Below are positions 1 to 64,000 of a DNA stretch of 64,000 nucleotides, in pieces. Within the stretch, counting starts at the first letter, position 1. The number at the start of each line of letters is the position of its first letter. The stretch lies in contig NZ_CP018477.1 in NCBI RefSeq assembly GCF_002277955.1, positions 2,003,206 to 2,067,205 of the forward strand, written 5' to 3'. A program made the position numbers and the translations under genes. Origin of the DNA: Thermogutta terrifontis (GTDB lineage: Bacteria; Planctomycetota; Planctomycetia; Pirellulales; Thermoguttaceae). The notes below the pieces were generated by a model. It searched no databases. It was not told the origin of the DNA and worked only from the letters and a program-made list of their open reading frames with translations.

Positions 1-453
1 ATATCGGCCCTGCAAACAAAGCTTTCTCCTGGTGCTCCCAATAAGCCTTATGAGGTGTTCACTCCGGTTTCTGCTTCTACTTTAAACCCCTGTCCCCTGC
101 CCCATCTGGGGCCATTGTTCGCACCACCAGTGTGGGGGTCGCCGTGACTGGAAACAACCAACGTCTCACACGCCGGCAATTCGCCGCGCGCAGCACAGCA
201 ACACCATCCCGGGGGCGTGTTTCCTTGCTATTTCCGAACTGCTCCTCCGGCCCCCATTTTCTGCCTTCGGTCGACGCTCCCCAACCTCCCATTTTATGTT
301 AGACCGTGCCTGCAAGTCCCGAAAGACAGAGCTGTCGGACCAAAACGAGCCGCAGTATCCGATTGTCCCGAGGGCGGACGCCCCTCAGTGGGGATTATCT
401 TCCTGCAAAGGGGAAAACGTTGGATCGCTTGCCCAAATTAGGGGGAGCGTTTC

Positions 454-1173
454 TCACGGCTCGACTTGCGATGGCTGGCTGGCTTGGTGGGGCTGAATCC
501 GATAACCAACACCACGGACTGTCTCCACCATTTTTCCCGCTTCCCCCAGTTTCTTGCGGAGAGACGCAATGTGCACGTCCACGGCCCGATCGGTTGTCAC
601 GAAGGGCTCTCCGTGAACCAGTTCGGCGATTTCCGTTCGCGAAAGTACCCGACCAGCACGGCTGGCGAGAATATCGAGTATTTCAAACTCCGTCCGCGTC
701 AGTTGGATCGACCTATCCCGCACACGCACTTCCCGTCGGGATCTATCGATCGTGATTTCCCCAACGGAATAGCATTCTTCGTCCTGCTCTTTGTCAGGCG
801 TCTTTCGTCTGAGAACAGCGCGAATTCGAGCGATCAACACCTTTGGACTGAATGGCTTAGGAATGTAGTCATCAGCCCCGGTTTCTAATCCCGTCACGAT
901 GGCCTGATCCTCTCCTCGAGCTGTGAGCATGATGACGGGAATATTCGCTGTATCGGGCTGACTTTTTAAGCGACGACAGAATGTGAGGCCGTCCATCCCC
1001 GGCAGCATCAGGTCCAGAATGACGATGTCGATCGGTCTCTGGCTGAGGAAAGACAAAGCTTCCTCGGCCGAATACGCTGAAACCACGGAAAACCCCGCCC
1101 GCGTGAGGTTGTACTGAAGAAGTTCCTGGATGCGAGTGTCATCTTCAACGACCAGAATCTGACAAGTGCTCAT
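454..1173 (-). CDS. OmpR/PhoB-family two-component response regulator (receiver + winged-helix DNA-binding domain)
   Basis: N-terminal receiver motifs (VVEDD, DIVILDLMLPGMDG, phospho-acceptor Asp, KP motif) and a C-terminal trans_reg_C-like winged helix (LTRTEFEILDIL ... RGVGYR). No histidine kinase is adjacent. Confidence 0.85.
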   Translation of the reverse strand: MSTCQILVVEDDTRIQELLQYNLTRAGFSVVSAYSAEEALSFLSQRPIDIVILDLMLPGMDGLTFCRRLKSQPDTANIPVIMLTARGEDQAIVTGLETGADDYIPKPFSPKVLIARIRAVLRRKTPDKEQDEECYSVGEITIDRSRREVRVRDRSIQLTRTEFEILDILASRAGRVLSRTEIAELVHGEPFVTTDRAVDVHIASLRKKLGEAGKMVETVRGVGYRIQPHQASQPSQVEP

Positions 1174-1519
1174 GCATCATTTCCCCATGCACAGTCCCGC
1201 CAGCAAAAAAACGATCGAAAAGAGGCGTCGTGCGCTGAGCGCTCCACCCTCTGAGTTCCGTTATTTTATCGAGCTGTAACAGCTCAAGTACTGGCGCACG
1301 GACATGCTCTGGGTCAAAGTCCTCCTTCTGAAGATCGATCTTCCTGTTTTACGTTATTCCTCCCCCCTTCCGCTGACTGATCCCCAGAAAAGCCGGACAG
1401 GGTTACAGCCTTCTCATCTTGTCAACAAGACAAACGAGCGGGAAATACTCCTTCGGCCTGCCGGCCTTTTCTAGGATTCTCGTGTCTCATCGCATCACCG
1501 CAGTTACGGGAAGAACGGG

Positions 1520-2002
1520 TCACTGGGAATCAGCAAGCTCAAACACGGCCTCGATCTCCACTGCAGCACCTAAAGGAAGCGTGGGAGTTCCAAAAGCGGT
1601 ACGCACGCCGATGCCGCCATCGTTTCCAAATACCTCTGCGAAAAGTTGGCTGCACCCGTTAATAACTGACGGTTGTCCGTGGAATCCGGGAGCCGATTGA
1701 ACAAGACCGGTGAGCTTGATCAGTCGTTTCACTTTATCAAGGCTGCCTAGATAACTTCTCACGGAAGCAAGAATTCCCAATCCCGCCCAAACGGCGGCCT
1801 CTCGCCCTTTATCCTCCGTCATGTCCGCACCCACGGTTCCCCGGATTAACTCGCCGGTGTCAGTGACGGGCAGGTGGCCCGAGGTCCACAGCCAGGTGCT
1901 GGTCTGGACAACGGGCCGGTATAAACCTTTTGGCTCCGGCGGGGAGGGAAGCCGAAGGCCATTTTTTTCCAACCACAGTTGCAGCCGCTCTTCGTGGGTC
2001 AT
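1520..2002 (-). CDS. RidA/YjgF/TdcF-family enamine/imine deaminase-like protein
   Basis: 160 aa. Conserved YjgF-family C-terminal core (GxPARxAVEVxAL-like: PLGAAVEIEAVFEL) and overall chorismate-mutase-like pattern. Confidence 0.65.
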   Translation of the reverse strand: MTHEERLQLWLEKNGLRLPSPPEPKGLYRPVVQTSTWLWTSGHLPVTDTGELIRGTVGADMTEDKGREAAVWAGLGILASVRSYLGSLDKVKRLIKLTGLVQSAPGFHGQPSVINGCSQLFAEVFGNDGGIGVRTAFGTPTLPLGAAVEIEAVFELADSQ

Positions 2003-2050
2003 GGTGTGATGTAGGACGAAATTCTCGGTTTCAAGTCGAGGCGTTCCGGG

Positions 2051-2935
2051 TTAGTCGATCAGCTTGGTGATGGGTTGTTCCACAATCCCCTGCGCGCCTG
2101 CCGCCTTAAGCCGCGGGATGATCTGTCGCACGACGCTTTCGTCGCAAACGGTGATGACCGCCACCCAATCGGGATCAGAAAGGTCGGCCACCGTCGGTTT
2201 TTGCAGGGCCGGCAAGATCGCCACTACCTGTGACAGCTTGTTTCGCGGAACATTCATCATCAGGCTGACCTTGCCCTCAGCCGCCATCGCACCCTTAAGC
2301 ATGAGTACGATGTCCTCGATCTTCTGCCGCTTCCAGGGGTCCTGATAGGCAGCCCGGTTGGCAATAAACCGCGGCGTGCTGACTAGAACTTCCTCCAGAA
2401 TCCGCAGATTATTGGCGCGCAGGGAACTACCCGTTTCTGTCACTTCCACGATGGCATCCGCCAACCGTGGGGGTTTAACCTCGGTGGCTCCCCAACTGAA
2501 TTCCACTTTTGCCTTCACCCCGTGACGAGCAAGAAACTGCTCGGTGATGCCCACTGCTTCGGTGGCGATGCGTTTGCCTTCCAAATCTTTCACCGACTGA
2601 ATGGGAGAGTCCTCGGGAACGGCCAGAACCCATCGGACCGGTCGGCGGGAAACTTTGGAAAATACCAACTCCGCAACTTCCACGACATCCGCTTTCGTCT
2701 CGATGATCCAGTCGTAGCCCGTCAGTCCCGCGTCAAGGACGCCGTCCTGAACGTATCGGGCCATCTCCTGGGCTCGGATAAGAACGCACTCAATCTCCGG
2801 ATCGTCAATCGCCGGGTAATAACTCCGATTCGTGTAAGTAATTTTGTAACCGGCACGACGAAACAAATCGGCCGTGGCTTCCTGAAGGCTACCGGCCGGT
2901 AAACCCAGACGCAATACTTGTCCAGACTCAGACAT
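2051..2935 (-). CDS. hisG: ATP phosphoribosyltransferase, long form with C-terminal regulatory domain
   Basis: [24 protein letters not shown]-terminus, catalytic core, and the C-terminal HisG_C regulatory domain. The track ORF begins at an upstream GTG (2947). The ATG at 2935 (MSESGQ) is preceded by GAGGTG/GAAGGA. Confidence 0.9.
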
Positions 2936-3017
2936 TCCTTCGTTCACCTCGCAGAATGAGCGTTGTTAAAGCTTTGAACCGTGCGAAACTATGCGAATAC
3001 GGCTTGACCACACACAT

Positions 3018-3443
3018 TCAGGATTTCTGACCGTAAACCTTTTGCGGATCGAAAACCGGCTCGCCCACCGGTTTCAGACCATTGGGAGTGAGTTGTCGAT
3101 AAAAACAGGAGCGATAGCCGGTATGACACGCTGCCCCACCCACTTGCTCGACTTTGAGAAGGATTGCGTCATTATCGCAATCAATGAAGATTTCCTTGAC
3201 GATTTGCACGTGCCCGCTCTCTTCCCCTTTGCGCCACAGCTTGTTTCGGCTCCGGCTGAAATAAACCGCCCGGCCGGTGGCCACCGTCTCGGCAAAACTT
3301 TCCGCGTTCATATACGCGAGCATGAGGACTTCACCAGTCACGGCGTCCTGGGCGATGGCCGGAAGAATACCCCCGCCGCGACTGAAATCCGGGCCGGCCG
3401 GTGGGATCGAATCTGTAGAAGTGGAAGTTTTATCGCTCATCAC
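3018..3443 (-). CDS. hisI: phosphoribosyl-AMP cyclohydrolase (monofunctional, no HisE fusion)
   Basis: 141 aa. Conserved HisI core ([29 protein letters not shown]) with the Zn/Mg-binding Cys/His pattern. Confidence 0.9.
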
Positions 3444-3774
3444 GTTATTTCCTCAAAGAATCTGGTTGCGAAACGTCACGACCTTGCCATTAGGTTCGAC
3501 CCAAGCATGCCCGAGGAACCGTGTCAACGGCCTGAACTTTCACGGGGGCTCTGAACGCCATCAAAACCCCCGGAGTCGCTCACGCCGTGCTCCGTCGACC
3601 CAGCCGGTGGGACTCCCTGGGCAGCAAACTAATTATTTTACCGGCCTTCACTCTGCCGATAACCGCCGCTCCGCGAAATCACTGGACCCCCCGCCCAAAC
3701 TGTTTTGCCGGAGATACGCCGTTATAAAGGCATGAGCTGGTTGCTCGTCGGCTACGGTAAAGGGAGTCCCGCGT

Positions 3775-6699
3775 TCACTGGCTGTCAAGGGATTCTTTGA
3801 TGTCCCCTCGCCGGACGGGGATAATATCGCTCTCAAATACACCCTGAATCCCCTCGACTGAGTTGTTTTCCAACGTGCACAAAGTCTGCGGACTGTCAAT
3901 TTGAAAAGCGACACGCTCCCCAGCCCGATTGTTCACAGGATACCAGAAGTACACGTGATTGCGGCGCAACACGACCCCCTCAACGGAGGAGGCTAACCGA
4001 AATCCGCAGAGAGCATCCCGCACCAAATTGAACTCGGCTATCGTACCCATGACAGCCGCAAGGCCCGAGTCTTCGCCATCCCTTCGGTTTCCCATGACCA
4101 AAACGCCATCGGTGCGGCTTTTGACGCAACCGTTGTGGCGGAGAACATTCCCGAGAGCGTGGGGGAAGAGAAGCGGCAAATCGGCTCGCTCGCCGGTTGT
4201 AAGCAGGATGCCGCAGCTCGTCTCGTCCGCCTGAGTTCCCTCCACATGGTTGAAAAACAGGGGACCAATCCCCCGGTTCCACGTCATGGGCATGGAAGAG
4301 GCCAGTGTGGTACAGGTGCCATACAAGAAGACTGCCGGTTTTCTTTGCCGGGCCACTTCATTCCCCGACACAATGTTCCCGATGCAGGAGATCCAGAGCT
4401 GAATCCCGGTCATGCCGTTGACTGTCCGATTGTTGACGATGTGGTTTTCGAAAAATGCGGTGGAAATCACCACCCGGCTACCCGGCGGTGGAACGACTCG
4501 CCACGGCGAGGCCAGACGGTAGGTCGTTTGATCGCGGGCGACAATCCGCCGGGTCTGGCCCCAACCGGGACCGTCAAGCACGATAACATAATATTCTGTG
4601 AGCACCGGCTCCCGATCGTTCTCTTTCTCCGGTGGCCAATACGGTGTTTCCCGGCCTTTATCATCACGCGGAAGATCCTCGCGTTTGACGTCGCCCAACC
4701 ATTCTTGTGGTGTGTCCTTTACGAAGGATGGTAACGTCACTCGATCAACGTCCGCGCCCGCAATCGGGCCGAAATACGCCACGCGCTGGCAGGCTTCAAA
4801 AAGAATCATCTCGCCCACGTTCTGGTCGGTTCCCGCAACCCCTCCGAAGACTGCCCGCTCCTCACGGTTCCCCGCGATCCAGTTGTGCGTGACGGAGCCC
4901 CGCCCGGTGGATAGCCAGATCATGCGTCGCCCCGTGGGGCCACCTCCTTCACTCCCCGGTGGAACGGCGCAGACATTGCCTTCGATGATGCACTCCTCCA
5001 CTGGCTCATTTCGGCCGTTAATGTAACCCTCTGCATTCCCGCCCCAAAGTGTGACGCTGACCAGGCGATTCTCGGAGAGGTCGCACTGCCTCACCCCCGA
5101 TAGAAAGAGGGGAGATCGGGCCCACAACTCGCAGCCTTTGACCACGGCACCGAACGCATGAAACAGCCGGACCCCACAGTTCTCAGCCTGTTTTCCTTGA
5201 CAATCCCGCATCTCGACGTTTTCCATGCGGCAGTTGTAAATCCATTGAGGAAACTCGGGATGACGAACGACAATCCCCAGGTTGGTCTGGATACTTCCCA
5301 ACACCGTCAGATTACGCACGGAAGCGCCGTCACCGGCCAGCCACACGCACGCCTTTTCGGCACCAGGTAAGCTTCCCTCCTTGGTTTGAAAGTCAACCAC
5401 GTCTTCTCCCTGGAGCACGACCAGGTGCGGCCCGGAGACGGGAAATTCGCCTTCCTGGGGTTGCCAGGACGGATCATCCGTGAAGACAAACGCGTCGATG
5501 TGAATCCCGCCTCCCTGTTCGTTTTTCCATTTGAGGACATGTTCTCCCGCGGACGCCGTGAGTGTAGCGGAAAGACTCCATCGGAACGTGCCGAAACTTC
5601 CCGTGTTCGGCAGATTCTCCAGACGAACGGGAGGATTGTCGTCGAGAGTGAGCGTCATTCTGCCCGAGACTCCCGGCTGTCCCCAGGGCGACATGTCCGT
5701 GGCGTAGCGCAACCACACGTGCCAGTCGCCCGCCCGAGGGAATGTCACCTTGTACACCATGGTGTCGCCGGGAGTGTGAACCGCGGCAGGCCCCTGATTC
5801 CACGCACTGCCCTGAAATTGGGCGAACTTGACGGCGGGGCTTGACGGTGCTTGAAGGATCGTCCGGCCCTTCCCTTGCCCATTCACAGTCACCCCAGCGG
5901 GAATCACCAAGGTTCCAGAAAGCGTGTATCGGCCCGCCGGTAACGTCAGGATGCCTCCGCCTTGCGCACCCAAAGCATTGACTGCGGCCTGAATGTCTGT
6001 CCCGGTAAGCTGTATCCCTGTTTGGGCTGGTGCCTGTGCCTGCACCTGAATGGTTATTGGATCGCTCCATCCCCACTGTCCCCCGGCACCGGCGTGAATT
6101 CGAAGTTGATACCGCCCCGGGGCAAGATCATCGGGCAGACGGAGTGTGGCCGAGTATTTCCCCGAAGACAACGAAGGCAACCACGACCCACTTCCCGATT
6201 CGGACTCAAGATAGGCGAACACTTCTGCAAAATGGGGTCGCCTGCCGATGTTCCGGCCAAACACCCGCACGGTGCCGCCGGGAGTGCACGTGCGGGGATA
6301 ACACCACCACAATTGTGGGCGGTTGAGAACCAAAGGCTGCGATCGGCCATTGGCATTTTCAACCCATACCACGAACGGCCCATCATAGGCGCGTTCGGGG
6401 ATTGTGGCGGCCAACATCTTGCCAGTGCAAAACTGAATTTTGGGACGAATTTCCGCTCCATCTTCCCGATTGGGGCTCAATCCCCACATAAAAACGTTTT
6501 CGGTAAGGCCTTCGCCAACCAGCAGGAAGGTTTCGTCCGGACCTGCATCATCCGTCCACGAGGAAATGACAGGCACGCCCGGGCCCGACTTGCCTTCGGG
6601 CACCCTGTACGCTGGCCCCGGCGGTGGAGGCAACTCCGCCGGTAAAGGAAACGATATTCCAGCAAAGAAAAATGCCAGCAGGATCGAGAATCGTGCCAT
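3775..6699 (-). CDS. large secreted parallel beta-helix repeat protein (putative glycan-active enzyme)
   Basis: Start re-assigned to ATG 6699 (MARFSILLAFFFAGISFPLPA signal peptide). The track ORF extends to 6789. C-terminal half carries repeated PbH1-like beta-helix rungs (NHIVNNRTVNGMTGIQL, IVSGNEV, VLRHNGCV, LRRNHVYF). N-terminal half is beta-sandwich-like. Confidence 0.5.
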   Translation of the reverse strand: MARFSILLAFFFAGISFPLPAELPPPPGPAYRVPEGKSGPGVPVISSWTDDAGPDETFLLVGEGLTENVFMWGLSPNREDGAEIRPKIQFCTGKMLAATIPERAYDGPFVVWVENANGRSQPLVLNRPQLWWCYPRTCTPGGTVRVFGRNIGRRPHFAEVFAYLESESGSGSWLPSLSSGKYSATLRLPDDLAPGRYQLRIHAGAGGQWGWSDPITIQVQAQAPAQTGIQLTGTDIQAAVNALGAQGGGILTLPAGRYTLSGTLVIPAGVTVNGQGKGRTILQAPSSPAVKFAQFQGSAWNQGPAAVHTPGDTMVYKVTFPRAGDWHVWLRYATDMSPWGQPGVSGRMTLTLDDNPPVRLENLPNTGSFGTFRWSLSATLTASAGEHVLKWKNEQGGGIHIDAFVFTDDPSWQPQEGEFPVSGPHLVVLQGEDVVDFQTKEGSLPGAEKACVWLAGDGASVRNLTVLGSIQTNLGIVVRHPEFPQWIYNCRMENVEMRDCQGKQAENCGVRLFHAFGAVVKGCELWARSPLFLSGVRQCDLSENRLVSVTLWGGNAEGYINGRNEPVEECIIEGNVCAVPPGSEGGGPTGRRMIWLSTGRGSVTHNWIAGNREERAVFGGVAGTDQNVGEMILFEACQRVAYFGPIAGADVDRVTLPSFVKDTPQEWLGDVKREDLPRDDKGRETPYWPPEKENDREPVLTEYYVIVLDGPGWGQTRRIVARDQTTYRLASPWRVVPPPGSRVVISTAFFENHIVNNRTVNGMTGIQLWISCIGNIVSGNEVARQRKPAVFLYGTCTTLASSMPMTWNRGIGPLFFNHVEGTQADETSCGILLTTGERADLPLLFPHALGNVLRHNGCVKSRTDGVLVMGNRRDGEDSGLAAVMGTIAEFNLVRDALCGFRLASSVEGVVLRRNHVYFWYPVNNRAGERVAFQIDSPQTLCTLENNSVEGIQGVFESDIIPVRRGDIKESLDSQ

Positions 6700-6855
6700 G
6701 GCAGGATTTCGGTGCGGTCGTGTGCGAGTACGAATGTTCACAGCCTCTGGAATGACGATCATTATTTCTGGAATGATGGAGTGTTGCAATGATTTTCTGC
6801 CGATAGTATGCGACTTTAGGGCAAAAGCTATTGACGGGACTGGCTGGGCCCCACT

Positions 6856-8784
6856 TCAGCCATTCAGCTCCATCGCTTCCTCCCAGTGTGCATACAACGA
6901 TTGAAGTTTTTGCTCCAATTCTTCAAGCTCCTGTTTGAGCCGCTTCACCCGATCGCCGTGGCGATACGTTTCCGGCTCGCTGAGTTCGCGGTGAATCTCT
7001 TCGCGGCGGGCCTCGTGCTGGAGAATGTCCGCCTCGATATCCTCCACTTTGCGATAGGGGAATCGTCTCTTTCGCTTTCCTGAACCTTCGCCGCGATCGT
7101 CAGCGCGTTTGCTGGGCCTCCTGACTTGGGATTCGTCTGGAGCCGTGTCCTTTATCTTTTGTGCGGACTCCGCACGTCGGGCATCCGCGAGGGCCTGGTA
7201 CATTGCGTAATTTCCATGGATCACCCGCACCTCGGCCCCCTCGAAAACGAGGAGGTGATCAGCCACCTGATCGATAAAATAGCGGTCGTGACTGACGAAG
7301 AGAACGGTGCCGTCAAAGCGGCGTAGCGCCTGTTCAAGGGCATCGCGTGCCCAGAGGTCGAGGTGGTTGGTCGGCTCATCCAGAACGAGAAAATTCGCTT
7401 TGGCCGCGGTCAGTCGCGCAAGTGCCACTCGACAGCGTTCACCCCCGCTCAGGTTCCGGACGGGCGTGAGGGCACGGTCCCCTGTGATACCGAATTTTGC
7501 GAGAAGATCTCGACGCTTTTGCTCGACCAGGTCGTCACCGACGATTGAAGTGGGGAGAACCGCGTCCATGGCGGGTAGATCGGGAGGTAGACATGTCAGA
7601 TGCTGGTCGAAATAGCCCACTATGACATTGTGCCCTCGAATGACACGCCCCTCATCGGGCTCGACTTCTCCGAGCAGGCACTTCAGGAGAGTACTCTTGC
7701 CGCATCCGTTAGGGCCCAGGATACCCCATCGCTGACCACGCGCGATTTCAAAGGTAAGTCCCTTAAAAAGCGGCCGTCCAAAACTCTTGCCGAGGTTTTC
7801 GACTCTCAGCACGATATCGCCGCTTCGTTCTGCAGCGGGAAACTGGATCGGCGGCGCGGTGATTTCCCGCGGCGGTTCAACAAGCTCAATCCGTTCCAGC
7901 TTTTTGCGGCGATCCTGAGCCTGAGCTGCCTTCTGGCCGTAGTGATGGCGCCGGATGAACTCCTCTGCCTTTTCAATTTCTTCGAGTTGCTTCTCGTAAG
8001 TCCGCCGGGCGACCAGAAGCCGTTCCTCTTTTTGACGACGGTAGGCAGAAAAATTACCTGGAAATGTCTCCACCGTTCCGCGAAAAAGTTCCAGTGTCCG
8101 AGTTGTAACCTTGTCGAGAAAGTACCTGTCGTGGGACACGATGATCATTGCGGCACGGTGGTTTGCGAGAAACTCCTCCAGCCAGCGCGTGGCCTCAATG
8201 TCGAGATGGTTGGAGGGCTCGTCGAGGAGCATGAAATCCGGTTCGGAGAGCAGGAGCTTCGCCAGCAAAAGTCGGTTTTGCTCGCCGCCACTCAGTTCGC
8301 AGGCAGGTCGGTCAAAGAAATCAGGCCCCAGCCCCAGACCTACCAGAATTTGCTCGATTTTATGGTCTAGGTGATAAGCGTTGAGCCGGTGGAGTTCTTG
8401 TTGAAGTCGGTCGAATCGGGCTGCCAGTCGGGCACGCTCGTCGGGGCGCTGGATCTCCGCCAGAAGAGCCGCCGTTCTTTCGGCTTCGTGTTGCAACTCG
8501 AGCAAATGTTGCAGAGCACTCTGGGCCTCCTCCCACACGGTGCGGCCGGGCAAAAACTCCGCATGCTGCTCCAGGTATCCCAGACGGATGCCGGTGGTGA
8601 TTTGGCACTCTCCCCCGTCGGGTGATTCGAGACCCGCAATGATTTTCAAGAGTGTCGTCTTGCCCGACCCGTTGGGTCCGACAAGGCCGGCCCGATCTCC
8701 GGCGTAAAGATCAAAGGTGACTCCGTCCAGGACTGGATTGGGACCAAAGTATTTTCGGATGCCTTCAACGTGCAGAACTTGCAT
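6856..8784 (-). CDS. ABC-F family ATPase (two ABC cassettes, no TM domain), Uup/EttA-like with a basic coiled-coil C-terminal tail
   Basis: Two Walker A motifs (GPNGSGKTTLL, GPNGCGKSTLL), two LSGGE signatures (LSGGEQNRLLLAKLL, LSGGERCRVALARL) and an inter-domain linker. About 100-aa charged C-terminal extension. Confidence 0.85.
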   Translation of the reverse strand: MQVLHVEGIRKYFGPNPVLDGVTFDLYAGDRAGLVGPNGSGKTTLLKIIAGLESPDGGECQITTGIRLGYLEQHAEFLPGRTVWEEAQSALQHLLELQHEAERTAALLAEIQRPDERARLAARFDRLQQELHRLNAYHLDHKIEQILVGLGLGPDFFDRPACELSGGEQNRLLLAKLLLSEPDFMLLDEPSNHLDIEATRWLEEFLANHRAAMIIVSHDRYFLDKVTTRTLELFRGTVETFPGNFSAYRRQKEERLLVARRTYEKQLEEIEKAEEFIRRHHYGQKAAQAQDRRKKLERIELVEPPREITAPPIQFPAAERSGDIVLRVENLGKSFGRPLFKGLTFEIARGQRWGILGPNGCGKSTLLKCLLGEVEPDEGRVIRGHNVIVGYFDQHLTCLPPDLPAMDAVLPTSIVGDDLVEQKRRDLLAKFGITGDRALTPVRNLSGGERCRVALARLTAAKANFLVLDEPTNHLDLWARDALEQALRRFDGTVLFVSHDRYFIDQVADHLLVFEGAEVRVIHGNYAMYQALADARRAESAQKIKDTAPDESQVRRPSKRADDRGEGSGKRKRRFPYRKVEDIEADILQHEARREEIHRELSEPETYRHGDRVKRLKQELEELEQKLQSLYAHWEEAMELNG

Positions 8785-8896
8785 GATGACATGGCCAAAC
8801 TGATGCCCTCAGGCGGACATTTCCGGAAGAGCCCCTCTTGAGGCAGTCTGACGCGCCATGAATGAGCGCGGAACGGACAGCGGCTGCCGAAAGTCT

Positions 8897-9679
8897 TTAC
8901 AATCCCACGATATTGTAGCCGCAGTCCACGTGAAGGATCTCCCCGGTAATTCCGCTTGACATTTCACTGAGGAGGAAAACAGCGGTGGAGGCTAGCTCAT
9001 GGAGGTCCACGTTTCGCCGTAACGGGCTTTTATGTGCGGCGTGCCGCTGCATCTCATCGAATCCCGCGATTCCGGCAGAACTGAGAGTCCGCACCGGTCC
9101 CGCGCTGATGGCGTTGACGCGGATATTTTTCGGCCCCAGGTCCCAGGCCAGATATCGGACACTGTGTTCCAGCGCCGCTTTGCAGACTCCCATGACGTTG
9201 TAGCCGGGCATCACTTTTTCCGCGCCGAAGTAGCTGATCGTCAAAATGGAGCCGCCGCTTTCCATGAGCCCTCGCGCGGCACGGGAAACCGCCACCAGGC
9301 TGTAGGCCGAAATGTCCATCGCGACGTGCCAGCCCTGGCGGGTTGTCTCCACGTAAGGATTCCGCAGCTCGGCTGGTGGCGCAAATGCCACTGCGTGGAC
9401 GACTAAATCGAGCTGGCCGTACTGATCTTCAATCGCCGAAAACACGTTCGCGATGTCGTCATCAGACTGTACGTCGCAGGGTAGAAAGACTTTGGGTTGA
9501 TGGGCCTCGACCAGCCGGCGAACGCGGCGTTCGTTGGATGGACCCGGCAGGTGCGTGTAGGCCAGCTCCGCGCCCTCGCGATGGAGTGCCTCAGCGATGG
9601 CCCAGGCGATGCTCCGGTCGTTGGCCACACCCATGATCAAACCGACTTTGCCACTGAACAATCCCATGGTTGTCAGCAT
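8897..9679 (-). CDS. fabI: enoyl-[acyl-carrier-protein] reductase (NADH), FabI type
   Basis: GLFSGKVGLIMGVANDRSIAW N-terminal Rossmann motif. Y..K catalytic dyad region (SYFGAEKVMPGYNVMGVCKAALE). 260 aa. Confidence 0.9.
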   Translation of the reverse strand: MLTTMGLFSGKVGLIMGVANDRSIAWAIAEALHREGAELAYTHLPGPSNERRVRRLVEAHQPKVFLPCDVQSDDDIANVFSAIEDQYGQLDLVVHAVAFAPPAELRNPYVETTRQGWHVAMDISAYSLVAVSRAARGLMESGGSILTISYFGAEKVMPGYNVMGVCKAALEHSVRYLAWDLGPKNIRVNAISAGPVRTLSSAGIAGFDEMQRHAAHKSPLRRNVDLHELASTAVFLLSEMSSGITGEILHVDCGYNIVGL

Positions 9680-9871
9680 CCCTTACAAATTTCCGGAGTT
9701 GGATACAACTGTCGTACAGCAGGAAAACTCATTCTTCTTTGTCCCTCCGGAAAGCAGGATGTGATCTTTTAAGGAAATCTCCTCGGCCGACAATTATTGC
9801 CCGTTTAAAGAATCTTCGTTGATCGTAGCCTGTTCCGACCGGAAGCGGCCCGCTGTTGCATTTCACGGTTT

Positions 9872-11614
9872 TCATGCGAGAGCCGGGACTGGGCCCGCCA
9901 GCACATCGTACTCTTCCAAAGGTGCCATGTCTCCCGAGAGGACCTGCCGACACTTGGCCTCGAGTTCGGGGAGACGATGTTCGATATAGCGGCGAGCGAC
10001 GCGACGCTTGCGTTCGTTGGCGGTAGCCTGCCCCAGCAGGAGATGGCCCACGATGCAGATGATGGCGGAATCCACCAATCGGCGCCCCGCCAAATCGAGA
10101 TAGGTGGTGGACTGCGTCTTGGTGAACTGAATTGCCTCCTGGACGCGCTTCCGCGCTTCGATCAACTCATTCCGCAAATCATCAAGGAGTTTGTCGCCAT
10201 ACACCCTGTTTTCGAAATCAGCGACGTAACTTTCAAACGATCCGGAAGCTACGCCGCGTACGGCGGCCACGATTTGGAGTTGGCTGGTCCCCTCATAAAT
10301 TGTGGTGATCCGGGCATCCCGTAAATAGCGCTCCGCCGCGTAATCCTTCATGTAACCCGATCCCCCGAGGACCTGGATCGCATCGTTGGCCACCTGGACG
10401 CACATTTCCGAAGCGTAGTACTTGCTCATCGGGGTGAGCATGCCATTGATGCGTTTCAGCGTCCGGGCCAGTTGCTTCCGCTCTTTCTGTTCGTCTTTGG
10501 GAAGATCGGGCACGGTTTCCAGGATTCGCAGATTGTTGTTTTCCAAATCACAAATGCGGCTTGTTTCGTACGTGAGCGCCCGGGCGGCTTCGATGGCAAT
10601 TTTCATTTCAGTGACCATCTCGGCCACCGCGGGGAGACGCTCGATCGGCCCACCGAATTGTTGACGTGTGTGCGCGTACACCCGGGCCAGGCGAAAAGCA
10701 GCTTCCGCGATTCCCAGGGACTGGGCGGCGATTCCTACCCGGGCACCGTTCATCAGCGCCATAACGTAAGTAATCAGGCCGCGCTGACGTTCGCCAATGA
10801 GCCGCGCGGGCGTATCGTCGAACACAAGCTCGCAGGTCGGACTGCCATGGATTCCCAGCTTTTCTTCCAGGTGCCGGACACGCACCCGCTCGTTCCGCTC
10901 GGTGATGAAAAGACTGAGTCCCCGGCCGTCCTGGATGTCGGGTTCACTTCTGGCCAGGACGAGCAAAATCTCACCACAGCCGTTGGTGATAAAACGTTTG
11001 ACACCATTGAGTCGCCACTGTCCCGTTTCGTCCTGATATGCGCGGAGACGCACAGCCTGCAGATCGCTTCCCGCATCCGGTTCGGTCAGAACCATGGCCC
11101 CCGTAACTTCGCCCCGGGCAAACCGCGGAAGGACCTCATCTTTGATGTCATCTGATGCGAATGCGTTGATGGTCTCCGCGATGCCCTGGAGCCCAAACAG
11201 GTTCATGAAGGAGGCGTCTGCGCGGCTGACAATCTCGGTGGCCATTGTGTAAATGAGATTCGGACAATTCAGACCACCGTACTTACGCGGGAGGGTGAAA
11301 CCCATGAGATCAGCCTGGGCCATGCGGCGAAGATTTTCCCGAACCAGGGGGTGGAGCGTGACGGTGCCGTCCTCGTTGAGTTTGTTTCCTTCCCGGTCGA
11401 TCTGCTCCGCATGCGGCGCGATGATATCGGCGGCAATCTGGCCGACAATTTCCAGCACCCGCCAGTAATTGTCCACCGCATCTTCTTCATCGATGGGGAC
11501 ATAATCCGCATCGCCGTTGGCGGCATACGCCTCTTGCAGCCGCGCCAGTTCCTTCAGATCGATGTGCCGGAACAAAAACTGGATGTCTTCGTTATCCAGA
11601 AAGTAGTTCCCCAC
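9872..11614 (-). CDS. acyl-CoA dehydrogenase family protein (long form, about 580 aa with C-terminal extension)
   Basis: ACAD N-terminal, middle and C-terminal domain motifs (GAMVLTEPDAGSDL, RLNGVKRFITNG, YEGTSQLQ), plus an extra alpha-helical C-terminal region. Sits upstream of etfBA. Confidence 0.85.
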   Translation of the reverse strand: MGNYFLDNEDIQFLFRHIDLKELARLQEAYAANGDADYVPIDEEDAVDNYWRVLEIVGQIAADIIAPHAEQIDREGNKLNEDGTVTLHPLVRENLRRMAQADLMGFTLPRKYGGLNCPNLIYTMATEIVSRADASFMNLFGLQGIAETINAFASDDIKDEVLPRFARGEVTGAMVLTEPDAGSDLQAVRLRAYQDETGQWRLNGVKRFITNGCGEILLVLARSEPDIQDGRGLSLFITERNERVRVRHLEEKLGIHGSPTCELVFDDTPARLIGERQRGLITYVMALMNGARVGIAAQSLGIAEAAFRLARVYAHTRQQFGGPIERLPAVAEMVTEMKIAIEAARALTYETSRICDLENNNLRILETVPDLPKDEQKERKQLARTLKRINGMLTPMSKYYASEMCVQVANDAIQVLGGSGYMKDYAAERYLRDARITTIYEGTSQLQIVAAVRGVASGSFESYVADFENRVYGDKLLDDLRNELIEARKRVQEAIQFTKTQSTTYLDLAGRRLVDSAIICIVGHLLLGQATANERKRRVARRYIEHRLPELEAKCRQVLSGDMAPLEEYDVLAGPVPALA

Positions 11615-11722
11615 AGATGATTCTCCCGTTTACCAATTCCCGAAAGCCGCTTCTGAATTGCGATTGAAAACCCAGCCAGTTGTATCCTTGCCCGTTGGTG
11701 CCTCCACACGAACAATATCAGC

Positions 11723-12754
11723 TCACCTTCGTCGTTCACGAAGGGCTTTGATCATCATCGGAATGACCTTTTTCAGATCACCCACGATCCCGTAATGGGC
11801 AATGGAGAAAATCGGGGCGTTTGGATCGATGTTGATCGCGATGATTTTGGCAGACTCTTCCATTCCTGCCCGGTGCTGGACCGCACCAGAAATGCCGGCG
11901 GCAATATAGAGGGCAGGCCGGACAGTGGTCCCCGTCTGGCCAATCTGGTGCTCCTTGCCGATAAAACCGCTATCCACCGCCGCACGGCTTGCCCCCACGG
12001 CTCCTCCAATCGCTCCCGCCAGCTCATGGATCAGCCGAAAATCCTCTTTGCTCCCCACTCCCCCACCGCCCGCAACGATGACTCGGGCGCTCTTCAAGTT
12101 CACCTTCCGCGGTTCGATATGTCTTTCAATGAGCCGCAAGGCCAACAGCGATTCGTCGATCTCCACTTTTTCATCGATGATTTCGCCATTGCGGGAGGGA
12201 TTGGGCGGTAGCAGCGGCATAACACCTTCCCGAACGGTGGCCATTTGCGGCCAGCGGTCGTAATTGACAATCGTGGCGATAATATTGCCCCCGAACGCCG
12301 GCCGAATTTGCAGAAGCAGATTGCGATGGACTTCCTTTGTTTTCGGGTCGGTGACATCGCTGATTTGGAGATCCGTGCAATCCGCGGTCATTCCTGCCTG
12401 AATGGCCGAGGCCACACGCGGTGCCAGATCCCTTCCCAGGGGAGTTGCCCCGTAAAGCACAATCTGTGGTCGGTATTTTTCAATCAGGGTGCAGAGGACC
12501 CGGGCATAGGGGATTGTCTGGAAATGGGCCAATCGCGAATCTTCCACGACATACACGCGATCAGCGCCATGCGCGATGAGCTTGCTCGCGAGAGGGCGAA
12601 TCTGGTGTCCCGGAAGAACCGCTCCGACGGGTACTTTCAGTACGTCAGCGAGTTGCCGTGCCTTGCCGCAGAGTTCAAGCACAACATCGTGCAACGAGCC
12701 GTCTTCCTGCTCCGCAAAAACCCAAACTTCTCCTTGGCGATTTGGTGCGATCAT
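11723..12754 (-). CDS. etfA: electron transfer flavoprotein alpha subunit
   Basis: FAD-binding C-terminal domain (PALYIAAGISGAVQHRAGM, IIAINIDPNAPIF) and N-terminal ETF domain. Confidence 0.9.
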   Translation of the reverse strand: MIAPNRQGEVWVFAEQEDGSLHDVVLELCGKARQLADVLKVPVGAVLPGHQIRPLASKLIAHGADRVYVVEDSRLAHFQTIPYARVLCTLIEKYRPQIVLYGATPLGRDLAPRVASAIQAGMTADCTDLQISDVTDPKTKEVHRNLLLQIRPAFGGNIIATIVNYDRWPQMATVREGVMPLLPPNPSRNGEIIDEKVEIDESLLALRLIERHIEPRKVNLKSARVIVAGGGGVGSKEDFRLIHELAGAIGGAVGASRAAVDSGFIGKEHQIGQTGTTVRPALYIAAGISGAVQHRAGMEESAKIIAINIDPNAPIFSIAHYGIVGDLKKVIPMMIKALRERRR

Positions 12755-12905
12755 GATTGAAACCGTTTCCCTGAGTACACACTCCCGTTGGCTGATCTTT
12801 TAGCTCTCTCTTTCTCGGTATCTAATTCGGCGGTCACCTGGCTACCTTTAATCCGCGGATTTTCAGGCGATCACCTGGCTTCTGGCGGGTGGAGGTTTTT
12901 ACTGT

Positions 12906-13820
12906 TTATCCAAGGGTCCGGTCCACAACCAGTTCGTCGATCAGACGGCGGATTCCTTCCTCGGTCGGCGGAATATTTGTGAAGCCTTTCTTGGTCAGGA
13001 CAATGGCCTGGACACGATAAACCTTGGTAGGCGAGCCTGGCAGACCACAACGATTGAGGTCCGCGTGAATATCATCGAGGCTCCATTGCTCCATCAGCAG
13101 CCCCTGCCGGGCCAATTCTTGTTTGCGCCGCTCAACGGCGTCCAACAGCTCCTCGTCCGAGACCTGGCCCAGGCTGGCCTTCACTTCAGCCTCAATCTCC
13201 GCGGGAATACGAGCCCGCTTGTACCGCATCACTTTTTTCGCGGCTGGAGGCCGCGGCTGATTGGCCCCCCCGATCACCGTAAACAGGACGGGCAGTTTGA
13301 CCTCCACAACTTCCCAACCCCGTCCCACATTTCGGCGCACTCGGGCGGTTCCGTTTTCAATGCAGTCGATCTTTTCGAGGTAGGTCACCTGGGGAATGCC
13401 AAGCTTTTCCGCGATTTGGGGGCCCACCTGGGCGGTGTCACCATCGATGGCCTGCCGACCGCACAGGACGATGTCAAACCTGCCGATTGTGCGGATAGTC
13501 TGAGCAAGAATGTAACTCGTGGCGAGGGTGTCGGACGCGGCCGCCCGGCGATCCGTAATCAGGATGACTCGGTCGGCACCCCGGTAGAGGCAATCGCGAA
13601 GAACCTCTGCCGCTTTGGGAGGTCCCATGCTGATCGCCGTGACGGTTCCGCCGTAGCGGTCACGGATCTCCAAAGCGGCCTCCAAAGCATTAAGGTCTTC
13701 CGGGTTGAAAATGGCGGGCAATGCGGCACGATTGACCGTGCCGTCCTCCTTCATGGCCTCAGCAGTGATGTTCGCGGTGTCGGGAACCTGTTTGACACAG
13801 ACGACGATGTCGTATGGCAC
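12906..13820 (-). CDS. etfB: electron transfer flavoprotein beta subunit (with about 50-aa C-terminal extension)
   Basis: MPYDIVVCVKQVPDT N-terminus typical of EtfB. 304 aa versus about 250 typical. The C-terminal tail is charged and helical. Confidence 0.9.
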   Translation of the reverse strand: MPYDIVVCVKQVPDTANITAEAMKEDGTVNRAALPAIFNPEDLNALEAALEIRDRYGGTVTAISMGPPKAAEVLRDCLYRGADRVILITDRRAAASDTLATSYILAQTIRTIGRFDIVLCGRQAIDGDTAQVGPQIAEKLGIPQVTYLEKIDCIENGTARVRRNVGRGWEVVEVKLPVLFTVIGGANQPRPPAAKKVMRYKRARIPAEIEAEVKASLGQVSDEELLDAVERRKQELARQGLLMEQWSLDDIHADLNRCGLPGSPTKVYRVQAIVLTKKGFTNIPPTEEGIRRLIDELVVDRTLG

Positions 13821-14138
13821 AGCGCGATTCTCCCAGACGTGTTATCCCCCCGAAAGCGTCGATCGTTACTAGTCTCGCGTAGTATTTTCTGGACCTATCC
13901 TTTTTGACCCATAATTTGGCAATTGGAAGGAGCACCCGTTCTAGCTTATTTCGGGCAAAATGGCTCCCGGCTCCGGGTAATCCGCCCAACTTTAGGGGCA
14001 TAAGATGCCAGATTGCCAAAATGCCTATTGTAGCGAAAGAGCGAAAACTGCGGAACGGCACCTTTTGGAGGCAACCCCCACAATAGAAGGGTATGATTGT
14101 GCAGAATCGAGGCAATCGCAAGCTGGATTTTCGGCCCG

Positions 14139-15431
14139 TCATCCTGAATAGGGATGTTTCCATGGGGCCCGATACTCTCGCTTGAGGAGCTTCTCCGCCG
14201 CCGGATTATCCACGATGGTGCCTTTGGCCTCGTCCCAGTGGACGACCGAATCGCTCTCATAAGCGATCATCGCGAGTTTCACAGTGACGGTGGAGCGGTA
14301 TCCTTCCTCGATCGGACAGGCAGGCTGACGTCCTTCTCGAACGGCCGTCAGAAAGTCTCGCATGTGTTCCAGACCGGCATCGGTCGCGGGGGTGTATTCC
14401 TTGCGATCGGCGTTTTTGCCGTTGGGTATCACGACCCATCGGTTGTCTGTGACGAACACTGTGGCCTTGGTGCCAAAGAAGAACACGCCGTTATTGACTT
14501 CGGGGGTGTACTCCTCAGCACCCCATAAGCGGTGCCGCCACACGAGCGGTCCCTCAGCAAATTCAAAATGCGCGGTGAGCGTATCAGGTGTGGTGATGAT
14601 CCCCTTGAGCTTGTAGATTCCTCCGGTAGCGGCGACCTTGTGGGGCGTCATGAGATTCAAGATCATCCGCGTGGCATCCACCAGGTGAATACCCCAGTCC
14701 ACCAGATGCCCGTGGCCGGTTGTTCTTTCCAGCCTCCAGTTGAAATGGCCCACCTGCTCGCTGTACGGAATGAGCGGCGCTGGACCGCACCAGAGGTTCC
14801 AATCCAGGCTGGGCGGGGGATCTTTAGGTGTGGGATCTTTGGTTCCAGCGCGATAATGAATCTGCGCATCAACCTGGATGATATCTCCAGCGTCGCCGCC
14901 TTTGATGAAATCCCGCACCTGTCGAAAGCTGGCGTGCTGTCGTCTTTGAAAACCGATTTGGACAATACGTCCGCTATCCCGTACAGCCTTCAAAAGTGCT
15001 TGACATTCGCGAATATCATAGGCGAGCGGTTTTTCACAATATACATGGAGTTTCCGATCCAAAGCCGCCAGCAGGTGAAGGGCATGCCAGTGGGGCGGAC
15101 TGGCAATGATCACCGCGTCAAGGTCGGAATTATCGAGCATATCCTGGTAGAGCTTGAACGTCTTAGGACGCGTGCCCTGGAGTTGCTCCAGTTCCGCGGC
15201 GGATTTTTCGAGATGTTCCGAGTCCACGTCGCAGATGCTGCTGATGACCACGCCGCCCGCCTTCAGCGCGGCACGCGCATCAACCATTCCGTACCAACCC
15301 ACCCCGATAACGCCCAGTTTGAGGGGCGACTCCACTCCCGCATGCACGGATTTCATGAAAAAGTTGGGGATGGTGGTGGCAGCAGCAATTACGGAGCCAC
15401 TTTGGAGAAATGCACGACGCGTTGTTTTCAT
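14139..15431 (-). CDS. Tat-exported Gfo/Idh/MocA-family NAD(P)-binding oxidoreductase (GH109-like candidate)
   Basis: Twin-arginine signal (MKTTRRAFLQSGSVIAAATT...A) followed by a Rossmann GxGxxG (LGVIGVGWYG) and a Gfo/Idh/MocA C-terminal domain. Confidence 0.8.
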   Translation of the reverse strand: MKTTRRAFLQSGSVIAAATTIPNFFMKSVHAGVESPLKLGVIGVGWYGMVDARAALKAGGVVISSICDVDSEHLEKSAAELEQLQGTRPKTFKLYQDMLDNSDLDAVIIASPPHWHALHLLAALDRKLHVYCEKPLAYDIRECQALLKAVRDSGRIVQIGFQRRQHASFRQVRDFIKGGDAGDIIQVDAQIHYRAGTKDPTPKDPPPSLDWNLWCGPAPLIPYSEQVGHFNWRLERTTGHGHLVDWGIHLVDATRMILNLMTPHKVAATGGIYKLKGIITTPDTLTAHFEFAEGPLVWRHRLWGAEEYTPEVNNGVFFFGTKATVFVTDNRWVVIPNGKNADRKEYTPATDAGLEHMRDFLTAVREGRQPACPIEEGYRSTVTVKLAMIAYESDSVVHWDEAKGTIVDNPAAEKLLKREYRAPWKHPYSG

Positions 15432-15477
15432 AGGTATTCCCTCCAGTTAACAGATGCCTTACCAATGATCGGTCTGT

Positions 15478-16938
15478 TTATCGGTCCTGGCCCGGCTCGG
15501 CAGTACGGTATTCGTACGCCCCAAGATCGATGCCCTTTCCTTGAGGTCTGTGGACACCCAGGATGTCAATGCTGGGTGCCAGCTCCGCCGTACCCGCGTC
15601 GATGGCGGGGCAATCTGGCCGGAGACGCATGTCATACCGGTTCGGGTTGAGGAAGAAATCTTCAGGGCGTTCCACGACCAAATTGTGATCCACAGTCATA
15701 TTTTCGCCGCGAACGTCCAGTGCACTGGCCAAATTGTTTCGCACCACGCAATCTCGGGAGGGTGTGCCGTTTTTGTGGTTCCCGATGCGGATGGCGGCCG
15801 GTCCCGGACGATAGGCGTTGGGATCGATCACCGTGTTGTTGACAATTTTGCAGCGCACCGCACCACCCAATGTGATGCCATGATAGTGGTCCACAACCAC
15901 CACGTTGTTTTCGATGAGCCAGTCTTCGTACATGCCGTCAAAGCATCCGATGCCCTGAAGAGTACCTCGATGGGGTTGCTGGGGATCTTCGTAATTGATG
16001 ATGATGTTGCCGCGCAGGACGACGCCTTTTACCACGCCAGTTCCCACACCGCCGGGTCCCACAGACCAGCTTTGAAAACCATCGTCGTGGTTCGCATTAA
16101 CGTCGTAACAGTTTTTCACAATGTTGTACTGGAACACCGTGTGATCACCCAGTCCCCGGAGGCCGTCGCCTGCGAAGTTTTCCACAACATTTCTTTCCAC
16201 AAGGCAGTGCACCCCGCTCACTGAAATCCCGAAATTGACGTTTTTGAGGTAATTGCCCCGAAGTGTAATCCGTGGCCCATCGGCGAGAATCCCATCGCAG
16301 GAAAGGTTATTCCAGTCGTCCGCTGTCCAGCGTGAAGTGTCGGCAGCGGATTGAAGATGACAATTTTCCACCACAATATCGTGAACTGGTCCGCGCCAAC
16401 CGTGCGATTCCAGGCGGATCAAGACGCGCGGCCTCTCCCCTTCCCCGTATTCCGGACTTACATGCAGACCTCGTAGGATCCAGTGACAACCCGACTGAAT
16501 GTGGATGCGTCGAAACCGGGGAGTGTGGCCGGGTTCAGCGGCAATCGTGATCGCGCTGGGATTGTAATACCCTTGAATGCGGAGTTCACCGAAATCACCA
16601 GTGCGAAGGTAGATGGTGTCCCCCGGTTTTACAGGAGCGCCGGGATTTCTCGGGACGAGTTTCACTCCCTCCCGATACGGCAAGGATTCCCACGTCTGAG
16701 ACTCGATCAGGCCTCTGTCGAACAGTTCCTGGAGGCTCTTCCAGGGGCGTTCCTTACTTCCATCGTTCTCCGAACGGCCCTGAACGGGGTCAACATAAAA
16801 CTCGGCACCGTGCAAGGAAGTTACGGAACCGAGGGCCGTCATTGCGAATGCGAGTAAACAGGTTCGGAAAAGCCGACCTGAAGGTTGCATGGAAAAATTC
16901 CCTGTCGCTGGACTTAATTCTGTTTTCATTACCATCAT
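15478..16938 (-). CDS. secreted right-handed parallel beta-helix (pectate-lyase-fold) protein
   Basis: Hydrophobic signal region (LLAFAMTALGSVTSLHGA). Many beta-helix rung motifs (NVVENFAGDGL, NIVKNCYDVNANHDDG, NNVVVVDHYHGITLGG, NNTVIDPN). Start could be ATG 16929 (GAGGA-N8-ATG) or 16890. Confidence 0.55.
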   Translation of the reverse strand: MMVMKTELSPATGNFSMQPSGRLFRTCLLAFAMTALGSVTSLHGAEFYVDPVQGRSENDGSKERPWKSLQELFDRGLIESQTWESLPYREGVKLVPRNPGAPVKPGDTIYLRTGDFGELRIQGYYNPSAITIAAEPGHTPRFRRIHIQSGCHWILRGLHVSPEYGEGERPRVLIRLESHGWRGPVHDIVVENCHLQSAADTSRWTADDWNNLSCDGILADGPRITLRGNYLKNVNFGISVSGVHCLVERNVVENFAGDGLRGLGDHTVFQYNIVKNCYDVNANHDDGFQSWSVGPGGVGTGVVKGVVLRGNIIINYEDPQQPHRGTLQGIGCFDGMYEDWLIENNVVVVDHYHGITLGGAVRCKIVNNTVIDPNAYRPGPAAIRIGNHKNGTPSRDCVVRNNLASALDVRGENMTVDHNLVVERPEDFFLNPNRYDMRLRPDCPAIDAGTAELAPSIDILGVHRPQGKGIDLGAYEYRTAEPGQDR

Positions 16939-17435
16939 CCTCGATTACTTTTCGATGGAAAGATTGCCCAGATTATATGGAGGCATTCTGTCCTGGCCAA
17001 TCACCCCCAATTGCGACTTATCTCCACTTTCCGCGTGGCGACAGAAAGGGGGCGGACCTCGCTGTCGGTGGGCACAACGAGCGTAGCGCTCCGATCCTTT
17101 GGAGGGATACACTTGGCCCGTTTGCTCTCCAAGGTTGGATAATCGACTTCACCGATCGGACTCCGTCTGCTCAATTCAGTTCTGGCTCAAATGCAGGGTC
17201 AACACCTAAATTGCGCCGACAGCACATTGAGACCCTGGCGTATCACGAATTCTTAAAAAAACTATGGTGGCTCAAACGCTGAAGCGAGATTCACTTCGTG
17301 TGTCCGATCTGGTGGCCGATTGCAGGGATGTTCGCTCAGGCGGAGCAGATTGATGGGCCGGCCAGATGATTTTCCGCGTCGTTCCCATGTTGCCTGCATT
17401 TTTGTTGCGGAAAACCGGCGAGTGATCGCTCGGAA

Positions 17436-19454
17436 TCAGGGAGTATTCTGTGCAGGAGAAGACCGGTTCGGCTTAGCCGTTTCATTGGCATTACCAGATG
17501 CCGGTTGAACGTTTTGGGCCAGGATTGGGAGTGGGTCATAGAGGGGCATATGTCGGTAGTATACCTCGAGCGTACAGATTGCTAGTGCTGTGGTGTAGAT
17601 GCGACCTCCCTGTCGGCCGTAGCGCTCCGTGGGGTCCCAGCTTCCCGCCAGCGATCCAGTTTTCCGCTGGGTGGGCAAAAGCGTCGCTTTCATGGCCTCG
17701 TTCCATTTACGCCAGAAATCTCCGCCCATATTGTGCATCACCTGAGTGGCATAGTAGATGTAATAGAACCAGGGCTGAGAAGTATCGAGCTTTTTGGGGG
17801 ACGGGAGGTTTTCCAGGAGATAGTACGCCCCCGCTTTCATTCCTCGGTGTTCCCTTGGCCAGCCCAGATATTGGCGGCACAAAAGGGCTTCAGCGGTCAT
17901 AGTGGGAGTTGCGGCATGCCCCGGCCGATAGGCGTAGCGGCCGCCATATTGATCCGTTTGTGCTGAATCGAGGTACTGAGAGGCTTTGTAGAACACGGTG
18001 TCCGGTACGCGAAGATACGCCATCTTTCCGCTGCGGAGGGCCATCAATTGCCAGCCCAGTACGCTCGTATCTCCTTCCTGTCCAGGTTCATAGCGCCACC
18101 CGCCCGCCGGATGCTGAGCGCGAATGATAAAATCGATCGCTTTTTGCGCAGGTTCTCGCAGTTGCGGGTCCTGAGTCATCGCGTAGGCTTCACAGAGGAC
18201 CAGGGCCGCCTGTCCGTGCGCGTACATGTCGCCAATGCCGTTTCCCCGCAGGTCACCATCGGGTCCTTGGTGACTGACAAGCCAGTTAAGGCCCTTCAAA
18301 ACGACCTGGCGGTATTCCCCCTGGATGTGTGTCTGACCGGCTCCCAGAAAAGGCAGCAGGGCCAGAGCGGTGGCAGCCACGTCAGCCTGCTGGCCGAGTC
18401 CGTCTTCATCACCGGAGGCCCCGGGCGCCAAATGGAAGGCGTGGAGCGACCAACTCCCGTCGGCATTCTGATGTTTGGCCAGCCATCGCAGTCCGCGGGC
18501 GACGGCGGCTTCGGTTTCGTTCGTTCCGCCCTGTTCAGCCAGGAGCCGTGATCGCACTGACGGATCCCGACCCGCAAATATGGCGGCCACCGGCCGGGAA
18601 AGAAGGACGTCGCTGAGGCGATCTGCTACCGCGGCCATGGGAAGAGTGGGTTGCAGCGATTCCCCCAGCGAATCGGGGGCAAACTGATCCACGATTCCCA
18701 CATCCTGCTCGGCGGGCAGGTGGACGTCGGTCACCAGCCCGGCCTCTTCGAATTCGTTCGGGAGATGCTCACGCTCTTCCAGCAACCCTTCCTCACCAGG
18801 GCTGTCTCGATAGTTGATCGAAGTCGAAAGCGTGATGGCCGGCGGAGGCAGGCCTCCTGGCGCGGCCAGCATTCCCAGAAGCAGGAATGCGACCAGATGA
18901 AACACGAGACTGATCAGCCAGGCAGGGGCGTCGTCCCAAATGACCTGCCAAAGGCTGCGAACTTTCCGCGGCGCTATCGATTGGCGGAGAAACTCCCGTC
19001 GCTCCTCAGCCTGGCGAGAAGGGGAGCGCATCGGCTGACCAGCCGATTTCGGCACCTCTGCCGTCCAACGCGGAGGCGTTGGAACCTTGGGCCCTTGTCC
19101 AGTGCTCCTGGCGCGAAGCGAAGGTTGGATAGAGCGGGCGGCCTGTTGCACCTGTTGGAGCCGTTCTGCTTCCCAAAGCTGGAGCAGGCGAATCGCTTCC
19201 GCTTCCTGCTCCTCTGTCAGCTCCACGCTGGCCCCGCACCGCCAGCAGTCCGCCAACCGCAACCACAGCCGAATCGACATGGGTGCCCCGCAATCGGGAC
19301 ACGCACAAGCCAGAACCCCACCGTCCAGCCATATTTGGCCAGGTTGCAGGGACGAGCGGCTTTCGTGGCTCGGGGAGCCCGTCTCCACACCTGACGGGGA
19401 CTCCGCTAAAGGCTCCGAGTTTTGAGAAAAATCCCGCATCGGACCAGGTGGCAA
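17436..19454 (-). CDS. membrane-anchored protein: N-terminal Cys4 zinc-ribbon, Pro-rich linker, single TM helix, C-terminal QW-repeat alpha/alpha-toroid (prenyltransferase/squalene-oxidase-repeat) domain
   Basis: CACPDCG...CWRCG zinc ribbon. TM WLISLVFHLVAFLLLGMLAA. QW-type motifs in the C-terminal half (QNADGSWS, HQGPDGDL, QHPAGGWRYEPG). Confidence 0.5.
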   Translation of the reverse strand: MPPGPMRDFSQNSEPLAESPSGVETGSPSHESRSSLQPGQIWLDGGVLACACPDCGAPMSIRLWLRLADCWRCGASVELTEEQEAEAIRLLQLWEAERLQQVQQAARSIQPSLRARSTGQGPKVPTPPRWTAEVPKSAGQPMRSPSRQAEERREFLRQSIAPRKVRSLWQVIWDDAPAWLISLVFHLVAFLLLGMLAAPGGLPPPAITLSTSINYRDSPGEEGLLEEREHLPNEFEEAGLVTDVHLPAEQDVGIVDQFAPDSLGESLQPTLPMAAVADRLSDVLLSRPVAAIFAGRDPSVRSRLLAEQGGTNETEAAVARGLRWLAKHQNADGSWSLHAFHLAPGASGDEDGLGQQADVAATALALLPFLGAGQTHIQGEYRQVVLKGLNWLVSHQGPDGDLRGNGIGDMYAHGQAALVLCEAYAMTQDPQLREPAQKAIDFIIRAQHPAGGWRYEPGQEGDTSVLGWQLMALRSGKMAYLRVPDTVFYKASQYLDSAQTDQYGGRYAYRPGHAATPTMTAEALLCRQYLGWPREHRGMKAGAYYLLENLPSPKKLDTSQPWFYYIYYATQVMHNMGGDFWRKWNEAMKATLLPTQRKTGSLAGSWDPTERYGRQGGRIYTTALAICTLEVYYRHMPLYDPLPILAQNVQPASGNANETAKPNRSSPAQNTP

Positions 19455-19700
19455 TGTCTCATCGATAGGGCATCGGAACGCCTTCCCTAATCGTCATTGT
19501 ATCAGCCTGAACGAAAAAACCCACGTTTTTCCTTCCTCTTTGACGCAAGCCTGCCGTTTTTTGTGAGTCTGGCACTTTCCCGCCGGGAGAGGCGAAACAC
19601 GTATCGAATCCTCTCTGACGAACCCGCTGGAGGTTGTTTCGTTTTCCCGCCGAATTGGCCAAAATAGAAGCGAACTCCGCGCTGGGGAGTCTCTGGCTGG

Positions 19701-20306
19701 GTGGAAGATTGGGAGTTCTGCGGGGATCTCGCGAACTCTAGCTGTCAAGCATGTGATGCCAAAATGAACCTGAGCTGGATTGTTGACGATCCCACTCCTG
19801 TGGTGGTCATTATTGTGATCGTGGAGGCGATCCTCGGCCTTTTCTTTGTTGCTACCGTTCAGAAGCCTTTCCTGTGGGGGATGGGTGGAGCAGCCGTGGT
19901 GCTGGGGCTGGTGCTCCTGGCCGACTACCTTGTAATAACGGACCGGGAGGCCGTCGAACAGACGATCCGTGAAGGTGTTTCCGCCCTCCGCGACAACGAT
20001 CTGGAACGGGTCCTGACGTTTCTCTCCCCCTCCGCCGTCAAGACGCGGGAAAGAGCCATTTGGGCAATGAACCTCGTCCGCTTCACCGGGATTCACATTT
20101 CCGATTTGAAGATCGAGGTCAATCCCCGGACGAATCCGCCCACGGCAGAAGCACGTTTTTTTGCGGTTTTTCGCTACGAATTTCGGGAGAAAACAGCGGA
20201 ACACATCTACGAAGCCTACGCGGCCCGATTTACCGTCATCTTTGAAAAGGTCAACAACCGCTGGCTCCTCACCGACCACTACGAGTACGAAGCAGCCCGA
20301 CTGTAG
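19701..20306 (+). CDS. hypothetical membrane protein (two TM helices + NTF2/SnoaL-like soluble domain)
   Basis: TM segments (VVVIIVIVEAILGLFFVATV, GGAAVVLGLVLLADYLVI). C-terminal domain ending RWLLTDHYEYE. The alternative start ATG 19764 (MNLSW) is equally plausible. The overlapping antisense ORF 19494-20459 is low-complexity. Confidence 0.4.
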   Translation: MEDWEFCGDLANSSCQACDAKMNLSWIVDDPTPVVVIIVIVEAILGLFFVATVQKPFLWGMGGAAVVLGLVLLADYLVITDREAVEQTIREGVSALRDNDLERVLTFLSPSAVKTRERAIWAMNLVRFTGIHISDLKIEVNPRTNPPTAEARFFAVFRYEFREKTAEHIYEAYAARFTVIFEKVNNRWLLTDHYEYEAARL

Positions 20307-20343
20307 TACACGCTCACCCGCGGGTTGCGCGGGGCGTGCCGCT

Positions 20344-21264
20344 CTAACGGCCGAGTTGGTCCGCAGACTTCTGGCGGTCGGCCACCTTGTCGACGAGAAA
20401 ATCCTCAGTAAATCGGGTGCGGTAGTGAAAGCTGCTTGCCGGTCCCTGGAAGCCGACAACCTGCCGATCTACCTCGATTTCCTGGGAAAGAATGTGTCCG
20501 GCCGTCACGTCGAATTTGATGGTCCCTTCACTCAATCGTTGGACGAGCTGAACTTCCACTTCGGGGTCATCGATCGGCGTCAGAACCTGGGTTTTTACCT
20601 CAATTGTGGCCACGTCATTCTTCACAGACACAAGCGTGAACTTCTGCTGCACTTTGACCTTTTTGACTGTTCCATTGCGCAGCGGCACCATGATTTCATC
20701 GGGGAAAGTCCACGATTCACCAATGGCCACGGGCTCTTCCGGGAATGGGACTGTCAGGTAGCCATGGGTCTGGAAGGCATCGGGTTCCAGTTGTTCTCTT
20801 TCAAGGACATGGCCGCGGGAATCCAGCGTGATCCTGGCAAGCGGCTTCCCCACCGTTTTGGCGACGTCCTCAAATCCCAGCGGTGGATCCTGTTTCTCAC
20901 GGGTTGAATAGCGAACCTCGGGACGCCCCCCGATGCGATGTGTCATGTCCACGTCATCCACTTGCAATTGAAAAGTCACCGTTCCGTCTGGCCGCCGAGA
21001 AAGCACTTTCCATGTTTTAACTGATTGCGTTACCGTCTCGGCTGTTTGTTCTGTTTGCGTCACAACCGTGCGAACGCTCGCTCTGTGGACGACCCGCCAG
21101 CGAAGCTCCTCACCGGGCTGAAGACTGTAACGGAGCCGATAGCGACCGGGTTGAGAACTCGACGGTTTTTCCGATTGATCCGCGGCCCAAAGCCTCCCCA
21201 GACCCGGTACTACCAAGCAAACTACAAACGCACTCATTAAGACATGGTGTTTTCTAATGAACAT
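20344..21264 (-). CDS. hypothetical secreted protein
   Basis: N-terminal signal peptide (MSAFVVCLVVPGLGRLWAADQ). No recognisable catalytic motif. Confidence 0.4.
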   Translation of the reverse strand: MFIRKHHVLMSAFVVCLVVPGLGRLWAADQSEKPSSSQPGRYRLRYSLQPGEELRWRVVHRASVRTVVTQTEQTAETVTQSVKTWKVLSRRPDGTVTFQLQVDDVDMTHRIGGRPEVRYSTREKQDPPLGFEDVAKTVGKPLARITLDSRGHVLEREQLEPDAFQTHGYLTVPFPEEPVAIGESWTFPDEIMVPLRNGTVKKVKVQQKFTLVSVKNDVATIEVKTQVLTPIDDPEVEVQLVQRLSEGTIKFDVTAGHILSQEIEVDRQVVGFQGPASSFHYRTRFTEDFLVDKVADRQKSADQLGR

Positions 21265-21629
21265 GATGACGTCCCTGTCGCTATCGTGGCAACAAACAAT
21301 CCGAGCCCACGCGATACGACCGCGCTCACGTTTATGACTCCGGTTTGTAGCCGTGCATTGTCAACGGCCGCGGCGTAGATCGCCACTGTTATAAAAGCAG
21401 AACGCTCGGTCGCAAAGGTCAATTTTTTGGAAATCCCCCTCACCTGGAAATTTGGGATTCTTGAGGAAAAGGCGCAAAGTTTTGCGGGCGGTTTCAAAAG
21501 GTAGGAAAGCGATAATTCCATCGCTTCGAGAAGCGTGACCACCGGAGCTAAGCTTTGCGGATTACTTCCTGTCCCATCGGGCGTGATTCTGGGGAGTCGC
21601 TCGCGCTTCCGCGAATGCCGCAACGGCTG

Positions 21630-22487
21630 TCAGGAGATGTTTTCGATCGCTGGCACACAGGAACGCGTATGACCTCCCCAGCCAAGTTTTTCCCGCAGAG
21701 TGCGGTAATAGCTATGGCCGGGAGCACTGACGAGTTGAAATCTCGGTTCGGCCCGACGGACCCGTACGCAGTCTTCTCCGCGGAGTGTATCGATCGCCTG
21801 CCCATCGATCACCAGCATCGTGTTGGGCTGGGGATTGAGAACGCGGAGTTCGTACGTGCGATCCGCGGAATCGACCACCGGCCGATTGGACAGCGTGTGG
21901 GGACTGATAGGCGAAATGACAACCGCATCCAGGTCTTTCCGGAGGATGGGACCACCCGCGGACAGCGAGTGAGCTGTGGAACCCACCGGGGTGGCGAGGA
22001 TCAGGCCGTCCCCAGAGTACACCGTTGCCAGGTCGTGATCCACCCACAGTTCCACGTCTAGGAGACTAAACGGTGGCCCGTTGAGAATAGCCACCTCGTT
22101 GAGTGCCAACCATGATCCGCAACTCAAGCCGTCGCGCATCAGTTCACAATGCAGCATGAGGTGGTCGATGATCGGAAGTGGGCCGCGTGCTGCGAGAACC
22201 AGCACGGCTTCCAGTTCGTGTGGCGAAATATCCGCCAGAAAGCCCAGCCGACCGAGATTGACGGCGATAACCGGAAGCTGCCGGTTCCCCATTTGTCGTG
22301 CTGCCCGCAAAATCGAGCCGTCGCCACCGAAGACGATGGCAAAATCCGCCTGAAATTGCGACAGATCGACCTCGCCCGTCAGGTCGATGACGAGGATCTC
22401 CGCGTACCGTTCGATCATCGATTTCAGGCGGTTGACCTCCCGCACGACGTCCGGCCGACCCCCATATCCAAGGATGATCACCTTCAT
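21630..22487 (-). CDS. nadK: NAD kinase
   Basis: GGDGS motif (FAIVFGGDGSILRAARQM), NE/D short motif (LALNEVAI) and conserved C-terminal region. Start re-assigned to ATG 22487 (MKVIILGYGG). The track ORF extends to 22661 through a low-complexity leader. Confidence 0.85.
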   Translation of the reverse strand: MKVIILGYGGRPDVVREVNRLKSMIERYAEILVIDLTGEVDLSQFQADFAIVFGGDGSILRAARQMGNRQLPVIAVNLGRLGFLADISPHELEAVLVLAARGPLPIIDHLMLHCELMRDGLSCGSWLALNEVAILNGPPFSLLDVELWVDHDLATVYSGDGLILATPVGSTAHSLSAGGPILRKDLDAVVISPISPHTLSNRPVVDSADRTYELRVLNPQPNTMLVIDGQAIDTLRGEDCVRVRRAEPRFQLVSAPGHSYYRTLREKLGWGGHTRSCVPAIENIS

Positions 22488-22542
22488 AGCGTAATCTCTC
22501 GCGGGAGCACGTGTTGAGGCCTCGACGCCACCCCGGCGTGGA

Positions 22543-24450
22543 TCAGGAAAATGCTCTCCGGTGGCATCGTCTTTCTGCTGCTTGTCGGCAAGCCTGGGCG
22601 ATCCCCTCCACGTCAAGCCCGAGGTCGGCAAGTTGCTCCCCTCGCTCGGCGTGTTCCACAAATCGGTCGGGAATCCCCAGTCGCTTGATATGAGACGTAT
22701 TTAAGCCCGCGTCATTTGCGGCTTCCAGTACCGCACTTCCAAACCCACCCTGGAGTACCCCTTCTTCAACCGTGATCACGACCGGACTTTCCTCAATAGC
22801 GGAAAGAATGGTCTCGGTGTCCAGCGGCTTCACGAATCGGGCATTGATAACCCCGAAGTTGAGCCCCTCCTGAGCCAATTGCTCGGCGGCAGCCACGCAT
22901 GCGGGTAGGAGCGCCCCGCAACAGATGATTGTTCCGTCGGCACCGTCCCGAATCCGCTCCGCCTTGCCGAGTGTCACCGGTGCGAATGTCCGCGGCACTT
23001 TTTCTGCTTTGGCCTTGGGATAACGGATGGCAACCGGCCCATCGTGGCTGAGGGCGAATTCCAGCATTGCCGGAAGATCGGCGGCATCGCCGGGAGCCAT
23101 GACTGTCACATTCGGGAAAGGTCGGAAGTACGCGAAATCAAACACGCCATGGTGAGTCGGACCATCTGCTCCCACCACGCCAGCGCGATCCATCATGAAC
23201 ACAACGGGCAGATTCTGCAGGGATACCTCCTGGAAAAGTTGATCATAGGCACGCTGGAGGAATGTGCTGTAAATATCCACGATGGGACGGACGCCCGCCT
23301 TTGCCAAACCTGCGGCGAACCCAACCGCATGCGATTCGCAAATTCCCACATCGAAATAGCGATCGGGGAATTCATCGCGGACCGGTTCGAGCATATTCCC
23401 CTGGCACATGGCGGCCGTGATCACCACCACCCGCTTGTTCTTGCGCATCTGTTCCAGAATGGCGTTTCGTGCCACTTCAGTGAACGTCACCGAGGAGCCG
23501 TTGCTTTTGAAGGCGACCTCGGTGCCATTAATTCGGTGGAACGGTGCGGGGGCGTGAAATGTTCGAGGATCGCGCTCTGCCGGCGGGAATCCACGCCCTT
23601 TCTCGGTCAATACGTGCAGCAGCACCGGCCCGGGGAACTGCTTGACCATTCGGAGATACTTCTGTAGTTGGGCGATGTTATGCCCGTCAACCGGTCCGAT
23701 ATAGCGGAATCCCAACTCCTCAAATAGCATTCCGCCCAGCATCCCGGCCTTTATCGCATCGCGGAGTTGATCGAGAAGCCGCTCCATCGACGTTCCCACC
23801 AGCGGCACCTTGGACAGCAGATTATAAACTTCGTTCTTTATGCCGGAATACAGCGGGGCCATGCGAAGGCGATCGAGATATTCCGCGATACCTCCCACTC
23901 TCTGGCATATGGACATCCGGTTGTCGTTGAGAACCACGATCAGCGGCTTTTTGAGCCATCCCGCGTGGTTCATGGCCTCGGAGACAATTCCGGAAGGAAA
24001 CGCTCCGTCGCCAATAACCGCCACAACATGACGATGCTCTTCCGGTCGAACCAGATCATCGCCGCATTTCAGCCCAACGGCCGTGGAAATGCTGCATCCC
24101 GCATGGCCAGTCATGAAAAGATCGTAGGGACTTTCCGCGGGGTTGGGATAGCCCATCAAACCACCTTTGGTTCGGATCGTGTGGAAACGATCGAACCGTC
24201 CGGTAATCATTTTGTGGGGATAAACCTGATGCCCGGTGTCCCAAATGAGGCGGTCCCGGGAAAAATCAAAGACGGTGTGGAGAGCAAGCGTCAGCTCGAC
24301 AACCCCCAGATTGGAGGCAAAATGGGCCGAGCGTGTGCCGAGAAGCTGGCACATCGTCTCTCGAATTTCGCCAGCCAGTTCCTGCAACTCCTCAAGACTG
24401 AGCGATTGAAGATCCTGGGGTGACTTAATGCGGTTGAGGATCTTGACCAT
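22543..24450 (-). CDS. dxs: 1-deoxy-D-xylulose-5-phosphate synthase
   Basis: TPP-binding GDG motif (AVIGDGAFPSG), transketolase-like pyrimidine-binding and C-terminal domains. 635 aa. The start ATG overlaps the ispA stop by 1 nt (TGATG). Confidence 0.95.
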   Translation of the reverse strand: MVKILNRIKSPQDLQSLSLEELQELAGEIRETMCQLLGTRSAHFASNLGVVELTLALHTVFDFSRDRLIWDTGHQVYPHKMITGRFDRFHTIRTKGGLMGYPNPAESPYDLFMTGHAGCSISTAVGLKCGDDLVRPEEHRHVVAVIGDGAFPSGIVSEAMNHAGWLKKPLIVVLNDNRMSICQRVGGIAEYLDRLRMAPLYSGIKNEVYNLLSKVPLVGTSMERLLDQLRDAIKAGMLGGMLFEELGFRYIGPVDGHNIAQLQKYLRMVKQFPGPVLLHVLTEKGRGFPPAERDPRTFHAPAPFHRINGTEVAFKSNGSSVTFTEVARNAILEQMRKNKRVVVITAAMCQGNMLEPVRDEFPDRYFDVGICESHAVGFAAGLAKAGVRPIVDIYSTFLQRAYDQLFQEVSLQNLPVVFMMDRAGVVGADGPTHHGVFDFAYFRPFPNVTVMAPGDAADLPAMLEFALSHDGPVAIRYPKAKAEKVPRTFAPVTLGKAERIRDGADGTIICCGALLPACVAAAEQLAQEGLNFGVINARFVKPLDTETILSAIEESPVVITVEEGVLQGGFGSAVLEAANDAGLNTSHIKRLGIPDRFVEHAERGEQLADLGLDVEGIAQACRQAAERRCHRRAFS

Positions 24451-25361
24451 CAGTGTTTCCGAGTCCCCACAAAAAAGGCCAGTGCCACGAGATGGCGTCC
24501 ATCGATCGGTAACTCTGCCAGGGCCTCGGCAGCCTGAGAAACGAGCTGGCCAACCATCTCGCGGCTTTTCTCAACTCCCAGAAAACGTGGGAATGTCAAT
24601 TTTTTCTGGGCGTCATCCTTTTTCAAGCGTTTCCCTACCAATTTTTCATCACCTTCAAGATCAAGCAAGTCGTCTGTAATTTGAAAGGCGAGCCCCAGTG
24701 CCCTGCCATATTCGCGCAATCCGCGCAAAACCTCCTCCGTGGCTTCGGCGAGGGTGCCCCCCAGCATGAGGGATGCTTCGATCAAAGCCCCTGTTTTTCG
24801 GCGATGAATGGATTCCAGCAGCTCGAGCGAGCCCTCGGCTGTGGCCGCCTGAATGTCATCTGCCTGGCCACCCACCAACTGGCAGGGCCCTGCAGCCTCC
24901 GCCAGCAACCTGCAGCATTCGGCGGCCAAACGAGGAGGATGGATATCCTTCGCCAAAGTCTCGAATGCCAGCGTCAAAAGCGCATCACCAGCTAGGATCG
25001 CCGTCGCCTCGTCAAACTTTCGATGACACGTCGGCTGGCCCCGCCGCAGATCATCATTGTCCATAGCGGGTAAGTCATCATGGATGAGGGAGTACGCATG
25101 AATCATTTCGACGGCGCATGCCGCCGGTAACGCCCGATCCCATTCCTTCCCGCACGCTTCCGTACTAAGAAGTACCAAAAGCGGCCGGAACCTTTTGCCA
25201 GGGGCCAGGAGACTGTATCGGATGGCTTCTCTGAGTCGGGAAGGACATCCTTCCGGAAAATTTGTGCGACGGTCCAGCTCGGCATCGATCCGCTGCCGCA
25301 TTTCCTCTAGATGCGCGGCGGTTTCCTGCCAGTCGTAGGAAGGAATTCTCACGTTGGACAT
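24450..25361 (-). CDS. ispA: polyprenyl diphosphate synthase (farnesyl/geranylgeranyl diphosphate synthase)
   Basis: First and second Asp-rich motifs (LIHDDLPAMDNDDLRRG, ITDDLLD). 303 aa. Confidence 0.9.
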   Translation of the reverse strand: MSNVRIPSYDWQETAAHLEEMRQRIDAELDRRTNFPEGCPSRLREAIRYSLLAPGKRFRPLLVLLSTEACGKEWDRALPAACAVEMIHAYSLIHDDLPAMDNDDLRRGQPTCHRKFDEATAILAGDALLTLAFETLAKDIHPPRLAAECCRLLAEAAGPCQLVGGQADDIQAATAEGSLELLESIHRRKTGALIEASLMLGGTLAEATEEVLRGLREYGRALGLAFQITDDLLDLEGDEKLVGKRLKKDDAQKKLTFPRFLGVEKSREMVGQLVSQAAEALAELPIDGRHLVALAFFVGTRKH

Positions 25362-25423
25362 GAAAGAGAGACCTACTGCGTAACGAACGCCGAGATTTTA
25401 AGTTCGCTAGTTCCTGACCGGAT

Positions 25424-25849
25424 TCAGCTTTCCTCCCCTTTTGCACCCCGCCTTCGACTACGTTTTTCCCGTTTTTCTTCCAGAGACATTTCTTCTTCTG
25501 CGAACGGCTTTGTGATGGGAGTTCCGTTTTCGCCGATGCCGGTGAGGATTTCAATTCGCTGTTCGGCACGTTTCAAAAGTTCCCGACATCGCCTGATCAG
25601 CCGAATTCCGCGTTCGTAGGCTGCCAGGGCCTCATCCAAACCGAGATTGCCCCGCTCGAGTTGTTCCACGACGCGTTCCAGCTCCCCCATCGCTTTTTCG
25701 AACGACAGCTCTTCTTCCGGGCTGGAAGACTCAGCCCTATCCTGAGCGGCATTCGGCACGCAGGCCTGGTCGCTCTTGCTCAGCGCCGATTCGCCGTCGT
25801 TGCATGAATCACCGGTCAAAGGGACCATTGCGAGATCACTCCCATTCAA
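25424..25849 (-). CDS. xseB: exodeoxyribonuclease VII small subunit (oversized: N- and C-terminal low-complexity extensions)
   Basis: Central XseB core ([55 protein letters not shown]). 141 aa versus about 80 typical. The track start overlaps the guaA 3' end. An internal ATG (MVPLTG, 25828) may be the real start. Confidence 0.7.
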
Positions 25850-27383
25850 TTGTCGCCGGAGGCTTCGAGCTTATATCGTACACCACACGATTAATACCGG
25901 GAACCTCGTTGATAATACGTGTGGCAATCCGTCCCAAGAGGTCATAGGGCAGGCGGGACCAGTCGGCTGTCATGAAATCCTCGGTATCGACCGCGCGAAC
26001 TGCGATAACCTCCTCGTAAGTCCGGGCATCGCCCATGACCCCCACGGTCTGCACCGGCAACAGGACGGCGAACGCCTGTGCTGTTTTGCGATACCATCCT
26101 GCTTTCTTGATTTCCTCCACCACGATGGCGTCGGCCTGACGAAGGATTTCCAGCCGTTCTTTGGTGACAGCACCGAGGCATCGCACCGCCAAACCGGGAC
26201 CGGGGAAAGGATGCCGCCACACGATCTCCTCCGGCAAGCCCAATTGAAGGCCGAGTTGTCGAACCTCGTCCTTAAAAAGATTGCGGAGTGGCTCGATCAG
26301 TTCAAACTGCAGGTCCTGTGGGAGACCACCCACGTTATGATGGAGTTTGATTGTGGCGGCTGGACCGTCACGCAAACCGCCGCTTTCGATCACATCGGGA
26401 TAGAGTGTACCCTGGGCAAGAAACCGTGCCCGCGGAATCTTGGCCGCTTCCTCGGCGAAGCAATCGATGAATATCCGCCCGATGATTTTTCGCTTTTCCT
26501 GAGGATCTGTCACCCCCGCCAGCGCGGCCAGAAAGCGATCTTCCGCCCGCACCACATGGAGATCCGTCTTGAAGTGTTTGCTGAATTCCTCAATGACGGA
26601 TTCGATTTCTCCTCGCCGCATCAGACCGTTGTCGACGAGAATGCACGCCGTTTGGTCGCCGACAGCGCGGGAAAGGAGGGCCGCCGTCACCGAAGAATCG
26701 ACACCTCCGGACAAGCCACAAATGACGCGATTACTACCCACGCGTTGTCGGATCTCGGCTATCGTTTCTTCCGCGAAATCTGTAAGCTTCCATGTCCCCT
26801 GACATCCGCAGACACGCTTCACAAAGTTCGCCAGGATCTGCGAGCCGTATGAGGTGTGCGTCACTTCTGGGTGAAACTGGAGTCCATAAATCGGCCGACG
26901 GCGATGCTTGACGGCCGCCAAGGGACAACTGTCGGTGGAAGCCAGGACAGTAAATTCTTCAGAAATGGCGGTCACCTGGTCGCCGTGACTCATCCACACC
27001 TGAAACTCGTTGGGCAATCCCTCAAACAGCTCATTGGGCTCCCGAATGCGGCACAGAGCCGGGCCGTATTCACGCCCCCGCTGACTTTCCACTTTGCCCC
27101 CCAGACTCTGACAGACGAGTTGCATTCCGTAGCAAATGCCCAGGATGGGCAGGTTCAGTTGAAAAAGGTCGGGGTCACAACGGGGACTGTCATTCCAGTG
27201 CACGCTGGCTGGCCCACCCGAAAAGATCAAACCGCGGGGCGCGATTTCCTGGACTCTCTCTGCAGGAATGTCGTGTCGGACTATTGCCGCATACACGTTT
27301 TGCTCGCGGACCCGCCGCGCAATAAGCTGCGCGTATTGAGAACCAAAATCGAGGACCAGGATTTTTTCGTCAGTTACGCTCAT
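25836..27383 (-). CDS. guaA: GMP synthase (glutamine-hydrolysing)
   Basis: Class-I glutamine amidotransferase domain (catalytic Cys in GICYGMQL), ATP-PPase motif SGGVDSSV, C-terminal dimerisation domain ending PPATIEWE. Confidence 0.95.
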
Positions 27384-27670
27384 CGTATCCCGTAGATTCT
27401 ATCGGTACCAAAAGAAAGATGGCCCCTCACTCGCCGAGTCTCACTCCTTTCACATGAGTGCGGAGCTTACCAGCCGTTGCTTCTTCGTACCGCGTCAAAA
27501 CTTCAATATCCCTAACAGGCTTGTAATCTGAAAAATGAAGCAAGGCGCTCCCTCCGGAACGCCTTGGATCTATTTACGCTCATCAATTACGGAAAGACTT
27601 CTGGGACTTTTCCGGCCCCAAATACGGATTTGCTTCCTAGCCACCGCACAAAAGTGCAGCGGGCGAGAAG

Positions 27671-29128
<1,458 letters not shown>

Positions 29129-29323
29129 CTACCCCGGGGTTAAAACACATATTGTGATGCAAAACGGCGATGACGACCAGACAGGGCGTCCCACTTTACC
29201 AGAGGCCGGCACAAATCCTCAAAAAGCCAAACTTTAAGCCATAGCACTTTCTACCAGACTAAATTGATGAGCCACACACCTTGTTTGCAAGTGGAACGCC
29301 AGGATACTCAGCGCAGCCAGTGG

Positions 29324-30034
29324 TTAGTACCGCGGAGAAGCTTTTTCCGCCAAGGCGGGCTGGCTTTCTCCGGCTGGGGTGCCGCCGTAAACATACGCTT
29401 CCCATTGTTTGAGGTCCATGCCAAAGTCCTTGCCGGTGGTTTGTTTGAGGGATTGCACGGCAAGGTACTGGATGGCCGGATCGCGATTGCGGAGAAGTTG
29501 AGCTAGAACTTGGTTCGCCCTGGGATCGTGGAGTCGGCCCAGCGCCTTGATTGCCGCCTGGCGAACGTCCTGATCCCGGTCGTTGAGGGCTAACTCAGAC
29601 AGCACGGACACCGCGGAACCAGAGGGACTTTTGGCAAGGAGATGGCACAATTGGATCCGTACGCTTGGCTCCTCGTCGCTCTTGGCACGTTCCACAAGTG
29701 TGTCGCTCGGTGGCAGGTTCAACTGCCCCATGAGACGAAGAAGCTCGGCTCTCAATTGTGGGTCGTCCTCCTTAAGAAAGGCTTCTTCCAATTGTCGGGC
29801 TACGTTTGATTTGGCGCTTGGACTTGTCGCGCTTTTGACCAGCTTTTGCCAGTTTTGAAGCTTCTCCCGCGGGGCGACGATTCCTGGAGGCAGTGGAATA
29901 TCCTGCGATGTTTTCTTCTTTCGCAAAAAGCTGTTCGAGCCGCTACAGCCTGCGGCTAGCACAAGCATGATCAGCACTCCACCAAAGACGCAGTATTTTG
30001 TGAGCGCAGGCGTTCGTGGCTTGTTACGCCTCAT
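29324..30034 (-). CDS. HEAT/PBS-lyase-repeat lipoprotein
   Basis: Start re-assigned to ATG 30034 (MRRNKPRTPALTKYCVFGGVLIMLVLAAGCSG). Lipobox L-A-A-G-C. Repeated HEAT-like units (DEEPSVRIQLCHLLAKS, DRDQDVRQAAIKALGRL, NRDPAIQYLAVQSLKQ). Confidence 0.55.
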   Translation of the reverse strand: MRRNKPRTPALTKYCVFGGVLIMLVLAAGCSGSNSFLRKKKTSQDIPLPPGIVAPREKLQNWQKLVKSATSPSAKSNVARQLEEAFLKEDDPQLRAELLRLMGQLNLPPSDTLVERAKSDEEPSVRIQLCHLLAKSPSGSAVSVLSELALNDRDQDVRQAAIKALGRLHDPRANQVLAQLLRNRDPAIQYLAVQSLKQTTGKDFGMDLKQWEAYVYGGTPAGESQPALAEKASPRY

Positions 30035-30651
30035 CAGATGATTTTCCAGTTTGGATAGGGAGACACACATGAACGGGTCTGCCACAGCGCGAGGTCAAGG
30101 GTTTTCCGTCCATGCCTGACGACGTCCGACAAATTGTCGACAAGCAGGGGGCCGACGGTATCCCTGTCCGCAGACGCCCTTGCTGACATGACTTGCGGAT
30201 GCTTCCTCCATCAGCGCCTAAAGTGCCCGCCGTACGGCCCAAGAATCCCTCTCGCCCGAAACAACCACCCAGATACCCTCGGAGAATACTTACCCAATTC
30301 GGTTCAGTTTGCCAAGGTTTATTTTGCTTCCTTTTTGATGGAGGGGCCAAAACCAGGTCAATGTGCGCCGTGATCCTCAGAACCGCTGGCCTGACTGTGT
30401 CTCGAGGCCGGCTCCCTGGGAATCCGTTCGAAAAGACTCGCGCTGGGCCGGCGAACGGACGTGAATTAGGATAATCTCGGAAGAGCGTTGCCAAATTGGC
30501 GGCGACCATTCGCCCTCCGAATGGGGATGTGATATGATAACAGGTGGTAATGGCCATCCCCTGCGCATGTTCCTCGAGTGGTCTCGACCTACGGATGTTT
30601 ATCGCAGGGTGGTTTACGGTCCATTGGGCGCAAAGGGAAGGAGCGAGTGTC

Positions 30652-31161
30652 ATGATTGAACCTGCCGATCATACGAAAAGACGCAATTGGGTCGAGACCA
30701 TCCTCAGATACGTGCCGGGATTCCGCGGATACTTGGAAAAGGAGTACCGTCGAGAAAGCGACAACCTCCAGCGTGAATGGCTGGCAGGTCGCCTGGAGCG
30801 GGCCAAGCGGGCCATTGACAATCTGATGGGGTTACTGGCCGAAGGAGGACACGTGGACCAACTCGCCAAGCTGGATCAGGTCCGCAGCCGGATCGATCAT
30901 CTCATCGCGCGCGTCCGGGGGGCGATGGAGGGCTATAGCGGTTTCTTTGACCTTGTCAGAATCGACGAAGCGGTGCTCGATCGTGTCTATGAATATGATG
31001 TGTCCCTCGCAGAGAAGGTGGAGGAACTGGCAACGGCCATCGAGCGCTTGCCCAAATGCCCCTCTGACCTATCCTGCGCAATCGACGAGGTGGTCGCTTC
31101 GCTCCAACAGTTCCACCACCTCTGGGATGCCCGCGAAGAGATTCTCGCTGGTCTGCGATAA
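30652..31161 (+). CDS. hypothetical all-alpha cytoplasmic protein (about 170 aa)
   Basis: ATG 30652 preceded by GGAAGGAG (30636-30643) with an 8-nt spacer. The track ORF starts further upstream without an RBS. Helical, charged, no TM. Lies 138 bp upstream of the SPFH gene on the same strand. Confidence 0.4.
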   Translation: MIEPADHTKRRNWVETILRYVPGFRGYLEKEYRRESDNLQREWLAGRLERAKRAIDNLMGLLAEGGHVDQLAKLDQVRSRIDHLIARVRGAMEGYSGFFDLVRIDEAVLDRVYEYDVSLAEKVEELATAIERLPKCPSDLSCAIDEVVASLQQFHHLWDAREEILAGLR

Positions 31162-31298
31162 GTGGCGATGAGTCAGGACTCATGAATTGTCCACGCCTCA
31201 TGAGATTGGCACGCGAGAAGTTAAAAAGGTTTTCCGCGCAACCGAAATTACCGAGGCGGGCGTGTTATCTCGCAAGAATTGACTGAGGAGATTGTTCA

Positions 31299-32702
31299 AT
31301 GGGCGTGCGCCTGGAAGTCATCCAGTTCTTCGACGAGACAAACCGTTCGCTGATTCAGCGCATTCCTCCGGAAGGATCGGCGGATATCAAATTGGGGGCA
31401 CAGCTCATTGTCTATGAAAATCAGGAAGCCGTCTTTTTTCGTGACGGCAAGGCCCTGGACCGATTCGGGCCGGGACGCTACACACTCACAACGGCCAATG
31501 TCCCCCTGATAACTCGACTGCTGACAATTCCCTGGGAGAAATCCCCTTTTCAATGTTCCGTTTATTTTGTCGGTAAGCAAACGTTTCTGGATCAGAAATG
31601 GGGGACCCGCCAACCTATTGTCTATCGTGACCCGCAGCTTGGAATGGTCCGTCTACGGAGTTTCGGCAAGTTTTCATTCCGGGTGAGGGATTCTGTCGTT
31701 CTCATCAACACGCTTGTTGGGACACAAGGCAAGTTTACGACCGAGGAGGCTACGAATTTCTTAAAAGATCTCATCGTTGCTCGTCTCACTGATTTTCTGG
31801 GCACCCTCAACGTCAGCGTGCTTGATCTTCCCTCGCGGTATGACGAACTGGCGGCTGGGGCGAAAGCCAAAGTGGCAGAAGATTTCGCCAAGTACGGTCT
31901 GGAGATTGTAGACTTTTTCATTAACGCCATAACTCCGCCCGAGGAAGTGCAACGTATGATCGACGCCCGCAGCGGCATGGGGGTTATCGGCAATCTGGAT
32001 GCCTATTTAAAGTTCCAAATTGCCCAGAGTTTGGGAAAGCTCGCTGAGGGACAGGGTGAGGGCAGCAGCGCCATGGGGATGGGCTATGGTGCCGGCTTCG
32101 GCATGATGTTGCCTGCGATGATTCGCGAAGCGATGCGGGACAGCGCCGTTTCCCCTAGTCCGGGCGCACCGCCTTCGGCGATGCCCGTTTCGACACCGTC
32201 AACTTCCCCCCTGGCCGCAGGTGCCGTCGGTAATTCGGTCATGTCGGGAGGTGCACAGACGGTGCAGCAACCAGAAAAAGACGCGGCTGAGGCCACCAGC
32301 GATCCCATCGCGTTGGTCCGGGAATTTGCATCGCGGTCCGGCTATCAGGTGGAAGAGACGGCGGACAAACTGAAAGTGCTCGTTCCTGTGGGAAATCTCC
32401 GCAAGCAAATTGTCTGGTGTGGTGTTTATCAGCCACAGTCCACTGGTGGGCAGGTGGTACGTTTTTGGTCGGTGTGTGGTCCGGCCACAGAAAAAAACGC
32501 TGTCGCTCTCTTGCGATTCAATGCCCAATTGGCCATCGGAGCTTTTGCGTACGACAAGCTGGATGGTCAGGAAGTCATCATTCTCCAGACCACCGTTCCG
32601 GCCGCGACGATGACCGTTTTCGATGTCGCCCGAATACTCCCCGCCCTCGCATGGCAAGCCGATCGAGTAGAGGAACAATTGAGCGGAGAGGACATTTACT
32701 GA
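31299..32702 (+). CDS. SPFH/band-7 family protein (TM-less 'virion-core-protein-like' COG4260-type N-domain) fused to a YbjN-like C-terminal domain
   Basis: N-terminal about 300 aa resemble the soluble SPFH subfamily ([34 protein letters not shown] ... coiled region). An Ala/Pro/Ser/Met/Gly-rich linker follows, then a beta-rich about 130-aa domain ([20 protein letters not shown] ... [22 protein letters not shown]) reminiscent of the YbjN / T3SS-chaperone-like fold. Confidence 0.55.
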
Positions 32703-32719
32703 GACGCCTCCCATTTTAA

Positions 32720-33904
32720 ATGGGTGCTGATCGGATGAGTGTGGTAACACGTGTCTCTCAATCAGCCAACTTTTCGAAAGTTGCCGTCTATTGGCTCGCA
32801 GTAGTCCTGTTGCTGTCCCCGGGGAGCTTTTCCGCTGTCGGCTATTCGCTGGACATTGTGCAAGTCAAAGAGGGCGAGAGCGTCCTCACCTATCATGGCC
32901 GAATTCTTGTTCAGGCTGTGGATGGCGGAATTCTCTTGCTCACGCCGGAAGGGCGGTTGCTTCCCCTTGCGCCGGCCGAGATCGTCTCCGTCTCCCGCGA
33001 CTCTGCGGAATTCAAGCCAGCAGATCCGGAAGAGGTCGCGCGGTGGTGGCTGAAGCAATTACCCTCCGGCTTTGAAATGTATCAAACTGCCCACTACCTG
33101 ATTTTGCATAATACCTCTCGCGATTATGCCCGCTGGTGTGGCAGTCTGTTGGAAAGACTTTACGCTGGTTTTACCGCGTATTTTGCCAACAAGGGGGTCA
33201 CCATTGAGAAACCGGAGTTTCCCCTTGTGGTGATTATTTTTTCAACTCGGGAGCAGTACGTGGCGCATTGTCGGGCTGAGGTGGGCGATGGCATCGAGAA
33301 AATTCAGGGTCACTACAACCTGGTGACCAACGTCGTCACGATGTATGACCTGACCGGGAGCGGCGGGACCGCCACCGCAGCCCAGATCGCGCGATTTGTG
33401 CAAAACCCCAACGTGCGGCAAAGCATTGCCACGGTCGTCCATGAGGCGACTCATCAACTGGCCAACAACTGTGGAATCACGTGCCGCTGGACCGATACGC
33501 CTCAGTGGGTGGCGGAGGGGCTGGCCATGTTCTTTGAGACCCCCGATCTGCGAAGCGCCCGCGGCTGGTCCACGGTGGGAGCCGTCAATCAATCCCGGCT
33601 GGACCGTTTTCGCAGTTATCTTGCCAGAAGGCCAGATGATTCGCTGATAACGCTCATTCGCGACAATGCACGCTTCCAGAGCACGGAAACCGCCTTGGAC
33701 GCGTACGCCGAAGCCTGGGCCTTGACGTATTTCCTGCTCCAGCAGAAACGAAGCGCTTTTTTGGAATACCTCAAGCGGCTGCGAGAAAAGCCGCCCCTGG
33801 TTTATGACTCCCCAGAAGAACGAATCCGCGAGTTCACGGAAATCTTAGGGAATTTTGAAGCCCTCGACGCGCAGCTTGTCCGTTTCGTTTCGCGTCTGCG
33901 TTGA
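32720..33904 (+). CDS. secreted DUF1570-family protein with HExxH motif (putative zinc metallopeptidase)
   Basis: N-terminal signal/anchor (VAVYWLAVVLLLSPGSFSAVG). HEATH motif in VVHEATHQLANN. DUF1570 is a Planctomycetes-enriched family. Starts 18 nt after the SPFH gene's stop. Confidence 0.55.
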   Translation: MGADRMSVVTRVSQSANFSKVAVYWLAVVLLLSPGSFSAVGYSLDIVQVKEGESVLTYHGRILVQAVDGGILLLTPEGRLLPLAPAEIVSVSRDSAEFKPADPEEVARWWLKQLPSGFEMYQTAHYLILHNTSRDYARWCGSLLERLYAGFTAYFANKGVTIEKPEFPLVVIIFSTREQYVAHCRAEVGDGIEKIQGHYNLVTNVVTMYDLTGSGGTATAAQIARFVQNPNVRQSIATVVHEATHQLANNCGITCRWTDTPQWVAEGLAMFFETPDLRSARGWSTVGAVNQSRLDRFRSYLARRPDDSLITLIRDNARFQSTETALDAYAEAWALTYFLLQQKRSAFLEYLKRLREKPPLVYDSPEERIREFTEILGNFEALDAQLVRFVSRLR

Positions 33905-34093
33905 CTCCTCTCACCGAGTTAAGCCAATTACGGCCGGATGCTTGTTCCTTGAGGGGGTTCGAAATAAGATAAGGGGCGAATTCGGGTTGCACAATTCTCG
34001 CCAGAGTGTTCCACACATCCGTTGTAGCGTTACGTCGTGTCCCCCTGCAAACGCAGAAGCGTCAGTTCCGGTTTTTGAAGGAAGGAGTTCGTC

Positions 34094-35431
34094 ATGACAC
34101 GTTCACAGCAAGCATGTCGCGGAACAACGAAGCCGTCTGCCTCCACTCGAAGAGATTTTCTGAAAACGACCGGGTTGGTGACAGGCGCCGCGCTGACCGG
34201 TGTCTCGATCGCCCGCATGGCCCATGCGGCGGGAGAGGATCCGATTTTGAAGATCGCCCTCATCGGATGCGGTGGCCGTGGAACGGGAGCGGCGGCCAAT
34301 GCCCTGGAGGCGGATCCAAGAACTGTCCTCGTAGCCATGGCAGATGCTTTTGAAGACCGTTTGAAGGGCAGCCTCGCGGCCTTGAAAAAGCAGTTTCCTG
34401 ATCGCGTCAAGGTGACTCCCGAAACTTCCTTCGTCGGCTTCGAGGCTTACAAGAGTGCCATCGCAGCGGGTGTGGACGTGGTTCTCTTGTGCGAGCCACC
34501 GCATTTCCGCCCCATTCATCTCAAAGCCGCGATAGAAGCCGGAAAGCACGTCTTCGCAGAAAAGCCTGTGGCGGTGGATGCCGCCGGTTATCGTTCCGTT
34601 CTTGAAAGCACAGAACTGGCACGGCAGAAAGGGCTTTGTATCGTCTCAGGACTGTGCTGGCGTTACCACCGGGCAACTATCGAGACGGTCAAGCGAATTC
34701 AGGACGGAGCGGTGGGTGACATCATCGCGATTCAGGAAACTTACAACACAGGTCATATCGGTGGACGCGATCGTGATCCCAAGTTGACGGAAATGCAATT
34801 TCAATTGCGAAACTGGTACTGCTTCACCTGGCTTTCCGGGGACCACAATGTGGAACAGCACATCCACAGTCTGGATAAAGCCCTCTGGGTGATGCACGAT
34901 GAGCCGCCGGCCGTGGCTTGGGGGATGGGGGGACGCCAGGTAAGAACAGAGATGCCCCGTTACGGCAACATCTACGACCACCACGCGGTCTGCTATGAAT
35001 ACCCCAACGGAGTTCGCGTCTACTCCTATTGCCGTCAGCACGCCAATTGCTGGAACGACACAACAGATCACGTCTTCGGCACAAAAGGCCGGGCAATCAT
35101 TCTCAATCAATGGCGAATCGACGGAGAACAGTCCTGGAAATATCAGGGCGAAAGTCCGAATATGTATGTTGAAGAACACCGCGCACTCTTCTCCGCGATC
35201 CGCAAGGGTGAACCGATCAACAACGGCGTGTACATGGCCCGCAGCACGATGATGGCCATTATGGGGCGGATGGCCACGTACACAGGGCAGAGAATCACCT
35301 GGGAAGAGGCGATCAATTCCAAGGAGGTGCTTGCCCCGTCGGCATACACGTGGGACGCGACACCGCCCATCGTCCCGGACGAGAACGGTCGCTATCCCGT
35401 GGCGATTCCGGGCATCACCAAATTTATTTGA
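34094..35431 (+). CDS. Tat-exported Gfo/Idh/MocA-family oxidoreductase (GH109-like candidate)
   Basis: RBS GGAAGGAG (about 34080-34087). Tat signal (STRRDFLKTTGLVTGAALTGVSIARMAHA). Rossmann motif (IALIGCGGRG). Gfo/Idh/MocA C-terminal domain. Confidence 0.8.
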   Translation: MTRSQQACRGTTKPSASTRRDFLKTTGLVTGAALTGVSIARMAHAAGEDPILKIALIGCGGRGTGAAANALEADPRTVLVAMADAFEDRLKGSLAALKKQFPDRVKVTPETSFVGFEAYKSAIAAGVDVVLLCEPPHFRPIHLKAAIEAGKHVFAEKPVAVDAAGYRSVLESTELARQKGLCIVSGLCWRYHRATIETVKRIQDGAVGDIIAIQETYNTGHIGGRDRDPKLTEMQFQLRNWYCFTWLSGDHNVEQHIHSLDKALWVMHDEPPAVAWGMGGRQVRTEMPRYGNIYDHHAVCYEYPNGVRVYSYCRQHANCWNDTTDHVFGTKGRAIILNQWRIDGEQSWKYQGESPNMYVEEHRALFSAIRKGEPINNGVYMARSTMMAIMGRMATYTGQRITWEEAINSKEVLAPSAYTWDATPPIVPDENGRYPVAIPGITKFI

Positions 35432-35631
35432 TTGTCTTCATCACCGTTTCAGTGACGGCTGAATAATGACCGGCAGCCGGGGTTGGGGACGCGGAACCTC
35501 GCCCCGGCTGTGAGTTTGGGATGGACCTTGCGAGTCTTCAATGTGGATGCCCGCCGGAGGCGATCGAGGCGGTACGCATCCATGACAAACCCGAAGACAA
35601 ATCTCGGTATCAGGCATGGGGGAGGCATCCT

Positions 35632-37101
35632 GTGCGACGTCGCGAATTCTGCCAGCAGATAGGAATCGCCATTGGGCTTTACGCCTTTTCCAGACGCAGT
35701 TACGCAATTGAAATCACAGGGCAGGAGCTAGACCTTCCCAGAAAAGCTCATGATGCCCTTGTCCAGGCAGTCCGATTCTTCGACGAGAAAGTGTCGGTAG
35801 AAGGGGGTTACCTCTGGGCTTACTCCGAGGATTTGCGCTTTCGGGAAGGTGAAGCCCCCGCGTTACCCTCGACGGCCTGGGTACAACCGCCGGGCACTCC
35901 GAGTGTGGGAATGGCGTTCCTTGTCGCGTATCGCCTCACAAAGGAGCCGACGTGTTTGCAAGCGGCGACCCGCACGGCCCATGCACTCGTGAAAGGCCAG
36001 CTTGTTTCGGGGGGATGGGATTATCGGATCGAATTTTCGCCCGAACTGCGGAGGAATTGCCGTTACCGTCAACCGCCGAATGGCGGCGAAAAAGCACGGA
36101 ACGTATCGACGCTGGACGATGATACGACACAATCGGCGCTAAGGTTCCTCATGGAGTTCGACCGCACAACGGGGATGGCCGATAAACAGGTGCACGAGGC
36201 GGTTCTTTACGGGCTGAATTCGCTCCTGGCGGTGCAGCGTCCTAACGGAGGTTGGCCTCAGCGATTTAGGGAACTGCCTCGCCTTGAGGATTATCCGGAC
36301 GTGCCCGCTTCCTACCCCGAGGACTGGCCGCGTCAGTGGCCGGGCAAACCTTACTACGATTGCTACACCCTCAATGATAACGTCCATAACGAGGCCCTGA
36401 AGACAATGCTTTTGGCCTGGCGAATTTACGGAGACGAAAAATACCGGGCGGCAGCCCAACGAGCGGTAGAGTTTCTCCTGAAAGTCCAGATGCCAGACCC
36501 GCAACCAGCTTGGGCGCAGCAGTACGACGCGCAGATGCGTCCGTGCTGGGCACGGAAGTTCGAGCCCCCGGCTATATCCGGTGGCGAATCGCAGGGTGTT
36601 TTGCAGACACTCATTCTGGCCTTTCACGAGCTTGCCGAACCCCGCTTCCTCGATCCTATTCCCCGGGCTCTTGCCTATCTTGAACGGTCTACGCTTCCGG
36701 ATGGAAAGTTGGCACGATTCTATGAATTGAAAACGAATCGGCCGCTCTATTTCACGCGGGATTATCAATTAACCTACAGTGACGCAGACGTTCCCACACA
36801 CTATGCCTTTAAAATAGACAATCATATTGGGACTATCCGGCAGATGTATGAACATGCACGGCGAACGGGTCCTCAACCGTCGCTGGGGCTAAAATCTCCT
36901 GCCCCTGTTCTCTCTTCCGCCCTCGTGCAAACTGTGGAGCGCATCCTGAAAGAAATGGATGACCAGGGACGTTGGGTCGAAAAGGGAAATCTCAAAACAA
37001 GCGGAAAAGACGTAGCGGGGGACCGGATTATCACCACGCGAACCTTCATCAGAAATATCAGTGTACTGGCCCAATATCTTGCGGCTACCGAAAAAGAATA
37101 A
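35632..37101 (+). CDS. Tat-exported QW-repeat alpha/alpha-toroid protein (squalene-cyclase/prenyltransferase-like fold; possible PL10-type polysaccharide lyase)
   Basis: Probable start GTG 35632, preceded by GGGAGG (35619-35624), giving MRRREFCQQIGIAIGLYAFSRRSYA (RRxF Tat signal). The track ORF starts at ATG 35521. QW-like motifs (QLVSGGWDYR, QRPNGGWPQRF). Confidence 0.45.
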   Translation: MRRREFCQQIGIAIGLYAFSRRSYAIEITGQELDLPRKAHDALVQAVRFFDEKVSVEGGYLWAYSEDLRFREGEAPALPSTAWVQPPGTPSVGMAFLVAYRLTKEPTCLQAATRTAHALVKGQLVSGGWDYRIEFSPELRRNCRYRQPPNGGEKARNVSTLDDDTTQSALRFLMEFDRTTGMADKQVHEAVLYGLNSLLAVQRPNGGWPQRFRELPRLEDYPDVPASYPEDWPRQWPGKPYYDCYTLNDNVHNEALKTMLLAWRIYGDEKYRAAAQRAVEFLLKVQMPDPQPAWAQQYDAQMRPCWARKFEPPAISGGESQGVLQTLILAFHELAEPRFLDPIPRALAYLERSTLPDGKLARFYELKTNRPLYFTRDYQLTYSDADVPTHYAFKIDNHIGTIRQMYEHARRTGPQPSLGLKSPAPVLSSALVQTVERILKEMDDQGRWVEKGNLKTSGKDVAGDRIITTRTFIRNISVLAQYLAATEKE

Positions 37102-37219
37102 TCCCTCGTATCTACCCTGAGAGCAAGTGTTGTGAGGAGCGGTGTCTCAGGGATAAGCTGGACCCCTAAGGATTGCGGACGTAGCGTTGGTTGCACCTGG
37201 TACGGAGGAGATCGGCAAA

Positions 37220-39106
37220 ATGGCGCGTCCCAAAGTGCTCGTATTGTTGGAGGGAGTGGTGGCCGTTGGTTTGGGCCTGTGTGCGGTGGCCACTTTGGCA
37301 TTTGGGGCTGCGCCGCGACCGAATATCGTGTGGCTGACTACAGAGGACAACGCCGCATGCTGGTATCGGCTCTATGATCCGGCAGGGGCACCGATGCCCA
37401 ACGTGGAACGTTTGGCGAAAGAGGGAATTGTTTTTAATAATGTTTATTCATGCTCACCCGTTTGTTCGCCAGCCCGAAGTACCCTCATTTCTGGTTGTTA
37501 CGCGCCGCGGTTAGGAGCTCAGTGGCACAGGAAAATCCTGCCAGTGAAGCTTCCCCCGGGCCTCCATATGTTTCCCTGGTATCTGCGGCAGGCCGGCTAC
37601 TATACGACGAATAACAGCAAGGAGGATTATAATTTTGCCCCTTCCGAAAAGGCGGATGTCTGGGACGAATCTTCGCCGCGGGCCAGCTACCGTAACCGGC
37701 GACCGGGCCAACCATTTTTTCATGTTCAAAACTTCGGCCGAACCCACGAGAGTCAGTTATTCCCCAATAAAGACAATTCCGAGCTCGAAACGGATCCCAA
37801 CTCCGTTGATTTGTTTCCCTACCATCCCGATACGCCCCTTTTTAGAAATAAATACGCGCATTATCTGGATCTGCAGCGCGAGGTCGATTGGCAAATCGGC
37901 GATTTTATTCGGCAGCTCGAAAAGGATGGACTACTCGATGATACGTTCATCTTTCAGTTTGGTGATAATGGCGGGGTCCTGCCCGGCAGCAAGGGGTATG
38001 CCCGAGAGGACGGATTGCACGTTGCTTTGATTGTGTATGTTCCCAAAAATTGGCAGCACCTGGTCCCTGCACCGCGTGGCTCCCAGGTGGATGGGGTCGT
38101 TCAATTCGTTGATCTGGGGCCCACGGTACTCAACCTCGCCGGCGTGCCGATCCCGGAGGGAATGGACGGTAAACCATTCTTGGGACCCGGTGTCACACTG
38201 GAAGAACTCAATCAGAGGAACCAGGCCTTCGGCTACGCCGATCGCTTTGATGAAAAATATGATCTCGTCCGTTTTCTGCGAAAGGGCAAATATACTTACT
38301 GGCGAAATTATCAACCTTTCAACTTTGACGGCCTCTACAATGAGTATCGTAATAAGCAGGCCGCCTACCGAGAATGGTGGGATCTTTATCAGAAGGGACA
38401 GCTCAACCCGGTACAAAGAGCGTTTTTTGAACCAAAACCGCCCGAGTGCCTTTTCGATATAGAAAAGAATCCCCATGAAACCGTTAATCTGGCGAATGAT
38501 TCGCACTACGCCGAGGTCCTCGCAGACATTCGAACGACGATGCACGATTGGGTGACTGGACTGCCAGATCTCGGTTTTATTCCCGAACCCGTGTTCGTGC
38601 GGGAAAGCCAGGGTGATGGTTACTCCTACTGCCAGCACAATAAACAGCGCATAGCACGACTGGTTGAAATTGCTGACTGGCAGCTTCGGCCCTTCCCGGA
38701 GGTTGTCCCGATGTTGGAAAAAGCATTACAAGCGGACGATCCTCTGGAGCGGTATTGGGCCGTCATCACGTGTAGTGCGTTCGGGAAAGAAGCTCGGGCA
38801 CTGGCCGATTCCATCCGCAAAATGGCGGCGAGCGATCCCGACAGATTGGTGCGAATGCGGGCGGCCGAGTTTCTGGGGCTGACGGGCGAGGGAGATCCGC
38901 GACCATTCTTGATGGACATCCTCCAAAAGACTGACGATCCCGTGGAGGCCAACCTGATTTTGAACACGGTTGTGCTTCTCAAGGATGGGCCATCCCGGCT
39001 GAAGTTTGATCTGACACCGTTGCGCTCGGCCGCCTGGTTTAATGCACCGGGGGAAGTGGCACGCCGGGTCAGATATCTGATGGGGGAAGACGAAGCCAAT
39101 AAATAG
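37220..39106 (+). CDS. sulfatase (formylglycine-dependent) with C-terminal HEAT-repeat domain
   Basis: RBS GGAGGAG (37204-37210), then ATG 37220. Signal/anchor (VLVLLEGVVAVGLGLCAVA). Sulfatase active-site motif CSPVCSPARSTLISG (C-x-P-x-R). C-terminal about 150 aa of HEAT-like repeats (DPDRLVRMRAAEFLGL...). Confidence 0.85.
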   Translation: MARPKVLVLLEGVVAVGLGLCAVATLAFGAAPRPNIVWLTTEDNAACWYRLYDPAGAPMPNVERLAKEGIVFNNVYSCSPVCSPARSTLISGCYAPRLGAQWHRKILPVKLPPGLHMFPWYLRQAGYYTTNNSKEDYNFAPSEKADVWDESSPRASYRNRRPGQPFFHVQNFGRTHESQLFPNKDNSELETDPNSVDLFPYHPDTPLFRNKYAHYLDLQREVDWQIGDFIRQLEKDGLLDDTFIFQFGDNGGVLPGSKGYAREDGLHVALIVYVPKNWQHLVPAPRGSQVDGVVQFVDLGPTVLNLAGVPIPEGMDGKPFLGPGVTLEELNQRNQAFGYADRFDEKYDLVRFLRKGKYTYWRNYQPFNFDGLYNEYRNKQAAYREWWDLYQKGQLNPVQRAFFEPKPPECLFDIEKNPHETVNLANDSHYAEVLADIRTTMHDWVTGLPDLGFIPEPVFVRESQGDGYSYCQHNKQRIARLVEIADWQLRPFPEVVPMLEKALQADDPLERYWAVITCSAFGKEARALADSIRKMAASDPDRLVRMRAAEFLGLTGEGDPRPFLMDILQKTDDPVEANLILNTVVLLKDGPSRLKFDLTPLRSAAWFNAPGEVARRVRYLMGEDEANK

Positions 39107-39604
39107 CGGATTTCAAGGCCAAATAGAAAAAACAGTTTCATTTGGCGGACAAATTGCGCCATTCTTCACACGGCGGATTCAATTTCCCCGCAGGCTGAAG
39201 CTCTCAATATAAAGCGCGCAGTCCGTCGTGTGGTTTTTGTCGTAATAGTGCGCAGCTCTGGGATCGGTGAGGAGACCCGGGCGAAACGGTGTGAAACCCT
39301 GGCAAACGGGGCGTGGGCTGACGCGGTCGAAGGAAATGCCGATGTCGGTCGGGGATGCGCTATACTTCCCCTGGCGACGTTACCCGCTGACTTGCCAAAA
39401 ATGTGGTATGGAGGTTACATCCGCCCCTGTCATCAAACCGGGCAGGGAAAGATTGTTGTCTTGCGCCGATTCGGAATCGACCAGTGACGCCCAGTCTCTT
39501 CAAACAGGCCGGGCGAGTGCCTTGCTGTTCAGGAGATAGTGACAAGCCTGAGCCTAAAGTTTTTCTCGTCCGTGTGGACAGCTTCTCGATGACGGGAGAG
39601 AGCA

Positions 39605-40990
39605 TCACAGCGTCCATCCCTTGCGGTAGGGCGGGCGAAGAAGCGCGTCCGCTTCGTCGTTGCCCACGATGCGGCAGGCGACGGGATCATATTCCAGGGG
39701 TTCGTCGAATCGACCGGCCACGTTGGCCGCCAAAAGCAATTCAATGACTGGACCTGCGTGATCGAAGTTGGAAAACGGCCGGCCCGTGCCGCGACACGCG
39801 TCGAGCCACTCGTATTCGTGGCCCCTTACCCTCGGATAACGCTGCGGTGGCTCCGTTTGTTCGGGAAACTTCTCGATGGGTAAAATCTGGCACACCGAAT
39901 TGTGAGCATTGGTGTGGACGACGCCTTTCTCACCCACCAGCAGGGTGCCGGAACGGGGCGTCCAGCTCCTATCCTTCCATTCCAGATCTCGACCTGCAAT
40001 CTCCTGGAGTTTTCTCCACACACCCTGCCGTCGCAGTTCATCCTCGTCGGCGTTGTACCAGTGGATGATCGCGGGAGGCTGGGAAGATCTCGCGGGAATA
40101 TAAAACCGCACGAACTGCCAGCGAGGAAAGCCATGAGGAGCCTTCTCGGGAATCTCGCTCTCAATGCGAATTCGTTTGCCAGAGCTTGCAGGAGGATCCC
40201 ATAATTCTCGAAGTTTCAGCGCCTTGAACGCCAGGTTGAGCGAATGCGACCCACCTCCACCCAGGCATCCCGTGCCAAAGTCCCACCAGCCACCCCATCC
40301 TGAGACATACTGTGGATGATACGGCCGCTCCGCTGCTGGCCCCAACCAGAGATCCCAGTTCAAATGTTCGGGAACTGGTGGCTGATCTTTCGGAGGAACG
40401 CGTGGGCCGCTTCCCCCAAATACAAACCACACGTGTACTTCCCGGATGTCCCCAATCATGCCGTCCTCCAGCAGTTCGAGGACACGGCGAAATGAATCGG
40501 TAGCCATCCCCTGATTGCCCATTTGGGTTGCGACCCCCTTCTGATTGGCCAGGTCGCGCAGGATGCGTGCCTCCCGAACATCATGACTGATGGGCTTTTC
40601 ACAATAGACGTGCTTATTGAGATGAAGAGCTGCTGCCGAAACGACCGCATGCGTATGGTCCGGTGTTGCCACGACCACTGCGTCAATCTGGCTGCCTTTT
40701 TCATCAAACATTTTTCTGAAATCCTGATACAAGGCAGCTCCCGGCAGTTTCTCCGCAAGCTTTCCTAGCTGCTCTGTGTTAGCGTCGCACAACGCGACGG
40801 GCGTCGCTCCAATTCGGGCAAAGGTGGGCGCAAGGTAACTTCCTCGCTTTCCAAGTCCCACAGCAGCGTAGGCCACTTTTTCGTTCGCCTCGTACGAGAA
40901 AGCTACCCTGGTGGAATGCAGAATGTACCATGCAGCGCCTGTTGCGAGTGACTGTTTGAGCCAGCTTCGGCGAGTCATTCGGAGGGCCAT
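39605..40990 (-). CDS. Tat-exported Gfo/Idh/MocA-family oxidoreductase (GH109-like candidate)
   Basis: Start re-assigned to ATG 40990 (MALRMTRRSWLKQSLATGAAWYIL, Tat motif) with upstream GGGAGG. The track ORF extends to 41146. Rossmann and Gfo/Idh/MocA domains. Confidence 0.8.
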   Translation of the reverse strand: MALRMTRRSWLKQSLATGAAWYILHSTRVAFSYEANEKVAYAAVGLGKRGSYLAPTFARIGATPVALCDANTEQLGKLAEKLPGAALYQDFRKMFDEKGSQIDAVVVATPDHTHAVVSAAALHLNKHVYCEKPISHDVREARILRDLANQKGVATQMGNQGMATDSFRRVLELLEDGMIGDIREVHVWFVFGGSGPRVPPKDQPPVPEHLNWDLWLGPAAERPYHPQYVSGWGGWWDFGTGCLGGGGSHSLNLAFKALKLRELWDPPASSGKRIRIESEIPEKAPHGFPRWQFVRFYIPARSSQPPAIIHWYNADEDELRRQGVWRKLQEIAGRDLEWKDRSWTPRSGTLLVGEKGVVHTNAHNSVCQILPIEKFPEQTEPPQRYPRVRGHEYEWLDACRGTGRPFSNFDHAGPVIELLLAANVAGRFDEPLEYDPVACRIVGNDEADALLRPPYRKGWTL

Positions 40991-41440
40991 GGGTGAACCT
41001 CCCGGTTCCTTAGCGATGCCTGCGTCGAGTGCGTCAACGGGACTCTTTGGAACTTTGCGGCGCGATCGACGCCCTTTGTTTGTCTGCGGATAGTATAACC
41101 CGACCGACTGGGCAAGCAATGCTCGGAAGCTCTGAGCCATCCCCACTTTGGTATTTAAGGGTCATTCATGAATTGCCTCCGCACCTTTAAAAATAAACAG
41201 GCGGAGGCCGGTAGTTGGTGTGGACTATCCAAGGTGGAAACAGGGAGAGGACAAGTAACTCGTGCCGGGCTGAATCTCGCTCCTGCTCAGGGCGTTTTCG
41301 CGGTCCCTGGCGCTTTCCCGCAGGAAGTAAGTGGCGATGAATCAGTTGGAAGCTACGTCAGATATGGCGTCAAATATGGCGCGGCGGCGTGGCAGTACGA
41401 CAAGGATCTGGGATCGCCGTTCATGTGAACGCAAAATCGA

Positions 41441-43321
41441 TTATCCTGCGCGAAGACGACGTTCAATCTCACGAATTGTTTCGCGAAGAGGTCGCTGGCC
41501 TTCTGAAGAGGCCATGGCCTCTTGGCCCGAAAGCCATTCCTCCACACGCTTTTGGGCCGAGATCACGGTCGCGTGACTGCGTCGTCCGAAAAATCGACCA
41601 ATCTCCGAAAGATTGGCCCTTGTGCATTTGCGAGCGAGCCACATGGCCAGCATACGTGGCTGCGTGACGATGCGATCTTTCCGGTCACTCTGAAGCGTGC
41701 CGGGAGGAAGGGCAAAAGCTCGGCAGACCTCCCTCTCGATATCGGCGAGCGTCACCTGCTTGGTACCTTCGGGCAGAAGGTCGGAAAGGATTTCTCCGGC
41801 AAGCTGCCGATCGGGTACCCGCTTGAGGGCCCTCGCAGCGGCTTCCAAACGTCGGAGGGCACCAATGATCTGACGAACGCTTCGGGCAAACGATTCAGCA
41901 ATCCACTGCTGGACTTCGCGATCCAGGGAAAAATTGGTCGCGAGGCAGAAATTCTCAACGATTTTCACCCGCGTGGCAAAGTCCGGCGGATCGATACGAC
42001 AGACGATCCCACTTTCCAGTCTGCTGCGTAGCTCAGGTGTCAATTCACGAAGTTCCGAGGGCGGTCGGTCCGCGGCACACACGACCTGACAGCCATTTTT
42101 CATCAACGTGTCAAGTGTGTAGAGAAGTTCGATTTGCGTCTGTCGCTTGCCCCCGAAAAACTGAAGGTCATCCAAAATAAGGAGCTGGACGCCCCGGTAT
42201 TTCTGACGAAAAACCGGGATCGTTCCCGATTGAAGGGCCTCCACGTAAGCACTCGTGAATTGCTCGGCAGAAAGATAGAGCGCGGCGACGCGTGGATTCC
42301 GTTTTTTAACTGTCTTCCAAATACCTTCCAGAAGATGTGTTTTGCCGACACCGCTTGGTCCGTGGATCACCAGCGGGGAATAACTCCCCAATTTTCGGGT
42401 GACCGTCTCGGCAGCCGCATATGCTAGTCGGTTACAATCTCCCACCACAAAGGTTTCCAGATCGCCAAGGCCCAGTGCGTTGGCGCGATTCACGGCACGC
42501 GGTTCCGAACCGGCGGAATTGGGGCGACCCTGGGTGCCATGGACATGCGTGGCGTCCAGTGGTTCTTCCCGTTTTTCCTTCGTGTTGCCATTCGCCTCAC
42601 GGCCATCAGGTGCTTCGACCGTCGTGTGAGGGAGGACGCGAAGAAAATCGCCTGACGAGTCGCAGCCGTCGCACGTAGGTTCGATCTCATCATCGCTGGG
42701 ATCGGCTGGTGCTTCGCCTGCGATATGCGGTGCGAAACCGCAAGGTTTGTGGCTCGCATCATTGAGCGCTTCCAGGGTGCCAGCTGTTTCCCGACTCCCC
42801 ACCGCTGACAGAATCGGCTTTGGCGCGGTAAGTGAATCGGAGGTAATGCACTCAGCGCATGAGGCGTCATTCTCCGCGGAACACTCACGGGCGTGCGCTA
42901 AATGAGCAAAGAGGGGCAGGTCTTCCAGCGAAAACGTCTGAGTGTGAGAGGATAAGCTTTCGCGTGAAGTGGCCCTCTTAGTTGCGGCGGCAGATGACCG
43001 AGTACTGCCCTTGCCCGGACGAGTGGTCGGCCTGGCAAGCACGGGCTCTTCTTCTTCCGAAGTACTCAGATTCTCATTCCACTCGTAGTGAACCTGGGGG
43101 ATTTTGCCGAAGACCGCCTGGCAGGCTTCCTCGATTGCGTCGTGAAAGACTGTTCGAATCCAATCGACATAAAAACTGTTGGCCACCTGGAGCGTAAGCT
43201 GGGCACCATCCCAAAGGAAGCGCGTACGTCGGCCGAACCACAAGGCATAGCGTTCATATCCGACCTTATCGGCCAACACCTTTCGGAGGGCCGATATGAC
43301 TTCCTTATCATCCCTGGTCAC
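41441..43321 (-). CDS. dnaA: chromosomal replication initiator protein DnaA (unusually long domain II linker)
   Basis: Domain I (MTRDDKEVISALRKVLADKVGYERYALWF). AAA+ Walker A (IHGPSGVGKTHLL), Walker B (LLILDDLQFF), sensor/box VII. Domain IV DNA-binding signature (IVTQPRMLAMWLARKCTRANLSEIGRFFGRRSHATVISAQKRV). An acidic/Ser/Cys-rich linker of about 250 aa brings the total to 626 aa. Confidence 0.9.
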   Translation of the reverse strand: MTRDDKEVISALRKVLADKVGYERYALWFGRRTRFLWDGAQLTLQVANSFYVDWIRTVFHDAIEEACQAVFGKIPQVHYEWNENLSTSEEEEPVLARPTTRPGKGSTRSSAAATKRATSRESLSSHTQTFSLEDLPLFAHLAHARECSAENDASCAECITSDSLTAPKPILSAVGSRETAGTLEALNDASHKPCGFAPHIAGEAPADPSDDEIEPTCDGCDSSGDFLRVLPHTTVEAPDGREANGNTKEKREEPLDATHVHGTQGRPNSAGSEPRAVNRANALGLGDLETFVVGDCNRLAYAAAETVTRKLGSYSPLVIHGPSGVGKTHLLEGIWKTVKKRNPRVAALYLSAEQFTSAYVEALQSGTIPVFRQKYRGVQLLILDDLQFFGGKRQTQIELLYTLDTLMKNGCQVVCAADRPPSELRELTPELRSRLESGIVCRIDPPDFATRVKIVENFCLATNFSLDREVQQWIAESFARSVRQIIGALRRLEAAARALKRVPDRQLAGEILSDLLPEGTKQVTLADIEREVCRAFALPPGTLQSDRKDRIVTQPRMLAMWLARKCTRANLSEIGRFFGRRSHATVISAQKRVEEWLSGQEAMASSEGQRPLRETIREIERRLRAG

Positions 43322-43790
43322 TGCTCCACCGCTCCTGCTGCGCGTACCTTCAGCGCAATGATTTCAGCGATCGTGCGATATGATTGACGCTGAACAGGCT
43401 GCGCAATCAGATGAGTTGCGCACGAGGGATGAACCGCATCATCCTCAGCCTGCATGTGTGTCACCCGATGAGCGTGATTCTACCGCTGACAGCACTGCTG
43501 TCAAAGCCCCACAACTGGGTTGGCGAGCGGAATTTTCTGTGGTCATTTTTCGTTGGCTGAACCACTCCGCAAAACGCAAAACGTCTTCGCCGTCCAAAAA
43601 CTTTTCAAAGGGTTATCCCTCAACCGTGGCGTGGGGAAAGATTGTTACGGAGTAAGTCCGATTGGGCTTCAAGGCTCGATGTATTTGTCGTAACTAATCG
43701 ACTGGTATCAGGTTACGATTTATTGCGAAATCTCTCAGCGACGTCGGAAACGGTGGCGAACTGAAGAGATCTTGCCGTGTCAATCCGGCG
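43322..43790. other. candidate oriC / dnaA promoter region (intergenic upstream of dnaA)
   Basis: 470-bp ORF-poor spacer upstream of dnaA containing an AT-enriched stretch (about 43680-43740) and imperfect DnaA-box-like 9-mers (for example TTATCCCTC near 43611). No perfect TTATCCACA seen. Confidence 0.2.
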
Positions 43791-44771
43791 TCACCCGGTG
43801 ACGGGACCTGCCGCCCCGCGATCGTCGTTGAAAACGAACAGAAAGATGTCGCGTTCCTCAAGAGGTTGCATTCCCAACGACTCGTACACGTGAATGGCCG
43901 GTGTGTTTCGGGTATCAACGGCCAGCAGTAGCCCGCTCCGTTTCCGAATCTGCGCCATCCACTGGGCGTAACGGACCGCTTCCCTGCCCCATCCGTGTCC
44001 CCGAAATCGCGGAATCAGACCCATGTAGACCAGCTCGAGTTGGTCAAAATCCGGATGATCGGTGAGAACCAGGCACCCGACCGGCTCATTCTCGTGGGTG
44101 ATGACAAACCATAAGTCGGGACAATAGACCCCCGCCGCGCGGTAACCGGCCAACACGTCTTCGGTTTCTCGAATTCCGTTAAGTTCAGGGCAATCAAGAG
44201 TACCCACGTACGTTTCTTCTACAATTTCCGCGAATTCTTTCTCGTTCCATGATGTTACGGGAACGAAAGATAGCTCCGAAGAGGGAAGCTGGCGTGGAAA
44301 ATCGCGGGCCGGGGAGAGAAGATAGCGAAGCCGTGCGAGAGGCGAGAATCCGGTGTTCTTTAATGGGTCATGAAATATCGTTTGGTCCACCGAAAGGTTG
44401 GCAAAAATGAGGCGTGTTTGAGAGCTACGCAAGTTAGAGATTATCCCCTTGAAAAGTTTCTCGGCCGTGCTGAGAGGTTCATTCTCGCGGAGTCCCGGGG
44501 CGGAAATGACCGCCGTTCTGCCGGGATACATCGTCCAGAGAATGGCTCCCACCACATCGCTTCCGCGTTGGGCCTGAAGGATCCCAGCGGTGCCTGGTGG
44601 CGATTTGCGGAGATGGTCGAGAAGCCGTTGGACCTGGGCGTCGCGATCGCCCGGCGGAAGGTCCTTGCACAGCAACCATAGATTGAGCCGAAAAGTTTCT
44701 CGTGAAGCGGGACGAATGATCAGCCCCGTTTCGTCGGAATTCTCAGTTGATTGTCGAGTTGGGGCGCCCAT
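43791..44771 (-). CDS. GNAT-family N-acetyltransferase (tandem GNAT-like halves)
   Basis: Acetyl-CoA-binding-like motifs (RFRGHGWGREAVRYA) and a second degenerate GNAT half. 326 aa. Confidence 0.6.
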   Translation of the reverse strand: MGAPTRQSTENSDETGLIIRPASRETFRLNLWLLCKDLPPGDRDAQVQRLLDHLRKSPPGTAGILQAQRGSDVVGAILWTMYPGRTAVISAPGLRENEPLSTAEKLFKGIISNLRSSQTRLIFANLSVDQTIFHDPLKNTGFSPLARLRYLLSPARDFPRQLPSSELSFVPVTSWNEKEFAEIVEETYVGTLDCPELNGIRETEDVLAGYRAAGVYCPDLWFVITHENEPVGCLVLTDHPDFDQLELVYMGLIPRFRGHGWGREAVRYAQWMAQIRKRSGLLLAVDTRNTPAIHVYESLGMQPLEERDIFLFVFNDDRGAAGPVTG

Positions 44772-44790
44772 GGCTTTCTCTCACTTGACG

Positions 44791-45543
44791 TCATCCTGGG
44801 CTGGGAACTCCCCGCGCATGTTGCTCGGCCACTTCCAGCACCAGCCGTCGCGGAACCCCGATGTCCACCACCTCCACCTGGCCCACAAAGGGCGCGGCAT
44901 GGGGCTTCAGAAAACCTGGTTTCATTACGGCGAAGGTTACCGTATGATCCGCACGAACACATGGCTTTCCTGGTTCGCCGCTGTCGCAGTCCCAGCCACT
45001 GGGAAGATCGAGGGCGAAAACGCGGGCCCCTGCATCCCTGGCGAAGTTGATTGCCTCAATGATGGCGTCAAACGGCGGCCGGGGATCTCCAACAGCCCCC
45101 GTGCCCAACAGTCCGTCCACGATCCACTCGGCCTCCGTGAGACAGCGCTTCAATTCGTCGTTACTCAGGTCCATCCCCAGTACTTTCATCGGCAATCCGG
45201 CACGGTTGGCAATTTGGTAATTGAGGAGGGCATCCCCTGTAAGAGATTCTCCCGGAAAGGCCAGTAACAGGAGGACATCGAACCCTCGCAAATCGAGGTG
45301 CCGGGCGACCACGAATCCGTCCCCCGCGTTATTACCCTTCCCACAGCAAACGACGACGCGGCCATGGATTCCCAGGCGTTCCAGTACGTCGGTGGCCCCC
45401 CGGCCGGCATTTTCCATGAGGACCGGACCTGGGATTCCAAATTCTTCGATGGCCCTTCGGTCGAGCTCCCGGACCCACCGTCGGGGAAGGACCACATGAC
45501 GCAACCAGTCGCGCTGGCAGCGATGTCCGTCCATGTGTGGCAA
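44791..45543 (-). CDS. NAD(P)H-hydrate epimerase (YjeF N-terminal domain only)
   Basis: YjeF_N motifs (VVVCCGKGNNAGDGFVVARHL, DGLLGTG, ALDLPSG). No C-terminal dehydratase domain. Confidence 0.8.
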   Translation of the reverse strand: MPHMDGHRCQRDWLRHVVLPRRWVRELDRRAIEEFGIPGPVLMENAGRGATDVLERLGIHGRVVVCCGKGNNAGDGFVVARHLDLRGFDVLLLLAFPGESLTGDALLNYQIANRAGLPMKVLGMDLSNDELKRCLTEAEWIVDGLLGTGAVGDPRPPFDAIIEAINFARDAGARVFALDLPSGWDCDSGEPGKPCVRADHTVTFAVMKPGFLKPHAAPFVGQVEVVDIGVPRRLVLEVAEQHARGVPSPG

Positions 45544-45712
45544 TCCCCTACGACACTGATCGCTGTTTCCCAGGAAAACTTCTCACCGTGCAACCAGTTT
45601 ACCAAAAGAGGGCCCTTTTGGGGCCCTCCCAGGTTAACTGACAAAACTTGGATCCCGAATTTTATCCTGCGGGTGCGCGCCGGCATTTTACTTGCCGGGC
45701 TGCCGTTAGAGT

Positions 45713-47188
45713 TCAGTGCACATCCCGAGGCATTTCGAGCGTCCGGCTTTCCAGTCCTGCAAACGCAAGGACGAGGTACACTACAAATCCTACCAGAAAG
45801 GCAGCAACCGGTGGGCACGGGATGATGTTGGTGTTGAGTACCAGGTTGGCCGCACCAACGCAAAAGCCCAAAATCCAGGACACCCAGCCTGCCGGATTGA
45901 AGCCTGCCCGCGGTCCTGCCCAGCGGTTGCCACTGAGCAAGTAGTCGGCAGCCATCGCGCCGCATACGGGACCGAATGACGCTCCGATCACTGAGAACAC
46001 CTTAACGGCATTACCAGCATACCCAGAGAGCACCAGAGCAATGGAGCAAAGGGCCCCAATGCCACAGGAGACGAACGGATTGACCTTGGGCAGCGTGGTT
46101 TTGAAACTGTTAGCCGCGATGAAACTGGAGAAACATGCGGGCGGGAAGGCCGCGATGGCAAGCAGATACCAGAAAACGGCAGGGGTTTTTGCGCCGAGAA
46201 CGGGCGAAAGCTTTTCCATGAGCAACGTCGTTTGCAGGACGGGAGGTTTCCCCGCGAGCTGTGCCCCAACCGCTCCGGCCGCGATCACGAGCGAAAGCCC
46301 ACCGGTCAAGATGATGGCCCCGGCAATTCCCACCAGGCCGCCCCATTTGACGTCATTTTCATCCCGATTGCCCATGCCAAAATCGACGCCCGCGGCTCCT
46401 GCTGTGGCGAAAAACCCGACCACGTAAGTGGCAACCGCCAGGAAAACGCCCCAGACTGTCAGTGGATCATGAGCCTTGACCTCTTTGGCACCGGACGCCT
46501 GGTCTGTCGCCAGGGCACCATCGGCAGTGACCTTCACCGGAGTCTGACCGTCCTGCACAAGCTGCGTATGATCCATCTTGGTGACGCCGCCTAGCGATGC
46601 CAGGGTGAGGATGACCAAGATCGAAAGCGGCAACAGGGGCAAATAAGTGGCCACACGCCCCACATATTGAATTCCCTTAATGCCGATCAGCGTGGCCAGC
46701 AGCACAAAAGCAATGGCAACCACGGAGAAAGCGACCGAACCCGGTCCCGCCCCGAACGGCTGACACAACAATTGAGTGGTGAAAAATGCATTAACCGCCA
46801 ACCATCCGAATTGCAGAACCCCCATCAAAAATCCCGGCATGATGAATCCGCCCTGTACGCCGTACGTGGAGGTGCCCACGATGTAAAGGGGAAGTCCCGT
46901 CTGAACACCGAGCTTTCCCGGGATGAGATAAAACAGGTAGTGACACACCAGGGCGGACACGATGAGAGCCAGGATAGCAATCCCCAGTCCCTGGGCGAGC
47001 GCGCCACCTGCTGCAAGCGGTATGCCACTGCCTTTGGCAAGCTCTTCCAGCATGGGCAATTGATGCCAAAAAACGAACCACAGGAAGATACCTGCGTAGG
47101 TAGGCGCTGTACTTGCATACCAGGGGGTCCGTTGATCCTTGGGCACCGGACGGGCGCTCGCAACATAATCTGGCAACTGTGTTGACAT
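45713..47188 (-). CDS. NCS1-family nucleobase/hydantoin/thiamine:cation symporter
   Basis: Twelve-TM permease with NCS1-like N-terminus (MSTQLPDYVASARPVPKDQRTPWYA). Start re-assigned to ATG 47188, preceded by AAGGAGGA. The track ORF starts at 47233. Confidence 0.75.
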   Translation of the reverse strand: MSTQLPDYVASARPVPKDQRTPWYASTAPTYAGIFLWFVFWHQLPMLEELAKGSGIPLAAGGALAQGLGIAILALIVSALVCHYLFYLIPGKLGVQTGLPLYIVGTSTYGVQGGFIMPGFLMGVLQFGWLAVNAFFTTQLLCQPFGAGPGSVAFSVVAIAFVLLATLIGIKGIQYVGRVATYLPLLPLSILVILTLASLGGVTKMDHTQLVQDGQTPVKVTADGALATDQASGAKEVKAHDPLTVWGVFLAVATYVVGFFATAGAAGVDFGMGNRDENDVKWGGLVGIAGAIILTGGLSLVIAAGAVGAQLAGKPPVLQTTLLMEKLSPVLGAKTPAVFWYLLAIAAFPPACFSSFIAANSFKTTLPKVNPFVSCGIGALCSIALVLSGYAGNAVKVFSVIGASFGPVCGAMAADYLLSGNRWAGPRAGFNPAGWVSWILGFCVGAANLVLNTNIIPCPPVAAFLVGFVVYLVLAFAGLESRTLEMPRDVH

Positions 47189-47637
47189 AGAATGTTCCTC
47201 CTTACTGGAAGACAACGCCAACGAAACCTCCACGTTTCGGGTTCATGCACTGATAGCACTGTCAGTTGGCATTGAGTATAACTCCGAAATGCCACTTGTC
47301 CATTACCGCCCTGCACTTTTGGATAACGGACAGATAACAGCATTGTCTGGCAAAATTCGTGACAGCTCGTCCCCAGCGGGAGTCCACCGAACCACATTTT
47401 GTGGAGGGTTTTTAGGGTAACACTGGCCGGAATCTCGATAAGACCGGAAGTCGCCAGTTTTCCTGTTTAGCTTATTCGCTGCGAATTGCTGGTTTTGTTC
47501 ATCCTGAAAGAATTGTGGAGACTTCTTATGTTTTCGTATATGTCTGCGCTCAACAGTTTGCCCACTCTTCAAATGTTCTGCGTTGACGCACTCGACGAGG
47601 TCCTGTAGCATACGGGCGTCAAGGCATTCTCCTCACA

Positions 47638-49002
47638 TTGACGGGTGCTGGAGAGTTCGCATCTTACACGCTAGACGATTCCATGGATGGATACTTATAT
47701 TCAGCCCGATGTTTGAGTGCCTTAGATCCATCCCGAGGTGGACTTGGGCCTTCAGATGGGATCTCCGCGTGGACGTTAGCGGGAATCTTTTCGCTGGGCC
47801 TGGGCGTGAGACTGGTGGCGGTCTATCTCTGGGGATGGCGATTTGGTGGCGGATTCATCTTTGGTGATAGCGAAAGCTATTGGCATCTTGCGCGGACGAT
47901 CGCACGAGGAGAGCCCTACAGGTACGGGATCACAGGGGCCATTTTCCGCACGCCTGGATATCCCCTCATGCTGGCCCCCCTGTTTCTCGTTTTTGATGAT
48001 CCACCCATCTGGATTGCACGCGTTGAAGGTGCCGTTTTCGGTGCTGTGACGGCCGTGTTAGTTTGTTTGTGGGGGAAAGAACTATTCAATAGGCACACGG
48101 GGATTATTGCGGGAATTTTGGCGGCTCTGCACCCTGAGTTGATTCTGGGGTCGGTCCCCGTGTTGAGCGAAGCAGGCTTCGCCCCGGCATGGGTGCTGGG
48201 AATGTATCTCCTTGCACGCAGTTGCAATCAGCGAGATTCCGGTGAACTCTGTGCCTGGAGGTCTTCGTTAGGTGCTGGTCTTGCATTCGGGCTGGCCACA
48301 CTGATTCGCCCCAGCGCCCTTCTTTGGCTTCCCTTTCTGCTGGTCGTCCAACTCCTGGTCTGGCGGCGTCTCCTGCCTTCCTGGCGGGCCTGGGCAAGCA
48401 TTGTCGTGGGGTTTGTCCTGGTGATGTTGCCATGGTGGCTTCGGAACTACTGGCTGACCGGGAAAGTTATTCTGACGACCACTCAAGTGGGGGCAAGCCT
48501 CTACGACGGTTGGAACCCGCAGGCCAGCGGCAGCAGCAACATGAATTTTGTGCCTGATAAGTTGAGGGAAGTGCAACGCCAATATCCTGACGCTCATCCG
48601 CTGTTCTGGGAACTGGAACTGGATCGACAACTGAAACGCGAGGCCGTGACGTGGGCAATCCAAAATCCTACGGCTGTCCTTCGGCTTGCATTCGTGAAGT
48701 TTCGTCGCTTCTGGAATATCGTGCCCAACGATCCGGGTTTCAATGTCTTTCCGGTGAATTTGACAATGGCAGTCGCCGCGGTGTTCACCTTCGTTCTGGC
48801 GATTGTGGGTGCCTTGCGGTGGGCCAAACAACGCGTGGTAGCAATGACATGTGTGTTGCCCGCCGTGTATTTCACACTTTTGCACATGGTTTTTGTGTCT
48901 TCACTGCGATATCGCATCCCGGTAGTGCCAGGACTGATCGTCCTGGCGAGTGCCACACTGGTATCGAGGTTTTTTGTGGCGTCCGGCGATAAAGGTGCTT
49001 AG
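47638..49002 (+). CDS. GT-C fold membrane glycosyltransferase (ArnT/PMT, GT83/GT39-like)
   Basis: Multi-TM protein with ArnT/PMT-like N-terminal loop (FIFGDSESYWHLARTIARGEPY, RTPGYPLMLAP). True start uncertain. Confidence 0.6.
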   Translation: MTGAGEFASYTLDDSMDGYLYSARCLSALDPSRGGLGPSDGISAWTLAGIFSLGLGVRLVAVYLWGWRFGGGFIFGDSESYWHLARTIARGEPYRYGITGAIFRTPGYPLMLAPLFLVFDDPPIWIARVEGAVFGAVTAVLVCLWGKELFNRHTGIIAGILAALHPELILGSVPVLSEAGFAPAWVLGMYLLARSCNQRDSGELCAWRSSLGAGLAFGLATLIRPSALLWLPFLLVVQLLVWRRLLPSWRAWASIVVGFVLVMLPWWLRNYWLTGKVILTTTQVGASLYDGWNPQASGSSNMNFVPDKLREVQRQYPDAHPLFWELELDRQLKREAVTWAIQNPTAVLRLAFVKFRRFWNIVPNDPGFNVFPVNLTMAVAAVFTFVLAIVGALRWAKQRVVAMTCVLPAVYFTLLHMVFVSSLRYRIPVVPGLIVLASATLVSRFFVASGDKGA

Positions 49003-49245
49003 TCAAAGGGGTGAGGTGGCGATTGTTGAGGGAGAAAGATGCAGTGCCGACAAGAATTAGCTTGCTGGAAAACGAAGGGCCTGGAAGCGAATCATGCGAC
49101 CCTGCGGAAAAATGCCTGAGGTGGCGGCGGAAGAGGAATGGATCATCCTTTTAGCAAAATGAAGGTGAAAGGGACGTGATGTCTCGAACCAAAGGGTACC
49201 ACACTGCTGGTAAGTTCACCGGCCCATATTGACCCCGGGAAAAAT

Positions 49246-52200
49246 ATGACCTGGCGGCAGCGGCTGATCAGAGAGATCGGTTTCTTCCTAAAATGGGGCC
49301 TTGCTGTTGCCCTGGTTGCCGGGTTTTTCTTTGCCATCTGGCTCTACAAAAGAGTGGATGACGAGCTCCGCAGCGAAATCGAGCGGCGATGTGCGCAGCT
49401 GTGTCCTCATTTGCGAATCCGAATTCGATCAGCTCAGTTGTTGCCCGGCGAGGGGATACAGCTTCGCGGGGTCCGCATCACCATCACGGATTTACCCAAG
49501 GTGACGGCTACAATCGCTGAAATTGAGGAAATCATGCTGGCTGGGCCAGTGGATTACAAGGGGTTGCTTTCTGGCGAAGTTCCCATTCAACGAGTCGTTG
49601 TCCGCCGGCCGCAGGTGCGCATCGCGTGTGGTAGCGATGGACAATGGAATATTTCTCGTTTACTTCCTCTGCCAAAGCTTGCAGGGAGCAAGCATGCCCC
49701 GATTCACATAGAAAACGGCATGGTGGAGATCGTCGATCTTCGCGGCCCGATTCCCACCGCCATCGCATATCGGGACATTCAGATGGAGATTTCTGGCGAC
49801 TCTCTGCCACAATCGGACGGATCGACCGCCGGGATTCGAAAATTCCGCGGCACAATGACAGGTGATTATGTACGCCGAATCGATGTTGAGGGGACATTTG
49901 ATTCCGAAGCACCATGCGTGAGACTGGCCGGCGCGGTCGACTCCCTGGAATTCTCGCCCGAGTGTCAGGCGGCATTTCCCCGGGAAGTGCGACGCACCCT
50001 GCGTCCGCTGGAACATCTTCGTGCTCAGCTTTCACTGACATTCCACCTTTTCTGGGCGGGCGGAAGCAGCACAGTCGTGGACTATGACGTCTCGGGCCAG
50101 ATTCGTCGCGGACGGCTCGATGATCCAAGACTGCCGTATGCCATTACGGATATCCGCGGCTATTTCACCGCATCGCGGGATGAAGTCTCATTGACCGATG
50201 TGACGGCGTTTTCGGGGTCGACGGCATTTGTGGTGCGCTCGGCCAAACTCTTGCACTGGAACCTGGCGGAGTTGGCTGACCTCGACATGCAGATCAACAA
50301 TTTGAAGTTTGATCCAGCACTTCTTCCCCTTTTGCCACCCAAACTTCAGGAGGAATGGCCGAAATACTTTCCGGAAGGAACGGTTCATCTTACTTTGCGT
50401 TTCACCTCACTCGATGACCAGCGTCACTTTCACGTCACTGCCAATTTGGAAAATGCATCGTTTGCCTATTATCGCTTTCCTTACCGGCTTCAGCAGGTTC
50501 AAGGGCGACTGGAACTCACGCCCGAGCGGCTGGGAATTCAGCTCGTGGCAATGGCGGGAACTCAGCCCGTGGAGATTCGCGGGCAGGTTCTCAATCCTCT
50601 GACGGCCCCTGTGACGCAAATCAGCATCAGCGGTCAGCGGATAGCTCTCGATGAGCGGCTGGTGAACGCTGTGCTCGATACGAAGAGCCGTCAAACGTTG
50701 CGGGCCTTGCATTTGGCTGGTTCGGCTGATGTGTGGCTTGGTTTGTGGCAGGATGAGCCGGGTGGCGTGCTCCATCGCCAGATGGAGGCGACCCTCAACG
50801 GATGCTCGATTCGATATGAAGCGTTTCCTTATCCGATTTCCGACATCACTGGCCGCATCGTGATGCGGGACGATGCCTGGTCGTTCCAGGAACTTCGCGG
50901 AAGAAGCGGTCCAGCAGAGATCTCTGCCTACGGTACGCTCCTTCCGCAAAATGGAAGTTCCACTTTACGCCTCGATTTTGAAGCGAAACATCTCCCGTTA
51001 GACAATGAATTGAAGGGCGCCTTTCGCGAAAATCACATCCGTCAGTTATGGGAAGAGCTAGATCCGGCAGGCACCGTCCAGGTACGGGGGACGCTCCTCT
51101 ATACCTCAGGTGAGCCTCTCGACGTCAAATTATGGGCAAGTCCAATTGACCGGGGGCTGACCCTTCAGCCCCGATCTTTTCCCTACCGTTTGGAGGGCAT
51201 CGTGGGCCAATTGAGATACGAGGCTGGAACTCTCTCATTTCATGGGCTCCGCGGACATCATGAAAACACCGAGTTTCAGGCGGATGGATCCTGCCGACTC
51301 TCACAAAACGGAGGCTGGTCACTGGATCTACGGAACTTGTGGATTGACCGCTTGATAGTGGATCGGGCGTTACTTATGGCCTTGCCGGAAGCCCTGAGCC
51401 GCCCTCTCGCCCGTCTCAATATTCAAGGGCCTCTCGTTGTGCGGGGGCAGTTCCGACTGATCAGAGAACACGACGCCTCAGATCGGGGGCCAGGAGCTGA
51501 AATGGTTGCTTCTGCCAGCGACTCGGTCGGCGGGTCGATCCCGCTTCAGGCAGCGTGGGATGTGGTGATCACCCTCGTTCAAAACAGTATGGGAACGAGC
51601 CTGGTATTCGGGAATTTGAATGGAAAAATTCTTTTCCAGGGGCAATATTCGGAGGGAAGGTTTACAGCCGATGGGTATTTGGCTCTGGACGCCCTGCAGG
51701 TGCTCGGGTTGCCGATCAGCCGGTTACGAGGACCATTTCGGGTTGACAATGAATTTGTCATTTTTGGGGGGGACTGGGCTGTCGCTGAATCCGCTCGAGA
51801 GACACCGATGGCGGGTCAACCGGCAAAGTCCCGCCAGCCTTTAACGGCGGAGATTTTTGGAGGCACGTTATCCGGAACCGGTTGGGTGCGTCTTTCCGAC
51901 AAATTCGAGTACGATGTTGCGCTTTCGTTGTTGAAGTCCGATTTCACGGAGCTTGTACGAGAATACCAGAGTAACTCGTCCATCATCCGTGGGACGCTAG
52001 ATGCAGCCGTGCGACTTAAAGGTCAGGGTGACGATATCCAGGGATTGGCCGGTTATGGGAATTTTCAGCTCCGGGAAGCGAATATCTACGAGCTTCCTTT
52101 GATGATCGCACTTTTGAAGATTCTGAGCATACGACAACCGGAGACCACGGCGTTCAGCGAGAGTTCAGGGCAATTTCGAATCGCTGGCCGACACGTCTAT

Positions 52201-52503
52201 CTGGACAGCATCACCTTTTCGGGGGATGCCTTCAGCCTCACCGGCCAGGGTGAAGTAGATTTGGACGGGAACCTGCGATTGATCATGCGGGCGATGCTGG
52301 GACGCCGCGAGATTCAGGTCCCCGTGGTCAAGGAGCTGTTCCGCGGCGCGAGCGAGCAGATTGTGCTTGTTCACGTGGGAGGCAACTTGAGGGAACCAAT
52401 TGTGCGGCGAGAGCCTTTCCCCGGGGTGAACGAGGCCCTCCAAAGGTTCCAACTGGGAAACAGAAGCGTTCGCGAGGGTGAGGCAATCCTCAGGGAGCGG
52501 TGA
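49246..52503 (+). CDS. AsmA/TamB-like envelope-biogenesis protein (N-terminal TM anchor + long beta-rich domain)
   Basis: N-terminal anchor (FFLKWGLAVALVAGFFFAIWLY) followed by AsmA-like pattern (RRPQVRIACGSDGQWNISRLLP). 1085 aa of repetitive beta-strand-rich sequence. Confidence 0.45.
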   Translation: MTWRQRLIREIGFFLKWGLAVALVAGFFFAIWLYKRVDDELRSEIERRCAQLCPHLRIRIRSAQLLPGEGIQLRGVRITITDLPKVTATIAEIEEIMLAGPVDYKGLLSGEVPIQRVVVRRPQVRIACGSDGQWNISRLLPLPKLAGSKHAPIHIENGMVEIVDLRGPIPTAIAYRDIQMEISGDSLPQSDGSTAGIRKFRGTMTGDYVRRIDVEGTFDSEAPCVRLAGAVDSLEFSPECQAAFPREVRRTLRPLEHLRAQLSLTFHLFWAGGSSTVVDYDVSGQIRRGRLDDPRLPYAITDIRGYFTASRDEVSLTDVTAFSGSTAFVVRSAKLLHWNLAELADLDMQINNLKFDPALLPLLPPKLQEEWPKYFPEGTVHLTLRFTSLDDQRHFHVTANLENASFAYYRFPYRLQQVQGRLELTPERLGIQLVAMAGTQPVEIRGQVLNPLTAPVTQISISGQRIALDERLVNAVLDTKSRQTLRALHLAGSADVWLGLWQDEPGGVLHRQMEATLNGCSIRYEAFPYPISDITGRIVMRDDAWSFQELRGRSGPAEISAYGTLLPQNGSSTLRLDFEAKHLPLDNELKGAFRENHIRQLWEELDPAGTVQVRGTLLYTSGEPLDVKLWASPIDRGLTLQPRSFPYRLEGIVGQLRYEAGTLSFHGLRGHHENTEFQADGSCRLSQNGGWSLDLRNLWIDRLIVDRALLMALPEALSRPLARLNIQGPLVVRGQFRLIREHDASDRGPGAEMVASASDSVGGSIPLQAAWDVVITLVQNSMGTSLVFGNLNGKILFQGQYSEGRFTADGYLALDALQVLGLPISRLRGPFRVDNEFVIFGGDWAVAESARETPMAGQPAKSRQPLTAEIFGGTLSGTGWVRLSDKFEYDVALSLLKSDFTELVREYQSNSSIIRGTLDAAVRLKGQGDDIQGLAGYGNFQLREANIYELPLMIALLKILSIRQPETTAFSESSGQFRIAGRHVYLDSITFSGDAFSLTGQGEVDLDGNLRLIMRAMLGRREIQVPVVKELFRGASEQIVLVHVGGNLREPIVRREPFPGVNEALQRFQLGNRSVREGEAILRER

Positions 52504-52681
52504 AAAGCCGACGATCTCCAGGACCTTGTTGTCCTACAGTTTGTGTTGAAACGAGCTTTGAGCAGGTGGAGTAAGCACAGGTTTGATGGGACGAGGAAGA
52601 GAGTGACAACTTCCAGAGAACGCGGCAAAGGGTTCTTCCTCCTCGGCTGTGACGGCCCGATGTCAATGAGGAGGTTGCACG

Positions 52682-53002
52682 ATGAGTGTTGGACCACTTG
52701 GCCCCATTATCTCCGCGATTGCGGGTACGCCTTTGGCCCAGGGAAAAAGTGAGACTGATACCAGTCAAGTGGTACGGGAGGGCCAGGAGAGGCGTGTGGC
52801 AGCAGATCGGCAGGCAGAAGCCGCTGCTGGAATTGGCGAGACGGATGGAGAGAATCACGAAACGGAAGAGCGCGATGCCGATGGTCGTCGTCCCTGGGAA
52901 TTGCCGCCCGTTTCGAAGAAGACAGATGAAGGCGACGATCAGAAAAAAACTCCCGCTGATCCGCACGGTGAGCTGGGACGCCTCATCGATCTGAGTGGGT
53001 GA
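52682..53002 (+). CDS. small acidic hypothetical protein (about 106 aa, predicted disordered)
   Basis: ATG preceded by a strong RBS GAGGAGG (52668-52674) with a 7-nt spacer, inside an otherwise 700-bp gap. Highly charged composition. No homology recognised. Confidence 0.3.
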   Translation: MSVGPLGPIISAIAGTPLAQGKSETDTSQVVREGQERRVAADRQAEAAAGIGETDGENHETEERDADGRRPWELPPVSKKTDEGDDQKKTPADPHGELGRLIDLSG

Positions 53003-53211
53003 CATGAGGGAGGGAAGAGATGCAGAAGAACGGAGGTGAATCTTCGCTGGCGGTGGCCGGCCGGTAGCGATGTCGCGTGATAGCATCGCCGAAACTGTTC
53101 CAATTGGCGTTCCGGCACGATTCGCGCTCGAATTCTGCTCCACTGGAATGCGACCTGCCTGTAAAATCAATGTTTGCGCGAAGGACGTCGCATGCATGAA
53201 GGAGCGGACGG

Positions 53212-54066
53212 ATGAGATTTGTGAAAATGCATGGCATTGGAAACGATTACATTTTCGTCGACTGCTTTGAACAGTCCCTTCCGGAGGCCCCCGAGGTTCT
53301 CGCACCGAAACTTTCCGACCGTCACTTTGGAATTGGCGGCGACGGCCTCATCCTGATCCTTCCCTCCGATGTGGCTGACGCGCGGATGCGAATCTTCAAC
53401 GCCGATGGTTCCGAAGCCGAAATGTGCGGCAACGGCGTGCGATGCGTCGCCAAGTACATTTACGAAAGAGGGTTGAGCCGGAAGAATCCGCTGAGAATTG
53501 AAACCGGCCGGGGCATATTGAGTCTTCAGCTCAAGATCCAAGGAGACCGGGTTACGGAAGTGACCGTCGACATGGGCGAGCCGATTCTGGAGGCCGCGCG
53601 GATTCCCACGACGTTGCCGGGAAGTCCGGTCGTTGAAGCGCCCCTAACTTTGGATGATGGAACGTCCGTCAACGTGACATGCGTGTCCATGGGCAATCCC
53701 CACTGCGTGATCTTCACCGAGGACCTTACAGACGAGACTTTCCGTCGGCTTGGCCCGATTATCGAAAAGCATCCCGCTTTTCCCCAGCGTGTCAATGTTG
53801 AGTTCGTTCGGGTTTGTTCGCCCCAACGGGTGGAGGTGAGAGTTTGGGAACGCGGATCGGGCGAAACGCTGGCCTGCGGTACCGGTGCGTGCGCCGTCTG
53901 TGTGGCGGGAGCTCTAACCGGGCGAACAGAGCGGAAAATCACGGTTCGGCTTCCCGGGGGCGAACTAATCACGGAATGGGCACCGTCGGGAAGTGTGTTC
54001 ATGACAGGGCCGGCAACCACCGTTTTCACCGGCGAATGGCCGGCCGAAATTGAGCCGGCGCGATAA
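53212..54066 (+). CDS. dapF: diaminopimelate epimerase
   Basis: [18 protein letters not shown]-terminus. Catalytic Cys motifs ([17 protein letters not shown]). Confidence 0.9.
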
Positions 54067-54071
54067 ACGCC

Positions 54072-54872
54072 ATGGCGGAGCCAGCTAAGCTTTCTATGGA
54101 CGGATCGCCGAAATGGCCAGTGAGGGCAGCAGCCCGTGTCACAGCGCTGTTCCTCCGTACGTGGATGAGTACATTGAACTACCGGGTCTGTTATGAGGAT
54201 CGGAGTATCGACCCGGTATATCCGGAATGTGTGGGTCCAAAACTCTATCTGTTTTGGCACGAATATATTTTATTTCCGCTTTATTTACGTGGGCATTGTT
54301 ACCTGACAATGCTTGTGTCCCGGCACAGAGACGCGAATTTGTTGACCGAAGTGGCCAGGGTCTTGGGGTTTGATTTCGTTCGGGGTTCAAGCCGCCGGGG
54401 GGGCGATCAGGCCCTTCGACAATTAATCGAGATTGGGCGGTGCCGGCATCTTACGATTACGCCCGACGGTCCCCGCGGACCCCGCCGCCATATGGCACCG
54501 GGTGCCGTTTACGTGGCCTCTCGATTGGGTGTACCGATTGTGCTGATGGGGTTCGGGTATCACAGGCCGTGGCGGTTGAACAGTTGGGATCGGTTCGCCA
54601 TTCCGCGGCCATTTTCAAGAGCCCGTGCAATCACCAGCGCTCCCATCACGATTCCTCAGGACCTGGACCGAGAAGGCATTGAGTATTATCGCCAAATGCT
54701 GGAGAGCCGCTTGAATGGGCTGACGGAAGAGGCGGAGAAATGGGCTGAAAGTGGCCTTGCGCGTGAGAACGAGACGGCCTTATTCAAAGCCCGGGCCGCT
54801 CATCCGCCGTGGGAATGTCATCCAGAAGGCCATGAAATAGGGTTGAAACTGGTAAATCGCGCGGCATGCTAG
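54072..54872 (+). CDS. DUF374-family lysophospholipid-acyltransferase-like protein
   Basis: DUF374 hallmarks (FWHEY, MLVSRHRDANLL, RGSSRRGGDQALRQL, ITPDGPRGP). Confidence 0.65.
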   Translation: MAEPAKLSMDGSPKWPVRAAARVTALFLRTWMSTLNYRVCYEDRSIDPVYPECVGPKLYLFWHEYILFPLYLRGHCYLTMLVSRHRDANLLTEVARVLGFDFVRGSSRRGGDQALRQLIEIGRCRHLTITPDGPRGPRRHMAPGAVYVASRLGVPIVLMGFGYHRPWRLNSWDRFAIPRPFSRARAITSAPITIPQDLDREGIEYYRQMLESRLNGLTEEAEKWAESGLARENETALFKARAAHPPWECHPEGHEIGLKLVNRAAC

Positions 54873-54966
54873 CCGAGGAGTGGTGATTGATAGTCTTCCA
54901 GAAAGCTGTATGGATCTTGATTGATTATCAAAATCCCGCGGAATTGTCCGGGCTGTAGCGCTCTCA

Positions 54967-56259
54967 TTGTATTACCGGATGTCTATGTCAGACGAATATG
55001 TTTTTCAATCGGTGTTATTTGAAAACCGCTCGCATGTTTTCACGGTGTCTGAGCTTACAATTCTTATTAAAGAGGTTCTGGAAAACATCTTCCCCAGTGT
55101 AGCTGTTATCGGCGAAGTAGCCGATTTGTCTGTGGCTAGATCAGGCCATTGTTATCTGACACTCAAAGACGAGGGGGCACAATTGCCAGCGGTCATCTGG
55201 CGATCGTACCGCGAACGACTCACATTTGATCTGCACGATGGCTTGCAGGTGTTGTGTCGTGGAAGGCTGGAAGTTTACCCACCCCATGGACGGTATCAAC
55301 TGATTGTGGAGGAAATTGAGCCGAGCGGCTGGGGGGCCAAGGAGCTAGCCCTGCGACGGCTCAAGGAACGGTTGGCACGCGAAGGACTGTTTGATGCGGC
55401 CAGGAAGCGCCCCCTGCCCCGCTGGCCGCGTCGAATCGGCGTGATCACAAGTCCCACAGGTGCGGCGATTCACGACTTTCTCACGGCCCTGCGCGAACGC
55501 TTTCGCGCGGTTGATGTGCTCATCATTCCTGTGAAGGTTCAGGGGGAAGGAGCTGCTGAAGAGATCACGCAGGCATTCCAATGGCTGGAAAAATATGATT
55601 GGAATCTGGATGTGATTGTCCTGACCCGCGGCGGAGGAAGTATTGAGGACCTTTGGGCATTCAATGAGGAGAGTGTGGTTCGGGCGGTTGCGAGTTCAAG
55701 GATTCCGGTGGTGTCTGCAGTGGGGCATGAAATAGACGTGACGCTGGCCGACCTGGCGGCGGACGTACGAGCACTGACACCCACTGACGCCGCCTCCAAA
55801 GTGGTGCCCTCCCAGGAAGAGTTGGAAGCCGTCCTGGCGGGGTATGCAATGCGGCTTCGGGCTCATCTTGATCTGCGGCTGAAGGCGGTACGGCCCCACC
55901 TTGACGCGATGGCCTCCCGGCCCGTGTTCCGCTTTCCGAAAGATTTGGTCTATACTCGCAGCCAGGAGGTGGATGAATGGGAACGGCGCCTGGAGCACGC
56001 TGGCGACCGGTTTCTGGAGCGGAGCCGTATGGTGCTCACCACGATGGCGGCGCGACTGGAATCGCTGAGTCCCCTGGGGGTGCTTTCTCGGGGATACTCA
56101 ATGACGTTGACGCACCCCGAAGGACGTGTTGTCCGAGAGGCCGCGTCACTTTCTCCAGGGACGATGGTACAGACTCGCCTGCACCAGGGAAGCTTTCTCA
56201 GTCGTGTCGAAGAAGTACACGGAGATGGTGAACCCGTCCATCCAGACCAACGAATATGA
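54967..56259 (+). CDS. xseA: exodeoxyribonuclease VII large subunit
   Basis: OB-fold N-terminus (VSELTILIKEVLENIFPSVAVIGEVADL, GHCYLTLKDEGAQL) and catalytic core (VITSPTGAAIHDF, VLTRGGGSIEDLWAFNEE). Unlinked to xseB in this window. Confidence 0.85.
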   Translation: MYYRMSMSDEYVFQSVLFENRSHVFTVSELTILIKEVLENIFPSVAVIGEVADLSVARSGHCYLTLKDEGAQLPAVIWRSYRERLTFDLHDGLQVLCRGRLEVYPPHGRYQLIVEEIEPSGWGAKELALRRLKERLAREGLFDAARKRPLPRWPRRIGVITSPTGAAIHDFLTALRERFRAVDVLIIPVKVQGEGAAEEITQAFQWLEKYDWNLDVIVLTRGGGSIEDLWAFNEESVVRAVASSRIPVVSAVGHEIDVTLADLAADVRALTPTDAASKVVPSQEELEAVLAGYAMRLRAHLDLRLKAVRPHLDAMASRPVFRFPKDLVYTRSQEVDEWERRLEHAGDRFLERSRMVLTTMAARLESLSPLGVLSRGYSMTLTHPEGRVVREAASLSPGTMVQTRLHQGSFLSRVEEVHGDGEPVHPDQRI

Positions 56260-56452
56260 TGCAACGGGCCCAGAATGTTCCATGTGTTCGGAACGTTGTC
56301 CGGACCAACGCGGTGGTTACGACGGGGTGATCACAAGGTCCATAGGCGTTGGGTAGGATAGGCGACGATTGAGGCGGTATCGGAGTTGGTCATCGACAGA
56401 CGTCGCGCTTGTTTTGAGAAGGCACGCGTCAAAGCTTTGCAGAGCGGTCAAC

Positions 56453-57475
56453 ATGCAGCAAACGCTTCTCCGTCTAGGCACTCAGATAGAGAACCGCTTG
56501 CCAACGGGTCTTTTGGGCTTGTTTGGAGCGTTGATCTTCTGCGCCGTTGTTTTGGACTCGAGTTCGATTCGAGCAGCCCCACAACAACAGCGGAGTGGCT
56601 TCCTGGTGGGGTTCGAGGCGGCACCGTTTTTGCCACTCCCTGAACCCGGACCTCCGTCCGCCCAGGTGAAGGAAGGTCTGGGTGAATCGCGTGAAAAAAC
56701 TGTTCAAAAAGACCAAACGACAGCGCAGCCGCAACAACCCGAGGTCGCGGAATCTAAAGCTGTTAAGAAAGACGCCGGACTGCCATCGCAGCAGTCTTCC
56801 TTCGGTGTATGGGAAATCATCAAAGCAGGCGGGACGGTGGGGTTCATCATCATCGGCCTCTCCCTGGTGGCTGGTGCCCTGGTTGTCGAGCAGCTCATCA
56901 CGCTTCGTAAATCGGTGCTTATGCCCCCGGAGGTCGTGAGCCAACTGGGTCAGGCGATGGCCGCTCGCGATTCAAAGGGACTGATGGCCACTTGTGAAGC
57001 CCATCCGTGCGTCTTCACAGATGTACTGAAGGCCGGGCTGGCTGAGTGGGAAGGTGGATGGCACCAAGTGGAAAAAGCGCTGGAGGATGCCCTTACGGAA
57101 TACACCGCCAAACTTCTCCGCAAAGTGGAGTATTTGTCTGTGATCGGTAACCTGGCGCCGATGCTGGGGCTGTTGGGAACGGTGGTGGGTATGATCCTGG
57201 CGTTTAAAACAGTGGCCGAGACTCAGGGGGCAGCACGGGCCGCCGATTTGGCACAGGCGATTTATCTGGCCCTTGTGACGACCGTGGAGGGGTTGATCGT
57301 CGCCATCCCCTCGCTTGCCGCCTACGCCTATTTTCGCAATCGCGTGGATGAATTGATGGCAGAAGTGGCCGTTACCCTGCAACAACTTTTGGCACCGTTG
57401 CGGCGGCGGCGTGTGGCCGCAAAGCCTCCTGTCAGTTCCTCGGGAGCACCACCGTCTGGAAGTGTCCGCGGATGA
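56453..57475 (+). CDS. MotA/TolQ/ExbB-family proton-channel protein (with N-terminal signal peptide and periplasmic extension)
   Basis: ExbB core (LSVIGNLAPMLGLLGTVVGMILAF ... AIYLALVTTVEGLIVAIPSLAAYAYF). Start taken at ATG 56453 (MQQTLLRLG... hydrophobic signal). The track ORF starts at 56369. Confidence 0.8.
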   Translation: MQQTLLRLGTQIENRLPTGLLGLFGALIFCAVVLDSSSIRAAPQQQRSGFLVGFEAAPFLPLPEPGPPSAQVKEGLGESREKTVQKDQTTAQPQQPEVAESKAVKKDAGLPSQQSSFGVWEIIKAGGTVGFIIIGLSLVAGALVVEQLITLRKSVLMPPEVVSQLGQAMAARDSKGLMATCEAHPCVFTDVLKAGLAEWEGGWHQVEKALEDALTEYTAKLLRKVEYLSVIGNLAPMLGLLGTVVGMILAFKTVAETQGAARAADLAQAIYLALVTTVEGLIVAIPSLAAYAYFRNRVDELMAEVAVTLQQLLAPLRRRRVAAKPPVSSSGAPPSGSVRG

Positions 57476-57897
57476 GAGCGAGCGTTCATCCGGTCAGATT
57501 GCCCGTGAAGTTGAATCTCACGCCGATGATCGACGTGACGTTTCAGCTAATTTTGTTTTTTTTGCTTGCCGGACACTTGGCTCAACAGGAAAGCGCCGTG
57601 GATCTGGATCTGCCGGTGGCACAAACCGGCCACAAAGCGATGGAGAGTCCCACGCGACGACTTGTCATCAATGTGGCCCAAGATGGAACCCTCATCGTTG
57701 GTGGTGAGATGATTGATCTCGAACGGTTGGGCCAGATTCTCTCAGCGGATCGGAAGACGAGCGAATCCCTGGAAGTGCGGATTCGAACTGATCGCCGGAC
57801 ACCTTACGGCAAGATCGCACCCCTTCTCATTCGCTGCACGGAGAGCGGGATCTGGAATGTTTCCTTTGCAGTTATCGGTGAAGAGACATCCCCTTAA
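57472..57897 (+). CDS. ExbD/TolR-family biopolymer transport protein
   Basis: LTPMIDVTFQLILFFLLAG motif (conserved Asp in TM). Start overlaps the exbB stop by 4 nt. Confidence 0.8.
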   Translation: MRASVHPVRLPVKLNLTPMIDVTFQLILFFLLAGHLAQQESAVDLDLPVAQTGHKAMESPTRRLVINVAQDGTLIVGGEMIDLERLGQILSADRKTSESLEVRIRTDRRTPYGKIAPLLIRCTESGIWNVSFAVIGEETSP

Positions 57898-57933
57898 AGG
57901 CTCCAGAAGATTGATCGTGAGTCAGGGTGCGTC

Positions 57934-58377
57934 ATGAGACGGCAATCAGTGTTGAACCAGAAACAGGACCTGGATTTGCCGATGACGCCAATGATTGACG
58001 TCGTCTTTCAGTTGATTATCTTCTTCCTCTGCACAACCCGATTTACACCGCTTGAGCAAGTCCTGCCAACCCCACTCGATGAGTCCGGCGGCTCGCGAAG
58101 AGTGGAGTCGCCTCCACCAGAAGTTGTGAATCTGACGGAAGTTGTCATCAAGCTGGCTGATGGTCAGCCGGTCAGGATCACTCTTAATGGTCGGCAGGTG
58201 AGCGATTTCGACGAACTCGGGATGACGCTTCAGGCTGTTGCACGTGTTCGCGTGGATGTTCCCGTGGTTATCGATGCAGGCTTTGCAGTTCCAATGCAGG
58301 ACGTCGTCCAGGCATATGATCTCTGCCGGAAGGTTGGTTTCCAGAAGATCCATCTTGCGGCTCCGCCACGTCCATGA
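57934..58377 (+). CDS. ExbD/TolR-family biopolymer transport protein (second copy)
   Basis: MTPMIDVVFQLIIFFLCT motif. Stop overlaps the start of the downstream TPR gene by 4 nt (ATGA). Confidence 0.8.
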   Translation: MRRQSVLNQKQDLDLPMTPMIDVVFQLIIFFLCTTRFTPLEQVLPTPLDESGGSRRVESPPPEVVNLTEVVIKLADGQPVRITLNGRQVSDFDELGMTLQAVARVRVDVPVVIDAGFAVPMQDVVQAYDLCRKVGFQKIHLAAPPRP

Positions 58378-61016
58378 AACGGTTGTTGGCTTTCTTGGTT
58401 ATTCTGTTGGAGTTGGGCCTGGTGCCGTTAGAGGGCACGGCAGATGTTACTGAAGACCTGCGGTTCATTCAATCGTTGCGGTCTCGTCGTCTCTTTCGGC
58501 TGGCCGAGTATCAGTGTGAGCTCGCGTTGCAGCGGCCGGGCTTAAGTACCGGTGACAAGGCAGTACTCACCGTCCAGTTTCTGGAAACGCTCAATGAACA
58601 CGCCCTTTATGCCGAAGTTGGCCGGCGGACAGCCTGCTGGCAACGGGCTCAGGAATTGACCAGCAGCTTCGAGAAAGATCACGAAGAGACCGATGGGAGC
58701 CTCGTCGTGCGCCTGTCGGGCGTGAAAGTTCTCGTGGAGCAGGGAAAAATCCTGCGGGAGGAGGCCGAGTTGACTCTTCTGGCCACACGTTCTTCGTCCT
58801 CGCTGTGGGATGAGATGATGAAGCCGTCGCGCACAGTTCTCCGGAAGGCTGGAGAGCAACTGAAGGCCCTCCGCGATGAAATCGCGCGATCACTCAGGCG
58901 CGCGCAAAAAGTGACGGAGACTGACGGCCTTCCACTTGGCGAGCAACAGCTTCTGAGCCTCGAAAAACAGGCCCAATTCTGGACAGCGCTTGCCGCATGT
59001 GAACTGGCACGGACCTATCCTGCTGGGTCGGAAGATTATCTGGCTATGCTCAATGATGCGGCGAGCAACCTCCGGGGCCTCAGTGAACTGCCGCTTGACC
59101 ATCCTCTCGGCTTTCCCGCCCGGCTCTATTATGCGGATGTCAATCGACTGCTCGGCCAGAAGGAAGCGGCATGGAAAATCCTCGCCGGTCTCGATGATGA
59201 GCAACTCTCCAAAGATCGACAACAAGAACTCCTTGCGGGTCGGTTGCAATGGGCCACCACTTTTGAAGAAGAACAACTGGCCAAAACGCTGTTTGAAAGG
59301 GCCATGACAGTTGAGGTTTCACTTTCGCCACCTTTGGCTTTCGCGATGCTCGAAACCGCTACCTGGTTTTGGAAAAAAGCAGGGGAAAAAGGCGACAAAA
59401 GTTCTGAGGAGTGGGAGGTCCAGATCAAAAAGCTGGTGGAAGTCCTCAGACAGAGCGGCTCGACGTATTGGACCCACCGGGGAGAACTCCTCGTGGCGCA
59501 TGCCGCGTCGGCAAGTGCAAGCGCAAACAGCACAACTCTGGATCTTTATGTGGCGGAGAACGCTTATCGAGCTGGAAGGTGGCAAGAGGCCATCGAGGCT
59601 TATGACCGTGTTGCTCAAACAGCAAAAAAAGCCGGGCAGGAGGATGTGGCCTTTCAGTGCAGTTGGGCTGCTGCGGCCATTGCCCAACAACAGTCGCTGC
59701 ATCAGGAAGCGTGGCAGCGGTTCAACACGCTTGCCCAGGAGTTTCCCCACCAGGCGAAGGCGTCCCAAGCTGCGTTTCTGGCGCTGGTCAATCTTGGCCA
59801 ACTGGTAGCAAAAGACGAGAAAGCATACCTCGCTCTTTACGAACGAGAACTCCGCGCGTATCTCGATCGATTCCCCCGGGGGAAAGAGGCGTATCTCGTG
59901 CGATTCCGCCTGGCGCAACTCCTTGAGTATCAATCCCGGATACAAGAGGCCGTTGGCATGTACCTGGACACCCTGGAGCAATTGCCTGCCGACCAAGGCG
60001 GAGAAACGAGTGGTAGTTCTCAGCAGGGGGATAGTACGAGTGACCTGCTGCAGGAGACCAAACGAGAAGAGGTGCTTGAAAAAGTCTTCCTGGGGCTCGA
60101 TCGGTGCCTGTCCGTTCTCTGCGCGGGGACAAGGCAGGATTTCTCCGCGGAGGCTCGCCAGGTTGCGCAGCGTCTTCATGCCTGGAGTATCGTCGGGAAC
60201 GGGGATCGCACGGATCAGCGCTATCGACTCATGGCCGAGGAGCGCGCCATCCGACTGATGCTGTGGGAATGCGGTGATCCCGTATTCGCGGAAAAAATTC
60301 TCCTAACACGGTTCCCCGATCCAGATCATTTTTGGAAAGAATTCCGAACGCTAAGCAATGACGTCTCAAGCACATCCGGGTGGATAACCCTCTGGCTGGA
60401 GGTCATGGCTCAATTGGGGCGAGAAAGAGAGGCACAGTATTGGTGCGAACAACTTCGCCATCTGGAGTTTGATGTTCGCTGGGAATGGGCGAGCGGCGTC
60501 ACCGAGAAACTCTCCCAGGCAAAACCGAATCGAGCTCAGGCGATCGCCCGATGGGTTGTGGCAGCGGTCCCGGACTTTGTCCAGCAATACGCGACACATC
60601 CCCAAGATTGGAAGGTCCAAGCCGGTTTGAAGTATGCCCGGCTGCTCGTGATGGCAAACCTCCATGAGGACTCGCTGGGCTGGATGCGCCGCCTGGCGCA
60701 GGAATTTCCTGAACATGGTGAAATTCAGGAAAACCTTGCGCTTCTTTTGGCTTATTCGGACGACGTTTTGCTACGGAACGAATCTCTCCAGAAATTTCAG
60801 GAAATTGCTCGGCGAACGCCGGAGGGATCTCCTCGGTGGTTTCGGGCAAAGTATATGACGGCCTGGTTGCTCCACAATTTAGGGAGAACACGCGATGCCT
60901 GGGAGATGCTGAGTCTGCTTGAAACTCTCCACCCTGACCTGGGAGGAGAGCCCCTGAGGGGGAAAATCTTGTCCCTGAAAGACGAATGCCAGAGACATTC
61001 GCCGCAAGACAGATAA
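58374..61016 (+). CDS. secreted TPR-like/alpha-solenoid protein (880 aa) translationally coupled to exbB-exbD-exbD
   Basis: Signal peptide/anchor (MKRLLAFLVILLELGLVPLEGTA). Remainder all-alpha with repeated helical-hairpin (TPR-like) periodicity. No TonB C-terminal domain and no Pro-rich TonB spacer. Confidence 0.45.
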   Translation: MKRLLAFLVILLELGLVPLEGTADVTEDLRFIQSLRSRRLFRLAEYQCELALQRPGLSTGDKAVLTVQFLETLNEHALYAEVGRRTACWQRAQELTSSFEKDHEETDGSLVVRLSGVKVLVEQGKILREEAELTLLATRSSSSLWDEMMKPSRTVLRKAGEQLKALRDEIARSLRRAQKVTETDGLPLGEQQLLSLEKQAQFWTALAACELARTYPAGSEDYLAMLNDAASNLRGLSELPLDHPLGFPARLYYADVNRLLGQKEAAWKILAGLDDEQLSKDRQQELLAGRLQWATTFEEEQLAKTLFERAMTVEVSLSPPLAFAMLETATWFWKKAGEKGDKSSEEWEVQIKKLVEVLRQSGSTYWTHRGELLVAHAASASASANSTTLDLYVAENAYRAGRWQEAIEAYDRVAQTAKKAGQEDVAFQCSWAAAAIAQQQSLHQEAWQRFNTLAQEFPHQAKASQAAFLALVNLGQLVAKDEKAYLALYERELRAYLDRFPRGKEAYLVRFRLAQLLEYQSRIQEAVGMYLDTLEQLPADQGGETSGSSQQGDSTSDLLQETKREEVLEKVFLGLDRCLSVLCAGTRQDFSAEARQVAQRLHAWSIVGNGDRTDQRYRLMAEERAIRLMLWECGDPVFAEKILLTRFPDPDHFWKEFRTLSNDVSSTSGWITLWLEVMAQLGREREAQYWCEQLRHLEFDVRWEWASGVTEKLSQAKPNRAQAIARWVVAAVPDFVQQYATHPQDWKVQAGLKYARLLVMANLHEDSLGWMRRLAQEFPEHGEIQENLALLLAYSDDVLLRNESLQKFQEIARRTPEGSPRWFRAKYMTAWLLHNLGRTRDAWEMLSLLETLHPDLGGEPLRGKILSLKDECQRHSPQDR

Positions 61017-61018
61017 AA

Positions 61019-63841
61019 TCATCCGGATTTTTTGGGTAGGTTGTCGCCCAGCAGTTGCTCTACCACCGGTTTCAGGAGTTCCGACCACAACTGGTATCCC
61101 TTGTCGCTCAGATGAAGGCCGTCGTTGACGAAAAGGTCTGGTTGCGGATGGCCATCGGGGCCCAGCATGGGTTTCTCGACGTCCAGAAAATGCACTTTGG
61201 ATTCCGGATGGGCCCGGCAGTATTCCTCAATGAGATGGTTGGCGGCTCGAATTTTGTCGATCAGATGCCATCGGGCAAGCGATGGCTTGATCCCGATGAA
61301 GATGACCGGGGCGGTGACACCTTCGGAACGGATGACCTGCAGGAAATCGGCGAAGCGCCGACAAACGATCTCCGGTGATGCCCCGGCTCCAATGTCGTTG
61401 TCCCCGGCATAGAAGACAATCAGTTGAGGGTGGTAGGGAGCAATAATGCGCTTCGCGTAATGGGTAACCTCATGAATCTGTGAGCCGCCAAAGCCCCGAT
61501 TGATTGTGATCCAGTGGGGAAACCATCGCGACACATCCCATCGCACGATGCTGGAACTTCCCACGAAGAGAATGGCTCCGTCGGGTGGCGGATGAAGTTT
61601 GTCTGCTTCTTCGAATTTCTTGATGGCGGATTCCCAGCGTTCGGGCCCCGTGTCCTTTTTCTTCTCCTCGTAACTCGCAAGCCTCGCGGAGATCGCACGC
61701 CGCCATGACAGCAGTGCGCGATTCGCAGGTCGCGGGCCGATTTTCTCAAAAGGAATCGCCTCAAATCCTGGAAGTGTGGATTGAAGGGGGGCATCCGGCT
61801 TCAGCCGCCAGTCTTCGGTCTCGGGATTGACAAAGAAACGGGCTGTGGCCTCCAGCGGAAGTATCACATTGTTTTCCATGACGAGGTACGACCGCGCACG
61901 ATTCTCGATGTTTTCCCAGGTTCCCCCGAAGCAAAGGTTTTTGCGAATGATATTGCCTTTCGGTGCCGCAGGTTCGTCCTCGAGGATATTGACCAGTGTC
62001 GGATAGGCTTTTCGCCAGAGTTCACTCTTATAGGGCATGGCTTTGAGACGCTCCGTCATTGTCGTGGGCACGTGGTAGGAAGCCCAGCCGAGAGCGCGGG
62101 CATCGACATGCACTGCCGGGCGGCAGTCAATGAATATGTTATTCTCTACGAGATTGTCTCGCCCACCTCCGATAAATGCAGCGCGTGTTACCTGATAAAA
62201 GATATTGTTGGTGATTTGTGTGCCGCAGAACATATCGTCCAGGTACACTCCCATACAGCCGCGGTTTTGAAAACCCGATATATGATGAAAGTAATTCCAG
62301 GAGATGACGGTCCCCCGCATGGTCCAGTCACGGCCGGCGTAGATCGCTCCCGCATCGTTGGACTCCAGGCAGACGTGGTCGATCTCGTTCCATGAAATTG
62401 TGTGGTTGTTACCGGAAAAACCGACCGCCTGATGGGGCGCATGGTGGATGTGATTATGGAGGACATGCTGTCCAACGCCGCCGATCGAGACTCCCGCGCG
62501 ATACATGGGATGGATTTGCCCGTAGTCATGGATTTCGTTATCCTCCACGATGTGGCCTGCGGGCGAGAGCGTGGCCCGATCGCCCCCTGTGGCGGAGACG
62601 CCCCCTTCGCCGAGTTCATGGAGATGACTCTGGCGTACGACGCACTGACGACCTCCACGTATCTGAACCGCCCAGCCACCCGTCAATAGGAATTCACAGT
62701 TTTCGACGGTGCAATTTTCACAATTCTCGCACACCAGTGCCGTGCCGCGACAATGGGCGAGCCGCAGACCCCGCAAGGTGACATTTCTTACTGAAACCAG
62801 TTGCATAATTCCAGAACTGACAGAAACGGTGGGCTGGCCATCTTCAAGGCGGGCGGGATCGGTGGGAGAGTCGGGCGGCCAGAAATAGAGCTGGCCCGTT
62901 ACTCTGTCGAGATAATATTCGCCCGGTGTGTCGAGTTCACTGAGGAGATTGAAGGCATACCACCACTGTCCTTTTCGGTAGCCATAGTAATGGTAAGGTG
63001 GTTTAACAGCAATGAGGGAACGATCGGGATCAATGAGGGCGACCGGATGCCGCTGGTCGGACCAGTCCCAGAACCAGTAGCCATGAACCCAGGGGTCCTT
63101 CTCCTTCACCCAGCGGGATGGACGATTGCCCTCGTAAATAAACTTGCCGACTTTGTCGCCCTTTTTACCGCGTACGTCGATGGGCTGTTCACCCAATACG
63201 TCCACAATTTTGGTAAAACCCTGGTTCGGCCATCGCGCTAATGTCATTCGGCGATTTTGATAGCAAAGCTCGAGACCTCCGCCTCCCGCCGAGCCGTAGT
63301 CGGACACCCCAAGTTCTTTAAGATCGGCAATGAAGACGTGCTCGCGTGCCTCTTGAGGGAGGAGCGGCGACACGTTGGCCACCTCAATCGCACGTTTCCA
63401 GTTCGTGACGAGTCGTCCGCCACTCCATACCACGGCGCCAGGCGTCTTTGCTTCAAATTCGAGGCTGGCGATCGACTTCGGTAGATCACGGAGGGTAACG
63501 GGTTCGGACAATTCCAGCCGGCCAGGTTCGAAAATGACCTTGACCCTGACAACAGTGCCTTTTTCTGCAACTTGATTCAAGGCCTGGCGGAGTTGGGCAA
63601 GTGTCCGCCATGGTCCGGTGCGATTTTTGGCATCCGGAGAAGGCGACAGCCCGGACCACTCATCGTTTCCCTGGGCAGAAACGTAGAAGGTGACCTGGCC
63701 CGACGCTGCTTCCTCGCCAGATGCGATCGCCCCTTGTGGCAACAGCCACCCGGTGATCAGGCAACTCAAGATCGCCCAGCGGACAAGAGTGCCTTTTGTT
63801 TCAGCAAGCATGGTGCAACTTTCCTTATTCGAGGAAATCAA
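61019..63841 (-). CDS. secreted bifunctional protein: N-terminal parallel beta-helix domain + C-terminal SGNH/GDSL hydrolase (carbohydrate esterase-like) domain
   Basis: Signal peptide (WAILSCLITGWLLPQGAIASG). Beta-helix rungs (NVTLRGLRLAHCRGTALVCENCENCTVENCEF, NNIFYQVTRAAFIGGGRDNLVENNIFIDC). C-terminal SGNH blocks (ILFVGSSSIVRWD, GFGGSQ, FYAGDNDIG, DGLHLSDKGYQ). Confidence 0.55.
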   Translation of the reverse strand: MISSNKESCTMLAETKGTLVRWAILSCLITGWLLPQGAIASGEEAASGQVTFYVSAQGNDEWSGLSPSPDAKNRTGPWRTLAQLRQALNQVAEKGTVVRVKVIFEPGRLELSEPVTLRDLPKSIASLEFEAKTPGAVVWSGGRLVTNWKRAIEVANVSPLLPQEAREHVFIADLKELGVSDYGSAGGGGLELCYQNRRMTLARWPNQGFTKIVDVLGEQPIDVRGKKGDKVGKFIYEGNRPSRWVKEKDPWVHGYWFWDWSDQRHPVALIDPDRSLIAVKPPYHYYGYRKGQWWYAFNLLSELDTPGEYYLDRVTGQLYFWPPDSPTDPARLEDGQPTVSVSSGIMQLVSVRNVTLRGLRLAHCRGTALVCENCENCTVENCEFLLTGGWAVQIRGGRQCVVRQSHLHELGEGGVSATGGDRATLSPAGHIVEDNEIHDYGQIHPMYRAGVSIGGVGQHVLHNHIHHAPHQAVGFSGNNHTISWNEIDHVCLESNDAGAIYAGRDWTMRGTVISWNYFHHISGFQNRGCMGVYLDDMFCGTQITNNIFYQVTRAAFIGGGRDNLVENNIFIDCRPAVHVDARALGWASYHVPTTMTERLKAMPYKSELWRKAYPTLVNILEDEPAAPKGNIIRKNLCFGGTWENIENRARSYLVMENNVILPLEATARFFVNPETEDWRLKPDAPLQSTLPGFEAIPFEKIGPRPANRALLSWRRAISARLASYEEKKKDTGPERWESAIKKFEEADKLHPPPDGAILFVGSSSIVRWDVSRWFPHWITINRGFGGSQIHEVTHYAKRIIAPYHPQLIVFYAGDNDIGAGASPEIVCRRFADFLQVIRSEGVTAPVIFIGIKPSLARWHLIDKIRAANHLIEEYCRAHPESKVHFLDVEKPMLGPDGHPQPDLFVNDGLHLSDKGYQLWSELLKPVVEQLLGDNLPKKSG

Positions 63842-64000
63842 AGAAGTGACTGTCGTCCCTTAAAGCAATACTCCAGCTGTGGTTCGTAGACCACTTGACG
63901 GAGATGTCAAACATCAGGCCGTGTAACCCTCTGCTCGCACCCTGCGGCTCACTGGGTTGAGATGGGTTGAGAAATGCGAGCCAGTCCTCGCTCAGCGGAT

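Follow-up and report, generated by a model that had tools for sequence, protein, structure and literature searches.

Organisation of the locus

The window analysed here is a stretch of 64,000 nucleotides of Thermogutta terrifontis DNA. It contains three tandem genes, which encode a small protein referred to here as s169, an SPFH protein and a DUF1570 protein (Table 1). All three genes had been described in a first-pass annotation of the same DNA, and all three are indeed present. They are not chance open reading frames, because each belongs to a conserved family with hundreds to thousands of homologues. The spacer between s169 and the SPFH gene is 137 nt, and that between the SPFH gene and the DUF1570 gene is 17 nt. 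Terminator-like sites were not found between the plus-strand genes of the locus, and scanning the window from end to end for Rfam families and tRNAs gave no hits. Flanking the three genes are a divergently transcribed gene for a HEAT-repeat lipoprotein and a gene for a GFO_IDH_MocA oxidoreductase.

Gene orientation and GC skew both flip at about 30 kb of the window. A replication origin in the intergenic region at 30.1–30.6 kb was considered but is not supported: DnaA boxes are not enriched there, and gene orientation alone can explain the flip in skew.

Table 1. Genes and protein features of the locus, with positions in the window.
Feature	Positions	Strand	Description
HEAT-repeat lipoprotein gene	29324–30085	-	Divergently transcribed; Pfam HEAT_2; lipobox LVLAAGC
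s169 gene	30652–31161	+	169 aa; ATG preceded by GGAAGGAG (ORF, RBS)
SPFH protein gene	31299–32702	+	467 aa; TM-less Band_7_1; GAGGAG 8 nt upstream of start
SPFH (Band_7_1) domain	31380–31985	+	Residues 28–229; Pfam E = 1.2e-61
Gly/Met-rich segment	32061–32129	+	Residues 255–277, nearly invariant
A/P/S-rich variable linker	32139–32258	+	Residues 281–320
CesT/Tir-YbjN-DUF2170-like C-domain	32259–32699	+	Residues 321–467; alpha-beta4-alpha-beta2-alpha
DUF1570 gene	32720–33904	+	394 aa; predicted signal peptide, small beta-barrel, metallopeptidase-like domain
Putative zinc site	33440–33517	+	HEATH (H241, E242, H245) and E266 within WVAEGLA
GFO_IDH_MocA oxidoreductase gene	34094–35431	+	Pfam; weak sub-threshold TAT-signal match

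The SPFH protein and its C-terminal domain

The N-terminal domain of the SPFH protein matches Band_7_1 (PF13421) with 208.4 bits (cut-off 24) over profile positions 9–211 of 211. Column identity in this domain is 80–93% across 120 homologues. The full-length architecture is kept as well, at 53–92% identity in the related loci that were retained and at 58–99% identity among the homologues listed. Our results bear out the earlier view that the protein lacks both a transmembrane (TM) segment and a signal peptide. The best 19-residue Kyte-Doolittle window, which falls in the C-terminal domain, reaches 1.49 and is below TM strength. Likewise, the N-termini of the 120 homologues are hydrophilic, and no TM segment was found in the query or in these 120 proteins. 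The SPFH protein is predicted from its sequence to be cytoplasmic.

The SPFH domain is followed by a Gly/Met-rich segment, in which M259, M261, G262, G264–G268, M269, M270 and P272 are invariant. Its mean hydropathy of 0.48 rules this segment out as a TM helix, and it may act at the membrane interface or in oligomerisation. The variable linker behind it is the sole poorly conserved part of the protein (column identity 0.33–0.40, with 26–29% gaps).

The C-terminal domain had been likened to YbjN. This held at the level of the fold, which is confirmed to be chaperone-like, but not at the level of sequence, where YbjN (PF10722) matches residues 337–441 with 15.2 bits (E = 0.026), short of the 22 bits required. 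One SPFH homologue (P0018) carries a precomputed PF10722 match. No Cys pairs were found in the C-terminus of the SPFH protein; an alpha/beta domain takes the place of the Zn finger or ribbon. The subfamily is marked by the signatures WSVCGP and AWQAD. The same domain also occurs in fusions with kinases, HEAT repeats and Zn ribbons, the contexts of which are unrelated. Its Zn-ribbon version was found in a DUF4178-DUF350-spermine-synthase operon, a type of operon described as a Psp-type context (PMC11237479). The gene contexts of the HEAT and kinase fusions were uninformative. The fusion of an SPFH protein with a YbjN-like domain had been thought undescribed; in agreement with this, our literature search found no paper mentioning YbjN together with SPFH.

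s169, the conserved upstream partner

The small helical gene upstream of the SPFH gene was only a side remark in the first-pass annotation. The gene is present with its ribosome-binding site as noted there, yet it deserves more weight, as this gene is the true conserved partner. The s169 protein has 650 homologues, nearly all of them exactly 169 aa long, and contains two near-invariant motifs in the alignment, PGFRGYLEKEYRR and GAMxGYSGFFDLV. Pfam matches were absent in 27 members of the family, even at E <= 5. A weak match to NCBIfam LIMLP_15305_fam (E = 7.6e-11) is far below its cut-off, and a search of the s169 profile against the PDB returned coiled-coil noise only. At the sequence level, s169 was rejected as a divergent PspA: besides the lack of a Pfam match, the hhalign probability for a match with E. 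coli PspA was 0.6%. In these sequence and profile comparisons, s169 showed no detectable similarity to PspA/ESCRT-III or to any solved structure.

Gene neighbourhoods were surveyed at 83 Pirellulales loci in species-representative genomes. Neighbours were counted from tblastn and HMM searches, with denominators that vary by neighbour (61, 72 or 79). Carriers of the locus include two species that can be cultured, Blastopirellula marina (DSM 3645) and Bremerella cremea. In 57 of 79 species loci (72%), the s169 gene is the immediate upstream neighbour of the SPFH gene and shares its strand; an s169 homologue went undetected in the other 22. Of 59 loci retrieved from metagenomes with an s169 query, 58 had the SPFH gene next in line, separated from s169 by a median of 92 bp. 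For the one more distant SPFH–C-domain gene with flanking sequence (P0409, locus L089), the upstream gene is unrelated, and the adjoining kinase lacks the C-domain. Another distant gene, P0381, was left out of the comparison, as its contigs are too short.

Linkage to DUF1570 is patchy. A DUF1570 gene occurs on the same strand within 3 kb downstream of the SPFH gene in 24 of 61 species loci (39%), and directly adjoins it in only 9 of these 61 (15%). In at least 13 loci an ABC permease gene lies between the two, and on the 7.5-Mb contig JAXGXG010000001.1 they are about 800 kb apart. This is far from the conserved Band_7_1–DUF1570 neighbourhood that the first-pass annotation would lead one to expect. 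Yet, the linkage persists down to SPFH identities of about 53–57%, and it was found in 12 of 15 metagenome loci, a set biased toward relatives of Thermogutta. The divergent HEAT lipoprotein gene is a commoner neighbour of the SPFH gene than DUF1570 (44 of 72 loci), and 12 of 21 loci have the GFO_IDH_MocA oxidoreductase gene after DUF1570.

The syntenic block runs from the HEAT lipoprotein gene through s169, SPFH, the optional ABC permease, DUF1570 and the GFO oxidoreductase on to dnaA. Among its members are also housekeeping genes unrelated to the rest, namely those for diadenylate cyclase and enolase, and dnaA. The tight pair at this locus is s169 and SPFH, rather than SPFH and DUF1570. DUF1570 would be co-transcribed with this pair at most in Thermogutta and some of its relatives and does not look like an obligate partner, although it may have a looser functional link with the pair.

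The DUF1570 protein

The DUF1570 protein scores 146.2 bits (E = 8e-43) with its family profile (PF07607), for which the cut-off is 22, and shows further weak Pfam matches to Peptidase_MA_2 and Peptidase_M1. A hydrophobic N-terminal segment is present in this protein and in 108 of 120 homologues, in line with the signal peptide ascribed to it earlier. Several of the homologues listed have AxA-type sites directly ahead of the first beta strand. The protein is therefore predicted, from these sequence features, to be exported via a cleavable signal peptide. The small beta-barrel that follows comprises residues 43–97.

The HEATH motif had been singled out before, and its conservation is complete: none of 38 orthologues departs from H241, E242 and H245. 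The same holds for E266, which gives an HExxH-X20-E spacing and lies in a predicted helix (residues 262–271); E273 is invariant too. By analogy with known peptidases, E266 is the putative third zinc ligand. The putative catalytic domain has a thermolysin-like fold. Sequence searches of the PDB returned nothing useful, whether the query was the SPFH protein, the DUF1570 protein or the DUF1570 profile, and the literature searched held no biochemical data on any DUF1570 protein. With reasonable confidence, DUF1570 can be predicted to be an exported M9/M1-like gluzincin peptidase. This large, planctomycete-rich family can now carry that label.

A proposed cytoplasmic pair as functional unit

On balance, we think it probable, though far from certain, that two genes make up the functional unit, and that their cytoplasmic products, s169 and a YdjI/SamI-type SPFH protein with a chaperone-like domain, form a sub-membrane scaffold. 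We infer that the SPFH part oligomerises beneath the cytoplasmic membrane, perhaps aided by the invariant Gly/Met-rich segment. On its flexible linker, the chaperone-like domain would dimerise, bind peptides and serve as an adaptor by which a helical client, most likely s169, is held or recruited. Together, s169 and the SPFH fusion might provide a scaffold for membrane maintenance or a stress response in Pirellulales. DUF1570 shares a slowly rearranging syntenic block with this pair. Tightly linked and highly constrained, s169 is the obvious candidate client, and the two genes offer a simple pair for the study of cargo recruitment by SPFH proteins.

A more far-reaching version of this proposal is tentative and, taken as a whole, rather unlikely. 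Here, s169 and the SPFH–CesT-like fusion would constitute a Pirellulales-specific membrane-maintenance system, in which s169 replaces PspA as a structurally new helical effector and the tethered chaperone-like domain keeps s169 assembly-competent, with DUF1570 and the HEAT lipoprotein perhaps as loosely coupled envelope-side parts. Since s169 has no detectable PspA/ESCRT-III similarity, the analogy with Psp is, in both versions of the proposal, drawn from the SPFH and CesT-like domains only. Genes for PspA, for a YdjG/H-like receptor or for another membrane receptor were not found in the locus. If true, this system would do the job that CesT/Tir-PspA and band-7 operons do elsewhere. It could then also matter for the cytoplasmic membrane of planctomycetes, which is unusually invaginated; few studies have addressed the unusual membrane biology of this phylum.

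Alternatively, the SPFH-YbjN protein and DUF1570 might be a dedicated quality-control module like HflKC-FtsH or stomatin-NfeD, acting across the membrane, for instance if the chaperone-like domain took charge of the DUF1570 precursor or of DUF1570 substrates. This was the central proposal of the first-pass annotation, and we consider it unlikely. The narrow spacing without a terminator, the same-strand position of DUF1570 in a part of the species loci and in most of the closer metagenome loci, and the truly peptidase-like nature of DUF1570 are all in its favour. Moreover, CesT-type T3SS chaperones bind extended N-terminal peptides of secreted proteins (PMC10948618). However, direct adjacency is rare, a permease gene often intervenes, the HEAT neighbour is better conserved, and one genome keeps both genes far apart. 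The SPFH protein has neither a TM segment nor a signal peptide whereas DUF1570 has a signal peptide, and the mature proteins are therefore predicted to reside in different compartments. In known SPFH-protease pairs, a membrane-anchored SPFH member shares its side of the membrane with the protease domain. A Pfam search of the locus found neither an NfeD- nor an FtsH-like domain.

Another explanation might be that the neighbours, s169 included, have no functional coupling and are held together by a slowly rearranging, possibly origin-proximal block. The housekeeping genes within the same syntenic block and the flip in orientation and GC skew would fit this picture. It is nevertheless quite improbable: the same-strand linkage of s169 to SPFH is far tighter than that of the other neighbours, and the length and motifs of s169 are extremely constrained.

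It is very improbable that the SPFH–CesT-like protein works close to the membrane as a holdase or targeting factor for its exported neighbours (the HEAT lipoprotein, DUF1570 and the GFO oxidoreductase), with s169 as a regulator rather than a client. Each of these flanking genes is absent from 40–60% of the loci while the SPFH fusion is retained, and the same C-domain is attached to kinases, HEAT repeats and Zn ribbons elsewhere. Moreover, SPFH proteins are not known to take part in Sec or Tat targeting. These points weigh more than the export-type signals of the three flanking genes (a lipobox, a Sec-type signal and the weak sub-threshold TAT match), the synteny of the block in many Pirellulales and the chaperone-like fold.

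Finally, an anti-phage defence or toxin-antitoxin-like module, earlier raised as pure speculation, is effectively refuted: all that speaks for it is that a peptidase and a small gene upstream are present, there was no PADLOC match and only one negligible PHROG match, and the genes form a vertically conserved, core-like set across Pirellulales (53–92% identity) in a housekeeping chromosomal context with a composition that is not island-like. Taken as a whole, the earlier interpretation of the locus is partly supported.

Comparison with known systems

As in HflKC-FtsH and in stomatin/YbbK-NfeD/YbbJ, an SPFH gene lies beside a peptidase gene in the Thermogutta window. In contrast to these systems, the Thermogutta SPFH protein is not membrane-anchored and the gene linkage is patchy. 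Also, the peptidase is predicted to be exported and soluble, and is not a membrane AAA or NfeD-type protease. A peptidase next door does not make an SPFH-protease module, and our analysis corrects this over-reading.

Compared to gluzincins of clan MA(E), such as the M9 collagenase peptidase domain, M30 and the M1 aminopeptidases, DUF1570 shows 13–15% identity. It lacks the collagenase activator domain and the GAMEN motif and N-terminal domain of M1, and has a unique small beta-barrel at its N-terminus.

For the C-terminal domain, similarity to the YbjN family (PF10722; E. coli YbjN, Erwinia AmyR) remains below threshold, at 15.2 versus 22 bits. Class I T3SS chaperones (CesT, SicP, SycE) differ from the Thermogutta case in their context: there is no T3SS here, and the domain is the C-terminal part of a larger protein. 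Further parallels are the CesT/Tir-PspA dyads, YjfI (DUF2170)-YjfJ of E. coli and BacA-BacB of P. aeruginosa (PMC10948618; Ravi et al., 2024). In these dyads the chaperone-like domain is free-standing, whereas in Thermogutta it is fused to a band-7 protein. The gene order is reversed as well: the BacA gene lies directly upstream of a PspA homologue (PMC10948618), while in Thermogutta the helical gene comes first. Furthermore, s169 is not detectably a PspA_IM30 protein, and the locus is without polyamine or ATPase genes. Band-7 and CesT/Tir domains have both been described as partners in PspA systems (PMC11237479).

The closest characterised relative of the SPFH protein is B. subtilis YdjI/SamI, a soluble SPFH adaptor of PspA, which is recruited to the membrane by YdjG/H and binds PspA (PMC8581546; bioRxiv 10.64898/2026.02.06.704340). 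Like the Thermogutta protein, this COG4260-type product of the pspA-ydjGHI operon is a Band_7_1 protein without a TM anchor. The two share a layout of SPFH domain, low-complexity linker and small C-terminal interaction domain. Moreover, both genes come just after the gene of a small all-helical protein, which is PspA in one case and s169 in the other. To our knowledge, YdjI/SamI is the only soluble Band_7_1 SPFH protein that has been studied. It belongs to a Firmicutes lineage, however, whereas the Thermogutta protein comes from Planctomycetota, and the Thermogutta locus lacks the PspA_IM30, TPM and Zn-ribbon TM proteins of the pspA-ydjGHI operon. Where YdjI/SamI has a C-terminal Zn finger, the Thermogutta protein has the CesT/YbjN-like domain. 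A chaperone-type domain, of a kind also known independently from PspA operons, would thus occupy the partner-binding end of the SPFH protein. By analogy with these systems, we read the locus as a new domain variant of a sub-membrane scaffold of the PspA-system type.

SPFH protein and its C-terminal domain

The 467-aa SPFH protein is a Band_7_1 protein (Pfam, E = 1.2e-61, residues 28-229) with 4683 homologues at E <= 1e-5. The best 120 of these, which belong to Thermogutta, Thermopirellula, Rhodopirellula, Blastopirellula and other Pirellulales, measure 443-504 aa and mostly align over 99-100% of the query. Conservation is extreme in residues 1-280 (column identity 80-93%), lapses in a variable A/P/S linker (281-320) and resumes in residues 321-467, hereafter the C-domain. 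A nearly invariant Gly/Met-rich stretch after the SPFH domain, within residues 1-280, was considered as a transmembrane helix and rejected as too polar (mean hydropathy just 0.48). In line with the first-pass annotation, neither the protein nor its homologues contain a segment of transmembrane-grade hydrophobicity.

The same annotation had likened the C-domain to YbjN and type III secretion (T3SS) chaperones. By sequence, the YbjN match is sub-threshold (PF10722, 15.2 bits versus a cut-off of 22, residues 337-441). Nevertheless, the AlphaFold2 model of residues 321-467, built from 27 sequences, is confident (pLDDT 85.8, pTM 0.80) and has an alpha-beta4-alpha-beta2-alpha topology. Its best structural match is BacA of the DUF2170/YjfI family (8q8o, score 12.7), followed by Tll0839 (2plg, 11.9), the CesT-family protein VecA (9uwz, 11.9), DR_1245 (4h5b, 11.0), about fifteen T3SS chaperones (8.8-10.9) and AmyR of the YbjN family (5fr7, 9.9). 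These matches therefore confirm the YbjN/T3SS-chaperone fold. The BacA gene lies directly upstream of a PspA homologue gene (PMC10948618).

A search of 1.84 billion representative proteins with the C-domain profile matched 821 proteins. Apart from its fusions to SPFH (400-470 aa), the domain stands C-terminal to a Zn ribbon in proteins of ~187 aa, to HEAT repeats in proteins of 250-290 aa and to Ser/Thr kinases; a 568-aa protein with weak membrane-protein Pfam matches carries it in tandem (representatives P0400, P0434, P0442, P0474, P0501 and P0438). It is a mobile, promiscuous C-terminal adaptor module. The Zn-ribbon version P0400 lies within a DUF4178-DUF350-spermine-synthase-like-K+ channel operon (L090:1862-7624); no PspA gene was called near it in the stretch of this locus seen. 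The DUF4178-DUF350-spermine-synthase-like context, a Psp-type polyamine context, has been given for CesT/Tir-PspA dyads (Ravi et al., 2024; PMC11237479).

Conservation of the gene neighbourhood

Using the SPFH alignment, we fetched 80 species-representative genome loci, all with full-length Pirellulales-type proteins (53-92% identity), and added three further distinct loci through exact-protein look-ups. Neighbours were scored by tblastn and HMMs, and counts are limited to loci with sufficient flanking sequence. In 57 of 79 loci (72%), the gene of the 169-aa protein s169 immediately precedes the SPFH gene in the same orientation. Metagenome contigs were scanned reciprocally, with the s169 alignment as query; in this set, which is biased to Thermogutta relatives, 58 of 59 loci with sufficient sequence have the SPFH gene after s169 in the same orientation (median gap 92 bp).

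Linkage to the DUF1570 gene is patchy. An orthologue was found within 3 kb downstream of the SPFH gene in 24 of 61 loci (39%) and directly adjacent (<400 bp) in 9 of 61 (15%); the HEAT lipoprotein gene, divergent and within 2 kb in 44 of 72 loci (61%), accompanies the SPFH gene more consistently. The SPFH and DUF1570 genes are separated in at least 13 loci by a two-module ABC permease gene of ~520 aa (BPD_transp_1), which the window lacks (e.g., L004:7610-9109; L051:9444-11024). On the 7.5-Mb contig JAXGXG010000001.1 the two genes are far apart: the SPFH gene lies at 2.17 Mb (L012), with no DUF1570 found within 8 kb, and the DUF1570 orthologue P0348, at 48% identity similar to syntenic orthologues, occupies an unrelated context at 2.97 Mb (L093). 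The GFO oxidoreductase gene directly followed DUF1570 in 12 of 21 loci (57%). The recurrent block also contains diadenylate cyclase and dnaA genes, so that a good part of the SPFH-DUF1570 linkage looks like regional synteny. Moreover, the DUF1570 family is multi-copy in some genomes, and chance proximity is therefore not negligible. Thermopirellula carries a second, divergent paralogue (~30% identity) 3.7 kb upstream of its SPFH gene (L001:1357-2475, minus strand).

The Thermogutta-biased reciprocal scan placed DUF1570 within 3 kb at 12 of 15 loci, so the two genes are genuine neighbours in that lineage, though not in general. Accordingly, a new SPFH-protease module, as the first-pass annotation proposed from this gene pair, was the weakest part of its reading and seems improbable to us.

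Locus and surroundings

The three-gene arrangement had been described correctly in every checkable detail (see table). The spacers are 137 nt (s169-SPFH) and 17 nt (SPFH-DUF1570), and no terminator-like hairpins were found between the plus-strand genes. Good Shine-Dalgarno sequences precede the s169 and SPFH genes; none precedes the DUF1570 ATG at 32720, where the upstream sequence is CCTCCC (32703-32740). There is an alternative ATG at 32735, and the start is uncertain because orthologue N-termini are variable. The s169-SPFH spacer contains a 16-nt perfect palindrome, ATGAGTCAGGACTCAT, and CTCATGA recurs ~15 nt later.

Features of the locus, in window coordinates
Feature	Position	Strand	Basis or remark
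s169, 169 aa	30652-31161	+	ORF call
SPFH protein, 467 aa	31299-32702	+	ORF call
DUF1570 protein, 394 aa	32720-33904	+	ORF call
HEAT-repeat protein with lipobox (LVLAAG|C)	29324-30085	-	Pfam and lipobox; divergent from s169-SPFH
GFO_IDH_MocA oxidoreductase	34094-35431	+	Pfam; TAT-signal match weak, sub-threshold
Intergenic region at orientation switch	30086-30651		
Perfect palindrome	31168-31183		
Gly/Met-rich stretch	32061-32129		within SPFH gene
dnaA	41441-43321	-	
Toroid-like proteins	35521-37101; 17436-19454		weak Pec_lyase or prenyltransferase-like alpha/alpha-toroid matches
Sulfatase-HEAT fusion	37187-39106		

HEAT repeats, as in the divergent lipoprotein, are also found fused to members of the C-domain family. 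The wider window is housekeeping (enolase, GMP synthase, DXS, polyprenyl synthase, NAD kinase, dnaA), and Thermogutta MAGs are the closest relatives among the matches listed. Pec_lyase/toroid-type and sulfatase-HEAT genes are typical of planctomycete polysaccharide degradation and bear no relation to our finding. GC skew and gene orientation change sign at ~30.1-30.6 kb, 11 kb upstream of dnaA, a gene that also comes after the GFO gene in other Pirellulales (L001, L004). The block may lie near the replication origin, but the DnaA-box count shows no enrichment (12 matches versus 8 expected).

The s169 protein

The search for relatives of s169 gave 650 homologues; among the 120 listed, almost every one has the same length, exactly 169 aa. 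The protein carries the invariant motifs PGFRGYLEKEYRR and GAMxGYSGFFDLV. No Pfam family matched, even at permissive thresholds, a profile search against the PDB gave coiled-coil noise only, and the weak NCBIfam LIMLP_15305-family match (E = 7.6e-11) is far under its cut-off. In the alignment, the pattern of conserved Pro and Gly residues points to four or five helices rather than one long hairpin. At the sequence level, identity with PspA was rejected (hhalign against E. coli PspA, probability 0.6%).

DUF1570 as a predicted peptidase

The 394-aa protein matches DUF1570 (Pfam, E = 8e-43) and, weakly, Peptidase_MA_2 and Peptidase_M1. The HEATH motif noted earlier is borne out: H241, E242 and H245 are invariant in 38 orthologues, as are E266 and E273. 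E266 sits in WVAEGLA, 20 residues past HEATH, and we take this HExxH...WxxEGxA pattern to be the third-zinc-ligand arrangement of M1 (WLNEGFA) and M9 enzymes. The confident AF2 model (pLDDT 89.2) has an N-terminal helix (19-32), a small beta-barrel (43-97) and a mixed alpha/beta-then-helical domain. An N-terminal hydrophobic segment in 108 of 120 homologues agrees with the signal peptide that had been proposed, and several homologues listed have AxA-type sites just ahead of the first beta strand; such sites after a hydrophobic N-terminus are typical of cleavable Sec signal peptides. Thus, DUF1570 is a predicted exported gluzincin-like peptidase. In the searched literature, DUF1570 was mentioned solely in a metagenome survey.

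Proposed function and comparison with known systems

The component families are known, and pairing of band-7 with CesT-like proteins has already been described at the operon level. As the first-pass annotation supposed for the fusion, we found no description in the searched literature of a Band_7_1 protein fused to a CesT/YbjN-like domain, nor of the s169 family as an SPFH partner or a fold-level assignment of DUF1570.

With both partner types in one chain and a tie to a small helical protein, a sub-membrane scaffold with a client-binding domain is the reading we think likeliest, and we favour it with moderate confidence. The SPFH protein would oligomerise beneath the membrane and associate with it, and its tethered chaperone-like C-domain would bind a client, most plausibly s169, perhaps in a stress role. 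DUF1570 would be an exported peptidase that acts on its own or is at most loosely associated with this scaffold. What the data show directly are the folds, the motifs, the compartments as predicted from sequence and the frequencies of gene linkage; oligomerisation, membrane association, contact between s169 and the C-domain and a role in stress are inferred from these. Readings other than this scaffold and the SPFH-protease module appear more improbable still than the latter.

The closest studied protein is YdjI/SamI, the soluble SPFH protein of the Bacillus subtilis pspA-ydjGHI operon, which is recruited by the membrane proteins YdjG/H and binds and localises PspA (PMC8581546; bioRxiv 10.64898/2026.02.06.704340). 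Band-7 and CesT/Tir-like proteins are recurrent chaperone-like partners of PspA (Ravi et al.; PMC11237479). Both types are united in the SPFH protein studied here, which is linked with a small helical protein.

What the first reader, a model, noticed from the sequence alone, without database searches (positions are those of the whole stretch)
61019..63841. 940-aa secreted fusion of a parallel beta-helix domain with an SGNH/GDSL esterase domain
The fusion combines a beta-helix (glycoside hydrolase or polysaccharide lyase-like) module with a C-terminal SGNH hydrolase showing all four conserved blocks (GSSS, G, GxND, DxxH-like DGLHLSDKG). It resembles a single-polypeptide de-acetylase plus depolymerase, as needed to attack acetylated glycans. 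The exact combination may represent an unclassified CAZy architecture.
Basis: seen in the sequence. Interest (0 to 1): 0.5.

Follow-up and report, generated by a model that had tools for sequence, protein, structure and literature searches.

The report
Secreted glycosidase-like plus acetylesterase fusion enzyme
This is a real gene from a Thermogutta-like planctomycete that joins a beta-helix module distantly related to GH141 glycosidases to an acetyl-esterase domain; it is most likely an ordinary two-in-one enzyme for breaking down acetylated polysaccharides, but its sugar-cleaving half belongs to a large family nobody has characterised.

Summary
The ORF is real (61019..63841, minus strand). 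Translation most likely starts at the ATG at 63811, giving 930 aa with a signal-peptide-like N-terminus.

**C-terminal domain (residues 722-930).** This is an intact SGNH esterase: Ser753, Gly775/776, Asn805, Asp897 and His900 are invariant in 19 fused homologs. Its closest solved relatives are acetyl-specific esterases, namely PAF acetylhydrolase Ib and Bacteroides sialate O-acetylesterase.

**N-terminal module (residues 36-700).** This module belongs to a very large uncharacterised beta-helix family: 4498 clusters at 50% identity and at least 574 species genomes, in Planctomycetota, Armatimonadota, Poribacteria and others.
- It is a remote homolog of GH141 (hhalign 99.8%; Foldseek to BT_1002 E 3e-21).
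- Across 122 divergent members, the only near-universally conserved acidic residues in the helix core are Asp486, Asp525 and Asp526.
- Asp486 aligns with catalytic Asp523 of BT_1002.

**Fusion partners.** The family has independently fused to a second esterase fold, and also to a GH29 fucosidase, a PL22-like domain and CBM9-like and NPCBM sugar-binding domains. This supports a deacetylase-plus-glycosidase reading.

**Open points.** The substrate is unknown and CAZy family assignment could not be tested.

**Verdict.** This is a new member of a known kind, of moderate-to-low interest.

The parts
61019..63811 (-). Coding sequence from the probable ATG start to the stop codon (930 aa plus stop)
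   Evidence: ORF list; upstream sequence with ATG and SD-like motif; codon check; full-length homologs P0001 86 %, P0002-P0018 56-66 %
63812..63841 (-). 10-codon extension to the farthest in-frame TTG; probably not translated
   Evidence: one search lists the TTG start; the homologs align from query residue 2 of the ATG-start protein
63819..63826 (-). Shine-Dalgarno-like AAGGAAAG, about 8-10 nt upstream of the ATG
   Evidence: read directly from the sequence; relatives carry GAGGTGA at the same place
63722..63811 (-). Residues 1-30, signal-peptide-like N-terminus (MLAETKGTLVRWAILSCLITGWLLPQGAIA|SG)
   Evidence: sequence; AF2 helix 5-23 followed by a low-confidence stretch at 23-35; inferred, no predictor was run
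62837..63706 (-). Residues 36-325: N-terminal cap and inserted beta-sandwich (GH141_M-like) domain, ending in the LDTPGEYYLD...LYFWPP motif
   Evidence: matches 9rx2_A and 5mqp N-terminal regions; weak Pfam GH141_M hit at 295-322; hhalign to GH141 covers this part
62087..62836 (-). Residues 326-575: right-handed parallel beta-helix core
   Evidence: Pfam Beta_helix; AF2 strand pattern with pLDDT mostly above 90; Foldseek best match GH141 BT_1002, E 3e-21
62354..62356 (-). Asp486 (ESNDAGAIY), candidate catalytic carboxylate
   Evidence: 98 % conserved (D/E) in 122 divergent relatives; aligned to BT_1002 Asp523 by hhalign; Asp523 is reported as essential in PMC12786026
62234..62239 (-). Asp525-Asp526 (GVYLDDM), candidate second catalytic carboxylate(s)
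   Evidence: 100 % and 98 % conserved; 39-40 residues after Asp486, against 41 between BT_1002 Asp523 and Asp564; D525 is conserved in 9rx2; the equivalence is positional, not aligned
61712..62086 (-). Residues 576-700: C-terminal cap of the beta-helix module (helices plus short strands)
   Evidence: AF2 secondary structure; conserved in the stand-alone ~690-aa homologs
61649..61711 (-). Residues 701-721: flexible, poorly conserved linker
   Evidence: pLDDT below 50 at 709-720; variable in length and sequence among fused homologs
61022..61648 (-). Residues 722-930: SGNH/GDSL esterase domain
   Evidence: Pfam PF13472, E 2e-16; profile against PDB gives PAF-AH Ib 2e-18 and sialate O-acetylesterase 1e-15; Foldseek TM about 0.8 to 6xpg/7pzg
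61553..61555 (-). Ser753, nucleophile of block I (G-S-S-S)
   Evidence: aligned with the nucleophile Ser of 4iyj and PAF-AH; invariant in 19 fused homologs
61397..61399 (-). Asn805 of block III (G-D-N-D), oxyanion hole
   Evidence: invariant
61112..61123 (-). Asp897-Gly-Leu-His900, block V (DxxH), acid and base of the triad
   Evidence: invariant; aligned with DyLH of PAF-AH Ib

Best explanation
The gene encodes an exported, bifunctional carbohydrate-active enzyme of a Thermogutta-like planctomycete.

- **C-terminal SGNH domain.** It uses a Ser753/His900/Asp897 triad with a Gly775-776/Asn805 oxyanion hole. It strips O-acetyl groups from a polysaccharide or its oligosaccharides.
- **N-terminal module.** This ~665-residue module is a right-handed beta-helix with an inserted beta-sandwich and is a remote homolog of GH141. 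It then cleaves glycosidic bonds using the carboxylates Asp486 and Asp525/Asp526.
- **Linker.** The two modules are joined by a flexible ~20-residue linker, so both work on the same substrate chain.

**Shown:** the gene, the domain architecture, the homologies and the conservation of the residues.

**Inferred:** export, esterase and glycosidase activity, the order of action and the substrate. The substrate is probably an acetylated, possibly anionic (uronic-acid-, fucose- or sulfate-bearing) heteropolysaccharide. Its identity is unresolved.
For: **Architecture.** The gene and its two-domain layout are confirmed and recur in 19 clusters at 90 % identity. The AF2 model has mean pLDDT 89.5 and shows two well-folded modules.

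**SGNH domain.**
- All four blocks are invariant.
- The closest solved relatives are acetyl-specific esterases.

**Beta-helix module.**
- Foldseek best hit is GH141 BT_1002, E 3e-21, far ahead of any other beta-helix.
- hhalign against GH141 alignments gives 99.8 % and 99.4 %.
- D486 is aligned to the essential D523 of BT_1002.
- D486, D525 and D526 are the only near-universally conserved acidic residues of the helix core among 122 representatives with at most 50 % mutual identity.

**Rosetta-stone fusions of the same beta-helix family.**
- A second SGNH cluster (P0125) and an unrelated alpha/beta-hydrolase BD-FAE-type esterase (P0124).
- GH29 alpha-L-fucosidase (P0142).
- PL22-like oligogalacturonate lyase domain (L040).
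- CBM9-like and NPCBM domains.

**Context in relatives.** A PL11 rhamnogalacturonan lyase and an SSF symporter lie upstream in L002 and L010. Esterases or sulfatases lie nearby in L003, L005, L006 and L040.

**Organism.** Thermogutta grows on xylan, pectin and xanthan gum (PMC5673643). From my own knowledge, these polymers are commonly O-acetylated.
Against: - No activity has been measured for any member of this beta-helix family. Its closer solved relative, PDB 9rx2, is named only 'Parallel beta-helix repeat protein', and no paper on it was found.
- Similarity to characterised GH141 is only visible by profile-profile or fold comparison. A BT_1002-type HMM scores the query 11.7 bits, and Pfam GH141_M scores 13.2 bits against a cut-off of 27.
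- The second catalytic Asp is matched only by position, because the hhalign alignments stop about 14 residues before it.
- Gene neighbourhoods of stand-alone homologs are not conserved.
- The recurrent Gfo/Idh/MocA neighbour (13 of 81 loci) is no more frequent than chance in genomes this rich in that family.
- The window ends 190 nt upstream of the start codon, so the gene's own operon partners are unseen.
- The 3-D distance between the carboxylates, and the geometry between the two active sites, could not be inspected.
Confidence: 0.72

Rival explanations
1. The beta-helix module is a polysaccharide lyase rather than a hydrolase. It would cleave uronic-acid-containing chains by beta-elimination, with the SGNH domain deacetylating first.
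For: - Many beta-helix enzymes are lyases.
- Within the closer relatives (57 sequences, about 50 % identity) several Arg are invariant: R193, R230, R279, R303, R355, R412, R494, R551, R572. This would suit carboxylate recognition.
- A PL11 lyase lies nearby in L002 and L010, and L040 carries a PL22-like fusion.
- Some relatives give faint Pel9A-like Pfam hits.
Against: - The Pel9A-like hits cover only the N-terminal cap (profile positions 9-39), and the query itself has none.
- The best fold and profile matches by a wide margin are to the hydrolase family GH141, with its catalytic Asp conserved.
- Most of the Arg are not conserved across the wider family, whereas the three Asp are.
Confidence: 0.1
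2. The beta-helix module is non-catalytic: a carbohydrate-binding or scaffold module that targets the esterase. The only enzymatic activity would then be deacetylation.
For: - Beta-helix/CASH domains often act as binding modules.
- The weak hits to NosD-type models belong to non-glycosidase proteins.
- No activity is known for this family.
Against: - Most family members are stand-alone ~690-aa proteins with no other domain. A pure targeting module would not be expected to stand alone this often.
- About 50 % identity persists across phyla, with an invariant Asp cluster at the position of a GH141 catalytic residue.
- The family itself carries appended CBM9-like and NPCBM binding modules, as catalytic modules usually do.
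- The NosD scores are far below their cut-offs (25.5 against 300).
Confidence: 0.07
3. The enzyme does not serve nutrient acquisition. Instead it remodels the cell's own envelope or exopolysaccharide, for example an O-acetylated matrix glycan or peptidoglycan.
For: - The immediate neighbours in the window are housekeeping or envelope genes: ExbB/ExbD, XseA and DapF.
- From my own knowledge, SGNH esterases include O-acetyl-peptidoglycan esterases.
- No classical polysaccharide-utilisation locus surrounds the gene.
Against: - There is no conserved linkage to cell-wall or EPS biosynthesis genes in 81 loci.
- The fusion partners are degradative: GH29, PL22-like, BD-FAE esterase and CBMs.
- The family is concentrated in phyla known as polysaccharide degraders (PMC11685898).
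- In planctomycetes, scattered CAZyme genes are the norm, so the lack of a locus says little.
Confidence: 0.08

Closest known systems
CAZy family GH141 (founding member BT_1002 alpha-L-fucosidase of Bacteroides thetaiotaomicron, PDB 5MQP; also endo-xylanase Xyn141E and the Wf141 endo-fucanases)
   Same: - Right-handed beta-helix with an N-terminal cap and an inserted beta-sandwich ending in the (L)D-x-PGEWY...Y-x-x-P motif.
- Best Foldseek match (E 3e-21, TM 0.62-0.65 on the target).
- hhalign probability 99.8 %.
- Asp486 aligns with catalytic Asp523, and a second invariant Asp lies about 40 residues downstream, as in BT_1002 (D564).
- GH141 modules are also known in multi-domain enzymes of Planctomycetota (PMC11685898).
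   Different: - Only 13-20 % identity.
- A BT_1002-type HMM does not detect the query (11.7 bits), and Pfam GH141_M is below threshold.
- The module has a longer C-terminal cap: about 165 residues after the second Asp, against about 55 in BT_1002.
- It has a DD doublet instead of DE.
- Substrate is unknown.
- No GH141 member fused to an SGNH esterase turned up in the literature I searched.
PDB 9rx2, 'Parallel beta-helix repeat protein' (717 aa)
   Same: - Closest solved sequence relative of the beta-helix module: E 6e-26 with the single sequence and 2e-51 with the family profile.
- Shares the N-terminal cap and the PGEW motif.
- Both Asp positions are conserved (lgDGnGiY and GiRtDgg).
   Different: - It is a stand-alone protein without an esterase.
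- It has an insertion of about 40 residues in the helix core.
- No publication or function was found in the searchable library, and it is absent from the Foldseek PDB copy.
PAF acetylhydrolase Ib alpha subunits and Bacteroides/Phocaeicola vulgatus sialate O-acetylesterase EstA (PDB 1WAB, 6NJC, 7PZG); uncharacterised Bacteroides GDSL proteins (4IYJ, 4PPY, 3P94)
   Same: - Closest solved relatives of the SGNH domain: profile E 2e-18 to 1e-15, Foldseek TM about 0.8 at 20-25 % identity.
- Same four blocks and the same Ser/Asp/His triad.
- The characterised members (PAF-AH Ib, EstA) are specific for acetyl esters.
   Different: - Here the domain is the C-terminal module of a 930-aa protein.
- Block I reads GSSS instead of GDS.
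- Its substrate is presumably an acetylated polysaccharide, not PAF or sialic acid.
Known bifunctional glycosidase/esterase CAZymes (for example xylanase-acetylxylan esterase and cellulase-CE2 fusions, and the BD-FAE esterases of PMC8165983)
   Same: One polypeptide couples removal of ester decorations with backbone or side-chain cleavage. The logic proposed here is the same.
   Different: The glycosidase-like partner is an uncharacterised GH141-like family, and the esterase is of the PAF-AH/sialate-esterase SGNH type rather than a classified CE family with a solved structure.

Membership tests
SGNH/GDSL hydrolase superfamily (Pfam PF13472 Lipase_GDSL_2) | Profile HMM score above the curated cut-off | tested here: met
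   61.5 bits against a cut-off of 32.9, residues 773-918 of the 940-aa ORF
SGNH/GDSL hydrolase superfamily | Block I nucleophile Ser in a G-x-S motif near the N-terminus of the domain | tested here: met
   G751-S752-S753; S753 is aligned with the nucleophile of 4iyj and PAF-AH; invariant in 19 homologs
SGNH/GDSL hydrolase superfamily | Block II Gly and block III G-x-N-D Asn (oxyanion hole) | tested here: met
   NRGFG775G776S and G803-D-N805-D are invariant, except that one homolog (P0018) has GDNG
SGNH/GDSL hydrolase superfamily | Block V D-x-x-H (acid and base of the triad) | tested here: met
   D897-G-L-H900 is invariant and aligned with DyLH of PAF-AH Ib
SGNH/GDSL hydrolase superfamily | Three-layer alpha/beta/alpha fold superposable on solved members | tested here: met
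   Foldseek TM 0.79-0.82 (normalised on the target), rmsd 2.6-3.5 A to 6xpg/7pzg; domain pLDDT mostly above 90
SGNH/GDSL hydrolase superfamily | Measured esterase activity (acetyl esters) | not testable with these tools
   Needs purified protein
CAZy carbohydrate-esterase families of SGNH fold (CE2, CE3, CE6, CE12, CE16, CE17, CE20) | Significant sequence similarity to a classified member | tested here: inconclusive
   The profile search of PDB at E <= 0.01 gave 27 hits. Judging from their molecule names and my recollection of CAZy's CE structures, I recognised none as a CE2, CE6, CE12 or CE17 entry. The only CE-like hit is the fungal acetyl esterase 5b5s/5b5l at E 0.002; I recall it as CE3 but did not check. 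The nearest relatives are PAF-AH and sialate esterases. dbCAN/CAZy was not available.
GH141 | Right-handed beta-helix with N-terminal cap and inserted beta-sandwich domain (fold of BT_1002) | tested here: met
   Foldseek 5mqp E 3e-21, TM(target) 0.62-0.65, 650-790 aligned columns; the next beta-helix hit is at E 5e-8 with TM below 0.3
GH141 | Significant sequence similarity to characterised members (the CAZy criterion) | tested here: inconclusive
   Profile-profile comparison gives 99.8 %, E 3e-30, and the family profile against 5mqp gives 6e-19. However, a BT_1002-type HMM against the query scores 11.7 bits, and Pfam GH141_M scores 13.2 against a cut-off of 27. Some family members do pass GH141_M (P0012, 39 bits).
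GH141 | Catalytic Asp equivalent to BT_1002 Asp523 | tested here: met
   Asp486 is aligned to the D of HMYDVAGIY in both hhalign runs. D523 is mapped to that motif by counting. Asp486 is 98 % conserved.
GH141 | Catalytic Asp equivalent to BT_1002 Asp564 | tested here: inconclusive
   Asp525/526 (100 % and 98 % conserved) lie 39-40 residues after Asp486, against a spacing of 41 in BT_1002. The hhalign alignments end before this position.
GH141 | dbCAN/CAZy assignment and glycosidase activity | not testable with these tools
Beta-helix polysaccharide lyases (for example PL9, Pfam Pel9A-like_beta_helix) | Profile match over the catalytic helix | tested here: not met
   The query has no PF22842 hit. 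In relatives the hit is faint and limited to profile positions 9-39, the N-terminal cap.
NosD (nitrous-oxide reductase maturation, TIGR04247 / PF05048) | Score above the curated cut-off | tested here: not met
   TIGR04247 scores 25.5 bits against 300; PF05048 scores 22.2 against 23.6. This is generic beta-helix repeat similarity only.

The most novel reading that the evidence does not exclude
The ~690-aa beta-helix module (HGYWFWDW...ESNDAG...VYLDD family) is the catalytic domain of a new glycoside-hydrolase family, or of a deeply divergent GH141 branch with a new specificity. It would be dedicated to an acetylated, anionic environmental heteropolysaccharide, such as a fucose- or uronic-acid-bearing microbial or algal exopolysaccharide. 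Its wide spread in Planctomycetota, Armatimonadota, Poribacteria, Hydrogenedentes and Verrucomicrobiota would make it a missing enzyme in the turnover of a recalcitrant glycan. The SGNH and BD-FAE fusions would mark obligatory deacetylation as part of that pathway.
Probability: 0.3. Interest if true: 0.55.

Novelty: new member of a known kind. Interest (0 to 1): 0.3.

Why it matters
Enzymes that join a glycosidase to an esterase are a familiar solution for attacking decorated polysaccharides, so the architecture itself is not surprising.

The value lies in the N-terminal module. It belongs to a very large and strongly conserved family that has never been characterised (4498 clusters at 50 % identity with E <= 1e-30). 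The family occurs in phyla that dominate the breakdown of complex glycans in hot springs, sediments, sponges and digesters.

The natural fusions give a concrete, testable hypothesis for what that family does. These are two unrelated esterase folds, a GH29 fucosidase, a PL22-like domain and CBM9-like and NPCBM binding domains. They also tell an experimenter which mutants (D486, D525, D526, S753, H900) and which substrates to try. A thermophilic bifunctional deacetylase/glycosidase could also be of biotechnological use.

Tried and rejected
- **PDB 9RX2 in the literature.** No paper was found. A Nature 2026 hit on 'beta-helix' turned out to concern cupin halogenases and is irrelevant.
- **NCBIfam.** No specific family, only sub-threshold NosD and GDSL lipase hits.
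- **Metalloenzyme idea.** The invariant His and Cys among close relatives (H456, H460, H470, C519) suggested a metal site. I dropped this because those residues are not conserved across the wider family: 75 %, 90 %, 84 % and 20 % (24 of 122 sequences) respectively.
- **Gene-neighbourhood analysis of 81 loci.** The only recurrent neighbour is Gfo/Idh/MocA, in 13 of 81 loci. I judged this to be at chance level, because the window alone holds two such genes in about 55 genes. DUF1559/pilin-like neighbours are generic to these phyla.
- **Upstream sequence.** The 190 nt upstream in the window has no detectable similarity to the relatives' Gfo gene or intergenic region, so the upstream gene cannot be seen in the window.
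- **HMM of BT_1002-type GH141 against the query.** Not significant. HMMER's own alignment of the 5mqp fragment fell two coils out of register, and I replaced it with the hhalign result.
- **Thermogutta terrifontis transcriptome paper.** It does not mention this protein type.
- **Rfam and tRNA scans of the window.** Nothing found.
- **Lipoprotein reading of Cys17.** Considered and rejected, because the hydrophobic stretch before it is too short and the residue at -2 is atypical.
Full report
**1. Observation**

Ten codons downstream lies an ATG at 63811, preceded by AAGGAAAG at 63819-63826. Full-length homologs align from residue 2 of the ATG-start protein. I therefore use the 930-aa protein and its numbering; codon coordinates were checked.

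The N-terminus (MLAETKGTLVRWAILSCLITGWLLPQGAIA|SG) looks like a Sec signal peptide. AlphaFold models residues 5-23 as a helix followed by a disordered stretch. Export is therefore inferred, not shown.

The gene is convergent with an ExbB-ExbD-ExbD-880-aa operon, and the two coding regions end two bases apart. The window ends 190 nt upstream of the start codon. That stretch is non-coding and cannot be aligned to relatives, so the gene's own upstream partners are not visible.

**2. Domains**

Pfam finds Beta_helix (47.9 bits) and Lipase_GDSL_2 (61.5 bits), both above their cut-offs. It also gives sub-threshold NosD and GH141_M hits. NCBIfam has no specific model.

An AlphaFold2 model built on 57 sequences has mean pLDDT 89.5. 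It shows two well-folded modules joined by a low-confidence linker at about 700-721.

**3. The esterase module (residues 722-930)**

All four SGNH blocks are present and invariant in the 19 fused homologs:
- Block I: G751-S-S753-S.
- Block II: RGFG775-G776-S.
- Block III: G803-D-N805-D.
- Block V: D897-G-L-H900.

A profile of the domain finds the following in the PDB:
- PAF acetylhydrolase Ib alpha subunits (E 2e-18).
- The Bacteroides protein 4iyj (2e-17).
- The sialate O-acetylesterases 7pzg and 6njc (5e-16 and 1e-15).

In these alignments Ser753 and Asp897/His900 fall on the catalytic triad. Foldseek gives TM about 0.8 to the same proteins.

Going by the molecule names of the 27 PDB hits at E <= 0.01, I recognised no CE2, CE6, CE12 or CE17 structure among them. 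The domain is therefore an intact esterase whose characterised relatives are all acetyl-specific. CE-family assignment could not be tested.

**4. The beta-helix module (residues 36-700)**

*Family size and spread.*
- The module alone, as proteins of about 690 aa, is very widespread and unusually conserved, with about 50 % identity across phyla.
- A full scan of 1.84 billion representatives gives 4498 clusters at 50 % identity with E <= 1e-30.
- A scan of GTDB species genomes finds at least 574 genomes. All of the best 80 are MAGs, labelled as Planctomycetota (Thermoguttaceae, Pirellulales, Phycisphaerae), Armatimonadota (including Fervidibacter), Poribacteria, Hydrogenedentes, Verrucomicrobiota or unclassified bacteria.
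- The nearest relative of the query is 86 % identical (P0001). Named relatives are Thermogutta MAGs, so the window comes from a Thermogutta-like planctomycete.

*Relation to GH141.*
- By sequence, the closest solved protein is 9rx2, a 'Parallel beta-helix repeat protein' (E 6e-26; 2e-51 with the family profile). Next is GH141 BT_1002, PDB 5mqp (6e-19).
- By fold, 5mqp is the best match by far: E 3e-21 and TM 0.62-0.65. The next beta-helix hit is at E 5e-8 with TM below 0.3.
- I rebuilt GH141 alignments from BT_1002-like sequences. Profile-profile comparison gives 99.8 % and 99.4 % probability over 371-424 columns at 17-20 % identity.

*Candidate catalytic residues.*
- BT_1002 needs Asp523 and Asp564 for activity (PMC12786026). 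By counting, these lie in HMYD(523)VAGIY and FYLYTD(564)EG.
- Both hhalign runs place Asp486 of the query (ESND(486)AGAIY) on Asp523.
- The alignments stop about 14 residues before the second site. There the query has GVYLD(525)D(526)M, 39-40 residues after Asp486, against a spacing of 41 in BT_1002.
- In an alignment of 122 family representatives with at most 50 % mutual identity, only 26 positions are at least 97 % conserved. The only acidic ones in the helix core are Asp486 (98 %), Asp525 (100 %) and Asp526 (98 %).
- His, Cys and most Arg residues that look invariant among close relatives are not conserved at this depth. This removes the metal-site idea and weakens the lyase idea.

*Limits of the GH141 link.* A BT_1002-type HMM does not detect the query (11.7 bits), and GH141_M is below threshold in the query although above it in some family members. 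The module is therefore a remote GH141 homolog. Whether CAZy would file it in GH141 is open.

**5. Evidence on function from fusions and context**

The SGNH fusion occurs in two clusters at 50 % identity (P0001 and P0125). It occurs in 19 clusters at 90 % identity, which are Thermogutta MAGs, other Planctomycetota MAGs or unnamed metagenome sequences.

The same beta-helix family has also been joined to:
- an unrelated alpha/beta-hydrolase esterase of the BD-FAE/Abhydrolase_3 type carrying a GFSAG motif (P0124);
- a GH29 alpha-L-fucosidase (P0142; E 4e-92);
- a PL22-like oligogalacturonate-lyase domain (L040; 78.7 bits);
- an FGE-sulfatase-like domain (P0148);
- CBM9-like (the most common partner), NPCBM and GH2_N-like sugar-binding domains;
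- a second copy of itself plus TPR repeats, in proteins of about 1500 aa.

Two independent fusions to different esterase folds are the best support for a functional coupling between this module and deacylation.

Neighbourhoods are otherwise poorly conserved:
- In Thermogutta relatives a TAT-signal Gfo/Idh/MocA gene lies directly upstream. In L002 and L010 a PL11 rhamnogalacturonan lyase and an SSF symporter precede it.
- The Gfo/Idh/MocA neighbour (13 of 81 loci) is no more frequent than expected. That family makes up about 4 % of the genes in this window.
- Sulfatases or esterases lie nearby in several loci.

The partner domains point in two directions. One is pectic or uronic-acid glycans (PL11, PL22-like). 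The other is fucose-bearing or sulfated glycans: GH29, sulfatases, and the known GH141 activities of fucosidase and endo-fucanase (PMC12786026, PMC11685898). I cannot decide between them.

Thermogutta terrifontis grows on xylan, pectin and xanthan gum (PMC5673643). From my own knowledge, these polymers are commonly acetylated.

**6. Mechanism proposed**

The exported protein deacetylates its glycan substrate with the SGNH triad (Ser753 nucleophile, His900/Asp897, oxyanion hole Gly775-776/Asn805). It then hydrolyses glycosidic bonds with the Asp486 and Asp525/526 carboxylates of the GH141-like groove. The flexible linker keeps both activities on one chain.

Shown: the gene, the architecture, the homologies and the residue conservation. 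Inferred: export, both activities, their order and the substrate.

Rivals:
- The module is a lyase rather than a hydrolase (0.10).
- The module is non-catalytic (0.07).
- The enzyme remodels the cell's own envelope or matrix (0.08).

**7. Comparison and novelty**

In working principle it resembles the many known glycosidase-esterase CAZymes. It is a clear member of the SGNH superfamily, since all defining features were tested and met.

It is a remote homolog of GH141. The fold and the first catalytic Asp are met. Sequence-level membership and the second Asp are inconclusive. dbCAN could not be run.

The fused proteins are already in public databases, annotated only as 'GDSL-type esterase/lipase family protein', 'right-handed parallel beta-helix repeat-containing protein' or 'hypothetical protein'.

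I rate it a new member of a known kind. Interest is moderate-to-low (0.3). The main value is as an entry point to a very large uncharacterised GH141-like family, with concrete residues and substrates to test.

Noticed in passing
window 56369-61016 (+): An ExbB(MotA/TolQ)-ExbD-ExbD operon is followed by an 880-aa protein with no Pfam hit. It is convergent with the finding's gene, with only two bases between the two coding ends and so no room for an intrinsic terminator. The same arrangement is kept in Thermoguttaceae relatives: the full operon in L001, L002, L010 and L011, and at least the large ORF plus a following small ORF in L012 and L013.
   Followed up: partly
window 41441-43321 (-): dnaA (Bac_DnaA, DnaA_N and DnaA_C domains). 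The cumulative GC skew falls until about 30 kb and rises afterwards, so the window probably lies close to the replication origin.
   Followed up: no
window 34094-41146: A small group of glycan-related genes lies 20-27 kb from the finding: a TAT-signal Gfo/Idh/MocA oxidoreductase (34094-35431), a Pec_lyase (PL10-like) protein (35521-37101), a sulfatase with HEAT repeats (37187-39106) and a second Gfo/Idh/MocA gene (39605-41146, minus strand).
   Followed up: no
window 49246-52503 (+): A 1085-aa protein with only a weak sub-threshold AsmA-like hit. A gene of matching length (1086 aa) sits at the corresponding position in the closest relative's contig (L001).
   Followed up: no
P0012, P0019-P0046 (relatives, about 1500 aa; Hydrogenedentes and others): Proteins that appear to carry two beta-helix regions (shown for P0012 only), several with TPR repeats. 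P0012 scores 39 bits on Pfam GH141_M, above the cut-off, and the precomputed Pfam column lists GH141_M for most of the others, unlike the query.
   Followed up: partly
P0124 (928 aa), P0142 (1219 aa), L040:3484-6576: The same beta-helix family is fused to an alpha/beta-hydrolase BD-FAE-type esterase (P0124), to a GH29 alpha-L-fucosidase (P0142) and to a PL22-like oligogalacturonate-lyase domain (L040). In L040 two sulfatases and a PL11-like/FG-GAP beta-propeller protein are encoded downstream of the fusion gene.
   Followed up: partly
PDB 9rx2 (sequence only): A recently deposited 717-aa 'Parallel beta-helix repeat protein' is the closest solved relative of the family. It is not in the Foldseek PDB copy (entries up to 2026-04-08), and no paper mentioning it is in the searchable library.
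   Followed up: partly
window 1-64000: No tRNA gene and no Rfam family at gathering threshold anywhere in the 64 kb. Long antisense ORFs inside the finding's gene (for example 61781-62395 +, 204 aa) are probably shadow ORFs of a gene with 56 % G+C.
   Followed up: yes
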